Below the pieces are notes generated by a model. It ran no database searches. It was given only the letters and a program-made list of their open reading frames with translations, and was not told the origin of the DNA. Shown here piece by piece: positions 1 through 64,000 of a stretch of 64,000 nucleotides of DNA. Each line of letters opens with the position of its first letter. Position 1 is the stretch's first letter. Source of the stretch: Candidatus Poribacteria bacterium (GTDB taxonomy: Bacteria > Poribacteria > WGA-4E > PCPOR2b); contig OZ244587.1 in NCBI GenBank assembly GCA_965218095.1, forward strand, positions 5,760,001 through 5,824,000, given 5' to 3'. The translations under genes and the position numbers were made by a program.

Positions 1-2
1 AA

Positions 3-3000
3 CTGGCGGATACCCCGAACGACCCAGAATTGATGAGCTTATTGGCAGACGCATATCTTGAAAATGAGCAGGTGGATGAAGGCATAGCGCAATATCGCAA
101 AAGTGTCGAACTTGTCCCGACATCTGCTCCGGTTCGACAGAAACTTATCGCTGCCCTGCGCCGCGCCGAAAAGTTTGCAGAAGCCGCCGCCGAATATGAA
201 ACGCTCACCGTTCAGTTACCAGACGATTTTGGGATTTACCGCTCGCTCGGTGCGCTCTATCTCCAACTTGAACAACCTGCTCGTGCGCGTGCCGCTTATG
301 AACGGATGCTTGCACGCAATCCCGAAAACGCTAGCACACATCTCACTCTCGCCGAAATTTACGCAGGACACGAGTGGTTCGATGAGGCAATCGCTGCGTA
401 TGAAAAGGCGATTGCACTTGCCCCGGCGAATTTGGACTATATCGAGTATCTCGGCGAATTCTACTTCCGTCGAGGAGATCGTGAGAAAACGGTTGAAACC
501 TGGAATCGGCTTGTTGAGGGAGAGCGAGCTGTCGCTCAAAATTATGACCGTCTCGCTCAACTACTCAATGCCAAAGATTTCCAAGCGGAAGCGGTCACCG
601 CAAGCCGAAAAGCGGTTAAACTTGCGCCGACCAAATATCAGTATAGAGAAGCGTTAGCCAAACGGCTGATAGAAGCTAAGAACTTCGATGAGGCAATAAC
701 CCAGTTTACCGAGGCAACAAAACACGCCTCCAATGACTTCTTCGCTGAACAGATGGCAGAACAACAGATTGAAGTTTATCGGCAGCAGGGTGTTTTGGAG
801 GACAAAGTTGCCGAATTAGAAGCACAACCACAGCGTTTCGACGGGCAAAAGTTGCTCGCTAAGATGTACCTGAGGTTGAAAAATACCACCGCTGCTGCTG
901 AGGCTCTGGAGAAGGCATTACCGCTCAACTCTGACGATGTTCCTGTCAACCGGTCGCTTGCGGAGATTTACGTACAACTCAGACGGCATGACAACGCCAA
1001 AGCGGCTTATGCTCGTCTCATCGCCCTTGACAGCGGCAACGCCCGCGAATACCACGCTGAGCTAGCACGCTTACATTTGGGCATGATGGATTTCGATGCT
1101 GCTAAGGAAGCCGCCAAACAGGTGCTAGCACATAGCCCGCGCAATCCCAAAGGACATCAGATCCTCGCCGAAATCGCCCTGAAAGCAGGTGATTATCTGA
1201 GTGGGGTTGAGAGTCTAAAGCAGGCGGTTCGTCTCCGCCCTGAGGCGACAAAGATTCGTGTGGAACTTGCAGAAGCCTATAAACTGGCGGACAATCCGCG
1301 CCAAGCGGTTGGGCAGTATTGGCGGTGTTGGGAGTTGAGCGATAACCTCAACGACAAGCTCGGATTCGTCAAGCTACTGTCAGATGCATACTACGACATG
1401 GGGAGACAGCAAGAGTTCACCGAAAAACTCCAGCAGATGTCAAAAACAAATCCATCTGATATAGCTCCGGTACTTGCATTCGCAGAGCTGTACCGCATCG
1501 AGGGAGACCTTTCTGCCTCCCGAACACAACTCGCCCGTGCACTCGACCGGGACAGTGAAAATAGCGAGCTGCTGAGTCAATTAGTTGATGTCAGCCTCAA
1601 GCTAGGGGAGACACAAGATGCCTTGACCTATCAACAAAGGCTCGTCGCGGTAGAGCCAGATGCGCTCAATCAACAACGTTTGGGCAAACTTCTATTCGAT
1701 GTCGGGCGTGAACAGGAGGCGGTGCAGGTGTGGACGAAGTTGCTACACGCGAAAAATCAGACGCTAGAGGCATTGATGAAATTGGCGGAGTTGCTGATCC
1801 AATATGATCTACGTCCTTTAGCGTTCTCTGCACTTGACCGTATAGCGGAGCAGGTCCATAAGCCGAAAGCGGTCTATCGGCTTGGAGCTATCCTCGTTGA
1901 AATGGGCGAGTTAGAGCGCGCCCGTCCTTACTTTGAGCGCATCCTGCAAATGCCCAAACCACAATCACCCAAAAACGCCAAACCGATCTCACAACCCTCC
2001 CTATCTGTTCAGGACCCTCTGTGGCGGATCAGAAATACCATCCACAGCGTTGAACAGCGATTGGACAGTCACGGTGGGGTGATATTCCTCAGTCAAGGTC
2101 AGGGAATATGGCTGCCATCGAGCTTTGAAGACACACAAGCTGCGGCATTGGCACAGCTAATCCGGATTGCGCGACAGCGTGAGGAGTTGCAAGAGCTCAT
2201 CAATGGGTTTGAAGCCGAGGCAGCGGCGAATCCGAAAGATTTGCAACTGCTTGAGCGGCTGTTATATGTTTATACTATGACGTATAACGACAAGAAAGCA
2301 GTTGAGGTTGTGAACCGTTTGGTGACACTCTCGCCTGATGACCCTACCTATCGGGATATGCAGTTTCAGTTCGTGATGCAGGACCACAACCCCGACTACG
2401 AAACAGTCCAGGGATACCTCGCCCAAATCCCAGCGACCATTCCTCAAGTGCACCTCCAGTATACCACACAGTCAACGATGCGATTCCTCCAAGTTGGTAA
2501 AAAATCTGCTGCTGAGAAACTATTGGCACAATTCAAAAATGAAAAAATGACCGACCTCGCTACCGGGACAATGCTCATCACTGCCTTCTCGCAACTCGGA
2601 GACACCGAAACGGCGGAAAAGATGCTTGCGCATTTCCCAGTGCCTACGCCGCCGGTATTGCAGCCCTCCGCACCCTTATCTGCCATAAACCGTAGTCAAA
2701 TGTGGCAGCAATACACCAACATTTACCAAGCCCTTGCAGGGGCGTATATCGACAAGGGAGAGACAGACAAAGGCGTTGAGGTACTCTGGTCGCTATTCGA
2801 GCGGACACAACCAAACATCAATACATCACATTGGATGGCATCGTCGGCATACAGCCGCTGGCGTACCAGTTCATCTACGCCCTTATACCCTGCACCGAAC
2901 ACCTACTACGATCGAAACCGCTTTGAGTTACTTCGACAGCTATTCGGTTATCTCTGGCTGAAAGATCAACTCGATATCCTGTACACGAAGCTTCAGATGG

Positions 3001-6000
3001 CGTTTGAGCAGGGGAATAGGCGGGAGCGCATCTTCTCCGGATTAGCACTAAGTTACTGCTATTGGTGGGAAGGTAGACGCGACGAATCTCAGCAGCTCCT
3101 CGAAACTATGAGAGCGAAAAACAACGGCGACCTTACGCTGAAACTCCACATGCCCCTCGTTTTGATTCAGACGGGGAAACAGGAGGCAGCGATTTCCCTA
3201 CTGACCAAACTCGCTGACAGTGACCCACGGAATCGTCTGCAGTATATCGCCCTTGTCTTTCGTCTTGCGCTACAGAGAGGGAACACGACGAAAATCCGTG
3301 AGCTAGTGATGAACCTCCTCAATTCACCAGCGAGTGTCCGTGAATTACACCAGTTTTCGGAGAGACTACACGAAGTCGGATTAACGCAATACGCAATCGC
3401 TATCGCCAAAAAAGCGGCGGACCTTGCAATGGGGCAAAATGACCTAAATTCCCTCAGTATGCTAAGCCAGCATCTCGAAGCACTCGGCAGGGGACAGGAG
3501 GCAGCAGCGCTCGCGAAGCGTGTCGCGCGTCTTACGAAACACCGTATCCGCCCCGGTCAAGCTATACATCCACGGAGGCAGGCAACTCGTCTGAGTCCAA
3601 GAGAAGCACTCCAACGCGAGCCTCGGTTAGTTGAAGCCGCTGAAAAGCACCCCAACTCCTTCCAAGCGCAAGCGGATTTGGCGGCGTTGTACGAAAGCAC
3701 AAATCAGACGAAAAAAGCCATCCCTGTCCTCGCCAAAGCGGTTGCCTTGCGCCCGAAAAATTCGAGACTCCGTAAACGTTACGCAGGAGCACTACAGCGT
3801 GACAAACAGATGGACAAGGCAGTAGAACAGTACAGTATCGTGCTTCGAGAAGACCCCAGCGTCTTCGTCAACCACGACATTGTGGGGTCACCCATAAATA
3901 TCTTCATGGAGGCAGGGAAATTAAATGAGCTCGTCGCTGTCGCAAAGGAGATGATTGCCTCGTCTGGTGGGTGGTATGAAACCAATTTTGCGGAAGTGGT
4001 GGCACGGAAATGTGTGCAAAATAACGCTCCGAAGCTTGCCATTGAATTCTATGAAAAGTTGATTGAGGTGCGTCCAAGCAACTTTGACTTCTACCTTCGA
4101 CTGTCCCACGCCTATACCGCTGTAGGAGAGCGCGAACGGGCAATTGAGTGCGTCCGTGATGGACTCAAGGTAAGCATCTCCTCTTCGAAGAATCAGCATC
4201 AACAGGAAAGGCTCGTCTCAAGGTTGATTAAACTCAGCAGAGGGACAAAGACATTCAGTACACTTATCGCCGATTTTGAAGCGCAGCTAGCAACAAAACC
4301 CAACAATCTGTCGCTGACCTGGCTCATTGCGTACATGCATATTAAAGCGAGGCAGCTTGAGGCGTCCGATATTTTTGTTGCAAAACTGCTTGGGAGCGAA
4401 CAGAAGATTATCGAATATTCGTCGGGTATGGACCCGCAGTGGTTCACCATGCTTGCTGATGCCTACCGTCAAGTGGGAGACCACAAGCGTCAAATGAAAC
4501 TCCTTGAAGCGGTTATTGAGAAAGTAGAGCATCAAATGGCTTTATGGGATTTTCGAGGAATTACATCTTTCTACCTCTACAGGCAGTTAGGGGCAACTTA
4601 TGTCCAAAATGGGAAGAAAGAGAAGGCGCAGCAGCTCTTTCGCAAAATAATACCAATACGTATGGCGCTATCTTGGGACATTAACAATGAGAAGCAACGC
4701 ATCGCAGAACTGTACATGCGACTCGAGATGTGGGACGACGCTGAAACTCTATTCACCGAAATTGCTAACAACTTCTTCGTGCATGGACATGGCAAGCAGC
4801 GGGCACAAAAGGGGTTGATAAAAATCAGAAAAGAGCGCGGTGACTTGCCGGCAACCCCGCAGCCGGCCAAGAAGATAGAGGGGATAGACATCAGACTACA
4901 ACGCAAAAAAGCGGAGGAGTATACGTGGAGGGGCGAAATCGAAAAAGCGGTGGGAATTTACAAACAGCTTATCGCGAAAATGCCCGAAGACCACAGATCA
5001 CACGCTGCGCTCGCCAGGCTTTACTCAAAACAAAGTAGGCACGATGAAGCTATCTCCACATGGCGGTCGTTGCTCAAGGTTGACCCAGAAAACACACAAT
5101 ACCGGTCTGGGCTCGCAGAAGCGTATCGAGCCGCTGGTATGTTTCCGGAAGCACTCGAAATCGTACAGAAATTGATTGCGGAGAATCCGTCAACCGCTTA
5201 TTACTCACAGCTAGCCCTAGTTTACATAGTGGGCAACCGCTTCAACGATGCCATTAAAGCATACCAAAAAGGGATTGAGCTTACCCCTAACGACTGGCGA
5301 GTGTATAAAGACTTAGCACAACTTTACGCTCAAACAGGTGACCTCGAAACTGCCGAAAAAACGTACAAAACGGCACTGCAATTGACGAGAAACGAATCTG
5401 AGCGTCGCACCATTAACAAACAATTAGCGGAAGTCTACCTACAGCAAAGCGAATTAGAGGAAGCACTCAAGAAGATGGAGGCAGAAGGGGTACTCACTTT
5501 TGCAAGATTGGAAAAACTGGCACAAAAGTACCATAAACAAGGTAAGTTGGAGGAAGCGGCCATGGCATACAAGAAGGCATTCGGGATGGCCCCTGGCAAC
5601 TGGTATCGTAACAAAATTGTCCAGCAACTATTTCATATTTACCGGAAGCAAGGCAGTTTAGAGGAGATACTCGCAAAAGCAGAGGGAGCAGATACCCCCG
5701 CTGCTGAGATAAACATTGAGCTGCAAAAAACATTGGCAAAGGAATATATGGAAATGGGCGAAATTGAAAAAGCGATTGAGGTTGCCAAACAAGTTATCGT
5801 ACGCAACCCCGAAGACCACAAATTTCGTGCCGCGCTTGCTAAGTTCTACACGGGGCACAAGATGCACGATGAAGCGATCGTCGTATTAAAGAAGCTGATT
5901 GAAGCCGACCCGAAAAACAAACGGTATCGGGACCAACTTGCGAGTGCATACCGAGCAGCCAACCGCCTCGACGATGCTGTTTCCACGTATCGAAAAGCCA

Positions 6001-9000
6001 TCGAACTCAACCCCGGCAACCGGTGGCTGCATACACAATTGGCGCGACTTTACATTCAAAAAGGTGACATTGATGCCGCCGAAAAGATGTACAAAACGGC
6101 ACTGCAATTTCCGGATGAAGAATCGGGGAGGATATATGAAGAGTTAGGGCAACTTTACATGCGAAAGGGTGACTTTGATGCTGCCGAAAAAACCTACAAA
6201 GAGGTGCGGATGTATAGAGAATTGGGAAAACTTTATATACAAAAAGGTGACATTGATGCTGCTGAACAGACGTACAAAAAGGCAGGGATGTATAGAGAAT
6301 TGGGAAAACTTTACATACAAAAAGGCGACATTGATGCTGCTGAAAAGGCGTATAAAAAGGCAGTGGAATTTAGGAATAAAGAATCAGGGAGGGTATATGA
6401 TGAATTAGGGCAACTTTACACGCAAAAGGACGACATTGATGCTGCTGAAAAGGCGTATAAAAAGGCAGTGAAATTTACGAAAGGAAACTGGGAGCGGCGC
6501 CGCATTGAACGGCAACTGATGGAATTTTATCGGCAGCAGGGCAAGTTAGCGGATGTCCTCAAAAAAGCGGAGGCGGAAGGGACGCTCACTTTTGAGATGT
6601 TACGTGCACAGGCGCGGGAGTACCGCAGTCAAGGGAAATTGGAGGAAGCAGCTACTGCATACAAGAAGGTACTCGGGCTAATCAATACTCAAAACTGGGA
6701 GCATCGCAACATTAGCTGGGAACTCCTTACAATGTACCAGCAGCAGAGCAATTGGGAGGAGGCGTTCAAGAGGGCCGAGGCGGAAGGCATCCTCACTTCT
6801 GAAATGGTACACCAACAGGGGCAAGCATATCGCAAACAAGGGAAGTTGGAGGAAGCGATCACCACATACAAGAAGGCTATTGAAATGACCACTCAAAACT
6901 CAAGGCACAGCGCGTTCGATTCAGAACTGCTCAGCCTGTACATCGAGATCGGCGATGTTGACGCTGCAGTTAAGCTATACGAAATCTCACCATCGCAATC
7001 GCATTTCGAGCAGACGAGCGGGGAATCCTTCAGCTACACGCCATCTGGTATCAAAACCCACCTCCTTGGAGACAGCGCACGCAAGCAGATAATTGAATGG
7101 TACAAACAACAGGGCAAACTTCATGAGCTAGTAACCTATTTTGAAAGTCGGTTCAAGCAGAAGCCAGAAAGTCCGGCTATCGTTGAAATACTCGCCGAGG
7201 CTTACAACCATCAGAATGAACATGCGAAGGCTGCGGAGAAGTACCAGCAACTCAGCAGGTTACAACCTGCAAAGCTTCGCACGTTCTACCTTGCCGCCGC
7301 TGCCTTCAACAGAAGCGGTCAACCGGAGCGCACAAAAGAGATGCTGCAGCAAGGGGCTACTGGACTCGCAGGTCATCGTCGTGCTCAGCGTTCTGTGGAT
7401 TCTCGGCTTTTGGGGACAATAGCCACGATTTGCATTGATGGCGAACTCTACGATACCGCTATCACATTTGCGGAAGATGCCATCACCGAAGCGCGCAGGC
7501 GCGGTGATGGCTGGGTACTTAATTTCATATACCCTGTACTCGGAAAAGCCTTTATCGATACGAAGCGTTACGAGGAAACTGCCAACGCCTATTATCAGTT
7601 GCGAGATAGCGCAGAAAACCGGCGCATTTTGAACGAGGCAGATGCTGCGTTGCAGAAGCTATACAAAGTGGATGAAAATCTGTTCGACCAGCTAGTAGCG
7701 AAACGGATAGAAGCGGTTGAAGCCAATCCTGACGATGCAGACGCACATTATGCCCTCGCACAGACTTACGAGTCGAACGGCAAGCTCGATGAGGCAATCG
7801 CCGTGTACGAAAAACTCAGTGAACTCCAATCCAATAACGTGGAGTGGCTCATGACTCTCGGCGACCTCTACCAGCAGCCGCGTGAGACAGCGAAATCTGT
7901 GGAAGGTAACGGGCTCCGTCTCAACGATAACGGGAGTTTCGTCGAGCTCAATGACAACGCCGTTCTGAACGCTATTCGCACACAACTTACAGTCGAGGCG
8001 TGGATAAAACCGACCCGGTTTTATAATAGGTATATACTCTACAAAGGCGATACCCAGAATCGAAACCTCACCAATCGCAGCTTTGCCCTTTGGATGTCCA
8101 GCAGTAACGCGATCCGGTTCAGTGCTTCGCCAGACGGATGGCAGGAAATCAGCACCTCTTCGCCTAGGGGCGTGGTCTTGCCCAATAGATGGCATCACAT
8201 CGCAGGTGTACTGGATACGCAGGCAGGCTTGATGAAACTCTACATTGACGGCCTAGCGGTCGCCAGTCGGAGTTTTCCGAAGAAACCAGTCTATAAAAGC
8301 CAACTCCCGCTCCGCATCGGTTTCGGTTGGGAGGAACCCAGCCAGGTCTCCTTCAAGGGGGAACTTGCCGACGTTCGTATCTGGAATACCGTACGCACGA
8401 CTCAAGAGATTCAATCTCACATGAATGTTACCTTGACGGGTGACGAACCCGGTTTAGTGGGCTTTGTGCAGCAATTCGGTGAGAGCGTTGATACGCCGCC
8501 AAACCACCTTAGCGGAAGGTTTGTTAGCGACGTGGAGGTTGTCAGTTATACCCGTCCCCTTTTTGCTATGGTGACCGCAGAACATCTAACGAAAGCGGCG
8601 GCGGCATACGAAAAAGTGCTCGCACTGGAGCCGAGAGCGTATTCGCTCTACGAGACGCTGGCGAAGACTTATTTCAGGTTGAATCGAGTCGACCATGCCG
8701 CGGCGACCTATCGTAGGGCGATTGATGCACCGCTTGCTCATACTCATGTTTATAGAAAAATCGGTTTCCGCGGAAAGGACTTTGAGGAGACGCTTGATCA
8801 GAGCAAACGTGATTCAGTTATTCGCCTTTTGTGGCGGCTCTACGCCGACCGCTCCCAGTTTGAGAAGGGCATTGCAACCCTTGAAGCACTCAAGCCGAAG
8901 ATGGCGTCCAATGCCACACTGAATAAACTGCTCGGCGACGCCTACAAGGAGGTGGGTGATAGTGAAAAGTCCGATGCTGCTTACGCCAAATGGGTTGAGA

Positions 9001-9971
9001 TACACTATATCGACCAATACAGTTACTCTAATCTTGCCTCACAACTGCTTGATATGGAGTTCATGCCCGAACAGGCGGTTAAATTCGCAAAACTCGCCGG
9101 CTCGGACACGACCGATTTGAGCCTGCTTGGACGCGCCTATCTCGCCAACAGACAGTACGTTGAAGCATTAGAGGAATTTAAGCACAGACTGAGCAACCCT
9201 GCTATCTTGACGCGGATTGGTTACTGGTCGAGTACGACTCTTGAGGACGCTTACGTTCAACTGTGGTTGGATATTGCGGCGGCGGGTAGGCGGGCAAAAG
9301 ACAGGGCGCGCTATATTGAGATGATAGAAAACTTGGTGAACGCCGTGCCGGACAATCCGACGATTCAACTCCACGCCAATCTGGAACTTTCAAAATTGTA
9401 CCATGAACAGGTGCAACTGGATAAAAGCCGAGAACATCTGAATAGAACCGGCATGATTACCGGAAATGCGTTGTGGATTATCGGTCCATTTGACAACAGC
9501 GATGGAAACGGTTACAGGGCAGCGTACATTCCAGAAGGTACGCCCCAGCTTGACACCACAGTGACCTACCCTGAGAAGATGGGTGCGGAACAACAGCTCG
9601 CTTGGAAACAGCTAGGCGCGGAAAATGTCTCCGCCGCCGGCTCAGTTGCGCTCGGCAAACTCTTCGACGGAGAAGTTGATTCAGGGACAGCGTATGCGAC
9701 AACGACGATGGACGTGCCGACTGAACGCACTGCCCAAATTCGATTCGGAAGTGACGGCCAAATAAAGTTTTGGCTCGACAGTAAGGAAATCTTCGCACGC
9801 GATACATCGCATTTGGCAGTTGTCGATGGGGATATAATTCCTGTTACACTCAATGCGGGTGATAATCGGATACTCGTCAAAGTATGTAGGACTGGGCTTC
9901 CTTGGCGATTCTATCTGCGGATCACGGACACGAACGGGAAGCCATTTGAGGATTTGGAGTTTGGGAAATAA
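3..9971 (+). CDS. Giant tetratricopeptide-repeat protein (>3300 aa, 5' end outside window) with LamG/concanavalin-like domain (~7900-8550) and C-terminal PA14/GLEYA-like beta-sandwich (~9470-9971)
   Basis: Frame is open from base 3 (LADTPNDPELMSLL) and aligns to residue ~300 of the downstream paralog (LAETPNDVELIGLL). Dozens of TPR motifs. LamG signature (TVEAWIKP...WHHIAGV...LYIDG...FKGELADVRIWN). Tail WIIGPFDN...GSDGQIKFWLD...VTLNAGDNRILVKV. Confidence 0.9.
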   Translation: MADTPNDPELMSLLADAYLENEQVDEGIAQYRKSVELVPTSAPVRQKLIAALRRAEKFAEAAAEYETLTVQLPDDFGIYRSLGALYLQLEQPARARAAYERMLARNPENASTHLTLAEIYAGHEWFDEAIAAYEKAIALAPANLDYIEYLGEFYFRRGDREKTVETWNRLVEGERAVAQNYDRLAQLLNAKDFQAEAVTASRKAVKLAPTKYQYREALAKRLIEAKNFDEAITQFTEATKHASNDFFAEQMAEQQIEVYRQQGVLEDKVAELEAQPQRFDGQKLLAKMYLRLKNTTAAAEALEKALPLNSDDVPVNRSLAEIYVQLRRHDNAKAAYARLIALDSGNAREYHAELARLHLGMMDFDAAKEAAKQVLAHSPRNPKGHQILAEIALKAGDYLSGVESLKQAVRLRPEATKIRVELAEAYKLADNPRQAVGQYWRCWELSDNLNDKLGFVKLLSDAYYDMGRQQEFTEKLQQMSKTNPSDIAPVLAFAELYRIEGDLSASRTQLARALDRDSENSELLSQLVDVSLKLGETQDALTYQQRLVAVEPDALNQQRLGKLLFDVGREQEAVQVWTKLLHAKNQTLEALMKLAELLIQYDLRPLAFSALDRIAEQVHKPKAVYRLGAILVEMGELERARPYFERILQMPKPQSPKNAKPISQPSLSVQDPLWRIRNTIHSVEQRLDSHGGVIFLSQGQGIWLPSSFEDTQAAALAQLIRIARQREELQELINGFEAEAAANPKDLQLLERLLYVYTMTYNDKKAVEVVNRLVTLSPDDPTYRDMQFQFVMQDHNPDYETVQGYLAQIPATIPQVHLQYTTQSTMRFLQVGKKSAAEKLLAQFKNEKMTDLATGTMLITAFSQLGDTETAEKMLAHFPVPTPPVLQPSAPLSAINRSQMWQQYTNIYQALAGAYIDKGETDKGVEVLWSLFERTQPNINTSHWMASSAYSRWRTSSSTPLYPAPNTYYDRNRFELLRQLFGYLWLKDQLDILYTKLQMAFEQGNRRERIFSGLALSYCYWWEGRRDESQQLLETMRAKNNGDLTLKLHMPLVLIQTGKQEAAISLLTKLADSDPRNRLQYIALVFRLALQRGNTTKIRELVMNLLNSPASVRELHQFSERLHEVGLTQYAIAIAKKAADLAMGQNDLNSLSMLSQHLEALGRGQEAAALAKRVARLTKHRIRPGQAIHPRRQATRLSPREALQREPRLVEAAEKHPNSFQAQADLAALYESTNQTKKAIPVLAKAVALRPKNSRLRKRYAGALQRDKQMDKAVEQYSIVLREDPSVFVNHDIVGSPINIFMEAGKLNELVAVAKEMIASSGGWYETNFAEVVARKCVQNNAPKLAIEFYEKLIEVRPSNFDFYLRLSHAYTAVGERERAIECVRDGLKVSISSSKNQHQQERLVSRLIKLSRGTKTFSTLIADFEAQLATKPNNLSLTWLIAYMHIKARQLEASDIFVAKLLGSEQKIIEYSSGMDPQWFTMLADAYRQVGDHKRQMKLLEAVIEKVEHQMALWDFRGITSFYLYRQLGATYVQNGKKEKAQQLFRKIIPIRMALSWDINNEKQRIAELYMRLEMWDDAETLFTEIANNFFVHGHGKQRAQKGLIKIRKERGDLPATPQPAKKIEGIDIRLQRKKAEEYTWRGEIEKAVGIYKQLIAKMPEDHRSHAALARLYSKQSRHDEAISTWRSLLKVDPENTQYRSGLAEAYRAAGMFPEALEIVQKLIAENPSTAYYSQLALVYIVGNRFNDAIKAYQKGIELTPNDWRVYKDLAQLYAQTGDLETAEKTYKTALQLTRNESERRTINKQLAEVYLQQSELEEALKKMEAEGVLTFARLEKLAQKYHKQGKLEEAAMAYKKAFGMAPGNWYRNKIVQQLFHIYRKQGSLEEILAKAEGADTPAAEINIELQKTLAKEYMEMGEIEKAIEVAKQVIVRNPEDHKFRAALAKFYTGHKMHDEAIVVLKKLIEADPKNKRYRDQLASAYRAANRLDDAVSTYRKAIELNPGNRWLHTQLARLYIQKGDIDAAEKMYKTALQFPDEESGRIYEELGQLYMRKGDFDAAEKTYKEVRMYRELGKLYIQKGDIDAAEQTYKKAGMYRELGKLYIQKGDIDAAEKAYKKAVEFRNKESGRVYDELGQLYTQKDDIDAAEKAYKKAVKFTKGNWERRRIERQLMEFYRQQGKLADVLKKAEAEGTLTFEMLRAQAREYRSQGKLEEAATAYKKVLGLINTQNWEHRNISWELLTMYQQQSNWEEAFKRAEAEGILTSEMVHQQGQAYRKQGKLEEAITTYKKAIEMTTQNSRHSAFDSELLSLYIEIGDVDAAVKLYEISPSQSHFEQTSGESFSYTPSGIKTHLLGDSARKQIIEWYKQQGKLHELVTYFESRFKQKPESPAIVEILAEAYNHQNEHAKAAEKYQQLSRLQPAKLRTFYLAAAAFNRSGQPERTKEMLQQGATGLAGHRRAQRSVDSRLLGTIATICIDGELYDTAITFAEDAITEARRRGDGWVLNFIYPVLGKAFIDTKRYEETANAYYQLRDSAENRRILNEADAALQKLYKVDENLFDQLVAKRIEAVEANPDDADAHYALAQTYESNGKLDEAIAVYEKLSELQSNNVEWLMTLGDLYQQPRETAKSVEGNGLRLNDNGSFVELNDNAVLNAIRTQLTVEAWIKPTRFYNRYILYKGDTQNRNLTNRSFALWMSSSNAIRFSASPDGWQEISTSSPRGVVLPNRWHHIAGVLDTQAGLMKLYIDGLAVASRSFPKKPVYKSQLPLRIGFGWEEPSQVSFKGELADVRIWNTVRTTQEIQSHMNVTLTGDEPGLVGFVQQFGESVDTPPNHLSGRFVSDVEVVSYTRPLFAMVTAEHLTKAAAAYEKVLALEPRAYSLYETLAKTYFRLNRVDHAAATYRRAIDAPLAHTHVYRKIGFRGKDFEETLDQSKRDSVIRLLWRLYADRSQFEKGIATLEALKPKMASNATLNKLLGDAYKEVGDSEKSDAAYAKWVEIHYIDQYSYSNLASQLLDMEFMPEQAVKFAKLAGSDTTDLSLLGRAYLANRQYVEALEEFKHRLSNPAILTRIGYWSSTTLEDAYVQLWLDIAAAGRRAKDRARYIEMIENLVNAVPDNPTIQLHANLELSKLYHEQVQLDKSREHLNRTGMITGNALWIIGPFDNSDGNGYRAAYIPEGTPQLDTTVTYPEKMGAEQQLAWKQLGAENVSAAGSVALGKLFDGEVDSGTAYATTTMDVPTERTAQIRFGSDGQIKFWLDSKEIFARDTSHLAVVDGDIIPVTLNAGDNRILVKVCRTGLPWRFYLRITDTNGKPFEDLEFGK

Positions 9972-10177
9972 CGTGGCTGATTAAACTAATCTTCCTCATG
10001 TCCGTTTCCTCATGTCCGTCTTGAAACTTTAAGAAAGTCTTAAGTAAGTTATAATTTCTTTCATCTACATGGATCCGCGCCAGGAGCGGAGTCCCTAGAC
10101 TGAAAGTTAAACAAACTATTTATAAAATACTTATGCCATCTTCCAACCACACCTAATTCTCTCAAGGAGGAACTCTC

Positions 10178-12190
10178 ATGTTTGAACGTCAAAAACAACG
10201 GATAGTCTTTGTCCTATGTCTCTCCTGTCTCGTACCTGTTCTCTCACCGATTGCCCGTGGTCAAGACGAGGCGGTTGATGAAAAAATCGTGGAGCGCTAT
10301 AAGCAGATGCTGGGTCGCAAACCGAAAGAGGGCAGTACGTTTGACCGCCTGTATCAATTCTACCTCGAAGGTGCCGGTTTGGATACTATGGTCGCCGATT
10401 ATCAGGGGGCGGCAGAAGCCAAGCCGGGCAATCCGAACCTTCAGTTGATTCTGGGACACATCTACAAACGGCTCGGCAAAGATGCGGAGACAATCGCGGC
10501 ATACCAACGCGCTGTCGAACTCGCACCGAACGATTATTATCCACCCTTTGTCCTTGGACAGATGTATGCGACGTTGCGTCGACATGAAGAAGCGATTGCT
10601 GCGCTCACGAAGGCGGCAGACCTCTCAACGACATCGCGGGCTGCCACTCCCGATGAGTTGATGGCAATCTATAAGGCGCTCGGACGCTCCTATTTCCGTC
10701 GCGATCGGATAGATGAGGCGATTGCCGCGTGGGGTAAAATTGCCCAACTCGACCCGCAGAACATCTTCTCCCGCATCGAGTTAGCGGATTTGTTTCGTGA
10801 AGGTGAACTTTACACCCAAGCCATCGAACAGCACGAGGCTATCGTCAAATTGAAGCGGGATGACCCGTATCGCGTCTGCCTGAGTCTGTGGGAAATCGGG
10901 AAAATTCAGGAGGATGTGGGGGAATACGCCGCCGCCATTGAAAGCTATGACAAAGCCCTCGCATTGACGGGGCAGGGGAATTGGCTGCGAAAAGACCTTC
11001 AGGGGCGAATTATCGGCATCTACGCCGCCGACGGGAATTGGGAGGGCCTAATCTCGCACCATCAAGGCAAACTCGCCGAAACACCAAATGACGTGGAGTT
11101 AATCGGTTTGCTTGCCAATGCATATATCGAGAATCAGCAGATCGACGAAGGGGTCGCCGAGTACCGAAAGGGATTGGAACTTGCCCCGACGGATGCTGGA
11201 CTCCGCCTGAACCTCATCACCGCTTTCCGTAACGCCGAGAGATTTGAAGAAGCGGCGGCGGAATATGAGACCCTCAGTGAGGGACAGCCTGACGATTTCG
11301 GTATCTACCGCGAACTCGGCGAGTTGTATCTGCAACTGGAGGATGAAAACCGGGTGAAGGGGGCCTATCAGCGGATGATTGACCGCGACCCGGATAACGC
11401 CGGAACGCGCCTCATCCTCGCCGAAATTTGCGCCGGGCATGAATGGATGGATGATGCCGTTACGGAATATGAGAAGGCAATATCTCTCGCGCCCGACAAC
11501 CTTGATTACATCGAGTATTTCGGGGAATTCTACTTCCATCAGGGAAATCGGGAAAAGACGGTGGAAACGTGGAATCGGATGGTCGCCGAAGACCATCCGA
11601 TTGCCGAAAATTATGACCGCCTCGCGCAGCTGCTTGACACAAAGGATTTCCGGACCGAAGCCATCGCCGCAAGTCGAAAGGCGGTCGAGTTGGCGCCCGA
11701 TGCGTACCGCTACCGTGAGGCGTTGGCGCGGCGGCTGATGGAGAACAAGGAGTACGACGAAGCGTTGATGGAATACGCGGAAGCCGCGAAACTCGCGCCC
11801 AACGAATTTTTCGCCGAGCAGATGGCTGACCAGCGAATCGAACTCTATCGGCGTCAAGGAACGCTCGTGGAGAAACTGGAAACGTTGGAGGCAGCACCTG
11901 AAACTTTCGACCAGCAGAAGCAACTCGCCAAGATGTACCTCAAGTTGGGCAATATCTCCTACGCCATTGAAGTTTTGACAAAAGCGAAAGCACTTCAACC
12001 CGATGATGTGCCCGTCAACCGTTGGCTCGCGGAGGTCTACGCCCAACAAGGGCGGCGCGATGAAGCGGTCGCCATCTACACCCACCTCGTCGAGGTTGAT
12101 AGCGCGAATGCACGGGAATATTATGCGAACATTGCGCGGTCCCGTCTGAACGTGATGGATTTTGATGCGGCAACAGCGGCGGCGAAGTAG
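10178..12190 (+). CDS. Giant TPR protein paralog 2, N-terminal part (signal peptide + TPRs); ends at an in-frame TAG
   Basis: RBS AAGGAGG before ATG. Sec-type leader (RIVFVLCLSCLVPVLSPIARG|Q). Collinear with gene 1. The next ORF continues in the same frame. Confidence 0.85.
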   Translation: MFERQKQRIVFVLCLSCLVPVLSPIARGQDEAVDEKIVERYKQMLGRKPKEGSTFDRLYQFYLEGAGLDTMVADYQGAAEAKPGNPNLQLILGHIYKRLGKDAETIAAYQRAVELAPNDYYPPFVLGQMYATLRRHEEAIAALTKAADLSTTSRAATPDELMAIYKALGRSYFRRDRIDEAIAAWGKIAQLDPQNIFSRIELADLFREGELYTQAIEQHEAIVKLKRDDPYRVCLSLWEIGKIQEDVGEYAAAIESYDKALALTGQGNWLRKDLQGRIIGIYAADGNWEGLISHHQGKLAETPNDVELIGLLANAYIENQQIDEGVAEYRKGLELAPTDAGLRLNLITAFRNAERFEEAAAEYETLSEGQPDDFGIYRELGELYLQLEDENRVKGAYQRMIDRDPDNAGTRLILAEICAGHEWMDDAVTEYEKAISLAPDNLDYIEYFGEFYFHQGNREKTVETWNRMVAEDHPIAENYDRLAQLLDTKDFRTEAIAASRKAVELAPDAYRYREALARRLMENKEYDEALMEYAEAAKLAPNEFFAEQMADQRIELYRRQGTLVEKLETLEAAPETFDQQKQLAKMYLKLGNISYAIEVLTKAKALQPDDVPVNRWLAEVYAQQGRRDEAVAIYTHLVEVDSANAREYYANIARSRLNVMDFDAATAAAK

Positions 12191-12229
12191 ACGGTCGCGC
12201 ACAGTCCACGCAATCCCGAAGGGCATCAG

Positions 12230-15200
12230 ATGCTTGCGGAAATCGCCAAGCAGTCCGGGAATTATGAAACTGCGGCCGACAGCCTCAAGCAGGCGATCCG
12301 GCTTCGCCCGGAAGCCACCGACATCCGCGCGGAGCTGGCGGAGATTTACAAACTTTCGGGCAACCCCCGACAGGCACTTGAGCAGTACTGGCGGTGTTGG
12401 GAGTTGAGCGAGAACATGAACGACAAGCTCGCCTTCGTCAAATCACTCTCCGAGGCATATTACGACTTGGGACGGGGCGGCGAGTTTGAAGAGAAGTTGA
12501 AGCAGATGTCGAAAGTCAACACGTCCAGCATAGGACCCGTCTTAGCATTGGCGGAGGTCTATCAGATGGAAGGCGACCTCCCCAGCGCACGATTCCAACT
12601 GGCGCGGGCATTAGAGCGGAAGCGCGAAAATCCGGATCTGTTGGCGCAACTGGTCGAAATCAGTATCGACCTTGGCGATACTCAGGACGCGCTGACCTAT
12701 CAACAGCGGCTCGTCAAAGCACAACCAGACCCCGCCCATCAACAACGACTCGGCGAGTTGTTGTTCGATGTCGGGCGGGAGCAGGAGGCGATTCAGGCAT
12801 GGACAAAGTTACTGCACGCGAAAAATCAGACGCTTGAGGCAGGGGTCAAACTTGCAACGTTGCTGATTCGGCACGGCCTGCTGGATGAGGCGCTTTCCGC
12901 CCTCGACCGTGCGAGCGAAAAGGTGACGGATGCGAAGACGATTTATCAGGTTGGCGTGGCGTTGGTTGAGATGAATGAATTAGACCGCGCTCGACCGCAC
13001 TTCCAGCAGATTCTGGAGCTATCCAAACCGCCTGAAAACGCGACGCAGAATGTCACAGCCCACTCACCTCGACCGACCTACGGCCCCCCCGGATTCAATA
13101 TGCACAAATTCAATCTCGCACAAAGCCTCGTCTGGCAGATTCAGCGGCAACCGTTTGGGGGCGGAAGCGGACAGGCGTGGATGCCGAACAGTTTTGAGGA
13201 GGCGCAAGCCGGTGCGCTTGTGCAGTTGACTACCATCGCACAGCAGCAGGGAAAACTGGGTGAACTCATCCAGCAATTCGAGGCGGCTGCCGACGCGAAT
13301 CCGAAGGACATCCAGACGCTCGAAACGTTGGCGCAGATCTACACCCTCACGGAGAACACCAATAAGATTAAGGAAATTACCGATCGGCTGATTGCCGCTT
13401 CACCGAACGATCCGGTGTATCAAGGCATGCGGTTGAGTCAGTCAATGCAGCAGAATCTTGACTCTGAAACGGTGAAAAAATACCTCGACGAAATGACCGG
13501 ATTGACGCCCGAAGCACGGCTCTGGTATATCGCAGCATACGCCGGCATGCTCTATGATCAAGGAAGGAAGGCGGACGCCGAAAAACTGTTGGACAAACTT
13601 GACGCTGCAAAAGTGACCGACCTCAACACCGGTTCGATGCTGGTCAGTGCATTCACACAGATGGGCAAGATTGACGTGGCGGAGAAAATCCTCGCCCAAC
13701 TTCCGATTCCAGGGATCCTGGCAGGTCCCCAAACTTCGATGATGGGACCACCATCGCTCGCGCAGCAACGGTGGCGGCAGTATCGTGCCATCTACCAGAC
13801 CCTCGCTACCGCTTATGTCCGCGAAGGAGAGACCGATAAGGCGATTGAAATCTTCTGGACGTTCTTTGACCGTACCAAACCAACAGCGACAAACGCCCGG
13901 CGCGTTGCGACACTCGCATACTCGTCGCACTCCTACAGCGGCTACACACCGCTTTTGTCGAGCTATCCATCGCCGACGACTTACTACAATCAAGCCCGTT
14001 TGGAGTATCTCCAGGGGGGTTTCAGCCAGTTTTGGACGAAGAATCAGCAGGAAGCGTTATACGCCAAATTCCAGACCAAGTTGGATGCCGCTGAAGGCAA
14101 AAACCGCATCTATCCCGGTTTGGCACTGAGTTACTGCTATTGGTGGGAAGGGAAGCGCGACAAAGCGCAGGAGGTCCTCTTGGCGTTGCAGAATGAATTT
14201 CCGGATGATCTCACGCTCAAGCTCAACACCGTTTTCGTCTCAATCCAGACCGGACAACACGGGACGACGCTGGAATTGCTTGATGAACTCGCCGGGGTAG
14301 ACCCGCGAAATCGCCGTCAGTATTATGACCTCTCGCTACAGCTTGCCGCACATATAGGCAACACCGTCAAGGTGCGCGAGTTGATGACGAAGGTGCTGAA
14401 TTCGCCGGTTAGGGTCCGTGAACTTTATCAGTTTTCGCAAAAACTCCAGCAGAGCGGTCTAACACAATACGCCATCGCTGTTGCCAAGAAAGCAATGACT
14501 TTGGCGATGGGGCAACGCGACCCGAATTTCCTGATGGAATTGAGTAGGCACTTAGAGGAGCTCGGTCGGGGGCAGGATGCGGCGCTCATCGCTGAACGCG
14601 CAATGCGTTTCGCCAACCAACGTGACCGGTACGGTCAGACCTTGCACTCGTGGAGTTTCCAGCAGGCGGCGCATCTAGTTGGTCGCTCCAAAGCCGTGCG
14701 AGAGCGCGAACCCCAGTTAGTCGAAGCCGCCGAAAAGAATCCGGATTCATTCCAGACACAGGTCAGATTGGCGACGTTCTACGAAAGCACGAATCAGGTC
14801 AAAAAGGCGGCGGCGGCCTTCGATGCGGCACTCGCCCTGCGTCCCAAGGATAACATGACCCGTCAGCGGTACGCCCAGATGTTGCAGCGTAGTGGGCAAG
14901 CAGCAGATGCCGTAACCCAATACATGACGCTCCTCAAAGATAACCCGAATGCACTCGGTTACAACTATTGGGAGGTGATGGAAACCTTCTTCGCGGCAGG
15001 CAAAGTCGATGAACTGGTTTCGCTAGCGAAGGGGATGATTGCACCATCCGTCGGACAAAACTTCGGCGACAATTTCGCGCAAGATGTGGCACGGCAGTGT
15101 ATCGACAATAACAACCCCAAAGCGGCGGTCGAAATCTACGAAAAGATAATCGAAGTCCAGTCGAATCGGCACAACATGTATACTGACCTAGCGTCCGCCT

Positions 15201-18200
15201 ACGCTGCCGCCGGTGAACGTGAGAAGGCGATCCAGTTCTTGCGCGAAAAGCTGGAAACTGAGGCTGCGAATATTTCGCAAGACCTGTACGCACAAGTGGG
15301 GATTGTATCAAAACTGACCGAGCTCTACAAGGCATCCGGTGAGATAGAAGGCTTGGCGACGGAATATGAGGCCAAACTCGCCGAGAAGCCGGAGGATCCG
15401 TCGTTGCTCTATCTCGTAGCGTCAATGAAGATTGCGGCGAATGACCTCGAAGGGTCGGACGCGCTCGTTAATCAACTGCTTGATGATGAAGCTGTGTCAA
15501 TAAACACAGAGTGGTTGAACGGTTTGGCAGACGCCTACCGCAGCGTCGGTGACCGCGGCCGTGAACTCCGTCTGCTTGAGGCGGGGGCGAAAAATCTCGG
15601 CTCGCAGAATTGGTGGAGACTTTCGGAGACCTACCAGAAACTCGGTACAGCCTATGCCCAAAGGGATGAAAAGGAGAAGGCGAAGGACACCTTCCGAAAG
15701 ATGGGGATGATGCGTCTGATGATGTATGGCGGGGGAGGCGGTGCGTTCTGGCAGAAACAGGGGATTGCCGACCTGTATATGCAGCATGAGATGTGGGACG
15801 ACGCTGAAGCAATGTACACAGAGGTCCTGAATGATCTGTCAGCGCAGCAGTATCATCGTGAACAGGTACAAGAGCGGCTGATGGAGATTCAGCAGCGTCG
15901 TGGTGGGCTTTCGACGACGACCCCAAAAATAGAACAGATGAATATCGGTATACAGCGGGCGATGGCGCAGCAATACATGCAGCGCAATGAACTTGAGAAA
16001 GCGGCGGAACTCTTTAAGGGGCTCATTGAGACGATGCCCGAAGATTTCGGATCCCGCGCACAACTCGCTCAGATCTATTCACGCCAAAACAAACACGATG
16101 CAGCGCTCGTCCAGTGGGAAATTTTGCTGACAGCCGACCCTGAGAACACGCAGTATCAGGATGGACTCGTGAATGCCTACCAGGCCGCAGGCAAGATCGC
16201 CGAATCCCTCAAACTAGCGCAAAAGTACATTGAAGCGGATGCAAGTGGTGTCACCTACGCTCGCCTTGCCCGAATTTACGCCGCGAGGGATCGGGTCGAT
16301 GACGCGATCAAGGCGTATCAAAAAGCGATCAAACTCAGTCCCGGCGATGGGAGGCTTTATCGCGAACTCGCACAGATTCATATGAAAAACGATGACCTTG
16401 ATTCCGCAGAAAAGACCTTTCAGGAAGCCCTGGAATACACCGGACAGGAGTGGGAGCGGCGTAACATTGAACGGCAAATGATAGAGCTCTATCGCCGTCA
16501 AGGCAGGTTGGAGGAGATGTTCCAGAGAGCCGAGGAAAAAGGAACGCTGACTTTCGAGATGCAGCTGGATCGTGCGCAAAACTTCCGCACTCAGGGCGAG
16601 TTGGAAAAGGCTGTGGAAGCCTATAAAAAGGCAATAGACATGACGACACAAAGTTGGGAGCGGACCCGGGTTTCAAACGAGTTGGTGCAGGTTTACGCCC
16701 GACTTGGAGAAAACGAGTTGGCGATCGAACTCTATGAAACGCTGTCGAGGTCGGGCGGCGGTGACGTAAGTATTAGCTTTTTAGGCGGCGGTTTTCAGGT
16801 CATGTTCCCTGGCGACCAAGCCCGTCAAACGTTGATCAACGCCTACAGCAGTCATGACAAACGCGAAGAATTGGCGACCTACCTTGAAAAGAGGCGCGAG
16901 ACAAATCCCGATAATCCGGCGATTCTCGAAATGATTGCGGAGGTTTATCGCAGCCATGGCAACCACGCGAAAGCGGCGGAAAGCTATCAAGCCCTCTGCA
17001 AATTGCAGCCGGGGAACATTCGGAGTTTCTATTATGCTGCCGTGGCTTTTACCCGGAGCGATCAGCCAGAGTTAGCAGAGGAGATGGTGAATCAGGGAGA
17101 GGCAGCACGCTCGACAAGCGTCAGGTGGAAGCAGGATATGTGGCGTTTAGCCGCGCTCGGCAATATCTGTCTTGAAGGGAAGCTATACGAAGCGGCGGTT
17201 ACGCTACTTGAAGACGCGACTGCGCAAAGTGGGCGCTACGGGGGAATGGGCGAGGAACGCCAGAATCTATACCGTATGCTCGGTCAGAGCTACGTGGGTG
17301 CAAAACGCTACGAGGAAGCCGCCCACGCTTATCAGCAGATGAGGAACATCGCCCAGGATGAGGCGGTGCGACGAGAAGCGCTGGAGGCGATACGCAAGGC
17401 GTATAAAGAGGGCGGCATTTACGACAAGCTGGTTGCGGAACGGTTGAAGGTGGCTGAGGCAAATTCCGATGACCCGGACGCCTACTACGCGCTCGCGCAG
17501 ACCTATCAATGGAATGTGATGAATGACGAGGCGATTGCGGCGTATGAACGTGCCGCCGAGTTGAATCCTAATAACACCGTCATCTTAGAACCATTGGTTC
17601 AGCTCTATGATAATGCAGTCCCTGAAAAGGCAAAAACCCTTTATAAACGCCTCATTGAATTGGCGGATACCCCCCACAATCGCCTCCAGAAACGGAGGAG
17701 CTTAGCTAATCTCCACAAACGTTTTGGGGAGATTGATCAAGTTGCTGCGCTGCTGAAAGACGCCGCCATCCATGCCCCAGAGCCGTTCGAACGGGAGATT
17801 GCCCTTCGAGGGCTTTGGAAACTTCAAGAAGAGATATCCCGTCTGCGTCAAGCAAATTTGATGAGCAAGCCCGCGGCTTCCTTTGCCTTGCGAGATCTGA
17901 GCGGCAAAGAAGTCAAGCTCTCTGATTTCAAAGGCAAAGTGGTCATTCTGAACTTCTGGGCAACGTGGTATCCGCCCTGCGTGAGGGAGATGCCACATTT
18001 CATCGCGCTTTACGAAGGGTATAAGGATCAAGGGTTTGCGGTGGTGGGCATCTCCGTCGATCGAGCAGGAGAGAATGTAATCAAGTCTTTCGTCGAGGAA
18101 CATCAGGTGACCTATCCCATCCTCATCGACGATCAGCGTGTGGCACAACGCTACGGTGGTATCTCTTCCGTTCCGACCACCTTCCTCATCAATAGGGAAG

Positions 18201-18277
18201 GAAAAATTGTAAGGCAGTATGTGGGCTACAGAGATAAATCTGTCTTTGAGAAAGACATTAAAGCCCTTCTTGACTAG
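12230..18277 (+). CDS. Giant TPR protein paralog 2, C-terminal part, ending in a TlpA/ResA-type thioredoxin (redoxin) domain
   Basis: Same frame as 10178..12190, and the intervening codons (TVAHSPRNPEGHQ) match gene 1 (VLAHSPRNPKGHQ). Redoxin signature FALRDLSGKEVKLSDFKGKVVILNFWATWYPPC...VPTTFLINREG. Confidence 0.85.
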   Translation: MLAEIAKQSGNYETAADSLKQAIRLRPEATDIRAELAEIYKLSGNPRQALEQYWRCWELSENMNDKLAFVKSLSEAYYDLGRGGEFEEKLKQMSKVNTSSIGPVLALAEVYQMEGDLPSARFQLARALERKRENPDLLAQLVEISIDLGDTQDALTYQQRLVKAQPDPAHQQRLGELLFDVGREQEAIQAWTKLLHAKNQTLEAGVKLATLLIRHGLLDEALSALDRASEKVTDAKTIYQVGVALVEMNELDRARPHFQQILELSKPPENATQNVTAHSPRPTYGPPGFNMHKFNLAQSLVWQIQRQPFGGGSGQAWMPNSFEEAQAGALVQLTTIAQQQGKLGELIQQFEAAADANPKDIQTLETLAQIYTLTENTNKIKEITDRLIAASPNDPVYQGMRLSQSMQQNLDSETVKKYLDEMTGLTPEARLWYIAAYAGMLYDQGRKADAEKLLDKLDAAKVTDLNTGSMLVSAFTQMGKIDVAEKILAQLPIPGILAGPQTSMMGPPSLAQQRWRQYRAIYQTLATAYVREGETDKAIEIFWTFFDRTKPTATNARRVATLAYSSHSYSGYTPLLSSYPSPTTYYNQARLEYLQGGFSQFWTKNQQEALYAKFQTKLDAAEGKNRIYPGLALSYCYWWEGKRDKAQEVLLALQNEFPDDLTLKLNTVFVSIQTGQHGTTLELLDELAGVDPRNRRQYYDLSLQLAAHIGNTVKVRELMTKVLNSPVRVRELYQFSQKLQQSGLTQYAIAVAKKAMTLAMGQRDPNFLMELSRHLEELGRGQDAALIAERAMRFANQRDRYGQTLHSWSFQQAAHLVGRSKAVREREPQLVEAAEKNPDSFQTQVRLATFYESTNQVKKAAAAFDAALALRPKDNMTRQRYAQMLQRSGQAADAVTQYMTLLKDNPNALGYNYWEVMETFFAAGKVDELVSLAKGMIAPSVGQNFGDNFAQDVARQCIDNNNPKAAVEIYEKIIEVQSNRHNMYTDLASAYAAAGEREKAIQFLREKLETEAANISQDLYAQVGIVSKLTELYKASGEIEGLATEYEAKLAEKPEDPSLLYLVASMKIAANDLEGSDALVNQLLDDEAVSINTEWLNGLADAYRSVGDRGRELRLLEAGAKNLGSQNWWRLSETYQKLGTAYAQRDEKEKAKDTFRKMGMMRLMMYGGGGGAFWQKQGIADLYMQHEMWDDAEAMYTEVLNDLSAQQYHREQVQERLMEIQQRRGGLSTTTPKIEQMNIGIQRAMAQQYMQRNELEKAAELFKGLIETMPEDFGSRAQLAQIYSRQNKHDAALVQWEILLTADPENTQYQDGLVNAYQAAGKIAESLKLAQKYIEADASGVTYARLARIYAARDRVDDAIKAYQKAIKLSPGDGRLYRELAQIHMKNDDLDSAEKTFQEALEYTGQEWERRNIERQMIELYRRQGRLEEMFQRAEEKGTLTFEMQLDRAQNFRTQGELEKAVEAYKKAIDMTTQSWERTRVSNELVQVYARLGENELAIELYETLSRSGGGDVSISFLGGGFQVMFPGDQARQTLINAYSSHDKREELATYLEKRRETNPDNPAILEMIAEVYRSHGNHAKAAESYQALCKLQPGNIRSFYYAAVAFTRSDQPELAEEMVNQGEAARSTSVRWKQDMWRLAALGNICLEGKLYEAAVTLLEDATAQSGRYGGMGEERQNLYRMLGQSYVGAKRYEEAAHAYQQMRNIAQDEAVRREALEAIRKAYKEGGIYDKLVAERLKVAEANSDDPDAYYALAQTYQWNVMNDEAIAAYERAAELNPNNTVILEPLVQLYDNAVPEKAKTLYKRLIELADTPHNRLQKRRSLANLHKRFGEIDQVAALLKDAAIHAPEPFEREIALRGLWKLQEEISRLRQANLMSKPAASFALRDLSGKEVKLSDFKGKVVILNFWATWYPPCVREMPHFIALYEGYKDQGFAVVGISVDRAGENVIKSFVEEHQVTYPILIDDQRVAQRYGGISSVPTTFLINREGKIVRQYVGYRDKSVFEKDIKALLD

Positions 18278-18317
18278 TACACGTCGGCAGAAATCATTAA
18301 CCGGTTGGTCAGTGAGG

Positions 18318-18350
18318 AGAAACCGAGTTTTTGCCAAAAACTCGGTTTCT
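18318..18350. repeat. Perfect palindrome with 15-bp arms (REP-like element or bidirectional terminator)
   Basis: AGAAACCGAGTTTTT-GCC-AAAAACTCGGTTTCT, 40 bp after the giant TPR gene stop. Confidence 0.7.
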
Positions 18351-18506
18351 AACTGGTAAAGGACTTCCGCCACGCTGCACTGTACGAGTGGCATACTTGC
18401 GGATTTGGCACTACATGTTGTGCGTCAAGACGAATTCCAAGCCTAATATGTTGTGATTAAAACCCAACATGACAAGGTATCACTAAAACATCGAAAGGAG
18501 AAAATC

Positions 18507-19130
18507 ATGCAAAACTGCTTTGTTAGTCTCATGATTACTTTGACTTTGTGTGTCCTCTTGATTAGTTGTGGCGCGCCACCCCAGAAACAAATAAGGTATA
18601 TCCCGAGCACGACATCTTCACCATCCCCTGAACCGTCATCACCTACTTCCCGTGCTTCGGAGACGGCGTCGTTACCCTCTGATGCCGCAATTGATTTCAC
18701 ACGGCTACCGCTTCTTAAACTTATCTTTCGAACTCCACTCAACACCAATCAAATCGATGATCTCTACGCAACGACAAAAAGAGAAATTCGCCATCTAAAT
18801 CTTGTGTCCAATTGCGATCTGGACGTACTGAAAGGATTTGTTGCAGCAGGTTGGGCGCCGGTTGTGCTATTGCGTTGGAATAAGCAGCGCTTGTGGACGG
18901 TGGTGGGGTACGATGATGCAGCAGAACATATCCGTTTAGCAAACCCAGTGACTAGAGACTCAAGGCGCATTTCCTACTCCGACTTCAGAAAGGCGTGGAC
19001 CCTATCCGCCGGAAAATGTCTCCTTTTCGATTCCACACCCGGGGAGCTCACTGAGGCAAAAGTACAGTCGGTTCTGAAGATATATCTTCCCACGCCCCAT
19101 GTATCTCAAGTCAAAGTTAGAAGTCGATAA
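18507..19130 (+). CDS. Lipoprotein with degenerate peptidase C39-like domain
   Basis: RBS AAAGGAG; lipobox LLISC; Ser/Pro/Thr linker; PVVLL...VVGYDD...IRLANP...ISYSDFRKAW resembles the C39_2 C-terminal half. Confidence 0.6.
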   Translation: MQNCFVSLMITLTLCVLLISCGAPPQKQIRYIPSTTSSPSPEPSSPTSRASETASLPSDAAIDFTRLPLLKLIFRTPLNTNQIDDLYATTKREIRHLNLVSNCDLDVLKGFVAAGWAPVVLLRWNKQRLWTVVGYDDAAEHIRLANPVTRDSRRISYSDFRKAWTLSAGKCLLFDSTPGELTEAKVQSVLKIYLPTPHVSQVKVRSR

Positions 19131-19278
19131 TCTGGGGTTTGATACGACTGTTTTCACCTGGGGCTCTAGAGGTTTTGCAGTTCAAAAGAAAAAGTCCAGG
19201 TCCTGCTTAAAGACGACACGAGTCATTAGTTTTGCGCTTTTTGAAGAATGTATAATAGTCAGGAGGATGCTTGACACT

Positions 19279-19354
19279 GCTCCCGATGGATTGGCAAATC
19301 CATTAGCTATGGCGTGGATTTGTCCATGGCTCGCTTCCCATCCATCGGGGCTAC
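19279..19354. repeat. REP-like nested inverted repeat
   Basis: CCCGATGGAT...ATCCATCGGG outer arms, inner CAAATCCA/TGGATTTG pair, ends in GGGGCTAC (GTAG on the minus strand). Confidence 0.5.
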
Positions 19355-19598
19355 GCCGATCGGAGTGTCATCATCGTGTTGACCACTACAGCTTTTTGAA
19401 GCATGAAAGCTCAAGGGGTAATCCATGAAGAATCTCCGGTGTTAAATAATAGAAAAACATCGGAGACACTTACATGGAAGCTTTTGCCCGGTTTGTCCAT
19501 TGAGCGAAGCCGAGATATAGTAGACATTATAACGATTTGGCATACATATCTGGACATGATAACTTGGAAGATAAATCATCGATTTCTAGGGTGTGCAG

Positions 19599-19690
19599 AT
19601 GACCAACTACGTTCAATTATTGAGATACCCCAGAAGATTCCTGTCGATGCCAAGATATACCGTTGAAGAATTTGAGCATTTTCATCAAGC
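19599..19690 (+). pseudogene. Possible N-terminal remnant of an HTH_Tnp_4/IS5-like transposase
   Basis: MTNYVQLLRYPRRFLSMPRYTVEEFE resembles the Y..L...P..F...TG.TVEEF start of such transposases. No DDE domain follows. Confidence 0.3.
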
Positions 19691-19788
19691 CCGTTTCCCA
19701 GTCGAAAATTCCAAACGTCCTAATTTTCAGTCGCGTGTTACCAAATCAGATAAGTGTTACATTTTTGAGAGGAAAGGAGGAACAGCAG

Positions 19789-20754
19789 ATGCAACGGAAA
19801 TACAATCTCGCATATTTCGTGTTAGCTAGGGTTGTAGTCTTGGGTCTGACGACGCTAATGATGGGCGTTGACGCACATGCACAGATTGCCTTCGTGTCTG
19901 AGAGGGATGGGAACCTTGAAATCTACGTGATGGAGGCGGATGGGCAGAATCCTCAAAGGCTCACAGACAGTCCCGCGGATGAATGGACGCCCTCATGGTC
20001 TCCTGGCGGTGAACGCATTGTCTTCGATTCCAATAGGGATGAAAACTGGGAAGTCTACGTGATGGAGGCGGATGGGCAGAATCCTCAAAGGCTCACAGAC
20101 AATCCCGCGTATGACTGTTGTCCCTCATGGTCACCTGACGGTGAACGCATTGCCTTCGTGTCTAAGAGAGATGGGAACCGTGAAATCTACGTGATGGACG
20201 CCGATGGGGGTAATCCTCAAAGGCTCACAGACAATAATCCCTGGTTTAACAGTTCTCCCTCATGGTCACCTGACGGTGAACGCATTGTCTTCGCGTCCCT
20301 TAGAGATAAAAACTGGGAAATCTACGTGATGGAGGCGGATGGTCGAAATCCTCGAAACCTCACCAAAAATCTCGCGCTTGACTGGGCTCCCTCATGGTCT
20401 CCTAATGGTAGACGCATTGCCTTCGTGTCTGAGAGAGATGGGAACTATGAAATCTACGTGATGGAGGCGGATGGTCGAAATCCTCGAAACCTCACCAAAA
20501 ATCGTCATGATGACGGTTCACCCTCATGGTCTCCTAATGGTAGACGCATTGTCTTCTGTTCCAATAGGTCTGTTCCAATAAGGGATGGAAACGAAGAAAT
20601 CTACGTGATGAACGCCAATGGCGGGAATCCTCGAAACCTCACCAAAAGTCCTTTAGCGGACTATCATCCTGCGTGGTTTCGCCCTCCTTTTGCGGTTTCT
20701 TCCGCAGGCAAGAAACTCACGATGTGGGGGTGGCTCAAACAGGTCGTCCGATAA
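19789..20754 (+). CDS. Secreted TolB-like beta-propeller (six PD40/WD40-like repeats) with short conserved C-terminal motif
   Basis: RBS AAGGAGG, ATG 19789; signal peptide ending AHA|Q; six repeats of IAFVSxRDGNxEIYVMxADGxNPxxLT...PSWSP; tail AVSSAGKKLTMWGWLKQ. Confidence 0.9.
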   Translation: MQRKYNLAYFVLARVVVLGLTTLMMGVDAHAQIAFVSERDGNLEIYVMEADGQNPQRLTDSPADEWTPSWSPGGERIVFDSNRDENWEVYVMEADGQNPQRLTDNPAYDCCPSWSPDGERIAFVSKRDGNREIYVMDADGGNPQRLTDNNPWFNSSPSWSPDGERIVFASLRDKNWEIYVMEADGRNPRNLTKNLALDWAPSWSPNGRRIAFVSERDGNYEIYVMEADGRNPRNLTKNRHDDGSPSWSPNGRRIVFCSNRSVPIRDGNEEIYVMNANGGNPRNLTKSPLADYHPAWFRPPFAVSSAGKKLTMWGWLKQVVR

Positions 20755-20831
20755 CTGCTATTATTGAGAAAACCGGGACCGAGATAAGGGTGACTGAAGG
20801 TGGGGGGAAGGTTTACCGCTGACGATTTTGA

Positions 20832-20930
20832 AATGTCCCTACCCGCACAGTGACCTTCAAGGCTGGCAAAAACAGCCGCCTCGCCAAGTGCCGCAATGAG
20901 GGAGGGCATTGGGGCTTCTATTTTAACGGA
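20832..20930 (+). pseudogene. Orphan fragment of the PA14/GLEYA-like C-terminal domain
   Basis: VTFKAGKNSRLAKCRNEGGHWGFYF versus the gene 1 tail VTLNAGDNRILVKVCRTGLPWRFYL. Confidence 0.5.
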
Positions 20931-20940
20931 GGAAATCAAC

Positions 20941-23184
20941 ATGAATTTAACGGAGGAAATCAACATGAAGACCGTATTCACCGCATTGCGCATTTTCATT
21001 GTAACCCTTGGTATCACCACATCCCCAGTCTGGCTCGTCAATCCGGCATTGAGTTTGGATGGAGATTCTGTTAAGGTTCCTGCCTTCACCGATGTGGGCC
21101 AAAGTGCGGGGGTGGCTGACCCGGGCTGGGGGAGGGGTGTCGCCTTTGGGGACTACGACAACGATGGCGACCTTGACATCTACCTGACGAATGGCCGCCA
21201 CCGCAGCACGGACCGGCTGTATCGGAACAACGGGGACGGAACCTTCACCGACGTGGGCCAAAGTGCGGGGGTGGCTGACCCGGGCTGGGGGAGGGGTATC
21301 GCCTTTGGGGACTGCGATAACGATGGCGACCTTGATATCTACTTGGTAAACATGGGTGAGAACCGGCTGTATCGGAACAACGGGGACGGAACCTTCACCG
21401 ACGTGGCTGCCAGTGCAGGGGTGGACGACAACACTGCCAGTGCGGAGATGCACGACAGCGGGGTTGGGGGAGTTATCGCCTTCGGGGACTACGACCAGGA
21501 TGGCGATCTTGATATCTACCTGGCACCCGAGGGCATGAACCGGCTGTACCGCAACAACGGGGATGGGAGCTTCATCGACGTGGGCCAAAGCGCAGGCGTG
21601 GCTGACACAGGGGACGGGAATGGCGTCGCCTTTGGGGACCACGATAACGATGGCGACCTCGACATCTACCTGGCCAACAACCGCGGTGGCCCAAACCGCC
21701 TGTATCGGAACAATGGGGATGGGAGCTTCATCGACGTGGGCCAAAGCGCAGGGGTAGCTGATACGGGGTGGGGTCAAGGCATTGCCTTTGGGGACTACGA
21801 TAACGATGGCGACCTTGACATCTACCTGGCCAACACCAGCGGTGGCCCAAACCGCCTATACCGGAACAACAGGGATGGGACGTTCACTGACGTGGCCGCC
21901 ATGGTGGGGGTGGCTGACACTGGGAATGGAAATGGCGTCGCCTTTGGGGACTACGATAACGATGGCGACCTTGACATCTACCTGGTCAACGCCGGCCTCC
22001 AACCGAACCGTCTGTATCGGAACAACGGGGATGGGAGCTTCACCGACGTGGGCCAAAGCGTAGGCGTAGCTGACACAGGAGGCGGGAATGGCGTCGCCTT
22101 TGGGGACTACGATAACGATGGCGACCTCGACATCTACGTGGTCAACGGTGGCTACTTCCAACTGTCCAACAACCGCCTGTATCAGAACAATCAGAATGAC
22201 CCAAACTTCCTCTTCGTTCGTCCGCTTGATGCTCAGGGGCGATTCAATCGTCACGGAGCGGTGGTCCGCGTTTTTGAAGCCGGCACGGGCGCGTTGGTTG
22301 GAATGAGAACCATTGATTCAGGCAGCAGCATGGCTTCCCAAAACGCTTATGATGCCCACTTTGGGCTTCCCTCTACCGGCACTTACGATATCGAAGTAAC
22401 TTTCCCCGGCGGCATCGTGCAGACGCTAACCGATGTCCCCGCGAACCAACGGCTTACCGTAACTGAAGGGATGATCGCCCCTATCGGCCTTAAGGACAAG
22501 ATTGCCAATCCCGGCGCCCCATTTTCCATGAACATTTCGGTCAGGTTATCAGAAGCCCTCCACCACTTCAGCTTCGACCTCAAATTCGACCCCTCTGTTC
22601 TACAGGCTGTGAGCGTTAAAGAGGGGCCCCTCTTAAGTCGTGATGGCGCCGATGCCACCTCGTGGGAGGAACCTCAACTAGACAATAACAACGGCGTCAT
22701 AACCAACATCCAATGTCGTCGAATGGGAATCGACGGTATTGCAGAGAGCGTGGGAGTTCTCGCCGTTGTGAATTTCAAAGCCATCAAAATGGGCCACAGC
22801 AACATCAGCGTCCAAAACCGCCGTCTTTTAACGCCAAGTGGGGAGGAAATCGACGCCCCAGTGCGAGCCGGTTCAGTGGCTATCTTTCCCCACGGCAGCA
22901 TCTCTGGTGTCGTCATTGACGCTGAGAAACAAATTCCTCTCTCAGGAGCCAAAATCGAAGCCTCAAAAGATGGCTTTTTCTTCGGGCTTTCCACGTATTC
23001 AGACGACGAGGGAAAGTATACTCTGGAGGGCGTTCCTATCGGGGATTTGGACGTGACAGCCTTCAAATTCCCCTACCTCCAAACAACAACCGAGACCCAT
23101 GTGAAGCGAGGGGAAATGACGTCCAACCTCGATTTTGGCATGAAGCCCCTCCTCTCCAGTGACGCGCAAGATTGGCAAAAATAG
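20941..23184 (+). CDS. Secreted FG-GAP/VCBS seven-repeat (CRTAC1-like) protein with ASPIC/UnbV, cohesin and carboxypeptidase-regulatory-like domains
   Basis: Seven GDxDNDGDLDIY repeats; ASPIC-like SGSSMASQNAYDAHFGL; cohesin-like FSFDLKFDPSVLQAVSVKEG; GSISGVVIDA...SDDEGKYTLEGVP. Start is at 20941 or 20965 (duplicated RBS+ATG). Confidence 0.85.
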   Translation: MNLTEEINMKTVFTALRIFIVTLGITTSPVWLVNPALSLDGDSVKVPAFTDVGQSAGVADPGWGRGVAFGDYDNDGDLDIYLTNGRHRSTDRLYRNNGDGTFTDVGQSAGVADPGWGRGIAFGDCDNDGDLDIYLVNMGENRLYRNNGDGTFTDVAASAGVDDNTASAEMHDSGVGGVIAFGDYDQDGDLDIYLAPEGMNRLYRNNGDGSFIDVGQSAGVADTGDGNGVAFGDHDNDGDLDIYLANNRGGPNRLYRNNGDGSFIDVGQSAGVADTGWGQGIAFGDYDNDGDLDIYLANTSGGPNRLYRNNRDGTFTDVAAMVGVADTGNGNGVAFGDYDNDGDLDIYLVNAGLQPNRLYRNNGDGSFTDVGQSVGVADTGGGNGVAFGDYDNDGDLDIYVVNGGYFQLSNNRLYQNNQNDPNFLFVRPLDAQGRFNRHGAVVRVFEAGTGALVGMRTIDSGSSMASQNAYDAHFGLPSTGTYDIEVTFPGGIVQTLTDVPANQRLTVTEGMIAPIGLKDKIANPGAPFSMNISVRLSEALHHFSFDLKFDPSVLQAVSVKEGPLLSRDGADATSWEEPQLDNNNGVITNIQCRRMGIDGIAESVGVLAVVNFKAIKMGHSNISVQNRRLLTPSGEEIDAPVRAGSVAIFPHGSISGVVIDAEKQIPLSGAKIEASKDGFFFGLSTYSDDEGKYTLEGVPIGDLDVTAFKFPYLQTTTETHVKRGEMTSNLDFGMKPLLSSDAQDWQK

Positions 23185-23246
23185 ACAGATGCTGATACCT
23201 CATCGCTTGTGCCGGAATTCAAACTCGACTATTGTGATTTTGTGAT

Positions 23247-23276
23247 TTGACATATCTGCCTCACAAATGGTATCAT
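23247..23276 (+). promoter_or_regulatory. Putative sigma70 promoter upstream of the DUF3782/MoxR cluster
   Basis: TTGACA-18 bp-TATCAT with extended -10 TG. Confidence 0.5.
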
Positions 23277-23289
23277 CAGTTCAAGGTTG

Positions 23290-23479
23290 CGCTCCGGCTG
23301 TCAATCGACACACGATTCCCGTGATGCTTCATGCCGGTAAAAACAGCATTCTCGCCAAAATCAGCGGGCGACAGTGGGAACGGGGGTTCTACTTGTGGCT
23401 GACCAATATGGACGGCATCCCATTTGAGGATTTGGCGTTTATAAGTTCACTGTCGATTCAAAAGTCGGTGGAAAAATGA
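23290..23479 (+). pseudogene. Orphan 3' end of a giant-TPR-type C-terminal domain
   Basis: HTIPVMLHAGKNSILAKISGRQWERGFYLWLTNMDGIPFEDLAF aligns to the gene 1 end DIIPVTLNAGDNRILVKV...WRFYLRITDTNGKPFEDLEF. The 16 bp CCATTTGAGGATTTGG is identical at 9942 and 23420. Confidence 0.75.
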
Positions 23480-23486
23480 GGTTACT

Positions 23487-24356
23487 ATGCGAGAGTATTT
23501 GCGGATTCTTGAACAAATTCCGATTGAATTGAGAGAACCGATAGCAGAGTTAGTGGAGGTTATTGAAAATCGACTCCGTTCTGAATTTAGCGTTACTCGT
23601 CAGGATTTTAATCGTTTGGAGAACGTTGTCGCCGAACTGGCTCAAATGCAGAAGGAAACCCGAGTCGAACTGACAGAGATCGCCCAAGCGCAAAAGCGAA
23701 CCGACCAGACAATGGCGGAACTCGCTCAAGCGCAGAAAGAAACTCGAGCCGAACGGAACGAGTTAGTTCAAGCACAAAAGCGAACCGACCAGGCAATGGC
23801 GGAACTCGCTCAAGCGCAGAAAGAAACTCGAGCCGAACGGAACGAGTTAGTTCAAGCGCAAAAGCGAACCAACCAGGCAATGGCGGAACTCGCTCAAGCG
23901 CAGAAGCGAACCGAAGAGCAGGTTGCTAGATGGGCTCAAGAACAACAAAGCTTTAGGCGGACTTTCGACTCACAAATCGGTGGGCTTGGTGCCCGCTGGG
24001 GCGTTCAAACTGAGGCTTCATTCCGTAACGCAATGGACAATATTTTGGAAGACCTCGGCTTCCGAGTTGAGCAATACCTCGAGCGAGACTTAGGGGGGAA
24101 GGTACATGGACATCCCGATCAGGTCGAACTGGACGTTGTGATCCAGGATGGAAAACTGATCGTCATTGAGATTAAATCCTCAATGAGCAAATCGGATGTC
24201 TATATATTTGAGCGGAAGGTCGAGTTTTACATAGAAACGGAGGACAGAACCGTCGATCGCAAATTGATCGTCTCTCCATTTGTTGATACCGGTGTAATGA
24301 TTGTCGCTGACAAACTTGGAATAGAGGTTTTTACAGATATTAACGAAGTTTCATAA
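23487..24356 (+). CDS. DUF3782-family coiled-coil protein with PD-(D/E)xK nuclease-like C-terminal domain
   Basis: LAQAQKRT coiled-coil repeats; LGARWG; ELDVVI...IEIKSS; RKLIVSPFVD. Confidence 0.8.
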   Translation: MREYLRILEQIPIELREPIAELVEVIENRLRSEFSVTRQDFNRLENVVAELAQMQKETRVELTEIAQAQKRTDQTMAELAQAQKETRAERNELVQAQKRTDQAMAELAQAQKETRAERNELVQAQKRTNQAMAELAQAQKRTEEQVARWAQEQQSFRRTFDSQIGGLGARWGVQTEASFRNAMDNILEDLGFRVEQYLERDLGGKVHGHPDQVELDVVIQDGKLIVIEIKSSMSKSDVYIFERKVEFYIETEDRTVDRKLIVSPFVDTGVMIVADKLGIEVFTDINEVS

Positions 24357-24407
24357 GATGCAGCCCAATCTTTGATTGGTGTTCAAAATCAGAAAGGAGC
24401 CAAACAA

Positions 24408-25880
24408 ATGCCTGAAAAATTGATTCTCGAAAAGATTCGCAACGTGCGCCATCGTTTGAACATGCAAAGGGCGTTCCAAACGCTGGCAAGATTTCTATGT
24501 TACGGTGTGCTGGTATGTGTGCCTTTGTTTGTCGTCGATAGTTTCATCGCGACATTTGATATTTCTCCCCTCGTTCTACTCTGGGCCGTGCTGGGTATCT
24601 CAGCCATCGCGCTAACCGCGAGTGTGTTGTGCCCGATTAATCTCCATGAAGCCGCCCGGACAATTGACGTAAGGGCGTCGCTGAAAGATCGCGCTGTGAG
24701 TGGGCTGGAGTTTATTCAGCGGCAGACTGATGAGATGCTGACCGCGTTACAACTCAAAGACACCTCTGACTGCCTGCAATCAGTGGCCGCAAAGGAAGTT
24801 GTTCGCTATTCTATCCCGCGCGAAACCAAGTTTGTCGCGTTGATTATGGCCGTGGGGTTGGTGTTCTCGTACATCGAATTTTTCGCTCCGCCCGAAGCGC
24901 CGGCGACAATCGACTTCTCCCCGCAGATAGCCGCTGAAGCCGATCACCTGCTAAAACAGATTAAGGAATCCGAGAAGGCGGCCGAGGAGATTGGGCTGGA
25001 AGATACGGTAAAGGAGATCGAGGAGAAGGCGCTCAAACTGAAGCAGGCAGGGATTACGCCGAAAGACGCCCTCGCCAAGCTGACCGAAATGAGTGAGATG
25101 CTGTCAGCAAAAATGGATAGCGCAGGAGTTGCGAAGGTAGACGCACTCATGAAGGCACTTGGGGAACAGTTCGTCGCTAACCCTAACTTAGGCGACTTCG
25201 GCTATGCTTTGAAGGACGGAAAATACGAAAAGGCGGCAGAACGTTTGTTTCGGTTGTCCAGCAAACTCAAGAAACTCAATTCGGAGCAACGCCAAAACCT
25301 CGCTGACGCGCTCCAACGTGGTGGCTCGAGCGTGCAGGGAACGGAAATCGAATCGTTCGGAGACGAATTGACCAAAGCCGCAACAGCGTTGGCCCAAAAA
25401 GATCTAAAGGAAGCCGAAAAGCGTCTCCAAAAGGCATGCCAGAGTTTATTAGATTGCGCACGTACAAAGGAAGGCAACCGGCTGCTGGCAAAACTGCTTG
25501 CCCAATGCCAAACATCCAAGGCGGGGATCTGCAAGGCGTGCAACGGCAATGGCAAAAGCAATAGTCCAAGCAACAAGGCAGGAACCGGAACAGATCCCAA
25601 TCCATTCGGTGCTTTGACCAACCTTGACGCCTTCCGTCAATTGGAACGAATTACGGGCGTGCAAGGCACAGGGGAATCCACGGTCGAGATTACAGAAACG
25701 CCTGTTGCTGAAAACCCCGAAACTTCCACTGATGGACAAAGTACGGAAGACAGTTACAAGGAAGTCTATACCAAATACCACAAGCTCTCTGAGGATGCGC
25801 TTTCTCAAGAGCAGATCCCGTTGGGTTACAGATTCTACGTGAAGCGGTATTTTGAGTCCATCAAACCGAATGAGGAGTAG
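24408..25880 (+). CDS. Membrane-anchored coiled-coil protein typical of MoxR/vWA operons (DUF4175-like)
   Basis: RBS AAGGAG; N-terminal TM helices; LKDRAVSGLEF; long coiled coil; C-terminal IPLGYRFYVKRYF. Confidence 0.7.
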   Translation: MPEKLILEKIRNVRHRLNMQRAFQTLARFLCYGVLVCVPLFVVDSFIATFDISPLVLLWAVLGISAIALTASVLCPINLHEAARTIDVRASLKDRAVSGLEFIQRQTDEMLTALQLKDTSDCLQSVAAKEVVRYSIPRETKFVALIMAVGLVFSYIEFFAPPEAPATIDFSPQIAAEADHLLKQIKESEKAAEEIGLEDTVKEIEEKALKLKQAGITPKDALAKLTEMSEMLSAKMDSAGVAKVDALMKALGEQFVANPNLGDFGYALKDGKYEKAAERLFRLSSKLKKLNSEQRQNLADALQRGGSSVQGTEIESFGDELTKAATALAQKDLKEAEKRLQKACQSLLDCARTKEGNRLLAKLLAQCQTSKAGICKACNGNGKSNSPSNKAGTGTDPNPFGALTNLDAFRQLERITGVQGTGESTVEITETPVAENPETSTDGQSTEDSYKEVYTKYHKLSEDALSQEQIPLGYRFYVKRYFESIKPNEE

Positions 25881-25946
25881 GAGGCGTGACAACGCGAAAC
25901 GTGATGTGTAACGGGAGTTCATTACGCTTTACGCTTTACGAGTCAA

Positions 25947-26933
25947 ATGTCGCCAGATCAACTTGAGGGTCAATACCACGAATTTCGTGACGCTTTCAAT
26001 CGTATCCAGCGCGAGGTCTCAAAGCAAATCGTTGGACAGCAGGAGATTATTGAGGGCGTGCTAATTTGCTTGATGACGGGCGGGCATGCGCTCTTAGAGG
26101 GCGTCCCCGGCTTAGGGAAAACACTGCTGATTTGGACACTCCACGAAGTGCTCGATCTGGGGTTCTCCCGAATACAGTTTACGCCAGATCTGATGCCCGC
26201 AGACATCATCGGCACCAACGTCGTTGCAGAGGACGAAAGCGGCCGTAAGTTCTTTGAATTCCAGCAGGGCCCTGTGTTTGCTAATCTGATTCTCGCCGAC
26301 GAGATTAACCGTGCGACGCCCAAAACACAGTCGGCTCTGCTCGAAGCCATGCAGGAAAAATCCGTGACGGTTGCAGGGACACATCACGAATTAGAGCGAC
26401 CGTTCTTCGTCATGGCAACGCAAAATCCGCTGGAGATGGAGGGAACCTATCCGCTCCCCGAAGCCCAACTCGACCGCTTCTTTTTCAAACTTAAGGTGGA
26501 GTATCCGAGCCTTGATGAGCTAGACTTGGTCATGGAACGCACGACGAAGCGGGAGATGCCCGTTGTCGAAAAGGTTTGTGATGGCGAGCAGATCAACGAT
26601 TTGGAGCAGATCGTGCGTGACATTCTCATCGCGGAAGATGTGCGCAGGTATGCCCTCCGCATCGTGTTAGGCACACATCCCGAATCGGAGGACGCGCCGG
26701 AACTCACGAAAAAGTACGTCCGCTACGGTTCAAGCCCTCGTGGCGCACAGGCGTTGATTTTGGCGGGAAAAGTCAAAGCCATCTTGGATGGGCGCTACAA
26801 CGTCGCACATGAGGACATCCAAGCCGCCGCGCTGCCGAGCCTGCGCCATCGCCTCATCCTCAACTTTGAAGGTGAGGCGGAGGGCATTGACCCTGATCAG
26901 ATTATTGGGCATCTGCTGGAGGTTGTTGAGTAG
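25947..26933 (+). CDS. moxR: MoxR-family AAA+ ATPase
   Basis: GHALLEGVPGLGKT, RIQFTPDLMPAD, LADEINRATPKTQSALLEAMQE, ATQNPLEMEGTYPLPEAQLDRF. Confidence 0.95.
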   Translation: MSPDQLEGQYHEFRDAFNRIQREVSKQIVGQQEIIEGVLICLMTGGHALLEGVPGLGKTLLIWTLHEVLDLGFSRIQFTPDLMPADIIGTNVVAEDESGRKFFEFQQGPVFANLILADEINRATPKTQSALLEAMQEKSVTVAGTHHELERPFFVMATQNPLEMEGTYPLPEAQLDRFFFKLKVEYPSLDELDLVMERTTKREMPVVEKVCDGEQINDLEQIVRDILIAEDVRRYALRIVLGTHPESEDAPELTKKYVRYGSSPRGAQALILAGKVKAILDGRYNVAHEDIQAAALPSLRHRLILNFEGEAEGIDPDQIIGHLLEVVE

Positions 26934-26978
26934 AGAGACACGATCAAGCCGATTAACAAATTAACACAGATTGGAGGA

Positions 26979-27971
26979 ATGAACATGACAAATCATGTCG
27001 TAGACGGTCTTCCTGATAATCCGGTATATACGACTGAATTGGGGCTGGCATACCTAGGTGATAGCCTTGAACTGATGAAATGCTTGCCGAGTGAAAGCGT
27101 AAATCTGGTTTTAACTTCCCCACCATTTGCCTTGACCAGTAAGAAGGAGTATGGCAACAAGGACGCTGGAGAGTATGTTGATTGGTTTCTTCCATTCGCC
27201 TCCGAGATCCGAAGAATCATCACTGAAGATGGTTCTTCGGATCTCGACCTTGGCGGGGCATACCTCCCAGGCCATCCGGTCAGAAGCATTTATCAATACG
27301 AACTATTAATCGCTTTAGTCCGGGAAATCGGATTTTACTTGGCTCAGGAATTTTTTCATTATAATCCAGCGAGATTACCTGCTCCCGCCGAGTGGGTCAA
27401 TGTAAGGCGAATCCGGGTAAAAGATTCGGTGAATGTGGTTTGGTGGTTGTCTAAAACTGAATATCCTAAAGCGAACAACCGAAACGTCCTCTGCCCCTAC
27501 ACCGAAGCCATGAAGCAGTTACTTAAGAAAGGCTATCGTCCTCAGAAGAGACCGAGTGGACATGATATAACCCACAAATTCAACCAAGATAATAACGGTT
27601 CAATCCCCCCGAATTTGTTAGAATTGGGTAATAATGATTCAAATAGTAACTACATGCGAGAATGTAAGAAAAACGGTATTAAACCGCATCCTGCACGATT
27701 TCCGCGAAAATTTCCTGAGTTCTTTATTAAATTTTTAACAGACACGGGAAACCTTGTTGTTGATCCTTTTGCCGGATCAAATACAACTGGATATGTGTCC
27801 GAATATCTAGAACGTCAATGGTTAGCGTTTGAAATCGAAGAAAGTTATATACGGGCAAGCCACTTTAGATTTGAACTAGATTTATACCATTATGATGTTG
27901 CGGATTATGATACGGACGTGGAACCTCAACTGAAATTATTCTCGGCAAGTGAAGACTATGGCGATTCTTAG
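26979..27971 (+). CDS. Beta-class N4-cytosine DNA methyltransferase, M.PvuII-like
   Basis: TSPPFAL..KKEYGN (motif IV) precedes HPARFP and [10 protein letters not shown] (motif I). Many segments recall M.PvuII ([33 protein letters not shown]). Confidence 0.9.
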
Positions 27972-28944
27972 CAAAAAGGCACTTCTAAACCACATTGTGG
28001 GAGCTGTCCATGGATGTGATTGGAACGTTTTATATATCTCTACAGCACATCCGTTCAGGCTTAATGTCTTTCGGGATGACGTCAACTATCGAATCAAGAT
28101 CTATATTTGGAACTTGACACACGGAGGTGGTTCAGCAAGGCCAGGAGATGAATATAGAATACAAGTCAAGGTCAAAAAAGCTTTTGGCGAAGAAACTGGT
28201 TGGACAACGTTAATTTTGGGGTGGTGGGATGAAGTTGGTGTTTTCGCCGGTTTCGATCTTCGTAAGCATTATGGACTACCTGGATGGTCATCACCAATAC
28301 AGATAAAAGAGGAAGCCTTGCGACATGCCTACATCAACGGATTCGCGGCTTCAGATAAAGGTAATCAAGAAATCGCTATGGCGTTCCGACCTGATTTTTT
28401 TATCCATTATTTGCAAAATCTCCAACTATTACATGACTTCGGGCAATCACCAGAAGACTTGGAAACTTTGAACACAGTCTCTGAAAACCCCGAAATCAAC
28501 GAACAGGACATTCCAATTACAAATCCGGAACGAAAAACGGCAGTCATCACTCTAAAAAAGAAACTGCGGGATATTAGTTTCAGAAAACGGGTTTTGACAG
28601 CTTATAATTCGAGATGTGCCATCTGTGGCATTCAACTAAACTTGGTTGAAGCCGCCCATATCGTACCTGTCCAGGAAAGTGGTACTGAAGAAACTGCTAA
28701 CGGTTTAGCATTATACGCCCTTCACCACAAAGCCTACGATAGTTCAATAATTACTGTATTGGAAGACTATCGTGTCAAATTAAGTGATGCGAAGGTATTA
28801 CAGCTAAAGCAGAACGGTTTGGAAGATGGTTTGGAAGATTTTAAAAGCAACTTGCGTCCAATCATTCACTTACCCCCAGCCATATCCGATAGACCTCATA
28901 TTAAGTATATCAGGTTAGCCAACCGAATCCGTGCATGGAGTTGA
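27958..28944 (+). CDS. HNH endonuclease with N-terminal methylase-associated (MTaX1-like) domain
   Basis: Overlaps the MTase stop. N-terminal [19 protein letters not shown]; C-terminal [17 protein letters not shown]...EAAHIVP...[14 protein letters not shown]. Confidence 0.8.
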
Positions 28945-29084
28945 TGTTACCCGCGAAAGGATAGATTATCGGGAGAGGAATTGGGCAACGACGAACTAAG
29001 CACGTAAGTCCTAATCTGTTGGAGGTTGTTCAGTAGAAAACAGGTAAGGACATTACTAGAGCAAACCCGAAGGAGGGAAAGAAC

Positions 29085-29453
29085 ATGAAAACGAGTCGGT
29101 TACTAACGATCATCGCTGCACTTAGTATATCATCGTTGGTTCTCTTGATTACATTTAATTCCACAATTTTGGGGAATGAGAAAGCTTCTGAATCGACAAC
29201 AGAGACGCTCATCCCACAGATCCAAGACCTGCAAAAGGAGATTGAAGCCCTTAAAGAACGTGTCGGTAGACTGGAAAGTGAACGAAAAATACCTCCCACT
29301 GTGCCACAAGACCTACCTTCTGTAAATACAATTCCGCACATGAATCAACTCCCCAAAGGTTCAGTGGAGGGAGAGATCAACAGTATGATCTATTACATTA
29401 TCCCGTTGCAGAACCAAAATGTCGATAAATTAGTGTTGCCTAGCCAGAGGTGA
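29085..29453 (+). CDS. Small exported coiled-coil hypothetical protein
   Basis: RBS GGAGG; N-terminal hydrophobic leader; heptad QIQDLQKEIEALKERVGRLE. Confidence 0.6.
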   Translation: MKTSRLLTIIAALSISSLVLLITFNSTILGNEKASESTTETLIPQIQDLQKEIEALKERVGRLESERKIPPTVPQDLPSVNTIPHMNQLPKGSVEGEINSMIYYIIPLQNQNVDKLVLPSQR

Positions 29454-29561
29454 TATGCTTCACTTAATCTTTACCGCATGAATGTTTACGCGCCTCAAAA
29501 AAGAAGCAAATAACAACCACAGACAAAAATTCAAACTTCAAACTGAGTTCAGGAAGAAAAC

Positions 29562-30356
29562 ATGAAGCGGTTAAACCTTATTCTAACCTTATGCAGTCTA
29601 TGGGTCATTCCCGTGGCTGTGTTTGCTCAGGAGGCAACAACGGGGAGCGTACGGGGACATGTCATTGACGCTTCAACGACGCAACTCCCAATTGAAGGGG
29701 TCCGAGTTGTTATCGTCAGTGTTGACGGTCTCGAAAATGAAGCAGAGACAGATAGCAATGGTGAATACGAGATAATCGGGTTGGTTCCCGGCCGTTACCT
29801 AATGAGTGTTTATAAAAAGGGTTACCGGGGATGTAGAGGCAAACCGGTCACAGTTATCGCCGGTGGCACCCACTACGTGCCGATGAAAATAGCTGAATAT
29901 GCAACGACGGGGACAGTTCGTGGTCATGTTGACACCCCAACGGCGCTGCAACTCCCAATTGAAGGGGTCCGAGTTGTTATCGTCGGCGTTGACAGTCTCG
30001 AAAATGAAGCAGAGACAGATAGCAACGGTAAATTTGAGCTCGCTGGCTTGGCTCCCGGCCGTTACCTGGTGAGTATTTATAAAGAGGGTTACCGAGACCG
30101 TGTCGGCAAACCGGTCACGGTTATTGCCGGTGGCAACCACTACATACCGCTGAAAATGACCAAAAAGGAAACCTTCATCACCTTCTTGAAGAAGCAATTC
30201 GGTGACGACGACGATGCGCCACCGGAAATGACCGAAAATGAGACTCCCAAATCTCAGAAGAAGAAATTCAGCTTTCTGCCTTGGCTGCTGCTTCTCTGTT
30301 TAGCGGTCGTTGTGGGCTTTATCATTGGTCGTCAAACCGGTCGCCGTTCAGACTAA
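29562..30356 (+). CDS. Exported protein with two tandem carboxypeptidase-regulatory-like domains and C-terminal TM anchor
   Basis: Signal peptide VFA|Q; two near-identical ~90-aa repeats (TTG.VRGHV...TDSNG.YE..GL.PGRY...YK.GY); TM followed by a basic tail. Confidence 0.85.
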   Translation: MKRLNLILTLCSLWVIPVAVFAQEATTGSVRGHVIDASTTQLPIEGVRVVIVSVDGLENEAETDSNGEYEIIGLVPGRYLMSVYKKGYRGCRGKPVTVIAGGTHYVPMKIAEYATTGTVRGHVDTPTALQLPIEGVRVVIVGVDSLENEAETDSNGKFELAGLAPGRYLVSIYKEGYRDRVGKPVTVIAGGNHYIPLKMTKKETFITFLKKQFGDDDDAPPEMTENETPKSQKKKFSFLPWLLLLCLAVVVGFIIGRQTGRRSD

Positions 30357-30397
30357 CGAAGACTGTGCAGCCGACTCGCCGCAGGGGCTCCTTCGCC

Positions 30398-31294
30398 ATG
30401 AACAACACCCAATCTACCCAATCCGCCTTCGATAGCGAATTTCTGAAAAAACTGGAATATCTCTACATCGTCTCCAAGAAAATTTTTGCGGGGCGTATTA
30501 AAGCCGAGCGCCGCAGCACACGACGCGGCGTCAGTGTGGAGTTCGCCGATTACCGCAACTACACCGCCGGAGACGATTTCCGCTATATCGACTGGAACGC
30601 TTTCGCCCGCTTAGACGAACTCCTGCTGAAACTTTATGAAGAGAAGGAAGACCTGCATATCTACTTTCTCGTTGATGCAAGCCAGTCAATGGCCTGCGGT
30701 GAACCGCAGAAATTGCTCTACGCCAAGCGCGTGGCTGCGGCGCTTGCCTATATCGGCCTGTCCAACTTAGACCGTGTCAGCATCACCGCTTTCACAGATC
30801 GAGATCTGAATCGGTTGCCGACCGAGCGTGGGAAGGGAAAAATCTTCACAGTGCTTGACTTCCTCGATCGGATCGATGGCACCGGCGAAACCTATCTGGA
30901 AAGCGCCTTCCGCAATTTTGTGCATACAACGAAACGACGCGGGCTGATTGTGCTGATCTCCGATCTCTTTGATCCGCGTGGGTTCACCAACGGGTTGAAC
31001 GTGTTAAAATTTCAGAAACATGACCTGTTCTTGATTCACATCATTGACGAAAGAGAAGCCGATCCCAATTTGCGAGGCGATTACCATCTCGTTGATGTCG
31101 AGACGGAGCACCTCCGCCCGGTGACCATCAACGAAAGCCACCTCAAACGCTACAAGGCGTTGTTCCAGCAGTATTGCGATGACCTTAAGCGTTACTGCGT
31201 TCAACGCGAAATCGGTTTCATTCGGACAACCACCCAATTGCCCTTCGATGAACTAATCTTGCGCATCTTTCGGATGGGTGGGTTTGTGTCTTAA
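30398..31294 (+). CDS. DUF58 family protein (MoxR partner)
   Basis: GVSVEFADYRNYTAGDDFRYIDWNAFAR; VDASQSM; LISDLFD. Confidence 0.92.
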   Translation: MNNTQSTQSAFDSEFLKKLEYLYIVSKKIFAGRIKAERRSTRRGVSVEFADYRNYTAGDDFRYIDWNAFARLDELLLKLYEEKEDLHIYFLVDASQSMACGEPQKLLYAKRVAAALAYIGLSNLDRVSITAFTDRDLNRLPTERGKGKIFTVLDFLDRIDGTGETYLESAFRNFVHTTKRRGLIVLISDLFDPRGFTNGLNVLKFQKHDLFLIHIIDEREADPNLRGDYHLVDVETEHLRPVTINESHLKRYKALFQQYCDDLKRYCVQREIGFIRTTTQLPFDELILRIFRMGGFVS

Positions 31295-31303
31295 CGGAAC
31301 GCC

Positions 31304-33169
31304 ATGAACTTCCTATCGCCAACCGCATTCCTGCTATTCGGCCTCGCGGCACCAATTGTTATGCTTTATATCCTCAAATTACGCCGTCGCCGCGAACCGG
31401 TTTCCACCCTAATGTTTTGGGAACAGATCTTCAAAGAGAAACAGACGACCTCCCTGTTTCAAAAATTGAAGCATCTGTTGTCCCTTCTGCTGCAGCTGCT
31501 GTTCCTTACACTTTTAGTCCTTGCACTTGCCCGACCACAGTTCGCCTTCATGGCGAAATCGGCGCGGCAGATTATTTTGATTCTTGATCATTCCGCGAGC
31601 ATGAATACCGTTGATGGGACTCTCTCGCGTTTGGCGTTAGCCAAGCAGCAGGCATTGCGCATGGTAGATAACCTCCGCTTTATCGATGAAATGATGGTAG
31701 TTAGCTGCCACACCCAACCCGTGATTCACAGCCCGTTCACCAATCATCAGAAATCGCTACGCCACGCCATCAAATCGATTGCTCCCACAGATGTGAAAAC
31801 AGACCTCCAGCCGGCGTTGGTGGTCGCCCATTCTGTGGCGCAGACCAAGCCTAACCCGGAAATTGTCATCTTCAGCGATTTTCATCAGATCTCCGATGCG
31901 CTCCTCACACAACTCAAAAATTCACCTTCAGACACGAAGGTTCATCTGTTGTCAGTCAATCTCGGCGCGGAGAGGAATGTCGGCATTACACAGTTTCGGG
32001 TGCGGAAGAGTCTCGTCAACGCCTTTGATTACCAGACCTTGTTGACAGTTATCAATGCTTCAGTCCAAGAGGAGTCCTTCAACGTCGAACTTTATCTCAA
32101 CGACGCACTTCTGGATGTCCGTCCTTACACCCTCGCGCCCGGCGAGAGTAAATCCGAGCTCTTTGCCAATTTTACCCCGGAGGGCGGCAGGCTAAAAGCC
32201 GTGTTAGATGTGGAAGATGCGCTATCTACCGACAACGTTGCTTACGCCGCGCTGCCAAAGCGTGAGCAAATTCCTGTCTTGCTTGTCACCCCTAACCACC
32301 CATTCCTCGAAAATGCGCTCGCTGTTGATGAAAAATTGGATCTGACCATCGTTGCTCCAGACCGGTACGACCCCGGTGTGGTGGGGTATGACGTTATCAT
32401 TTTCGACCGTTATAATCCACCAACGCTCGGCGATGGCAACTATATGTTCATCTATCCTCCGAAAGAAGGGGCAATTTGGCCGATCGGCGAATCGCTGGAG
32501 ACGCCGATCATTACAGAGTGGGAGCGTGAACACCCCATTCTACGCTATGTCCGTCTGGATAATGTCCAGATAACCGAAGCGTATCAGGTCAAAGTCCCGG
32601 CTACGGCGAGTGTGCTTGTCCGTTCATTTGAAGACCCTTTGCTGATTGTTGAGGAGGCACCGAATCGAAGAATCGTTTTTGTTGCCATTGATACCCTAAA
32701 ATCTGACTTGCCCTTGCGCATCGCTTTTCCGCTGATCGTTGCGAATACGATTCAGTGGTTTCAGGGGAAATCGGAGATTGAAGAATATCATCTTCAGGCG
32801 GGGGAAATTCTGAAAAAACGGATCGACGAAGCCTCCGCAATTGAAAGCGTGACGATCGTGGGACCGGCGGGGAAGTCGTGGGAGATTCCTGTTGAAAGGG
32901 ATGAACTTCTCTTTGATGAAACCTCAGTGGCGGGGTTCTATGAACTAAAGATCGGCAAACGCGAGGAGGTTTGGGCGGTCAATCTCACGGACGAGTCGGA
33001 GACAAAGATTGGCGTAACGCCATCCATTGAAAACCTGTTGGGCGAGGAAGCGGCCGTGCTCGGTGGTTCCGGGCTGCTGCGTTATCCGCCGTGGATTTAT
33101 CTGGTTTTCTTCGCGGTTATGTTAAGCGCTGTCGAATGGTTTCTATATCAGCGGAGGCGGATTGACTAA
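31304..33169 (+). CDS. BatA (aerotolerance regulator N-terminal) + vWA domain membrane protein
   Basis: MNFLSP..FLL...PIVMLYILK; LALARP; MIDAS LDHSASM; FSD; C-terminal TM with EWFLY. Confidence 0.9.
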   Translation: MNFLSPTAFLLFGLAAPIVMLYILKLRRRREPVSTLMFWEQIFKEKQTTSLFQKLKHLLSLLLQLLFLTLLVLALARPQFAFMAKSARQIILILDHSASMNTVDGTLSRLALAKQQALRMVDNLRFIDEMMVVSCHTQPVIHSPFTNHQKSLRHAIKSIAPTDVKTDLQPALVVAHSVAQTKPNPEIVIFSDFHQISDALLTQLKNSPSDTKVHLLSVNLGAERNVGITQFRVRKSLVNAFDYQTLLTVINASVQEESFNVELYLNDALLDVRPYTLAPGESKSELFANFTPEGGRLKAVLDVEDALSTDNVAYAALPKREQIPVLLVTPNHPFLENALAVDEKLDLTIVAPDRYDPGVVGYDVIIFDRYNPPTLGDGNYMFIYPPKEGAIWPIGESLETPIITEWEREHPILRYVRLDNVQITEAYQVKVPATASVLVRSFEDPLLIVEEAPNRRIVFVAIDTLKSDLPLRIAFPLIVANTIQWFQGKSEIEEYHLQAGEILKKRIDEASAIESVTIVGPAGKSWEIPVERDELLFDETSVAGFYELKIGKREEVWAVNLTDESETKIGVTPSIENLLGEEAAVLGGSGLLRYPPWIYLVFFAVMLSAVEWFLYQRRRID

Positions 33170-33170
33170 T

Positions 33171-35756
33171 ATGGAAATCGCCCGTCCCTTCACACTTCTG
33201 CTACTTTTCCTGATACCCCTCCTTTATTACGGCCATCGCCGAAGCCTCGTCGATCTATCACTGCCTCAACGCATCGTCAGCCTGATTCTGCGGGCGCTCA
33301 TTATCGTCCTACTCATCTTCAGCCTTGCCGGCGTCCAATATCTAACGCCCGATGCAAAATTGGCAGTGATTTTCCTTGCGGACGTTTCAGATAGTATCTC
33401 AGAGGAGGGACTAAAGCGAGCGCAGAAGTACATTGACGACGCGATGGATAGCCGAAGCGACCAGCAAGTGGGTGTGATGGCTTTCATGGAGGAAACACAG
33501 GTGATTCGGGGGTTTCAGTCGAAATCCGAGGCGGTGTTAGATCTCGCTGAAATCAAAGCAGACTGGCTCAAGGAAGACGAAAGCGCAGGGGATGCCACAA
33601 ACATCGCTCAAGCGATTGAGACGGCATGGGGCATTTTTCCTGCAGATTCCAACAAGCGTATTGTTCTGATTAGCGATGGTGTTGAGACACGCGATGATGT
33701 GCTTCGCGCCGGATTGCGTGGGAAAACCTTTGGTGTACAGATCGACACCGTGCCCATCCTCCCCAGCGATGCCCCCGAAGTCATGATTGAGCGCATTGAT
33801 GCACCGGTGCAGGTCAAGCAGGGAGAACCGTTCTATTTAGAGGTCTTTGTCCACAGCAATCACGAGGATTTCGCGGAGATACGACTTCACAAAAATAAGT
33901 TTGAGGTGGCGAGGCAGGAGGTCCGGCTAGAGGTGGGTGAAAATCGAATTCGTTTCTCTCAGATCGCGACCGAGAGCGGCATGCTGACCTACGATGCGGT
34001 TTGTGCGCCAACGCAGGACACCCGTTACGACAATAACCACGCACTCGGCATTGTTGTCGCTTCTGGCAGGCCCAGGGTGCTCCTGATCGACGAGAACGAA
34101 TCACAAGCCCGCTATCTGGCGCGCGTCCTTGAAGACGCGGAGATTCAGGTGAATGTCCGCAACGGCTTGGGCGTCCCCAACGAATTATCCGACCTACAGA
34201 ACTACGATTTGGTAATCTTCAGCGATGTCCCTGCCAATCGCCTAAATCAGAAGCAGATGGAACTGATTCGCACCTACGTCCAAGACCTCGGCGGCGGATT
34301 CATGATGCTGGGGAGTGAAAACAGCTTTGGACTCGGCGGTTACTACAAAACCCCGATCGAGGAGATTTTGCCCGTCCGCACAGATACAGAGAAAAAGAAG
34401 GAAACGCCGAGCATTGCGATGGTGCTGGTCATTGACAAATCGGGAAGTATGGGAGGAATAAAGATCGAACTGGCGAAAGAAGCGGCACGTGCAACGGTTG
34501 AACTCCTCGGCCGACGTGATAAAATTGGCGTCATCGCCTTTGACGGCTCGCCCCACTGGATTACGGAAATACACACCGCTTCCGACAAACTCTATCTCTC
34601 CGATCAGATTGGGTCGCTCAGCGCAGGCGGCGGTACGAATCTTTATCCTGCACTCCAGCAGGCATATCTCGCCTTGACTGAGACCACTGCGAAACTCAAA
34701 CACGTCATTGTGCTGAGCGACGGTCATTCACAGCCGGGCGATTGGTACGGTATCGTCAATTCGATGCGTGCCGAGCGGATGACCGTTTCCGCCGTTGGCA
34801 TCGGTAGCGGTGCCGACATGAATCTGCTGTCTAACATCGCCAATTGGGGCGGCGGCCGTGAATACTTCACGCAGGACGCTTATAACATCCCACAGATCTT
34901 TGCTAAAGAAACTGTTACTGCCTCCAAATCCGCTATCATTGATGAACCGTTTATCCCGCAGATCATTAAACTCACACAAGTCTTGCAGGGAATTGACCTC
35001 GAACTGGCACCTTTTCTGCTCGGCTATGTTTCGACCCAACCAAGGCCGACCGCCGAAGTCTTCCTTGTCTCAGATCGCGGCGACCCGTTGTTAGCTAGCT
35101 GGCAGTATGGCTTGGGTAAATCCGTCGCCTTTACTTCGGACGCCAAGGCACGATGGGCGGCAGATTGGTTGGAATGGGCGGGCTTCGGCAAGTTTTGGAC
35201 ACAATTGGTACGCGACACCATGCGCAAATCAACAGCCAGCAACTTTCAGGCTCAAATCGAACAGGAAAAGGGGACCGCGCATCTCACCATTGACGCCCTG
35301 AACGAGGCCGGGGATTTTCTGAACAACCTCGAAAGCGATATCTCCCTGATTCCTCCGAATTTGAAAAAGAAGCAACTCAACATCACACAGATGGCGCCGG
35401 GCAAGTATGAGATCGATTTTGCCGTCAACGAGATGGGGGCGTATTTTGTCAACATCATGCAGAAACAACACGGCAAATCGGTTAACACACAAGTCACCGG
35501 CACCGTTGTTTCCTATCCTGATGAATATCTCATCCATCGCGCCGACGAAACCCTCCTGAAGCAGCTTGCGTCTACCTCCGGTGGGAAGTTCGCGCCCTCG
35601 CCACAAAATGCGTTTCGCGCACCTGAACATCCGGTCGTCCACCGCGTTCATCTCTGGCGACCGCTGCTTACCATCGTTGCGTTTCTGCTGCTAGCTGACA
35701 TTGCATTGCGCCGAATTAATCTGACGAGAGAGAAACGGACAGATAGAACGATTTAA
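33171..35756 (+). CDS. Double-vWA protein with glutamine-amidotransferase-like domain
   Basis: DVSDSI and IDKSGSM MIDAS motifs; LQNYDLVIFSDVPA...GGGFMMLG; PLLASWQYGLGK.VAFTSD; C-terminal TM. Confidence 0.88.
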   Translation: MEIARPFTLLLLFLIPLLYYGHRRSLVDLSLPQRIVSLILRALIIVLLIFSLAGVQYLTPDAKLAVIFLADVSDSISEEGLKRAQKYIDDAMDSRSDQQVGVMAFMEETQVIRGFQSKSEAVLDLAEIKADWLKEDESAGDATNIAQAIETAWGIFPADSNKRIVLISDGVETRDDVLRAGLRGKTFGVQIDTVPILPSDAPEVMIERIDAPVQVKQGEPFYLEVFVHSNHEDFAEIRLHKNKFEVARQEVRLEVGENRIRFSQIATESGMLTYDAVCAPTQDTRYDNNHALGIVVASGRPRVLLIDENESQARYLARVLEDAEIQVNVRNGLGVPNELSDLQNYDLVIFSDVPANRLNQKQMELIRTYVQDLGGGFMMLGSENSFGLGGYYKTPIEEILPVRTDTEKKKETPSIAMVLVIDKSGSMGGIKIELAKEAARATVELLGRRDKIGVIAFDGSPHWITEIHTASDKLYLSDQIGSLSAGGGTNLYPALQQAYLALTETTAKLKHVIVLSDGHSQPGDWYGIVNSMRAERMTVSAVGIGSGADMNLLSNIANWGGGREYFTQDAYNIPQIFAKETVTASKSAIIDEPFIPQIIKLTQVLQGIDLELAPFLLGYVSTQPRPTAEVFLVSDRGDPLLASWQYGLGKSVAFTSDAKARWAADWLEWAGFGKFWTQLVRDTMRKSTASNFQAQIEQEKGTAHLTIDALNEAGDFLNNLESDISLIPPNLKKKQLNITQMAPGKYEIDFAVNEMGAYFVNIMQKQHGKSVNTQVTGTVVSYPDEYLIHRADETLLKQLASTSGGKFAPSPQNAFRAPEHPVVHRVHLWRPLLTIVAFLLLADIALRRINLTREKRTDRTI

Positions 35757-36350
35757 CGGAAAATCGTGGTATGGTGGTACTCGCTGTCTCAAGCAGGTTT
35801 GCGCCGCTGCCAATAGTTGGTCAGAAGAGATTGAAGATTGACCTCACGAATGAATTCGGGCCTTGCTTTTCTGTCAATAATATGTCGTGCAGCGACGAAC
35901 TGCGTTGATAGAGTGTTCCACCCTTAACCCTTTCAAGGGTCATTAATGATCCTTTTCTTTGCTCAATGTAGGGCTTTGCAACCGTGGATCTGCGATACAT
36001 TGCTGACCAATACAGTTTCTCGTCAGAACGGCATTGGTCAAACCATTTCTGCAGACGGCAACCTAAGTTTCTAACTTGGCATCAAACACCGGACCAAGAT
36101 AGAATTTTGGGCCACGACTGGATCGGCGATTAATTTGTCAACACACCCTGGATAATCCGTTAATTCTGTGAATCCGTGCTATCAATCAAGTTTAGAGTCG
36201 CCACCGATGTGTCATCTACTTATCGGTAACCTGGTTCAAGTCGTTATGAGCCAAGAAGAATGGAAGGACGGAAGAACAATAGGAAATGAGTCTAGGCGTT
36301 CATGAGTTCATTTATGTTTTATGCATTACGCATCACGGAGGAGAATTTAT

Positions 36351-39062
36351 ATGTCAGACCGATACAATTTTCACGATGTTGGAAGACTTCCGGCACCGGC
36401 TGATAACGTGGCAATTGCCACACGAAGAATAGATGCCGGCGCGGAGATTAACTACAATGGTAATAGTTTCACCATATCTCATACGATCTTAGAGGGACAC
36501 CGATTCGCCCTCAAACTAATTCTAGCGGGCGAACCGCTGCTCTCATGGGGGTTGCCTTTCGGCGTCGCAATCGCTGACATCCGCCCCGGCGACTATGCCT
36601 GCAACCAGAAGATCCTTGATGCCCTTGCGATAAGGAATATTGATTTTGTGCTGCCATCGCGTCCAAACTTCAAGGATCAGATCGCCCCCTATATCCTTGA
36701 TGAAGACGTATTTCAGTCGGGTGAACAAGTTCCCCGATATGACCACGACAGAGCTTTTCTTGGTTATTACAGGGAAGGCGGCCGAGGCGTTGGGACGCGA
36801 AATTATATCGTGATTATGGGAACGACCTCTCGAACCTCCGGTTATGCAAAAGCGTTGGCCGATCGGTTTAAGGGCGTTGCAGCGGATTATGAAAACATTG
36901 ATGGTATCGTTGCTGTGACGCACACCGAAGGCGGGGAAAGCACAACACCTAATAATCTTGAAATGTTGCTGCGGACACTTGCCGGCTTTACGGTTCACTC
37001 CAATATCGGGGCGATATTGGCAGTCGATTACAGCGCTGAACCCGTGACAAATCAGTTGCTTCAGCGTTATATGGCTGAACATCACTATTCACTGGAGGCT
37101 GTGCCGCATCAATTTCTCAGCATACAAGGAGGTTTTGATGCCAGTTTGGACAAAGGTGAGACAATCATCAAAGGTTGGTTAAAACCGGTAAACGCCATAG
37201 AGCGCACCGAGGAATCTCTTTCCAACCTGAAGATCGCGCTTCAGTGCGGCGGCTCAGACGCATTTTCGGGGGTGTCGGGCAACCCGTTAGCGGCTTACGT
37301 TGCGAAACAAGTCATCCGTTACAGCGGCGCTACCAACCTCGCGGAAACTGATGAGCTTATTGGCGCCGAGCCATATCTGCTTCAGAACGTGAAAGATTTT
37401 GAAACCGCTCAACAGTTCTTAGGCACCATTGAGCAGTTTAAGGAGCGGGCGCGTTGGCACGGTCATACCGCTGAAGCCAATCCATCTGGCGGGAATAATT
37501 TTCGAGGGTTATACAATATCGTCATCAAATCAATTGGGGCTGCGATGAAACGTGATCCGGAGGTGTGTTTGGATTACGTCATTGATTACGGAGAGCGCAT
37601 GCTTAAGCCGGGTTACTACTTTATGGATAGCCCTGGAAATGACCTTGAGAGTATCGCAGGACAGGTCGCTTCCGGTTCAAACATGATCTTCTTTGTCACC
37701 GGCAATGGCTCGATTACCAACTTCCCCTTTGTGCCAACAATCAAGATTGTCACTACCACCGGGCGCTACAACCTGTTGAAAAACGATATGGATGTCAACG
37801 CCGGCGCCTACCAGGATGGTAGGCCAATGGAGGAATTAGGGCAGGAGATGCTCGATCTCACCGTTGATGTTGCCTCTGGCGAGCGATCCGTCGGGGAGAA
37901 GGCAGGACATTCGCAGGTGTCGATCTGGCGGAATTGGAAGCAGACGGCTCCCGTCGATCCAGCAACCATTCTTCCGATTAAAGCGCCTAACGGCGAACCA
38001 ATTCCGATTCGGATTGACGCCCCGCGGACGGATGTCGTCTTCAACGCAGTACAGACCGAAAGCGGTTATCGAAGTGATCAGATCGGGTTGATCCTCCCGA
38101 CCAGTTTATGCTCTGGACAAATCGCCCAGATGATTGCCGACCGGCTGAACCAACAAGGATTCGGATGCGAACAAGGGATTTCGCGCTATGTCGCGTTGGC
38201 GCACACGGAGGGATGCGGCGTATCGGGCGGAAATTCGGAGGATATCTATAGACGAACGCTTATCGGACATCTCATCCACCCAATGGTTGCGCTCGGCCTG
38301 CCCCTGGAGCACGGCTGCGAAAAGACTCACAACGACTACATGCGTCATGCGCTCACAGAACAGAGCATTCCGCTTGAACGATACGGGTGGGGGAGCGTGC
38401 AGTTAGACGGTGGCATTGACGCAGTCATCCAAAAGGTGGAGGATTGGTTCAGGAAGTCTCTGGAATCCATGCCTCGCCCGAATCACACTGATGTCGGTTT
38501 GGAACACCTTCGGGTTGGGGTCATGTCGAGCGGGAAAGTTACGGAAGCGGCGGCGCGGAGCCTGGCGCATCTCACTCAAACAATCGCTGGTGCAGGTGGG
38601 ACTATCGTCGTCCCTGCGAATGCGACCTTCTTGACTACTCCTGTCTATCTAGAAAATGTCCTCGGCGGTCAATCCTTGAGGAATACCCTCGCCTATGGTC
38701 AAAGTATCACCGACCCCGGATTTCACATCATGGAGACACCCACCGATCACGTCGTGGAAACATTAACAGGTTTGGGGGCGACAGGCGTCGATCTGATGTT
38801 CGCGCATGTTGTAGGGCATCCGCTTCAGGCGCACCGGATGATTCCGCTAATCCAAGCCACAACGGATGAGACCACGGGGGCAATCTATGTAGATGATCTC
38901 GATCTTTTGCCCGCGGACCCGGATTGGACGCCTGAAGGTTTTTCGGCGCAAATGCTGGAAGTCATCTTGCAGGTTGCCTCTCGTCGTTACACGCCCAGGC
39001 TCTATGGCAAGGGAAATACGGACTTCCAATTTACGCGGGGGTTGCTCGGCATCTCGATGTAA
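36351..39062 (+). CDS. uxaA: UxaA/GarD-family sugar-acid dehydratase (SAF domain) with internal duplication
   Basis: RBS GGAGGAG; DNVAIA, GHRFAL, GVGTRNY, LQCGGSDAFSGVSGNP, ETDELIGAE, NPSGGN, FVTGNGS; second partial copy from ~aa 575. Confidence 0.85.
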   Translation: MSDRYNFHDVGRLPAPADNVAIATRRIDAGAEINYNGNSFTISHTILEGHRFALKLILAGEPLLSWGLPFGVAIADIRPGDYACNQKILDALAIRNIDFVLPSRPNFKDQIAPYILDEDVFQSGEQVPRYDHDRAFLGYYREGGRGVGTRNYIVIMGTTSRTSGYAKALADRFKGVAADYENIDGIVAVTHTEGGESTTPNNLEMLLRTLAGFTVHSNIGAILAVDYSAEPVTNQLLQRYMAEHHYSLEAVPHQFLSIQGGFDASLDKGETIIKGWLKPVNAIERTEESLSNLKIALQCGGSDAFSGVSGNPLAAYVAKQVIRYSGATNLAETDELIGAEPYLLQNVKDFETAQQFLGTIEQFKERARWHGHTAEANPSGGNNFRGLYNIVIKSIGAAMKRDPEVCLDYVIDYGERMLKPGYYFMDSPGNDLESIAGQVASGSNMIFFVTGNGSITNFPFVPTIKIVTTTGRYNLLKNDMDVNAGAYQDGRPMEELGQEMLDLTVDVASGERSVGEKAGHSQVSIWRNWKQTAPVDPATILPIKAPNGEPIPIRIDAPRTDVVFNAVQTESGYRSDQIGLILPTSLCSGQIAQMIADRLNQQGFGCEQGISRYVALAHTEGCGVSGGNSEDIYRRTLIGHLIHPMVALGLPLEHGCEKTHNDYMRHALTEQSIPLERYGWGSVQLDGGIDAVIQKVEDWFRKSLESMPRPNHTDVGLEHLRVGVMSSGKVTEAAARSLAHLTQTIAGAGGTIVVPANATFLTTPVYLENVLGGQSLRNTLAYGQSITDPGFHIMETPTDHVVETLTGLGATGVDLMFAHVVGHPLQAHRMIPLIQATTDETTGAIYVDDLDLLPADPDWTPEGFSAQMLEVILQVASRRYTPRLYGKGNTDFQFTRGLLGISM

Positions 39063-39187
39063 TCTGCACATGATTTGCTTTCGTTCCTGACGTTGTTAGT
39101 GCGACCATAGAAATTCTCCACGCTCCCGTTCAAACGATTTTTCTGACTTCAGGGGAGCAGATCCGGTTGATTTTCATTTCCTATCCC

Positions 39188-40042
39188 TCATTCGCCAAAT
39201 TTCGGGGCATAAAACCGGTCCTGATATTCCCCACACGCTTTCTTTTTTTGGTACTCCCATTCATAAGGCGATTCGCGCATCCGTGTTGGGCCGTTCCGCA
39301 CATCGAATCCGATGTTAGCCGCCTTGGGATAGTGGCTATAAATCATCAGGCGGCGCGGTCTGTTGGAAGCATTCGGCCTGGAATTGTGAACTAGCAGGAC
39401 GTGAAAAAGCAGGACCGAACCCGCAGGCGCCAGTACATCGATGCCGTCATCGAAGTCAATGAGATGGGGAAGCACCTGCAAACCGTTGTCCGTAGGCTCA
39501 TGTTCGAGGTATTCCCTGTGGCTCCCCGGCCAGACATGGATAGGCCCGGAATCCTCCGTGCATTCGTCGAAGCAGATTGCCGAGGAGAGGATCGACTGTG
39601 GATAGTTTTGTGCGCGGTAGTACGCCCAATCGTTATGGACAGGGAAACGGTCATCGATCTTCTGGGCTTCGACAGCGGGTATTGGCTCTGGCAGTGGTTC
39701 CTTGTAGTTCAGCTTCTCCTCCATCAACACCGGTTCATCATTCATAACCTGCCGCATGGGCCCGAGTAATCGGTCATTATTTGAGACCTGAGTCAGGTAT
39801 AGTGAGAGATCATTAATTGGCTGGATTTTCCGAACCATCTGCTGACCATGGGAAAGTTCGAGGATATCCAGACGACTGCTTCTGCGCTGATTTGCCAACG
39901 AGGAATTGATGATGAGTTCAAGAATACGGTCTGCTTCTTCCCGCATCCTTTCAACCTCATCTGCTGTAAACGCTTCCGGCAAAACCAGATAGCCTTGTTC
40001 ATGAAATTGATCGAGTTGTTTTTTCGTTAACTCGGTGCCCAT
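39188..40042 (-). CDS. Phytanoyl-CoA dioxygenase (PhyH) family Fe(II)/2-oxoglutarate dioxygenase
   Basis: RBS AAGGAG; LT..QLDQFHEQGYLV; HxD (VHNDW); GP.HVWPGSH; distal His VHNS.PN...RR. Confidence 0.92.
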   Translation of the reverse strand: MGTELTKKQLDQFHEQGYLVLPEAFTADEVERMREEADRILELIINSSLANQRRSSRLDILELSHGQQMVRKIQPINDLSLYLTQVSNNDRLLGPMRQVMNDEPVLMEEKLNYKEPLPEPIPAVEAQKIDDRFPVHNDWAYYRAQNYPQSILSSAICFDECTEDSGPIHVWPGSHREYLEHEPTDNGLQVLPHLIDFDDGIDVLAPAGSVLLFHVLLVHNSRPNASNRPRRLMIYSHYPKAANIGFDVRNGPTRMRESPYEWEYQKKKACGEYQDRFYAPKFGE

Positions 40043-40347
40043 AGGATTCTCCTTATTTATGGCAGCAATGATCTGGGGAAATGTTGGTTTCAAACGATTT
40101 GGCAGATTGCTTTGCGATAGATCGAAAGTCGTCGCGTTCAAGTTTTTTCGCCACAACAAATGGGGATTCCACCGTTTTCATCGGAAAATTATAGCAAATT
40201 GAGCAGGATTCGACAATCCAAAAAATAGGACATCAACATGGGATCATGCTGTTACAGCAGCACGGCGCAAACGAATAGATTGCCTACTCGTTGAAAACAA
40301 GGGTGACAACATATTGAATCTAGCCGCACGTCGTCGCCTTTTTTCAT

Positions 40348-40375
40348 TTGATTGTGAATGAAATCGTGCTATAAT
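40348..40375 (+). promoter_or_regulatory. Putative sigma70 promoter of the ATPase/helicase operon
   Basis: TTGATT-16 bp-TATAAT with extended -10 TG, ~50 bp before ATG 40427. Confidence 0.6.
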
Positions 40376-40426
40376 TTCCATAATCCCTATCAGAAATTAA
40401 AGTGAAATGAAACACGAGGTGTCAAT

Positions 40427-41273
40427 ATGGATCTGACCCAGCTCATCGGGGAATGGAGGACGTCAAAAAAGCAGACAGAATCTGTTTTGAGGCTGCTTCG
40501 GGAAATCGCCCGTCTGGAGCAAAATCGGATGCAGCATCTGCCCCAATTGAGGAAACGATTGACTCAGCTTGATTCCTTTGTCAACCAACTCAACCGGACC
40601 CCACATCTGCAAGATGGACTGCGGAATTGGCTGAATGGGTATCGACAAGAACTTGCGGATGCAGCGGAGGAGTTCAAAAAACGGTTTGGGATTGTGCTTG
40701 AAGAGGAGTTGACAAAAAGAGGGCTTTCGCTTTCAGGATAATATCCTCAACTGAAAACGGGGCTGTGTACGATCGAACTCGACTTTGAGAGGGAACGAGT
40801 GACGGTTTGGTATGGTCCCAAACAGGAGCGTCTTTTTCAGTATGGTCTTGAGGCGGCGGAAGTAGCGAACAACGTTGAAAAAATCAGGGGGCGCCTTGGG
40901 TGCGGTTTAGCCACAGAAAAATTCCACCAGAAATTACAGGAGGCTTATGCCCGCGCTACAGGTGGGGTGGTGGGCAAACCTGCCCCAATCGTTGAGGTTC
41001 TAAGGGAACTTGCCTACCTCCTCCAGGATTCACAGTTTCTTCAAGATCCAAGGCAGGAGAACTATAAGGGCTACGATCGTGCGGATTTCAGCTATGACCT
41101 TTATCTGCTCCGTCAATCGGCTTCGGACATACTTGTTGACAAGCGGCCGCATCTGGTTGTGGCGACCTGAGCTCGCGCCAGAAGACAACGAGATTTCCTC
41201 TGGGTGCCTGATAATGAAAGCGGTAGGGGGACGACCTATTCCCACCTGAAATTTCGAGGAGGTAACGCAATGA
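40427..41273 (+). pseudogene. Unknown ~280-aa helical protein, first gene of ATPase/helicase operon; two in-frame stops
   Basis: ORFs 40427, 40799 and 41204 share one frame, broken by TAA 40739 and TGA 41168; protein-like sequence continues across both. Confidence 0.7.
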
Positions 41274-42527
41274 GTGAACTTCGCCTGGACGCTGCGCGAC
41301 GTATCATTGAGACCGTCGGCGCCAACGGTATCCCACCGGAACATGGATTTCAGTTTTTCACGGCTGGCCTGGAGCCTTACCTGACGGTCATTGATAAAGA
41401 GTATCTCTCCACGTTCATTCAGGGGGGAGGGGCCACCTTTAAGATCGTCATTGGCGTTTATGGCGGTGGAAAGCCCCACTTTCTTTACTCTGTTCGTGAC
41501 CTTGCCTGGAAGCATAACTTTGTCGTGTCGCATGTCTCCCTTTCTCCAGAGGAAAGCCCATTCCATCGGTTAGATCTGGTGTATAAAGTCATCGTGGGTG
41601 GATTTGACGCCCCCGCTAACTGCCGATGAACTGCTCTCCGGATACGAACAGGGAATGGCGAGTTTTCTGCGCACTTGGTACAGCCAGAAGTTTCAGGAAT
41701 TGAGCAGCACAGGTGTCTCAACGGAGGCGCTGCATGAGGAATTGTTGAACGGCGTGGAAACCATTGAGAGAATTGAAAGCATCAGCTTTGCCCGTGCAGT
41801 CAAAGCCGCCTTCCGTGCACTGACAGACCATCGGAAAGAGGATTTCATCAATATCTGCTTGTGGTTGAGTGGGCAGGGGTATGACCGGAGGATGCACGGG
41901 ACTTATGGCATCTACCAGCCGATTGATCGAACAACGGCATTGACCACGATCCGATCGCTAGTGCAGTGGATAAGACAAATTGACTACTCCGGTCTGGTGA
42001 TTCTTTTAGATGAGGCCGAGCGGGTGCCTTCCTTGAGCAGTCGGCAGCGGGTGCCTTCCTTGAGCAGTCGGCAGCGGGAACAACACCTGAGCAATCTACG
42101 GGAAGTGATTGATGCGTGTGGGCACACCAGCTTCGGCTGCGCGATGATTTTTTACGCCGTTCCTGACGAGAATTTCTTGGAGGGACGCACACAAGTCTAC
42201 GAAGCATTGCGACAACGGGTCGCTACCGTTTTTGAAACATTGAATCCATCGGATGTCCGAATCGATCTCAATCAAGTTAGCACCTCACCGCTCGACTTTT
42301 TACACGAAGTTGGGGACAAATTGGCTTTCGTTTACCAGACCGCTTATGACCATGAGTTTGAGGTAGCTGCCCTTGAGGAAACCATCACAATGACGGCGGA
42401 AACAGTGTATGAGCAACGCTTCGGTGACATTGGGTACAAACGGCTCTTCGTCCAGACGCTTATTCGAGGACTTCATTTTCTACGCCAGGAGGGTAGTTCA
42501 CCTCAAGTCAAGGATTTGCAGGTGTAG
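41270..42527 (+). pseudogene. BrxD/DUF2791-like P-loop ATPase 1, frameshifted near 41603
   Basis: RBS GGAGGT; FKIVIGVYGGGK(P)HF Walker A with T>P; SPEESPFHRLDLVY; Walker B LVILLDEAE in the shifted frame; 27-bp internal duplication. Confidence 0.75.
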
Positions 42528-42539
42528 GAGGAATCTGCC

Positions 42540-44002
42540 ATGCAAGAAAGCGTCATCCATCATAAAAAATACGGGTAAGGCGTCGTCAAAGGCACGTGCT
42601 TCAAAGGCTTCCAACTACAGGTGGCATTCGACACCGGACTGACGCGATGGGTGCGGCTGGATGAATTGACGGACACAACAGAAACGCCTCCGCCGAGTCC
42701 TCCGATGCCTGGCATCGGCGTTCCCCCAAACATTGAACGCTTCAAATCCCGACGTATGGTTGAAGCCTTTCGACTCGGCATTGTCCCCTACGATTGCGTC
42801 AGTGATTTCATTTTCGGACGCGCAGAAGAAATCCAGATTTTAACAGACTGGCTGGACCAACCCGACAGCAATGCAATGCTTACAGTGGGGGAGTATGGAA
42901 CAGGCAAAACGCATCTCCTTCACTATGCCTATGTCTGAGCGTTACAGGAAGGCTTCGCCGTTGTTTTAGTCGAGATGGATGGAAACGAATGCCCCTTTCA
43001 TAAACCCAAGCAGGTCTACAGCTACCTAGTCTGAACGCTTCAATTCCGTTCCGCAAAACATGGGAAGACACGGCTTGCCGGGTTTCGGGATGTACTCAAG
43101 GAGGCATTCGCTTGTTCCGCTTTCGAGGAGCATGTTTACTTCAAATGGCTAATCGATAAGACATTGGATGAGACGTTATGGGATTGGATCGAAGCGCGTG
43201 ATTACAGTCTCCGACCGCCGAATCTCTACCAGCAGACCAAAATGAGGGCCATCCGACGTGATTTTGACGCGGTTGAGCGGAATTTCCAACAGATGGAGGA
43301 GATCTTAAAGGAGATCCAACAGCTTGTTGATGGGGGTGATCTGAAGTTACCGGGAATTTACGCCAGATTGCCGGGATTGTATCCATATTATAAGGCAGCG
43401 AGTATCTACTGTTACCTTCTTTCCGCGCTCGGTTGGGCAGCGAAAGAGATTTTGGGACTCAAGGGGTTTCTGTTAATCTTCGACGAAGCGGAAACGGTCG
43501 ACAGATACGACAACCTTTATCAGGTGGACAAGAGCCAGAACTTCCTCAAGGCACTGATTCGCACAGCAAATAACGATGCGCATCTGTCCGGCCCACCCAG
43601 GGAGGCGGGACTGGACTACTGCCGCGTGGGTATTGCCCATCCATTCTGTTCCTCTATAAGCAGCTGTCCGGACTGAAGCTGCTTTTCGCTTTGACACCGA
43701 TTGACAGGCTCAAGGGGTTTCCAGAATTGCAACAGGCTGAACGAATTGATTTACAGCCGTTAACAGAATCGGTAAAACAAGCGCTCTTCCAGAATATCTT
43801 TCTCCTTTACAAGCGGTCGTATGACGGTCTCAAAGCAGATCTCCCTCTTGACATGATAGGAGCGGTTTTCCAACAAGTAACGCGCAGAAGTGAACTGACA
43901 CGGCTGTTCGTCAAAGGTTCTGTTGAAGTGTTAGACTTGATTCGGCGTGCACAGGGGCGCAGTCTGAGTTTCACCGAGGTACTGGGTGAGGTTTTTGAAT
44001 GA
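42540..44002 (+). pseudogene. BrxD/DUF2791-like P-loop ATPase 2 with N-terminal Tudor/SH3-like domain; three stops and one frameshift
   Basis: RBS AGGAGG, ATG 42540; stops at 42576, 42936, 43032; EAFRLGIVP...FGRAEEI; Walker A GEYGTGKTH; Walker B LLIFDEAE; frameshift ~43640 into LKLLFALTP. Confidence 0.75.
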
Positions 44003-45582
44003 TTGATGTCACAAAAGTTGAGGCGATTCATCGCCGATTGAAACGGGCCTGGATGCCGTTCTTCACTCGGTTCGGTCAGCTCACGCTGGTCCAGATCGAA
44101 ACGATTCCGAAGATTCTGGATGGCGCTAATGTCGTTGTGGCTTCACCGACAGCTTCAGGTAAGACAGAATCCGTCATCGCTCCCGTTTCGGAACACTTTC
44201 TTGCAGAATGTTGGGAGGGTATGGCGATTTTGTATGTCGTTCCAACTCGCGCCCTTGCCAACGATACGTTGGCGCGCATTGAAGGCCCGCTTGGGGACAT
44301 GGGACTGACAGCGGCGCTCAAGCACGGCGATAACCCTTCGCTGCCAGCAGATAGCCTGCCCAATTGTCTGATTACTACGCCCGAATCTTTAGACTCGCTG
44401 ATCTGTCGTTGCCCGCAAGCGTTTGCAACCTTGCAGACTGCCATCCTGGATGAGATTCATCTACTGGATAACACCTGCTGCGGCGACCACCTGCGGCTAC
44501 TCTTATGGCGGTTGCGCAAGTTGGTATCCGACCGATCTGACCGTCAGGAAGGTCACAGTTTCTCCACCGATCTCCTGTCGGCGACCCTTTCTGCGCCTCA
44601 CCAAATCGCCCGAAGGTATACAACCGACTTTGAGGTCGTGACGGTGGCCAGCAGCCGGGAAATCGATTATTACCTGATTGATTCTCACCAGGGAGCTTAT
44701 GATTTGGCGCGAGCGCGGGGGTGGCGGAAACTACTCATCTTTTGCAATCTGCGTGAGTCTGTTGAACAGGTTGCGGCTGATCTTGCCCCATTGTGGACCC
44801 CCTATCCTGTCATGGTTCATCATGGCAGCCTCAACCGTCGCGTGCGTGAAGAAGCTGAGACCGTCATGAAGGAAGCAGATATCGCGGTCTGTGTGGCAAC
44901 ATCCACGCTGGAAATCGGCATCGATATTGGTGATGTAGACCTCATTGTGCTCGCCGAAGCGCCCTGGAGTATCTCTGCGCTGCTTCAACACATTGGGCGG
45001 GGTAACCGCAGAGCGGGGCGCATTCATGCCGCGGCGGTAGCAACCACTGAGGAGGAGGAAGCGCTGCTTTCAGCGATGTTCAAGATGGCCGCGACAGGCA
45101 TGCTTCCAGCCGAGTCCTATGCGCCGGACCCTTCTGTTGCGGTTCAGCAGATCTGCTCGTATCTGTATCAACACCCCCAGGGGGCGTCAGAAGCAGAACT
45201 ACTTGAGCTCGTTTCTCCCCTGTGTTTAGCGAACGAATCCAGGCGGATTTGGGGGCACTTGCAACAACGCGGTTTTCTTGAGTGGTACACAGGACGTGGG
45301 TTCGCTTCTCCAAGGTTGATGGGTATGGGGGCAAAGGGGTACATTCCCGATGCACAAACCTGCAGTGTCATAGACGTTGATTCAGGCGGGGAAATCGGAA
45401 CCATCTCCGGCGTGTTTGATAACGTGTTTATTCTGGGCCAAAGAAGCTGGCAGATTGTCTCTCAGAAAGCGGGCATTATCAAGACCCGCCGCTTTCATGG
45501 GGAGGCAGAAACCCCTTTTTTTGAAAGACACAAGGGAATTGGCGCTTTCCACCATCTTTTGCCATCAAATTTGAAAAGGTAA
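43999..45582 (+). CDS. Lhr-like SF2 DEAD/DEAH helicase (BrxHI/SngC-like), probably degenerating
   Basis: ATGA overlap with the ATPase; SPTASGKTES, PTRALAND, TTPESLD, LDEIH, LSAT, HHGSL, ATSTLEIGIDIGDVD, QHIGRGNR. Confidence 0.85.
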   Translation: MIDVTKVEAIHRRLKRAWMPFFTRFGQLTLVQIETIPKILDGANVVVASPTASGKTESVIAPVSEHFLAECWEGMAILYVVPTRALANDTLARIEGPLGDMGLTAALKHGDNPSLPADSLPNCLITTPESLDSLICRCPQAFATLQTAILDEIHLLDNTCCGDHLRLLLWRLRKLVSDRSDRQEGHSFSTDLLSATLSAPHQIARRYTTDFEVVTVASSREIDYYLIDSHQGAYDLARARGWRKLLIFCNLRESVEQVAADLAPLWTPYPVMVHHGSLNRRVREEAETVMKEADIAVCVATSTLEIGIDIGDVDLIVLAEAPWSISALLQHIGRGNRRAGRIHAAAVATTEEEEALLSAMFKMAATGMLPAESYAPDPSVAVQQICSYLYQHPQGASEAELLELVSPLCLANESRRIWGHLQQRGFLEWYTGRGFASPRLMGMGAKGYIPDAQTCSVIDVDSGGEIGTISGVFDNVFILGQRSWQIVSQKAGIIKTRRFHGEAETPFFERHKGIGAFHHLLPSNLKR

Positions 45583-45755
45583 CGTAAGCACCGTAATTGC
45601 CACGTTCCGTCCGGCCCGCCAAAGATGGCGATGATGGGGTTCTCTAGATCACATTGTGTCGAATTCTAAATTGAAAAGTTGCACACGTCTTTTATCCGCC
45701 CTCCAACTTTCTGATTTCTCCAATCACGACAATTTCCCTGTTCCCCGTTTTTTCA

Positions 45756-45815
45756 TTGAATTATGCTTGAAAATATGGTATAAGTAAAATGAATGATTAC
45801 AATAGCTATTATCAT
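45756..45815 (+). promoter_or_regulatory. LysR gene promoter with overlapping dyad (candidate autoregulatory box)
   Basis: TTGAAT-17 bp-TATAAG with extended TG; dyad ATGAT-TAC-AATAGCTATT-ATCAT at 45793-45815. Confidence 0.5.
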
Positions 45816-45841
45816 CAAATGTGATGTGTAAAGGGAAAGTC

Positions 45842-46747
45842 GTGAATCTACACCAATTGGAGATTTTTCTCGCGGTTGCCAGGTGCCGGCATTTCTCAAA
45901 GGCGGCGACAGAATTGGATCTGACGCAATCCGCTGTATCAATGCAGATCAAGCAGTTGGAGCAGGAGCTGGGAGTGCCTCTGTTTGATCGGTTGGGAAAG
46001 ACGACACATTTAACGACATCCGGAATGCTTTTGGAGCAGCACGCGTCCCGGATTCTTGGGGCGGTGCGGGAGGTTTACCAATCGATTGAAGAGTTGAAGG
46101 GATTGGAGCGTGGGAGTGTCGCATTGGGCGCAAGCACGACGCCCGGCATTTACATTTTGCCTGCGATTTTGGGAATGTACAAGCCTCGGTATCCGCAGGT
46201 AAAACTGGACTACCAGATTGCCGACACACAGCAGATCGAGCAAATGGTGCTTCTCAATCAACTGGACTTCGGTGTGGTGGGTGGGCACCTCGTCGAGCAG
46301 GATCTGTGGATTGAGCCTTATTTGACCGACGAACTCATCCTGGTGGTCGGCGTGGATCACCCCTTCGCAAAAAGGGGAAATGTCGCGCTAGAAATGTTGC
46401 AAAGTGTGTCTTTCATTCTGCGACAAAAGGGATCTGCGACCCGTAAAGTCATTGACGAGGCGTTTGAAAAGCGAGGATTAAAACTCAACGTGACCATGGC
46501 GTTGCGCGATCCGGAATCTGTGAAACGGATGGCAATCGCCGGGCTTGGCGCAACGATTATCAGCAAATATGCCGTGCAACGCGAGATAGAGGCAGGGAGT
46601 TTAGTCTATGTACCCGTGCAAGGACTGCCGTTCACCCGACAATTGGTAGTTGTTTCTCACCGTGACAAGCGGTTTTCCGTGGCGGCGCAAGCGTTGTTGC
46701 AATTGTTACGCGATTCGAGGGCGCACGAACAGCCGAATTCAACGTAA
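45842..46747 (+). CDS. LysR-family transcriptional regulator (CysL-like)
   Basis: NLHQLEIFLAVA...FSKAA.EL.LTQSAVSMQIKQLEQELGVPLFDR; LGASTTPGIYILP; R..GSATR. Confidence 0.95.
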   Translation: MNLHQLEIFLAVARCRHFSKAATELDLTQSAVSMQIKQLEQELGVPLFDRLGKTTHLTTSGMLLEQHASRILGAVREVYQSIEELKGLERGSVALGASTTPGIYILPAILGMYKPRYPQVKLDYQIADTQQIEQMVLLNQLDFGVVGGHLVEQDLWIEPYLTDELILVVGVDHPFAKRGNVALEMLQSVSFILRQKGSATRKVIDEAFEKRGLKLNVTMALRDPESVKRMAIAGLGATIISKYAVQREIEAGSLVYVPVQGLPFTRQLVVVSHRDKRFSVAAQALLQLLRDSRAHEQPNST

Positions 46748-46823
46748 AACGTGTGATGTCCCCATTAATCCAGGGTTTTCGCGTCGCGCATCATTGTGAA
46801 TGAACATGGTAATTGACGCGTGT

Positions 46824-47999
46824 CTACGCCTCCGAGCAGAGAACCAGGGCACCTGTATAGGCATGGACGAAATTTCGATTGCCAATGGGGGCAAACTCGG
46901 CATTTCCAAAGAAACCAATAATTGGCAAATCTGGGAATTTTTCCTTAATGATCTGAATATCGTGGTTTTCTTCGCCATATAGCCCTCTGCCCCTTCCCAA
47001 GCAGTTAAAGTAAAGCCCGAAGGCGGGTGGATGCGCCTGTGCCCTTTCATGCAGCCGATTCATGATTGCCTGAATATCTTCTTCAGCCGCAAAGGGATTC
47101 CGCAGGTGAAACTGTACAATTTGTCTTTCTTCAACTTTCTCGGCAACTCCGATTGCCGAACCCTGCGGATCAATGCCAGTGAGGTTACGGATCAGATAGT
47201 CACCAGGCTTCGGAGATCGATTGGAGGCATCCATTGCGATACCAAGGAAAACCATTCTGCCAGAGCGCTGAATATCTTCCTCAGTCAATAATTGTATAGA
47301 ATCCCGCAAAACCTCTACAGCAGGCCTTCCATCCAATTCAAAGATTAGATTGTCCTCCGCGCGCGTGATTTCAAGTGGATGTCCAATAGGTTGACAGCCT
47401 TGCGCGACGCCGATCTCGGTGTGGAAGGAACCTGTCAATAACACACCCGCAACACTCGCTTCTGCAATATCTTTCCCGCACCATTGGTACATTTGCCCGC
47501 TCACCGGATCGCCGGAAGCCGCGGCGCCGACAATGGGGAGTTTACCTCCATCTTCACCGATCTGTTGGATAAGTTGGGCGGGCAGGATACATCGCACATC
47601 AGGCAAGACCACCAGGAGCGAATTCTCACGCAGTTCAGGCTGTATACGATTGCGTATGGATGTACCAACAGAGGGTCCATCACCTTCCGAAATGCAGAAG
47701 GGAAGGGCAGACAACTGATCTGAACGCAGCACAAGGACAGCAACGCCTGATTTTCCTTCAAACTCTCCGTCCGAAGTGAGGACGCTCATTCCACTACAGC
47801 CGATTAGGTGATCGCAGCCCGAGATCTCCCGCACCCCCTCGAAGAGTCGCTCGTACTCTCCTTGATAGTCAACTGTTGCGAAAACAAACGCAAGATCTGC
47901 CTTTGCCAATTTCGCTTTACTCATCGCCATTGTGGTTGCCTGTTTAACCGCTTCAGGTGTCAAAGTACTCAGACTATGACCAACGCCAGCACGAATCAT
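46824..47999 (-). CDS. FIST N/FIST C sensory domain protein
   Basis: IGCSG; VAQGCQPIG.P..IT.A..N.I.ELDG.PA; YLIRN; YFNCLGRG; GFFGNAEFAP. Confidence 0.9.
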   Translation of the reverse strand: MIRAGVGHSLSTLTPEAVKQATTMAMSKAKLAKADLAFVFATVDYQGEYERLFEGVREISGCDHLIGCSGMSVLTSDGEFEGKSGVAVLVLRSDQLSALPFCISEGDGPSVGTSIRNRIQPELRENSLLVVLPDVRCILPAQLIQQIGEDGGKLPIVGAAASGDPVSGQMYQWCGKDIAEASVAGVLLTGSFHTEIGVAQGCQPIGHPLEITRAEDNLIFELDGRPAVEVLRDSIQLLTEEDIQRSGRMVFLGIAMDASNRSPKPGDYLIRNLTGIDPQGSAIGVAEKVEERQIVQFHLRNPFAAEEDIQAIMNRLHERAQAHPPAFGLYFNCLGRGRGLYGEENHDIQIIKEKFPDLPIIGFFGNAEFAPIGNRNFVHAYTGALVLCSEA

Positions 48000-48062
48000 C
48001 AATCTCACCTAATCTTTCTCTACTTCATAACTTTTGTTTTTTCTCTCTGGATTCGACTGACT

Positions 48063-48091
48063 ATTATACACCCACCGGCGTTTTTTGTAAA
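48063..48091 (-). promoter_or_regulatory. Putative sigma70 promoter for the FIST gene
   Basis: Minus strand TTTACA-17 bp-TATAAT. Confidence 0.5.
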
Positions 48092-48110
48092 GTTCTATTC
48101 GCAAGAGGCA

Positions 48111-49367
48111 TCACGCATTATGTTCCGTGATGACGAATTCCATCCGGCGATGTGCTTCCCGTAGAGCCATCTCCACACTTTCGGGTGTTCCACTCCTTGC
48201 TAGGATGAATCCGAGGTATCTGCCCCCCTCTGGCAAAGGGATAACCTCCTGCCCAAGCGGTATGCTGATGGCGATCTCCTCGATTCCAGCGACCTGTTCT
48301 GCTTCTGCTTTGCCTCGCACCTCGCGTAGAATTCCTGCACGAGGGATGGGAATCATCATCACGCCAGCCGGTTGTCGTTCCCGCTGCAACGATTCGATCT
48401 CTATCCCGATGGCGTGCCGAATGATAAGCTCCTCCAGCGAGATTCCTGTGCTGAAGCGCAACGTCCGCGCGCAAAGCCCACCAATCGATCGCCCGGCAAT
48501 CTCGATAATCCAAACCCCTTTATCGTTGACCCGAAGTTCAGCGTGGACGGGTCCTTCCCGCAAGCCGAGCGCTTCTGCCGTTTGTACCGTACAGGATGCA
48601 ATCTCGTCCTGGACGCTGGTCGGCAATCGCGATGGTGTGACATAGAGCGTTTCCTCGAAAAAGGGACCATCTAGCGGATCTGGTTTATCGAAGATGGCGA
48701 GGACCTTGAGTTGCCCTCGCAAAAGGATTCCCTCAAGGGCAACTTCTCTCCCCGGTATAAAGCTTTCAACAAGAATCTGCTGCGCCTCCGTACTCCCTTG
48801 AGCCGCGACATCGGGTGAACGTAAGATTGCAACCACCCGCTGAAATGCTTCCACAAACTCATCCGGATCGTTCGCACGGATGACGCCGCGACTCGCCGAA
48901 AGGGAAAGGGGCTTGAGGACACACGGAAAATCCACGCGGCGGGCGATTTCCGCCGGTTCATCGTCGATTGAAACAGGGTCGAAGCGCGGTGAGGAAATAC
49001 CCCCCTCCGTGAGGATTTTCCGCATCTGATACTTGCTTCGTGTGGCGTAAGCGGATGCTACGGAGTTATGTGGTAAGGAGAATGCCTTCGACGCCATTGC
49101 TGTAAGAATCGTCGTGTCGTCATCGACGCCCACAATCGCGTCGATCGGATGGGTTTTAGCAAACACCACGATCTCCTGCACTGCCTTTTCCGGCTTGTTA
49201 AAGTTGATGACGAAGGACTTTCGGGGCGAAAATTCCGACAACGTTTGTGGCTGATCTGATCCGAGCACGACCTCCACGTCTAACTGTGATGCTGCTGCTA
49301 GAAAATCAGTTGCCCTATACGTCTTTGTAGGCAAGAGAAGGAGAATACGTTTCTTTTCCGGATTCAT
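48111..49367 (-). CDS. ATP-grasp domain protein (L-amino-acid ligase-like)
   Basis: SKYQMR; FPCVLKPLSLSASRGV; LVESFIPGREV; GPVHAELR; IIEIAGR. Confidence 0.88.
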   Translation of the reverse strand: MNPEKKRILLLLPTKTYRATDFLAAASQLDVEVVLGSDQPQTLSEFSPRKSFVINFNKPEKAVQEIVVFAKTHPIDAIVGVDDDTTILTAMASKAFSLPHNSVASAYATRSKYQMRKILTEGGISSPRFDPVSIDDEPAEIARRVDFPCVLKPLSLSASRGVIRANDPDEFVEAFQRVVAILRSPDVAAQGSTEAQQILVESFIPGREVALEGILLRGQLKVLAIFDKPDPLDGPFFEETLYVTPSRLPTSVQDEIASCTVQTAEALGLREGPVHAELRVNDKGVWIIEIAGRSIGGLCARTLRFSTGISLEELIIRHAIGIEIESLQRERQPAGVMMIPIPRAGILREVRGKAEAEQVAGIEEIAISIPLGQEVIPLPEGGRYLGFILARSGTPESVEMALREAHRRMEFVITEHNA

Positions 49368-49708
49368 GAGATTTTCTCCATTTGAGGCAGGCTATGTATC
49401 TTTGTTATACTCATGAAAGCTGTGACTTGACGTTTCAGACTACTCAGTCCAACTTGGAAGGAAAGGATGGAAGGAAGATTTCATCCCTTTCTTCCGAGTC
49501 ACAATGGATCTGAATTAGGAAAATCACAACTTATGACCTGTGTTATATTATACACTGTATCCTTCTGATTTTAGAAATAAATAACAGATGGCAAACAATC
49601 AGAACCCTAAACCTCACCTACCCTTCTGCGTCTAATGAGGCGATTTCACAGGCGTTAAGCTACATATTTATCGTCAGATGTCATAGGAGTATAGAAAGGG
49701 TTGCCAAA

Positions 49709-51454
49709 ATGCGCAATGCACCGGATAAATCGTTAATACAGGTGATGCTCGATTCAAAGCTGATTTCCGAAGATGAGCATCGACAGGTTCTCGAAGAGGT
49801 AGAAAAAACAAGGGTTTTGATTGACCAGGCGCTCTCAAAGTTTGCAAACCCCAAAACCCTTGATCTTGCTAAGAAGAGCGTGGAGTATAGCGTTTCGTGC
49901 GTCCTGCTGGAGGATATCATTCCAGACAATGAAGCAACTGAGAGGGTCTCAGCGAGTTTTGCCTACCGAAACAAGGTGTTGCCGATTCGTTTCGATGGCT
50001 CAACGCTTACGGTTGCAATAGCGGATGCGCTGGATGTCATGCTAATCGACGAAATGCGGTTGGTCACGGAATGTGAAATCGATCCGGTGCTTGCGGACGA
50101 AGAAGATATTGAAGCGGCGATTATTCGCTCCTACGGGAAAACAGCCGCCGCCATCCTCAACGAAAGTATCAAGGGCCCTGTCGGGGCTGTCGCCACGCTT
50201 GAGCGCGAGACGATTGATGATTTCGGTATCAGTGAACAGGACTTGAGCCGAGATCCAACGGTTGTGAACGCCGTGGATCAGATCATTATCGACGCGGTGC
50301 GACTTGGCGCGAGCGACATCCATATCGAACCCTTTCCCAATGAGCTAAAAATCCGTTATCGGATTGATGGGGTGTTAGAGGAACAGCCACAACCACCTCC
50401 CCATCTCCAGTCAGCAATGACTTCTCGCGTTAAGATCATGGCGAACATGAATGTTGCTGAACGGCGTCGTCCTCAGGATGGTAAGATTGGCGTCACTGTT
50501 CAGAGTGCTGGGAATCGACAAATCGACCTGCGTGTTTCGACTGTCCCGACAGTACATGGTGAAACCCTCGTCCTCCGAATTCTTGATAGACAATCCATCT
50601 CATTCGGCTTAGAACAGCTTGGCTTGATGGCGGACAATCTGAATCAGTTTAATCGAATGATCCAGAAACCACATGGAATCATTTTAGCCACGGGTCCAAC
50701 GGGAAGCGGGAAAACCACAACGCTCTATGCGTGCCTGAAAGAGATTAACACGCCGGAGGTTAAAATCATCACAATCGAAGATCCGGTTGAGTATGAGCTC
50801 GAAGGCATTAACCAGATTCAAGTGAATCCAGATATCGATGTGACGTTTGCTGCGGGATTGAGGCATATCCTCCGACAAGATCCGGATAAAGTGCTGGTCG
50901 GTGAGGTTCGAGACTACGAGACCGCGGAAATGGCCATCCATACCTCTTTGACTGGCCACCTTGTTTTTAGTTCACTGCACACAAATGATGCACCGAGCGC
51001 AATTACCCGCTTGGTGGATATGGGGGTCGAACCGTACTTAGTTGCGTCAACGCTGGAAGGCATTATCACGCAGCGCCTTGGGCGCCGTGTTTGTCCGCAT
51101 TGCCACGAAATGTATCACCCAGAACCGGAGTGTATCCAAGACCTGCTTGGGGACAAAGCTGGAGAGGTCCCGCCCGATCTGCTTATCCCTCGTGCCGTTG
51201 GCTGCAAGGAGTGCCGAGATCGGGGATATAGAGGCCGGATTGGACTCTTTGAAGTCATCCTGATGAGCGAGGAATTGCGGGAAATGACCATTCAGAGCGC
51301 GTCTGCAAGCCAGCTAAAGCGGGTTGCGATGCGATTAGGGATGAAGACGCTGCGTGAGGATGGCTGGAGAAAGGTTGTCGCCGGCTACACCACCATTGAT
51401 GAAGTGGTGCGACTCACACAGGAGGACGAATTCGATATCGGTGAAGTGATATAA
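49709..51454 (+). CDS. gspE: Type II secretion/T4P assembly ATPase GspE/PilB
   Basis: ASDIHIEP; ERRRPQDG; GPTGSGKTTTLY; TIEDPVE; LRQDPD; TGHLVFSSLH; CxxC...CxxC zinc motif. Confidence 0.95.
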   Translation: MRNAPDKSLIQVMLDSKLISEDEHRQVLEEVEKTRVLIDQALSKFANPKTLDLAKKSVEYSVSCVLLEDIIPDNEATERVSASFAYRNKVLPIRFDGSTLTVAIADALDVMLIDEMRLVTECEIDPVLADEEDIEAAIIRSYGKTAAAILNESIKGPVGAVATLERETIDDFGISEQDLSRDPTVVNAVDQIIIDAVRLGASDIHIEPFPNELKIRYRIDGVLEEQPQPPPHLQSAMTSRVKIMANMNVAERRRPQDGKIGVTVQSAGNRQIDLRVSTVPTVHGETLVLRILDRQSISFGLEQLGLMADNLNQFNRMIQKPHGIILATGPTGSGKTTTLYACLKEINTPEVKIITIEDPVEYELEGINQIQVNPDIDVTFAAGLRHILRQDPDKVLVGEVRDYETAEMAIHTSLTGHLVFSSLHTNDAPSAITRLVDMGVEPYLVASTLEGIITQRLGRRVCPHCHEMYHPEPECIQDLLGDKAGEVPPDLLIPRAVGCKECRDRGYRGRIGLFEVILMSEELREMTIQSASASQLKRVAMRLGMKTLREDGWRKVVAGYTTIDEVVRLTQEDEFDIGEVI

Positions 51455-51483
51455 CCTAGCAAAGGTTTGAACCCTTCGCTAGG
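51455..51483. repeat. Intergenic hairpin (REP-like)
   Basis: CCTAGCAAAGG-TTTGAAC-CCTTCGCTAGG between gspE and gspF. Confidence 0.45.
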
Positions 51484-51509
51484 CTTACGCCTTACGGTAG
51501 GAGTATTTG

Positions 51510-52733
51510 ATGCCAAGATTTCGTTACGAAGCGCTCACAAACACCGGGACAACGGTCAGCAACGCACAAGAAGCGAACACAAAGGCTGAACTTGTGTCTA
51601 AACTCAAGAGCATGGGGTATTGGCCCACGAGTATCGTTGAGGAGAGTACCGAAGCCCAAGCTCAAAAAAAGCTTCAACTTCCATTCCTTTGCACTCGAAT
51701 CAAGCCGACTGAAGTCGAGTTTTTCACGTATCAGATGGCAACACTAATCAGTGCCCACGTTTCTTTGTCCCGCGCTTTGGGAATTACCCTCGAACAGATC
51801 GCGAACGTTGAACTCAGACGGATCGTCGAACAGGTCAAGTCCGATGTTGAGCACGGTTCCACATTTAACGACGCACTCGCTCAACATCCGAAGGTGTTTT
51901 CAGACCTGTACGTCAATATGGTGAGAGCGGGTGAGGCAGGCGGCGTACTCGGTGTTGTATTGGATCGCCTTGCCGAGTTTGCTGAGAGACAGCGGCTTCT
52001 TAAAACCGAGGTGACCTCGGCGCTGTTTTATCCCGCGATTCTGCTGGGTTTAAGCGTCATCGCTGTGACAATTTTAATGACTTTTGTTATCCCCAAGCTC
52101 ACTGGTATGTTCGCTGAACTGGATGTTGAATTGCCTACTCCGACGCGATTTCTAATCAGTGTTACTGATTTTCTGAGTGCTTACTGGTGGGTGATTTTAA
52201 TTGGGGGCATCGGCGGTGTATTTGGAGCTAGGCAATATGTACGCACAGAGACTGGGCATTTTACCTATGATAGACTGAAAATTAAGTTCCCTGCCATCGG
52301 AGTAATCTTTAGTAACTTCGCACTAGTCCGTTTTACCCGAACAATGGGAACGTTACTCGAAAATGGCGTTGTTCTTCTGCCAGCGCTTCGCGTTGTCAAG
52401 GATACAATTGGTAACTTAGTCTACCGCAATGCTGTCGCAAATGCTGAACAAGAGATCGAGCGAGGGGCAACTTTATCGCGGGAGTTGGAAGGCAGCGGGG
52501 TCTTTCCACCCCTGCTGACCCAGATGCTCGCGATTGGTGAAGAATCCGGCAACCCTGAACAGATGTTGGCGAAATTGTCGGAGTATTACGATATGGAAAT
52601 CAAGAAAAACCTCGAACGGCTAACGAATTCGATTGGACCGTTGGTGATTCTATTTATGGGGTTGCTGATCGGGTTCATTGCGGTCGCGATGATACTGCCA
52701 ATTTTTGAAGCTAGTACAGCGTTAGGTAGATAG
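51510..52733 (+). CDS. gspF: Type II secretion inner membrane platform protein GspF/PilC
   Basis: MPRFRYEA; HPKVFSDLYVNMVRAGEAGG; IGEESG; three TM helices. Confidence 0.95.
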   Translation: MPRFRYEALTNTGTTVSNAQEANTKAELVSKLKSMGYWPTSIVEESTEAQAQKKLQLPFLCTRIKPTEVEFFTYQMATLISAHVSLSRALGITLEQIANVELRRIVEQVKSDVEHGSTFNDALAQHPKVFSDLYVNMVRAGEAGGVLGVVLDRLAEFAERQRLLKTEVTSALFYPAILLGLSVIAVTILMTFVIPKLTGMFAELDVELPTPTRFLISVTDFLSAYWWVILIGGIGGVFGARQYVRTETGHFTYDRLKIKFPAIGVIFSNFALVRFTRTMGTLLENGVVLLPALRVVKDTIGNLVYRNAVANAEQEIERGATLSRELEGSGVFPPLLTQMLAIGEESGNPEQMLAKLSEYYDMEIKKNLERLTNSIGPLVILFMGLLIGFIAVAMILPIFEASTALGR

Positions 52734-52777
52734 TAAACACGGTCTAATACCATGACTTTACGACAGGAGGCTACAAA

Positions 52778-53224
52778 ATGGTGAAACGATTCAAAGCGGA
52801 TGAATCAGGGATGACACTCATCGAAATTACGATTGTCATCGTCATTCTCGGTTTGCTGGCGAGTTTTATTGCACCTAAAGTGGTGAATGCTATCGATAAA
52901 GCGAAGGTTGCAAAAGCCAAACAAGAAATTGGATCCTTGGAAAACGCGCTCCAGCTATACTCAATCTCCATCGGGGACTATCCGAGCACGGAGCAAGGTT
53001 TACAAGCACTTTGGAGACCTCCCAACCCGGAACCTGAAAATTGGGAGGGTGCTTATATTAACAAGCCAACCTTCAGAGATCCGTGGGGTAACGATTATGT
53101 CTACAGGTACCCCGGCAATCACGAGGGTTACGATTACGATCTCTACTCTTTTGGGAAAGATGGCAAAGAAGGCGGCGAAAACTTCAACACCGATCTCACA
53201 AGCTGGGTTGAGGAAACAGAGTAG
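52778..53224 (+). CDS. gspG: Major pseudopilin GspG
   Basis: G|MTLIE prepilin motif; YPSTEQGLQAL; DPWGNDYVYRYPG; DLYSFGKDG. Confidence 0.95.
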   Translation: MVKRFKADESGMTLIEITIVIVILGLLASFIAPKVVNAIDKAKVAKAKQEIGSLENALQLYSISIGDYPSTEQGLQALWRPPNPEPENWEGAYINKPTFRDPWGNDYVYRYPGNHEGYDYDLYSFGKDGKEGGENFNTDLTSWVEETE

Positions 53225-53334
53225 AGGCGAAGTGCTATCAGCCTAAACGCCTTTTACGATTCGTGAACACTTTATCCAGCCAGGGAATTCGTTAACTCAT
53301 GAACCCCGAAACCTACTGACATCAGCAACCCCCC

Positions 53335-53979
53335 ATGAAAGGTAAACATCTGTTTAGGCGAGCCCAGCACTCAGATAACGGCTTTACGCTGATTGAGGTC
53401 ATGATTGTACTGGCATTAATCGCAATCCTTTCCTCAATCACCATGCCGTCTTTGCGTGGCTTTGCTGCATCAACTCGCTTGAAGTCGTCTGCCCATGCTG
53501 TCCGGGACATGCTCAATTTTGCACGGGACATGTCAATTACAGAGCGGACTGCTTACTTCGTCGTATTTGACTTTGATCAAAACCACTATTGGCTTGCCTC
53601 CAGCGAAACTTTCAATGTCGAAAACCCGTCTGCCTCCTCAATTACCAGTCCATCAAGCAGTTCCCTCCAAGCTGCATCTCTGCAAACAACGCCTTTACGC
53701 ACGAGTACGATTCTCGGTGTGTGGCAAGAATTCAGCCAAAATGTGAGTTTAGTGCGCATGATAACAAATCACAATTTGCGGACCGCTCAAGTGGACGCCG
53801 GCGTCGATTATATCTACTTTTCCTCAACCGGTTCTTCCGAAGATACAACTCTGTATATTCAGGATAGGCGGGGTAAAGTGATGTCCATAGCGGTTGCAAA
53901 CGCTACGGGACGAGTCCACCTTCAAGAACTCGACAGCCAGCAAAGCGAGGAATTAGGATTATCTGTTGGAAGCTCGTGA
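53335..53979 (+). CDS. gspH: Minor pseudopilin GspH/FimT
   Basis: G|FTLIEVMIVLALIAIL; position after gspG; C-terminal ATGRV. Confidence 0.8.
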   Translation: MKGKHLFRRAQHSDNGFTLIEVMIVLALIAILSSITMPSLRGFAASTRLKSSAHAVRDMLNFARDMSITERTAYFVVFDFDQNHYWLASSETFNVENPSASSITSPSSSSLQAASLQTTPLRTSTILGVWQEFSQNVSLVRMITNHNLRTAQVDAGVDYIYFSSTGSSEDTTLYIQDRRGKVMSIAVANATGRVHLQELDSQQSEELGLSVGSS

Positions 53980-54449
53980 AGACTTCATATATGAACCCCT
54001 TGAATGACTTTATCTCACTTATTCGTAGGTCAGTAGACAACAAACGCGGCTTCACCCTGATCGAAATCGTCGTTGCGTTAGCGATTTTGTCGTTAGCTCT
54101 GCCGGCGTTACTGCGTGCCTTTACGGAAGCGGCGAAAGGACAAGCAATTTCAGAAAACAGGACAACTGCCTTATATCTTCTCAAATTCCGGATGGCGGAA
54201 ATCGGGCTTGAGGGGTATCCAGATATCGGTGAAGAAAATGGTGAATTCGGGGATAACTCGCGATTTCGTTGGCATTCAGAGATTCAAGATATCGAGTCAG
54301 AGGAGATTGAAAGACTCCGCCTTGTGACCGTTACCGTCACATGGCAAGAGACTGGGAAAGAGCGATCTATTTCAATGAACACCTATATTGCCGACCGCCA
54401 AAAGCAGACACAAGACGGTCAGCAGAGTTCAGACGGTAACCGCGGATGA
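53976..54449 (+). CDS. gspI: Minor pseudopilin GspI-like
   Basis: G|FTLIEIVVALAIL; FRW..EI...LRLVTVTVTW. Confidence 0.8.
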   Translation: MKTSYMNPLNDFISLIRRSVDNKRGFTLIEIVVALAILSLALPALLRAFTEAAKGQAISENRTTALYLLKFRMAEIGLEGYPDIGEENGEFGDNSRFRWHSEIQDIESEEIERLRLVTVTVTWQETGKERSISMNTYIADRQKQTQDGQQSSDGNRG

Positions 54450-55456
54450 GACGAAGCGGCAAGCGGACAAGAAGGAGGAAAGGAAGAAGGGGGAGGATGG
54501 AAGGAAGGGAAGGATTGACTTCACGCTTTACGTTTCACGTTTCACATCTTACGCATCACGCCCCCGGTTTTACCCTGCTCGAACTGCTAGTTGCTGTCAG
54601 TATTATGATCATCATTGGAGGCGCCGCTTATACAACGTTCAATATGGCAATTGATGTTTACCAGAAATCTGAATCGCGGATTGTGATGAACCAGAAATGC
54701 CGAATCGCGTTAGATCGCGTTGCTACGGATTTGAGTAACTTACAAACGGTGCAAGGAGATGAATCCCTCATCATCGTGTCTCAGGATAATCCGGGCGAAG
54801 ATGGGGGCGAGCGGGACGTAATTAGCTTTGTGACATTAATTCATACGGACCCAGATCCGTTTCTTGCCCAACTGAACCTAAGTGGGCAAACGATGTTGAC
54901 GGATGAGGAGGAAAATCAGGCAGGGTTTGTAAGCGATGTTCAACGGGTCGCCTACTATATCGGGGAAGATCCGAGTCAGCAAGTTGAGTTTAGCGAAATC
55001 CCCGGTATTCGATCGAGGGAGGCAGACTCAGAAGTACGTGGGCCGATTTTGACAGACTCTGGCGAAGAAGTTCAGCATCCGGCACTTTTACGCCTCGCAA
55101 CAATAGCCCTCGATCCGGAAATCGTTATCCAGCCCATGCTTGAGTCAGGAATTCCTCCGACCGAGGACGAAGATGGCAATCCAATCCACATCAATATTGC
55201 CCCGATTATCGATCAGATTGTCTCCTTCGATGTGAAATATTTTGATGGCGAAAAATGGTATGACTCATGGGAGGACACTGAGACAATTCCGAAATCTGTT
55301 CAGGTTTGGATCACTGTCGCTGATGAAAATGGACAGAGACGTCAGAATACTCCCTCCGCAAGGTTGACCCAATCGACGATGATTTATCTACTAATGAGTG
55401 CGAATTTTAGCGAACAACCTCCCGGTGGCGGTCCAGCAGGAGTGCCGGGCGGTTGA
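54446..55456 (+). CDS. gspJ: Minor pseudopilin GspJ-like
   Basis: G|FTLLELLVAVSI; YFDGEKWYDSW...PKSVQV; repeat-derived leader. Confidence 0.8.
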   Translation: MRRSGKRTRRRKGRRGRMEGREGLTSRFTFHVSHLTHHAPGFTLLELLVAVSIMIIIGGAAYTTFNMAIDVYQKSESRIVMNQKCRIALDRVATDLSNLQTVQGDESLIIVSQDNPGEDGGERDVISFVTLIHTDPDPFLAQLNLSGQTMLTDEEENQAGFVSDVQRVAYYIGEDPSQQVEFSEIPGIRSREADSEVRGPILTDSGEEVQHPALLRLATIALDPEIVIQPMLESGIPPTEDEDGNPIHINIAPIIDQIVSFDVKYFDGEKWYDSWEDTETIPKSVQVWITVADENGQRRQNTPSARLTQSTMIYLLMSANFSEQPPGGGPAGVPGG

Positions 55457-55460
55457 GGAA

Positions 55461-56966
55461 ATGGGGAGAATAAAGCTCGAAGAATGGAAGGAGGGAAAAA
55501 TGGAAGGGTTCATTTCAGGTATTACGTTTCACGCAATACGCAATACGCAATACGCAATACGCAACAGTGAACACGGACTATCCTTGATTTCCACTCTGTG
55601 GATTTTGACAATTCTCTCAGTGCTTGCAACCCAGTTTCTTTATTCGATCCGTCTCGAACAACGGATGCAGGCAAACTTTGCAGAGCGAACAAAGTACCAC
55701 TATGCGGCAAAGGCTGGATTTGAGCAAGTGATCGCGATGTTGCGGGGAGATGAAACTCCCTACGATGCGCTCGGCGAAGATTGGGCAAAGGAGATGGAGG
55801 AAGAGATTGAAGACGGCATCATGGTTGGAAACGCCCTGACGTACCGTGTCAACATCACTGACGAAGGCTCGAAGGTCAACATCAACACCGCAAATGAGAA
55901 CGTGATTCGTGGGCTATTGAGTCTAGTCGGCTACGAAGAGGGGGCAGTACCTACGGAGCAACCACTGGCTGAAGCGATTGAGCAGGAACGTCCATATCGC
56001 AGTGTGCGAGACCTGGCGAGAGTTGAGGGCATGACCCAAGAACTTCTCTATGGAGGGCGGGCAGCAGGTGCCAACATAGAGGTAGACGAAACAGAAGAGC
56101 AGCAAAACGTCCCCGGATTGATTGATCTGGTAACTGTCTATTCGATCGACAAAAACACCAATGCAAATGGCCAGCAGCGTGTGAACATTAACAGTGCAGA
56201 TGCCCAGCAGCTCACGCAGATCCAAGGGAACAACAATCAACCTGTTTTCTCTCAGGGGGAGGCAGATTCACTGATTCAACAGCGTTCATTCAATAGCATC
56301 GGGAAACTGCTCGATGCGCAGGCTGTTACGGATAAGGTTTTTAACAACATCCGCGATAGGACGAGCATAGACAGTGACAAGGAGAATCAAGATCTGGTCA
56401 ATATCAATACTGCCGACGCTGACAGATTGCAGACGCTGGATGGGATTGATCAGGGAATCGCCGATCGGATTATCGATCACCGCAACAATCAAGGCAACTT
56501 CCAAAACGTTGATCAACTCAAAGACGTGAAGTTGATTACAGAGGACGAGTTCAGAAGTATCGTTGATCAGATCACCACAACGGACGACACAACAATTAGT
56601 GGACTCATTAATATCAACACCGCGTCCCAAGAAACTCTGCAACTGCTGCCGGGTATGGACGAAGACAAAGCGCAAGCGATCATCACCCGTCGTGAATCGG
56701 AACCAAAAGATGAACAGCAGGCTCAAGCATTGGAAGAAGCTGGAGTCGAAGGAAATCCTTTTACCAACATCGGACAACTCCTCGATGTGGAAAGAATCGA
56801 TATAGAAACGTTTCAACAAATCGCCGGGCTTGTCACCTATCGGTCGAGTGGTTTTCTCATTGAATCAACTGGGGTTGACCCTGTTGGGAAAACGCTTGCC
56901 TCCTGTGTTGGTGCAATCGATCGCACCGGGGAGCAAGTTGCGATTAAATACTGGAAACAGGATTAG
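55461..56966 (+). CDS. gspK: GspK-like minor pseudopilin with four ComEA-type helix-hairpin-helix modules
   Basis: G|LSLISTLWILTIL; ITDEGSKVNINTA; four xxNIN(T/S)A repeats. Start is at 55461 or 55500. Confidence 0.85.
   Translation: MGRIKLEEWKEGKMEGFISGITFHAIRNTQYAIRNSEHGLSLISTLWILTILSVLATQFLYSIRLEQRMQANFAERTKYHYAAKAGFEQVIAMLRGDETPYDALGEDWAKEMEEEIEDGIMVGNALTYRVNITDEGSKVNINTANENVIRGLLSLVGYEEGAVPTEQPLAEAIEQERPYRSVRDLARVEGMTQELLYGGRAAGANIEVDETEEQQNVPGLIDLVTVYSIDKNTNANGQQRVNINSADAQQLTQIQGNNNQPVFSQGEADSLIQQRSFNSIGKLLDAQAVTDKVFNNIRDRTSIDSDKENQDLVNINTADADRLQTLDGIDQGIADRIIDHRNNQGNFQNVDQLKDVKLITEDEFRSIVDQITTTDDTTISGLININTASQETLQLLPGMDEDKAQAIITRRESEPKDEQQAQALEEAGVEGNPFTNIGQLLDVERIDIETFQQIAGLVTYRSSGFLIESTGVDPVGKTLASCVGAIDRTGEQVAIKYWKQD
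55531..55565 (+). repeat. Heptanucleotide tandem repeat (ACGCAAT)x4 + ACGCAAC within gspK leader
   Basis: Read directly from the sequence. Confidence 0.9.
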
Positions 56967-57004
56967 TTTGAAACCACGATTGAAGATCGGGGCTAGAGAC
57001 TGTT

Positions 57005-58006
57005 ATGGCAAAAGCACCGCGCAACCGAACAATAACACTGTCGGATCGGGAGAGAGAAAACTATCGGCAGCATTTATTAAAAATCTCCAGTCCTGTTTCA
57101 GTGGATGGGGTACTGAACAAAGTTATTAACCAAGATCTCTTTGATGTCCTCGATTTTCTCCCATCACGTTTTGTTGATCTCCTCTTTCTCGATCCACCGT
57201 ATAATTTGACAAAGCATTTCAATACCCGTTCTTTTCAGCAGATGCCTGTTGAGGGGTACATGGAATGGCTCGAATCTTGGCTCTCCAAAATGATTAGGCT
57301 GCTGAAGCCGAGGGCGTCAATCTACATCTGTGGAGACTGGCGGTCTTCTGCTGCGATTCATCTCGTTTGCGAAAAATATCTAATCGTCAGAAACCGGATC
57401 ACCTTTGAAAGGGAGAAAGGACGCAGGGCGAAGAAGGATTGGAAAAACAACTCTGAAGATATCTGGTTCTGCACCGTTTCAAACGATTACTATTTTGACT
57501 CAGAAGCGGTACAACTAAAGCGGCAAGTCATCGCGCCATATTGGGAAGATGGGGAACCGAAGGATTGGAAAGCAGAGGTGGATGGGAACTTTCGGCTAAC
57601 GGGGCCATCAAATATCTGGACAGATATAACGATTCCTTTTTGGTCAATGCCGGAAAATACGCCCCATCCGACGCAAAAGCCCGAAAAACTGCTGGCAAAG
57701 CTCATGCTCGCAAGTTCCAGAGAAGGAGACCTCGTTTTTGATCCCTTTGCCGGGAGTGGAACAGCCGGAGTTGCAGCGAAAAAATTAAAGCGAAATTTCG
57801 CTATGGTGGAGATTGATGAGGAATATTGCCTTTATGCCGAGAAAAGGTTGCAAACGGCTGAGACCAACAGAACAATCCAAGGGTACACCGATGGGGTTTT
57901 CTGGGAAAGAAACACGTTGCGAGATATGAAGATAAAGCGGCGTAAGAAACCAAATACTGAAGGGACATTAGAATTATTTACAAACATTGGGCAGGGTCAA
58001 AAGTGA
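57005..58006 (+). CDS. Beta-class amino (N6A/N4C) DNA methyltransferase of a type II R-M system
   Basis: DPPYNL before HPTQKPEKL and DPFAGSGT. Confidence 0.92.
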   Translation: MAKAPRNRTITLSDRERENYRQHLLKISSPVSVDGVLNKVINQDLFDVLDFLPSRFVDLLFLDPPYNLTKHFNTRSFQQMPVEGYMEWLESWLSKMIRLLKPRASIYICGDWRSSAAIHLVCEKYLIVRNRITFEREKGRRAKKDWKNNSEDIWFCTVSNDYYFDSEAVQLKRQVIAPYWEDGEPKDWKAEVDGNFRLTGPSNIWTDITIPFWSMPENTPHPTQKPEKLLAKLMLASSREGDLVFDPFAGSGTAGVAAKKLKRNFAMVEIDEEYCLYAEKRLQTAETNRTIQGYTDGVFWERNTLRDMKIKRRKKPNTEGTLELFTNIGQGQK

Positions 58007-58671
58007 AGAGTCGAATTTTTCACACGCGTGTGTATGAGGAGATTGAAGGCAAAATTAAGGCGTTTCTCAACGGCTACCCTGACTTCCTCACTCCAGACAC
58101 GGTTGCAAGCACGAGAGCGACAGGGGACGCAATTCAGCATATTCTGGAAGAGAACTTTGCGCAAATCATTGGAGATTTTTCCAAAGAATATTCCGCGAAT
58201 TTTGCGCGAAGGGCGATGGCTGATTTAGCTTTTACGGATCAAGACGACTTGTATTATGTTGTAGATGTAAAAACTCATCGATTGGAAACGAAATTTAACA
58301 TGCCGAATCTCACTTCTGTAGAAAGGTTAGCACGCTTTTATGAAGATGATCAGAATTACTTTGTGCTGTTGATGATAGCCTATACCATATCCGGCGTTCG
58401 CATTAATGTGGAGAAAGCTCATTTTGTGCCAATTGAATTTTTATCTTGGGACTGCCTAACAATCGGTGCGTTAGGTTGGGGACAAATACAAATTGCCAAC
58501 GCAAGCAATATTGTTATAAACCAAGGATATTCCAGAAAAAAATGGATGCTAGCGTTATGCGACGTGTTAAGCGAATTCTATCCTCGCGAAATCGAGAAAG
58601 TAAAGGACAGAATCAATTACTTTAAGCGGGTAAGAGAGCGATGGAAAGAAAAAGCGGATATTTGGGAATAA
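58003..58671 (+). CDS. Putative type II restriction endonuclease, PD-(D/E)xK fold
   Basis: GTGA overlap with the MTase; MADLAF...VVDVKT catalytic-like motif; AT-richer than flanks. Confidence 0.7.
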   Translation: MKSRIFHTRVYEEIEGKIKAFLNGYPDFLTPDTVASTRATGDAIQHILEENFAQIIGDFSKEYSANFARRAMADLAFTDQDDLYYVVDVKTHRLETKFNMPNLTSVERLARFYEDDQNYFVLLMIAYTISGVRINVEKAHFVPIEFLSWDCLTIGALGWGQIQIANASNIVINQGYSRKKWMLALCDVLSEFYPREIEKVKDRINYFKRVRERWKEKADIWE

Positions 58672-58740
58672 CGACAAATCAGCACTTTCTCTTTTTAAGG
58701 GAAAAGATCCACCCATAAGTTTCACCCTATAGAGGGAAAC

Positions 58741-60648
58741 ATGGCAAAGAATCAAATCGTATCCATTGACATTGGAACGAACGCGATCAAGCTGGTACAA
58801 TTAGAACAAACCGCGTCAGGGATTCGCCTTGTGAGCGCAGGGGTTGAGGCATACCCCCGTCAAAGTGCGGTGGAAGAGATCGCAAATGAAACGATCTCCC
58901 GGACCTTGCAGCGTCTCTGGAAGAAGGTGCAAGGACGCAAGGTCCCAGTCGCGCTATCAATGCCTCGCCTGTTGGTTACCTCGCGTCGCTTAACCAACTT
59001 GCCAGCCGCTGCGACGGATGAACAACTCGACGGCTTGGTTACGATGCAAGCAGAAACAGAACTTCCCTTCAGGGTGGAAGAAGCAATCTACGATTACCAC
59101 GATGTGCGTCGTTCAGACAGCGGCGTGTCCATTGAGCTTATTGCTGCAAAGCGAGAGACTGTACAGCAACAAATCGACTATCTAAAGCCGCTGGGTATTG
59201 TGCCAAAAGCCGTGATCCCTTCGTCACTTGCAACCGGCGTGCTAGCCGGGATGCAACGACCAGGCCACGACAAAAATTCGTCGGACGGCATGACAATGGT
59301 TGTGGACATCGGCGCCGGGCGGACAGACCTGTGTCTAATGGCTGGAGATACGCCGTGTTTCTCACGCAGCTTTCCCATCGGTGGGAATCACTTGACATAT
59401 CTGTATCAAAGCGAAACGGGGGGTAACTATGAGTTTGCCGAGGGTCAGAAAATTACCAACGCGGCACTGGATCGACACTCTCAGAGTGCGGCGCCCACCT
59501 GCAAATGGGTGGATGGGCTTGTCTCAGAGTTGAGACGATCCATTGGCGGCGCAAAACGGGAACTTGATATCAATAGAGATACACTTGTCAGTGAAATCTG
59601 GCTTTGTGGCGGCGGTTCTCGGATTGCTGGGCTGGTAGATTATATCGCCGATCAGCTGCAGATTCCAGCCCGTCTTTGGAATCCGCTTGATGCATTCGAA
59701 GCGGTGGAGGACGAACAGCGATCCGACACCCAATCTGTTGACGGTTTCAGCAACACCTCCGGTCTTCAACCGGGGGTCTTCGATCTTGCAGTTGCATTGG
59801 GGCTCGGCGTCAATGCTTTGACTCATCAAATCTCCTTAGACCTCCTCCCGAAGGAAGAGAGAGCAAAGTTAACCCAGGCCGCACAGCGGAAGCGGACATT
59901 GACTGCCGTTGCTGCCGGAATAATTTTACTTGTGGGACTTGGGCTCAGTGGGTTGACATGGAGCAGAGCCCATCAGGTAAAAATTGCGGTCTTAGATCAA
60001 GAAATCAGAAACATCAGGCGAACTGAATCTAATGCCCGAAAAGCGTTAGTCAAAAACTTAGCCATCACTGATCTCTTGACGCCTCGCGTATCTCCGCTTG
60101 ATGTTTTGCGCGAATTGAGCCTGCGATTTGCCGATCGGACAAAAGTCGCTTGGAAAACGTTTAACATCAGCCGCCTTGATGACATTGAAAGGGCGAAAAT
60201 CACTTTTAATATCGAATCCAAATCGCATCAAGAAGTGAGTCAAATGATTAGTGGCATGGCGCAATCGGGCATATTTACGAACATCAAATCCGGACAGATC
60301 ACAAGTATTGAACGCAATAAAAAACCAATCTTTCAAGCACAAGTGACCTGTAATCTTGCGTCAGATGCTGCGCGAACCTTTGCCCAAACTCGCTATCTAA
60401 ACATGACCAGACCTCATCTAAATCGGGATGGAAAGCAGAAAGCAGACGAAACAGAAACAGAAAAAGTGTCGCAGGAGGACGGAAAATCGACAATCGACGC
60501 GCACGAATCATCAGATGAAACTTCCTTCGTCGAAGCTGAATCCCCTGAAGCCGATGCTGTCAAGGACGAATCTTCTGAAGTCAATGGTGTTGATGAGGGC
60601 GAATTTCCTGAATTCGATACTGAAGAAGATGATGAAGAGGAGAGGTAG
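58741..60648 (+). CDS. pilM: PilM actin-like ATPase domain fused to PilN-like TM/periplasmic region (GspL equivalent)
   Basis: SIDIGTNAIKLV; VVDIGAGRT; LCGGGS; ALGLG; then LDLLP + TM + PilN-like domain; acidic tail. Confidence 0.85.
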   Translation: MAKNQIVSIDIGTNAIKLVQLEQTASGIRLVSAGVEAYPRQSAVEEIANETISRTLQRLWKKVQGRKVPVALSMPRLLVTSRRLTNLPAAATDEQLDGLVTMQAETELPFRVEEAIYDYHDVRRSDSGVSIELIAAKRETVQQQIDYLKPLGIVPKAVIPSSLATGVLAGMQRPGHDKNSSDGMTMVVDIGAGRTDLCLMAGDTPCFSRSFPIGGNHLTYLYQSETGGNYEFAEGQKITNAALDRHSQSAAPTCKWVDGLVSELRRSIGGAKRELDINRDTLVSEIWLCGGGSRIAGLVDYIADQLQIPARLWNPLDAFEAVEDEQRSDTQSVDGFSNTSGLQPGVFDLAVALGLGVNALTHQISLDLLPKEERAKLTQAAQRKRTLTAVAAGIILLVGLGLSGLTWSRAHQVKIAVLDQEIRNIRRTESNARKALVKNLAITDLLTPRVSPLDVLRELSLRFADRTKVAWKTFNISRLDDIERAKITFNIESKSHQEVSQMISGMAQSGIFTNIKSGQITSIERNKKPIFQAQVTCNLASDAARTFAQTRYLNMTRPHLNRDGKQKADETETEKVSQEDGKSTIDAHESSDETSFVEAESPEADAVKDESSEVNGVDEGEFPEFDTEEDDEEER

Positions 60649-60659
60649 GAAAGCAGACC

Positions 60660-62132
60660 GTGAGAAAACTCACACAACGTGAAAGAATCTTACTCGCTGC
60701 CGTTGCCGTTGTTGCTGTCGTGGCTTTGTTTATGGCTATAGAGCCCACAATTCGTCAAAGCTTTTCAAGCGGCGAACTTGCCGTTAAGCGCAAGCAACTT
60801 CAAACGGCGCAGGATCTTGTCCAACTTGCCCAAATCACCAAAAGCACCCAGGAAAAAGTTCATAATCGAGTCGGCTTACAGGGACGGATTATCTCCGATT
60901 CATTGTTTAAGGAGATTTCAAACCGTGTTGACTTAGAAGCGCTCAATCGAGCGCCTGGAGCATCAGCGCTGGCAGCCCTACACCCCGCGCTTGAGGCGAA
61001 AGCAGAGACGCTGCTGGCTTATAAGAAGCAGCACGACAAATTTGAGAACTTCAACGTGCTAAAAGAGATTCGCGGACCGATTTTTGAAGGGGAGCAACCG
61101 CAGGCAGTAATTTCGCGACAAATTTCAAACCTTGCGCAAAAAGCGGGACTCCGACCAAATTATCAACTCAATATTAAGCCAATGCCGGGCAAAAAATCTG
61201 AAAAGTTCTCGACTCAAGCGAAGAAAAATCTGGTGCGCTACCTCTATTTGGACGAGTTAGCGGATGAACTGCAACAGTTGCAGGCGCAGCAAAAGGCTGC
61301 TAAGGAAAAAGAGGAACGGAAACAGATTGAGGCTGAAGAAGCGGTGATGGAGGCAATGTACGAAGCATGGTGGGGGAATGATGATGGCGATGCAGAGAAT
61401 AGCGATGAAGGATACACAGCAGAAACCGAATCAGACGTAGAGTTGGTCAAAGGTGAAATCGCCGAACCATCAGATTCGGAAGCCGATCGGCAAGATACGC
61501 CATTGCCTCCTGAACGTGTGCGACAGCAATCGAATCGGCAAGTTTCGCCCTTACTAGAGGTCATCCCTTTAATCTTGCGGATACAACTCATCCAATTTAT
61601 TCAATTCAATCTGAACCAGCAAATAGCTGGGGCACTGGAATTTAGGGAAGGATTCCTTAAAGCTCAAATTGACACAGAGACCATCAAAGCGCAGAGTGGA
61701 TTTTTCGGCATCGGCACTAAAAAGAGGACGACGCGAGTCAAGTTCAAGCCCAACAGCGTTCTTCTATCAAAGTTCGAGACGTTAATCAACCGTTATGAAG
61801 ATGAACAGGCTTACGATATGCCAAACGGGAAGGCGAAAGGTATGCTCGATTATGATCAGCAACTTCGCGCCCTTACCCAATATGTTGATCAGACTCTGGA
61901 ATGGCAAGAGCAACTTCAAAGTTGGTTTGAAAAAGTCCCCTCAACATATCAGCCACAGGTTTACACCGTTGATATGAACTTTAATGCCGAAATCGGTAAA
62001 ATTGTTCGGCTGATTCAATCCATCGAATCAACCGTGAAATGGTTACAGGTCAGAGATCTGAGGATCTCCATAGCGGATAAGAACAAGACGGTTATCGGTG
62101 CAAATCTCTCAATGCTCGCAGAAATCCTGTGA
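60660..62132 (+). CDS. PilO/GspM-like protein with insertions including an HhH-like module
   Basis: KLTQRERILL + TM; C-terminal FIQSIES..W.QVRDLRIS-like fold (LIQSIESTVKWLQVRDLRIS); position after pilM-N. Confidence 0.6.
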   Translation: MRKLTQRERILLAAVAVVAVVALFMAIEPTIRQSFSSGELAVKRKQLQTAQDLVQLAQITKSTQEKVHNRVGLQGRIISDSLFKEISNRVDLEALNRAPGASALAALHPALEAKAETLLAYKKQHDKFENFNVLKEIRGPIFEGEQPQAVISRQISNLAQKAGLRPNYQLNIKPMPGKKSEKFSTQAKKNLVRYLYLDELADELQQLQAQQKAAKEKEERKQIEAEEAVMEAMYEAWWGNDDGDAENSDEGYTAETESDVELVKGEIAEPSDSEADRQDTPLPPERVRQQSNRQVSPLLEVIPLILRIQLIQFIQFNLNQQIAGALEFREGFLKAQIDTETIKAQSGFFGIGTKKRTTRVKFKPNSVLLSKFETLINRYEDEQAYDMPNGKAKGMLDYDQQLRALTQYVDQTLEWQEQLQSWFEKVPSTYQPQVYTVDMNFNAEIGKIVRLIQSIESTVKWLQVRDLRISIADKNKTVIGANLSMLAEIL

Positions 62133-62141
62133 CAAATCGGT

Positions 62142-62984
62142 ATGCAAAAATTCTGTTTTCGCAAAGCAGATGGGAAGGAAGAGGCAGTGAACAAACAACA
62201 ACAGGGGCTGTTGTTTCGCATCGCCCTTGCACTATTATTTGTTGGAATTTCGCCGGCAAACGGTGATTCTGATGCATTTGTGGGTAAACAATTTAAGGAT
62301 TTCGACCTCCTCCCCTTCGCGAAGAAAATGCTCGAAAAAGAAGGCATCACAGTAGCAGATTTGAAAAACGATCCGGAACTTCGTAGAAAATGGCTAAAGA
62401 AATTCCAGGATAGACAACGCAAAAAGGAAGAAGATGCGAATTCGAGCTCTGCTCCACAAAAAGATTTCTATACAGTTATCATTGACAATAACCTGTTTCG
62501 TCCACTCGGGTACAGGAAAGAACCGGGGCCACCATTTGAACTGATCGCTACCGTCGTTGATCATGCAACAAGCAAGAGCAGAGCGTTAATCCGAAGCAAT
62601 GCGGATGGGAAGATTTACTATGTCGGGGTCGGAGAAAACTTTGCTGGCGCCAAAGTTGAAAAGATCGAATCTCTCAAAGTGACGCTGTTGTATCACGGAG
62701 AATCGAAGGAATTTCGTGCTTCAGAACAGAACTTTCTCAGCGGTGGGGGCAGCAACAAAGAAAAACAGCCCTCGGAGGAAGGTGAAAAACCTGCCCCAAA
62801 ACCTGAGCGAAAGAAGTTCAGAGACGATTCCAATCGCGGTATGATAGAGAAGATGCGGGAAAAGTTATCCGCCGAGGAACGTGAGAAAATCCGGTATAAG
62901 ATGATGGAGGAACGACGCAGGCGTGCGAGCGAAGGTGAGCGCCGGGGTGATCGTGGGCGCTGGAGAGGCGGTCGAGATCGGTAG
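62142..62984 (+). CDS. GspC/PilP-like protein
   Basis: TM leader; NLFRPLG; FELIATVV...ALI...YYVGVGE...AKVEKIE...VTL (T2SSC HR-like); located before gspD. Confidence 0.6.
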   Translation: MQKFCFRKADGKEEAVNKQQQGLLFRIALALLFVGISPANGDSDAFVGKQFKDFDLLPFAKKMLEKEGITVADLKNDPELRRKWLKKFQDRQRKKEEDANSSSAPQKDFYTVIIDNNLFRPLGYRKEPGPPFELIATVVDHATSKSRALIRSNADGKIYYVGVGENFAGAKVEKIESLKVTLLYHGESKEFRASEQNFLSGGGSNKEKQPSEEGEKPAPKPERKKFRDDSNRGMIEKMREKLSAEEREKIRYKMMEERRRRASEGERRGDRGRWRGGRDR

Positions 62985-63144
62985 AACATGGTCAGGTATT
63001 ATACGCATGCAGGTTATCACCTTGTGATTTCCAAATCGGGATGGATCGAGTCATCACGGAACCTTGATTTATAGCCTCCATGATTAGATTCGGTCATACG
63101 TTTCACATGTTACATCAAAAATCACTTCCGTGCAGGAGTAAAAT

Positions 63145-64000
63145 ATGAAAGTGGGCTTCAAGACAAATGCCTTCCAGCGATTAACCGGTTACACATTCCT
63201 GGCTCTGGGAATCTTTGTTGGGGGAATAACCACGATCGCTATAACACCTGTTTTTGCGCAGGACGATGGTCGGCAAGGCATGCAGGTCTCAGAGCGCGAT
63301 GAAGCGGGCAAAGCCATCAGATTTGATTTCGACTTCTCAAGTGGAAGTCTGCAGAGCCTAATCAAGTTCCTTAGTGAAGAAACAGATCTTGCGATCATCG
63401 CCTCCGAAAACGACATCAAGGAGAAGAAGTTTACCCTCACTAACCTCAAGAATGTGACAATTGAGGAGACATTGGAGGAAATTAAAACTGTCCTGGCGCA
63501 GTATGATCTGACTATGATCCGGACCAATAACACCATGCTGATCACGACATTCGAGAAAGCGGTGAAGATGAAGGTGCCGGTCAAGCGAATTACAGCGGAT
63601 GCAAATCTGGTTGAGCAAACCGATGAAATCCAGACATACATCATTCAATTGAATAATGCCGTCGCCTCCGAGCTGGTAGGAGGTATCAGGCCGCTACTTA
63701 ACAAGGCTGCGAATATTTTTGCGGATGGCACCAGTAACTCTCTGGTCATTACCGATGTCGCGTCCAATATTCGTCGTATTGCAACCATCTTACAAGCTGC
63801 CGATGAAGCGCCGGAAATCCCGCTCAAGGTGGAGGTTATTCCATTGGTTAATGCCACGGCGAGATCGCTTGCCCAAACCCTGAATGAATTCTTCCGTGAG
63901 GAAGGGAGAGTGAACAGCCTCCTCAGAAAGATGAGCGGTGCGAGTAAGCCTGAAGATATGGAGAAAATGATGGAATACGCCAAAGAAACGGGCACAGGGA
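63145..64000 (+). CDS. gspD: Secretin GspD, N-terminal part (runs off window; absent from ORF track)
   Basis: RBS AGGAG, ATG 63145. Manual translation gives signal peptide VFA|Q, N0 domain (FDF...LQSLIKFLSEET) and N1 repeat (TYIIQLNNAVASEL...SNSLVITDVASNIRRIATIL). Confidence 0.85.
   Translation, partial: MKVGFKTNAFQRLTGYTFLALGIFVGGITTIAITPVFAQDDGRQGMQVSERDEAGKAIRFDFDFSSGSLQSLIKFLSEETDLAIIASENDIKEKKFTLTNLKNVTIEETLEEIKTVLAQYDLTMIRTNNTMLITTFEKAVKMKVPVKRITADANLVEQTDEIQTYIIQLNNAVASELVGGIRPLLNKAANIFADGTSNSLVITDVASNIRRIATILQAADEAPEIPLKVEVIPLVNATARSLAQTLNEFFREEGRVNSLLRKMSGASKPEDMEKMMEYAKETGTG

Follow-up and report, generated by a model that had tools for sequence, protein, structure and literature searches.

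What gene cluster, if any, lies behind the scattered short open reading frames (ORFs) between positions 40348 and 45582 of a 64,000-nucleotide stretch of a Candidatus Poribacteria genome (this whole stretch is here called the window)? Read through its breaks, the region is rather likely to be a pseudogenized copy of a horizontally spread operon of four genes, A-B-C-D, an undescribed relative of Shango and of the BrxD-BrxHI pair of type-2 BREX whose role would be most likely anti-phage or directed against other mobile DNA. Novelty is judged here against Pfam, NCBIfam, PADLOC v2.0.0 and the Protein Data Bank (PDB), and the four genes may correspond to a system named elsewhere.

Layout and conservation of the operon

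Four closely packed genes in the order A-B-C-D occupy positions 40427-45582 of the plus strand (Table 1). Purine-rich motifs resembling ribosome binding sites precede all four starts, and the start of D overlaps the stop of C in an ATGA at 43999. The tight coupling proposed in a preliminary description of this DNA, with a ribosome binding site at each start and this overlap, was thus recovered in full. The near-consensus promoter that it placed ahead of the operon fared less well: the site is present, but the region holds six promoter-like sites against 4.3 +/- 2.5 in shuffled sequence. Since this count does not exceed the shuffled expectation, the site alone is not significant, and as a real signal ahead of gene A it is suggestive only.

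Table 1. Genes, lesions and promoter-like site of the operon in the window
Feature	Position	Strand	Remarks
Promoter-like site	40348..40375	+	TTGATT-16 nt-TATAAT, TG upstream; 10/12 consensus matches
Gene A (pseudogene)	40427..41269	+	Read-through translation; 92 relatives of ~280 aa
In-frame TAA in A	40739..40741	+	Column mostly Gln in relatives
In-frame TGA in A	41168..41170	+	Column mostly Arg in relatives
Gene B (pseudogene)	41270..42527	+	Full-length BrxD-type (DUF2791, ORC/Cdc6-like) ATPase
Walker-A Thr to Pro in B (GGGKT to GGGKP)	41474..41476	+	Thr invariant in 19/19 relatives
Frameshift in B	41604..41606 (about)	+	T run; shift from frame 2 to 0; TGA 41627 closes the original frame
Perfect 27-nt tandem duplication in B, 2.2 copies	42019..42078	+	Adds 9 residues directly after Walker-B DEAE motif
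Gene C (pseudogene)	42540..44002	+	Predicted N-terminal Tudor-like barrel, linker, divergent ORC/Cdc6-like AAA+ BrxD paralogue
In-frame TAA in C	42576..42578	+	Codon 13 of C
In-frame TGA in C, right after Walker A	42936..42938	+	Arg in aligned relatives
In-frame TGA in C	43032..43034	+	–
Frameshift in C	43632..43636 (about)	+	Shift from frame 0 to 2; TGA 43674 closes the original frame
Gene D	43999..45582	+	Open 527-codon frame; short Lhr/BrxHI/SngC-like SF2 helicase

The proposal that these four genes belong together is borne out by their recurrence in related genomes. Among 30 related loci, 23 carry A-B-C-D in the same order and on the same strand, and four more end at a contig edge. The intact ORFs, of approximately 280, 410, 433 and 523 aa (A, B, C and D), overlap or are separated by short gaps. 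The loci span at least 11 bacterial phyla, including Poribacteria, Planctomycetota, Acidobacteriota, Chloroflexota, Cyanobacteriota, Bacillota, Atribacterota and Ignavibacteriota, as well as two archaeal records. The pieces in the window match these intact relatives by tblastn with E-values down to 5e-154 for B and 0.0 for D, which, together with the fall of the A motifs on conserved columns (see below), places the signal far above chance.

The encoded proteins

Gene A had been described as encoding a protein of about 280 aa of unknown family, marked by the motifs WYGPKQE, RADFSYDL and DFLWVP. The family is real: the relatives found cover 98-100% of A, the three motifs fall on the most conserved columns of the family alignment, and a search among 1.84 billion representatives yielded 851 clusters at E <= 1e-3 and 332 at E <= 1e-30. 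Three intact relatives matched no family in Pfam or PADLOC (v2.0.0) and the two of them scanned against NCBIfam matched none there, two sub-threshold coiled-coil matches in one of these two aside. In the predicted structure of a relative (pLDDT 91.5), a helical hairpin precedes an alpha/beta domain, and Foldseek returned no PDB match for this model at E <= 1e-3. Neither the window pieces of A nor the three intact relatives matched TerB or SngA in Pfam or PADLOC, in agreement with the earlier view that A is neither a TerB/SngA homolog nor a component of a named system. A Rho_N/SAP-like motif is found in all four longer variants of A (E 1e-5 to 6e-4) and hints at nucleic-acid binding by this protein.

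Genes B and C, thought from the start to encode two divergent DUF2791-like ATPase paralogues, both belong to the BrxC_BrxD/DUF2791 superfamily. The Pfam BrxC_BrxD model (PF10923; gathering cut-off 22.2 bits) matches the window pieces of B at 7e-16 and 2e-21 (58.6 and 76.6 bits) and the first piece of C at 27.7 bits, with the intact relatives scoring higher, at 158-173 bits for B and at 64-74 bits, limited to the N-terminal 100 residues, for C. Window B, which is 69-80% identical to an intact poribacterial copy (L001), also matches the BrxD and SngB models of PADLOC. Its intact relatives match SngB at 4e-30, 1e-29 and 3e-21 and BrxD at 2.5e-42 to 4e-42, each more strongly than SngB. Relatives of neither gene reach the cut-off of 350 bits for the NCBIfam BrxD equivalog (NF033438), those of B scoring 144.7 and 144.9 bits and those of C 63 bits. 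The two families align with each other as full-length paralogues (hhalign probability 99.9%, E 2e-31), and Walker A and B motifs are invariant in both.

By sequence, the ATPase of C found no match among solved structures. The model of C has 120 PDB matches at E <= 1e-3 in Foldseek, among them ORC4 (7tji_D, 1e-5), Cdc6, archaeal Orc1/Cdc6 (2qby_B, 4e-5) and TnsC; with this closest fold and its Walker A and B motifs, C groups with the ORC/Cdc6-like AAA+ ATPases. A pair of paralogous ATPase subunits beside a helicase likewise recalls the logic of a helicase loader. C differs from ORC/Cdc6 proteins in having no winged-helix origin-binding domain and in its accessory-operon context. At the N-terminus of C, a small four-strand beta barrel is modeled at residues 5-39, with a disordered linker thereafter. 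A profile of residues 1-65 run against PDB sequences matched the C-terminal Tudor domain of UvrD/PcrA in six of seven matches (7egs, 6yi2, 7egt, 5dma, 9dqs and 4c2t), a marginal likeness at the level of E 1e-3 (best 0.0014). Pfam searches with nine segments did not bear the likeness out, giving best E-values of 0.07-0.16 in two, and PcrA_UvrD_tudor at 0.15 in one. The Tudor domain of UvrD/PcrA is C-terminal in an SF1 helicase, whereas the Tudor-like segment here is N-terminal in an AAA+ ATPase.

Gene D encodes a helicase with Pfam DEAD and Helicase_C domains and PADLOC matches to BrxHI (2e-65) and SngC (1.5e-52). Three intact relatives match SngC at 2.5e-70 to 1.9e-72 over positions 21-558 of the 720-position profile, and in two of the three BrxHI (1e-67 in one) equals or beats SngC. 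The relatives are 518-547 aa long and lack the last ~160-180 positions of both profiles. The nearest solved structures are 5v9x and 7lhl (E 2e-26), which are presumably Lhr entries, and a weak WH_Lhr match (E 0.006) is found in one of the three relatives. D nevertheless departs from Lhr in its length (~520 aa against 877-1508, with 877 for 5v9x) and in being always accompanied by A, B and C, and it has neither the Lhr family equivalog score nor the Lhr-core domain set (RecA1, RecA2, WH and domain 4). Its best NCBIfam matches, ligase-associated DEXH helicase and PRK13767, reach 163-183 bits against cut-offs of 849-850.

Defense or genome maintenance

Strong PADLOC matches lie within 7 kb of the operon in eight of 16 loci. 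Neighbors include type I (L008) and type II (L024) restriction-modification systems, a Mokosh-like helicase (L017), an SNF2/DrmD-like helicase (L009), and a NERD-helicase with PDC-S68 (L023); restriction-modification systems, an integrase or other defense helicases directly adjoin the operon in these five loci and in L026. One further copy, in L019, is embedded in a type-1 BREX locus, with PglX on one side and PglZ-BrxL on the other. By a crude control, 22 of 106 neighboring ORFs have PADLOC matches at 1e-10, as against three of 30 ORFs in the window, where the operon is flanked by metabolic or regulatory genes (PhyH, LysR). Such neighbors, together with kinship to Shango and BREX parts, make a role in defense probable by analogy.

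The strongest competitor to a defense role, improbable but to be weighed seriously, is that the operon serves genome maintenance as an RNA-polymerase-associated helicase machine for R-loops or transcription-replication conflicts, and was lost from this genome because it is dispensable. The Lhr-like character of D would suit such a role, as would the N-terminus of C, since PcrA/UvrD Tudor domains have RNA polymerase as a binding partner and R-loops are suppressed by PcrA (PMC5397179; PMC8318588). No nuclease or toxin effector is recognizable in the operon, and a clear defense gene is absent within 7 kb in the other eight of the 16 loci. Seven Terriglobia loci, furthermore, share one stable chromosomal context, a pattern suggestive of a useful housekeeping module passed on vertically. 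Against maintenance stand the patchy spread of the operon over phyla and domains and its lost or decayed copies, in the window and in L002 (where A is kept and B reduced to a remnant), a pattern of loss that fits accessory immunity. Its position within a BREX locus and beside defense genes or an integrase in the six loci named above also argues for immunity, as does the finding that B and D have defense components as their closest named kin.

In the immune reading of the operon, the paralogous ORC/Cdc6-like ATPases B and C would act jointly, forming an ATP-driven recognizer or loader for D. The helicase might then unwind or strip nucleic-acid intermediates of the invader, such as R-loops or replication forks. 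Through its Tudor-like domain, C could anchor the complex to RNA polymerase or another partner with the same docking motif, and A, standing in place of the TerB protein of Shango, may serve as a sensor or adaptor that has no enzymatic activity and perhaps binds nucleic acid. A bolder version, which is doubtful and for now speculative, would make the operon a new class of immunity that watches transcription: the Tudor-like domain docks the heteromeric ORC/Cdc6-like loader of B and C on RNA polymerase, D is loaded on the R-loop or template once the polymerase is transcribing invader DNA and aborts infection, and A is a trigger sensor of new fold. Were this true, a module free of nuclease and toxin would be common to bacteria and archaea.

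An immune function would make the operon a widespread, unrecognized addition to the poorly understood group of Shango and BrxD-BrxHI systems. The family of A comprises hundreds of 50%-identity clusters in bacteria and archaea, mostly from uncultured lineages that are not covered by expression screens in E. coli or Bacillus. Handles on nuclease-free ATPase-helicase systems would be offered by the ORC-like ATPase pair, the possible RNA-polymerase docking domain, and the confidently modeled A protein with no structural relatives.

Known systems and the decayed copy

Shango and type-2 BREX are the nearest described systems. Shango, too, has a small first gene and then, within a single operon, a DUF2791/BrxD-type ATPase and an Lhr-like helicase; B matches SngB (4e-30), D matches SngC (2.5e-70), and a nuclease effector is evident in neither system. 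The BrxD-BrxHI dyad of type-2 BREX resembles the operon in the close linkage of an ORC/Cdc6-type AAA+ ATPase with a Ski2/Lhr-like helicase; B has its best PADLOC and Pfam match in BrxD, and for D BrxHI ranks first or second. BrxD and BrxHI are described as a linked dyad, with BrxD proposed as helicase loader, in PMC12839542.

These matches, and a gene order of small protein, ATPase and helicase like that given for Shango in 10.1101/2022.11.11.516204, could suggest that the window simply holds a degraded Shango or a type-2 BREX remnant. This reading is now very improbable. Shango has three genes and its SngA is a TerB protein, whereas the operon has four, its first protein belongs to a family that no model describes and whose hairpin and alpha/beta fold has no PDB counterpart, and the extra gene, a divergent ATPase with a Tudor-like N-terminus, is present in every complete locus. 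Of the Shango hallmarks the SngB-type ATPase is present, the TerB first gene and the three-gene architecture are absent, and the helicase matches SngC over part of the profile, with BrxHI scoring as well or better in two of three relatives. The helicase is also shorter, at ~520 aa against the 720 positions of the SngC profile, and has no C-terminal Lhr-CTD-like part. As had been noted before, TerB and the Pgl genes are missing: PglX, PglZ, PglW, BrxC and TerB were not found among the window ORFs of at least 120 aa scanned (34 and 30 in two scans) with Pfam or PADLOC. The type-2 BREX core of BrxC, PglX and PglZ, plus PglW, is thereby absent from the window, as it is from 15 of 16 loci; the only BREX neighbor is the type-1 locus already mentioned (PglX, PglZ, BrxL), and B, at 145 bits, stays under the BrxD equivalog cut-off of 350. 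The remnant explanation is largely refuted by the non-TerB A protein, the second ATPase and the lack of Pgl genes. Of the stand-alone anti-phage or DNA-stress system first proposed, distinctness is supported by A, C and synteny; for the function, as deduced from neighbors and kinship, the original hedge is still apt.

The window copy itself is clearly inactivated. Five in-frame stops and at least two frameshifts had been reported, and all five stops and two internal frameshifts were located; A, B and C carry several breaks apiece, and D is the only one of the four that is still an open frame. Even in D, 12 of 140 near-invariant family columns are altered, a 4-residue deletion near 45340 among the changes. 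An origin of the breaks in sequencing or assembly errors, or in an unusual genetic code, with all genes working in the living organism, is hardly credible. One frameshift does lie in a short T run, a typical site of long-read errors, and an identical GspE protein occurs in a second assembly. But five separate nonsense codons, the Walker-A missense change, the perfect duplication of 27 nt and the deletion in D are untypical of assembly errors. The window's other genes, among them frames of 3322 and 2015 codons, are moreover free of breaks when read with table 11, so TGA and TAA act as stops here and the sequence is of good quality.

Two of four poribacterial loci are decayed or incomplete, in addition to the window, and these copies may reflect turnover of immunity genes in the phylum. 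For annotation, the locus illustrates how a decayed defense operon vanishes into short ORFs. Three lesions came to light beyond those listed in the preliminary description, namely the Walker-A substitution and the tandem duplication in B (Table 1) and the loss of the stop codon of A, whose frame continues into B.

The window operon and its decay

The four genes of the window operon (A to D) lie on the plus strand between 40427 and 45582 and are spread over three reading frames. As the preliminary description had stated, a purine-rich ribosome-binding motif precedes each of the four starts and the start of D overlaps the stop of C. The near-consensus promoter-like site that it placed upstream is also present, although sites of this type are no commoner in the region than in shuffled sequence (6 against 4.3 +/- 2.5). 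Reading the frames of A to C bears out its figures exactly (five in-frame stops; at least two frameshifts, one each in B and C), and four further lesions can be added. These include the loss of the stop of A, whose frame runs directly into the ATG of B. In addition, B carries a tandem duplication and a Thr-to-Pro change in its Walker A motif, at a residue invariant in 19 of 19 relatives; D has lost 4 residues and carries several substitutions where its family is conserved. Of the five stops, at least three (40739, 41168, and 42936) fall at positions that are mostly Gln or Arg in relatives; the stop at 43032 aligns with Arg or Gln in two relatives, and relatives are variable at 42576. The in-frame insertion in C is absent from the two relatives aligned (L003 and L005).

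Coordinates of the operon, its lesions, and associated features (window positions unless a locus or accession is named)
Feature	Position	Strand	Description
Promoter-like site	40348-40375		TTGATT-16-TATAAT, TG upstream
Gene A	ATG 40427 to 41269	+	Single frame; passes TAA 40739 and TGA 41168
Gene B	41270 to TAG 42525-42527	+	Frame change at ~41604-41606 in a T run
Walker A change in B	41474-41476		Thr to Pro
Duplication in B	42019-42078		Perfect 27-nt tandem duplication
Gene C	ATG 42540 to TGA 44000-44002	+	Passes TAA 42576, TGA 42936, and TGA 43032; frame change at ~43632-43636
Insertion in C	about 43230-43370		~45 residues, in frame; helix-like, rich in charged residues
Gene D	43999-45582	+	Uninterrupted 527-codon frame; start overlaps stop of C (ATGA)
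Window PhyH gene	39188-40159	-	Upstream of operon, divergent
Terriglobia PhyH gene	L011:15156-15956	+	Downstream of operon, same strand
First methylase module	26979-28944		N6/N4 type II-like DNA methylase (PADLOC MTase_II, 7e-124), then MTaX1-HNH protein; GC 0.42-0.43 vs about 0.51; between MoxR ATPase gene and DUF58/BatA/VWA genes
Second methylase module	57005-58671		N6/N4 methylase (MTase_II, 1e-63) and overlapping 222-aa family-less ORF; GC 0.44-0.46; inside type II secretion/pilus gene cluster
Nuclease-domain gene	23487-24356		289 aa; DUF3782 and PD-(D/E)XK nuclease domain (PDDEXK_10); followed by 502-aa family-less ORF
Giant TPR-repeat protein	3-9971		>3322 aa; Laminin_G_3 domain
Giant TPR-repeat protein	12230-18277		2015 aa; AhpC/TSA-redoxin domain at end
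Locus L003	AP021856.1 2959246-2980061		Ca. Brocadia pituitae; operon intact
Locus L026	NZ_LYXE01000036.1		Ca. Chloroploca asiatica; operon intact
Locus L004	CAYHPR010000029.1		Labelled Micrarchaeota
Partial operon	L002:9986-11100		Intact A and about the first 70 codons of B; no C or D
Longer A variant	L028:2377-3477		Rho_N/SAP-like motif in N-terminal extension
BREX insert	L019:28-11878		Cyanobacterial contig; intact operon and RNase III-like gene (6074-6814, 5 nt after D)
Mrr_N gene	L009:5604-6164		3' of operon
Mrr_N gene	L017:8945-9970		3' of operon

These breaks represent real decay and are due neither to the genetic code nor to sequence quality. When the window is read with table 11, frames of 3322 and 2015 codons stay unbroken and about thirty further genes are intact; TGA and TAA therefore function as stops, and the sequence quality is good. 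Assembly error is conceivable in principle for one frameshift, which is located in a homopolymer, but the nonsense codons, the 27-nt duplication, and the missense change cannot have arisen in this way. An alternative code or programmed frameshifting is ruled out by the long table-11 frames and by intact relatives, which have no frameshift at the matching places. The window copy is non-functional, and its value is as a pointer to a family. The still-open D departs from its family at 12 of 140 near-invariant columns, against 2-4 of 142-144 in its three nearest relatives; departures reach 11 of 146 in more distant bacterial members and 19-20 in two archaeal ones. Accelerated evolution of D is not backed by the tree, in which its end branch (0.37) is close to the median (0.38).

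Families of the four genes and their co-conservation

The read-through translation of A matched 92 proteins, most of 270-290 aa, with full-length relatives covering 98-100% of window A at 29-60% identity. Pfam domains are absent from all 92, and almost all carry the name 'hypothetical'. Among 1.84 billion representatives, a profile of A retrieved 851 clusters at E <= 1e-3, 332 of them at E <= 1e-30. Gene A belongs to a genuine but uncharacterized protein family, and the motifs singled out earlier (WYGPKQE, RADFSYDL, and DFLWVP) coincide with its most conserved columns. These are aromatic and glycine-rich with no obvious acid/histidine catalytic set, a hint that A may not be an enzyme. Pieces of window A gave only coiled-coil noise against Pfam and PADLOC, as did the A profile against PDB sequences. 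Intact relatives from three distant loci, used for cleaner family searches, matched no Pfam or PADLOC family in the case of A, and NCBIfam returned for two of the three just two sub-threshold coiled-coil matches, both in one protein; PADLOC v2.0.0, Pfam, and NCBIfam contain no model for A. In a structure model built from 69 sequences (pLDDT 91.5, pTM 0.79), residues 3-97 form a long helical hairpin, and an alpha/beta domain comes after it. Foldseek found no match to it at E <= 1e-3 in either PDB or the viral BFVD, the weak ones being helical hairpins, and two ESM Atlas look-ups returned only unnamed clusters of A itself. A single prediction of an A+B complex scored 0.17 against a mark of 0.32, which counts neither for nor against binding. 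All four longer variants of A (about 360-470 aa; P0180, P0197, P0228, and one in L028) contain, in an N-terminal extension, an inserted Rho_N/SAP-like helix-extended-helix motif (E 1e-5 to 6e-4, one above the Pfam cut-off), a motif that is usually nucleic-acid-binding. Fused, longer forms (535-2000 aa) were not found, which is weak evidence, and tblastn of plasmid and phage collections gave no match to A.

Genes B and C had been described as two divergent DUF2791/BrxD-like ATPases, and the family searches agree. Pieces of window B match Pfam BrxC_BrxD (DUF2791; 7e-16 and 2e-21) as well as the PADLOC BrxD and SngB models, and intact B is a full-length BrxD-type ATPase (BrxD 2.5e-42; 158-173 bits in Pfam), whose NCBIfam BrxD score of 145 bits is under the cut-off of 350. 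The match of C is weaker, both for its first window piece against BrxC_BrxD and for intact C, which matches BrxD over the P-loop region only. Profile-profile comparison identifies B and C as paralogs over 338 columns (probability 99.9%, E 2e-31), and the Walker A and B motifs are invariant in both families. Window D has DEAD and Helicase_C domains and matches the PADLOC helicase profiles BrxHI (2e-65) and SngC (1.5e-52). Intact D, of ~520 aa, aligns to just the first 520-560 of the 698-720 positions of these profiles; its nearest solved structures are 5v9x and 7lhl (E about 1e-26), which we take to be Lhr.

All 12 aligned C proteins share a 40-residue N-terminal motif with an invariant His, two Gly, Val, and Phe. 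A profile of this N-terminus had seven matches among PDB sequences, six of them to C-terminal Tudor domains of UvrD/PcrA (7egs, 0.0014; 6yi2, 0.0015; 7egt, 0.007; 5dma, 0.25; 9dqs; 4c2t). In the structure model of C (pLDDT 84.8), residues 5-39 form a four-strand barrel and residues 46-63 a disordered linker; after these comes an AAA+ domain, whose best structural matches include ORC4, Cdc6, archaeal Orc1/Cdc6, and TnsC. From this profile search and model, the N-terminal domain is likely to be of the UvrD/PcrA Tudor type; it is graded likely rather than established because Pfam alone gave no confirmation, a lenient scan of the N-terminal 65 residues yielding nothing significant.

Co-conservation of the four genes was assessed in 30 loci, retrieved from one-genome-per-species contigs with patterns from the A alignment and then searched by tblastn with nine window pieces. 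A-B-C-D occurs in the same order and strand in 23 of the 30 (one cut within D by the contig end), answering the question of co-conservation left by the preliminary description. Four loci (L001, L007, L022, and L027) end at a contig edge before the position of D, and three lack D despite the DNA being present: L010 and L029 have A-B-C only, and L002 has A and the start of B. The ORFs of complete loci are of ~280, 410, 433, and 523 aa, with stops and starts overlapping or nearly abutting. Record labels span Poribacteria, Planctomycetota, Myxococcota/Deltaproteobacteria, Atribacterota, Chloroflexota, Acidobacteriota, Bacillota, Cyanobacteriota, Ignavibacteriota, Tectomicrobia, WOR-3, and two archaeal bins. 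The label of L004 appears doubtful, since B from this locus shares 94% identity with the Ca. Brocadia protein. The closest relatives of window D (L005, 64%) and of the window A and B pieces (L001) are poribacterial, and every named relative of the window's GspE ATPase is likewise labelled Poribacteria, so the host is Poribacteria-like. The remnant in L002, a second poribacterial genome, records a separate loss of the operon within this phylum.

Relation to Shango and BREX

The anatomy of the operon is closest to that of Shango, which consists of a TerB protein, an ATPase, and a DEAD/DEAH helicase (10.1101/2022.05.11.491447, 10.1101/2022.11.11.516204, accessible text), and comes near that of the BrxD-BrxHI dyad in type-2 BREX as well. 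In the accessible part of the respective sources, BrxD is an ORC/Cdc6 AAA+ ATPase and proposed helicase loader (PMC12839542), and a 2026 BREX survey treats it as specific to type-2 BREX. In line with the earlier proposal of a distinct system, the operon is not assigned to Shango or BREX: gene A shows no relation to TerB, C supplies an additional ATPase that bears a Tudor-like domain, D is cut short relative to SngC and BrxHI, and the core genes of BREX are missing. Literature on DUF2791, Shango/SngB/TerB, BrxD, and Lhr anti-phage topics yielded no account of a four-gene BrxD-BrxD-helicase system, nor was the arrangement found in the accessible part of the BREX survey.

Genomic neighbourhoods and possible role

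Context was scanned in 16 loci, chosen as about one per lineage among those whose flanks were usable, and covered 106 ORFs lying up to 7 kb from the operon; the other 14 loci were omitted as redundant or short. Strong, specific PADLOC neighbours are found in 8 of the 16. These comprise PDC-S70 (L003), PDC-M30 genes together with a complete type I RM (L008), an SNF2 HmaA/DrmD-like helicase and an Mrr_N gene (L009), a Mokosh-like helicase-nuclease (L017), HNH, NERD-helicase, and PDC-S68 (L023), a type II RM pair (L024), and an NTase-HEPN pair with E1/JAB genes (L028); in L019 a type-1 BREX locus encloses the operon, with PglX on one side and PglZ-BrxL on the other. No clear defence neighbour occurs within 7 kb in L002, L005, L006, L011, L021, L025, L026, or L030. 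An integrase is directly upstream of the operon in L026, and seven Terriglobia loci have one stable chromosomal context in common. As a crude yardstick with no proper control, 22 of 106 neighbour ORFs had a PADLOC match at 1e-10, against 3 of 30 window ORFs.

An immune role is favoured over a housekeeping one, since half of the loci have a defence-island context, one copy is inserted in a BREX locus, and the distribution is patchy and prone to decay. The main rival is a function in R-loop or DNA stress, kept alive by the Lhr affinity of D and the UvrD/PcrA affinity of C; the Tudor domain of PcrA/UvrD binds RNA polymerase, and PcrA suppresses R-loops (PMC5397179, PMC8318588, PMC7585439, accessible text). 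The operon probably works like Shango and the BREX dyad: the B and C pair would provide ATP-driven recognition and control or load helicase D, and A might serve as a sensor or adaptor.

Genes encoding Mrr_N, a restriction-enzyme N-terminal domain, lie 3' of the operon in two unrelated lineages. That of L009 may be a lineage-specific fifth component, as its start overlaps the stop of D. A PhyH-family dioxygenase gene adjoins the operon in both the window and the Terriglobia loci and was considered as a fifth component, but the two proteins are just 24% identical and differ in position and strand, so the adjacency is probably coincidence.

The window operon itself is flanked by PhyH and LysR genes, and the only defence-like genes in the window are two small methylase modules 11-12 kb away. 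The first looks like an inserted restriction-modification-like module; in the second, the overlapping ORF could be the restriction partner of the methylase. Rfam and tRNA scans of the window returned nothing. The window also encodes a PD-(D/E)XK nuclease-domain protein and two giant TPR-repeat proteins, the smaller of which is an unusual fusion.
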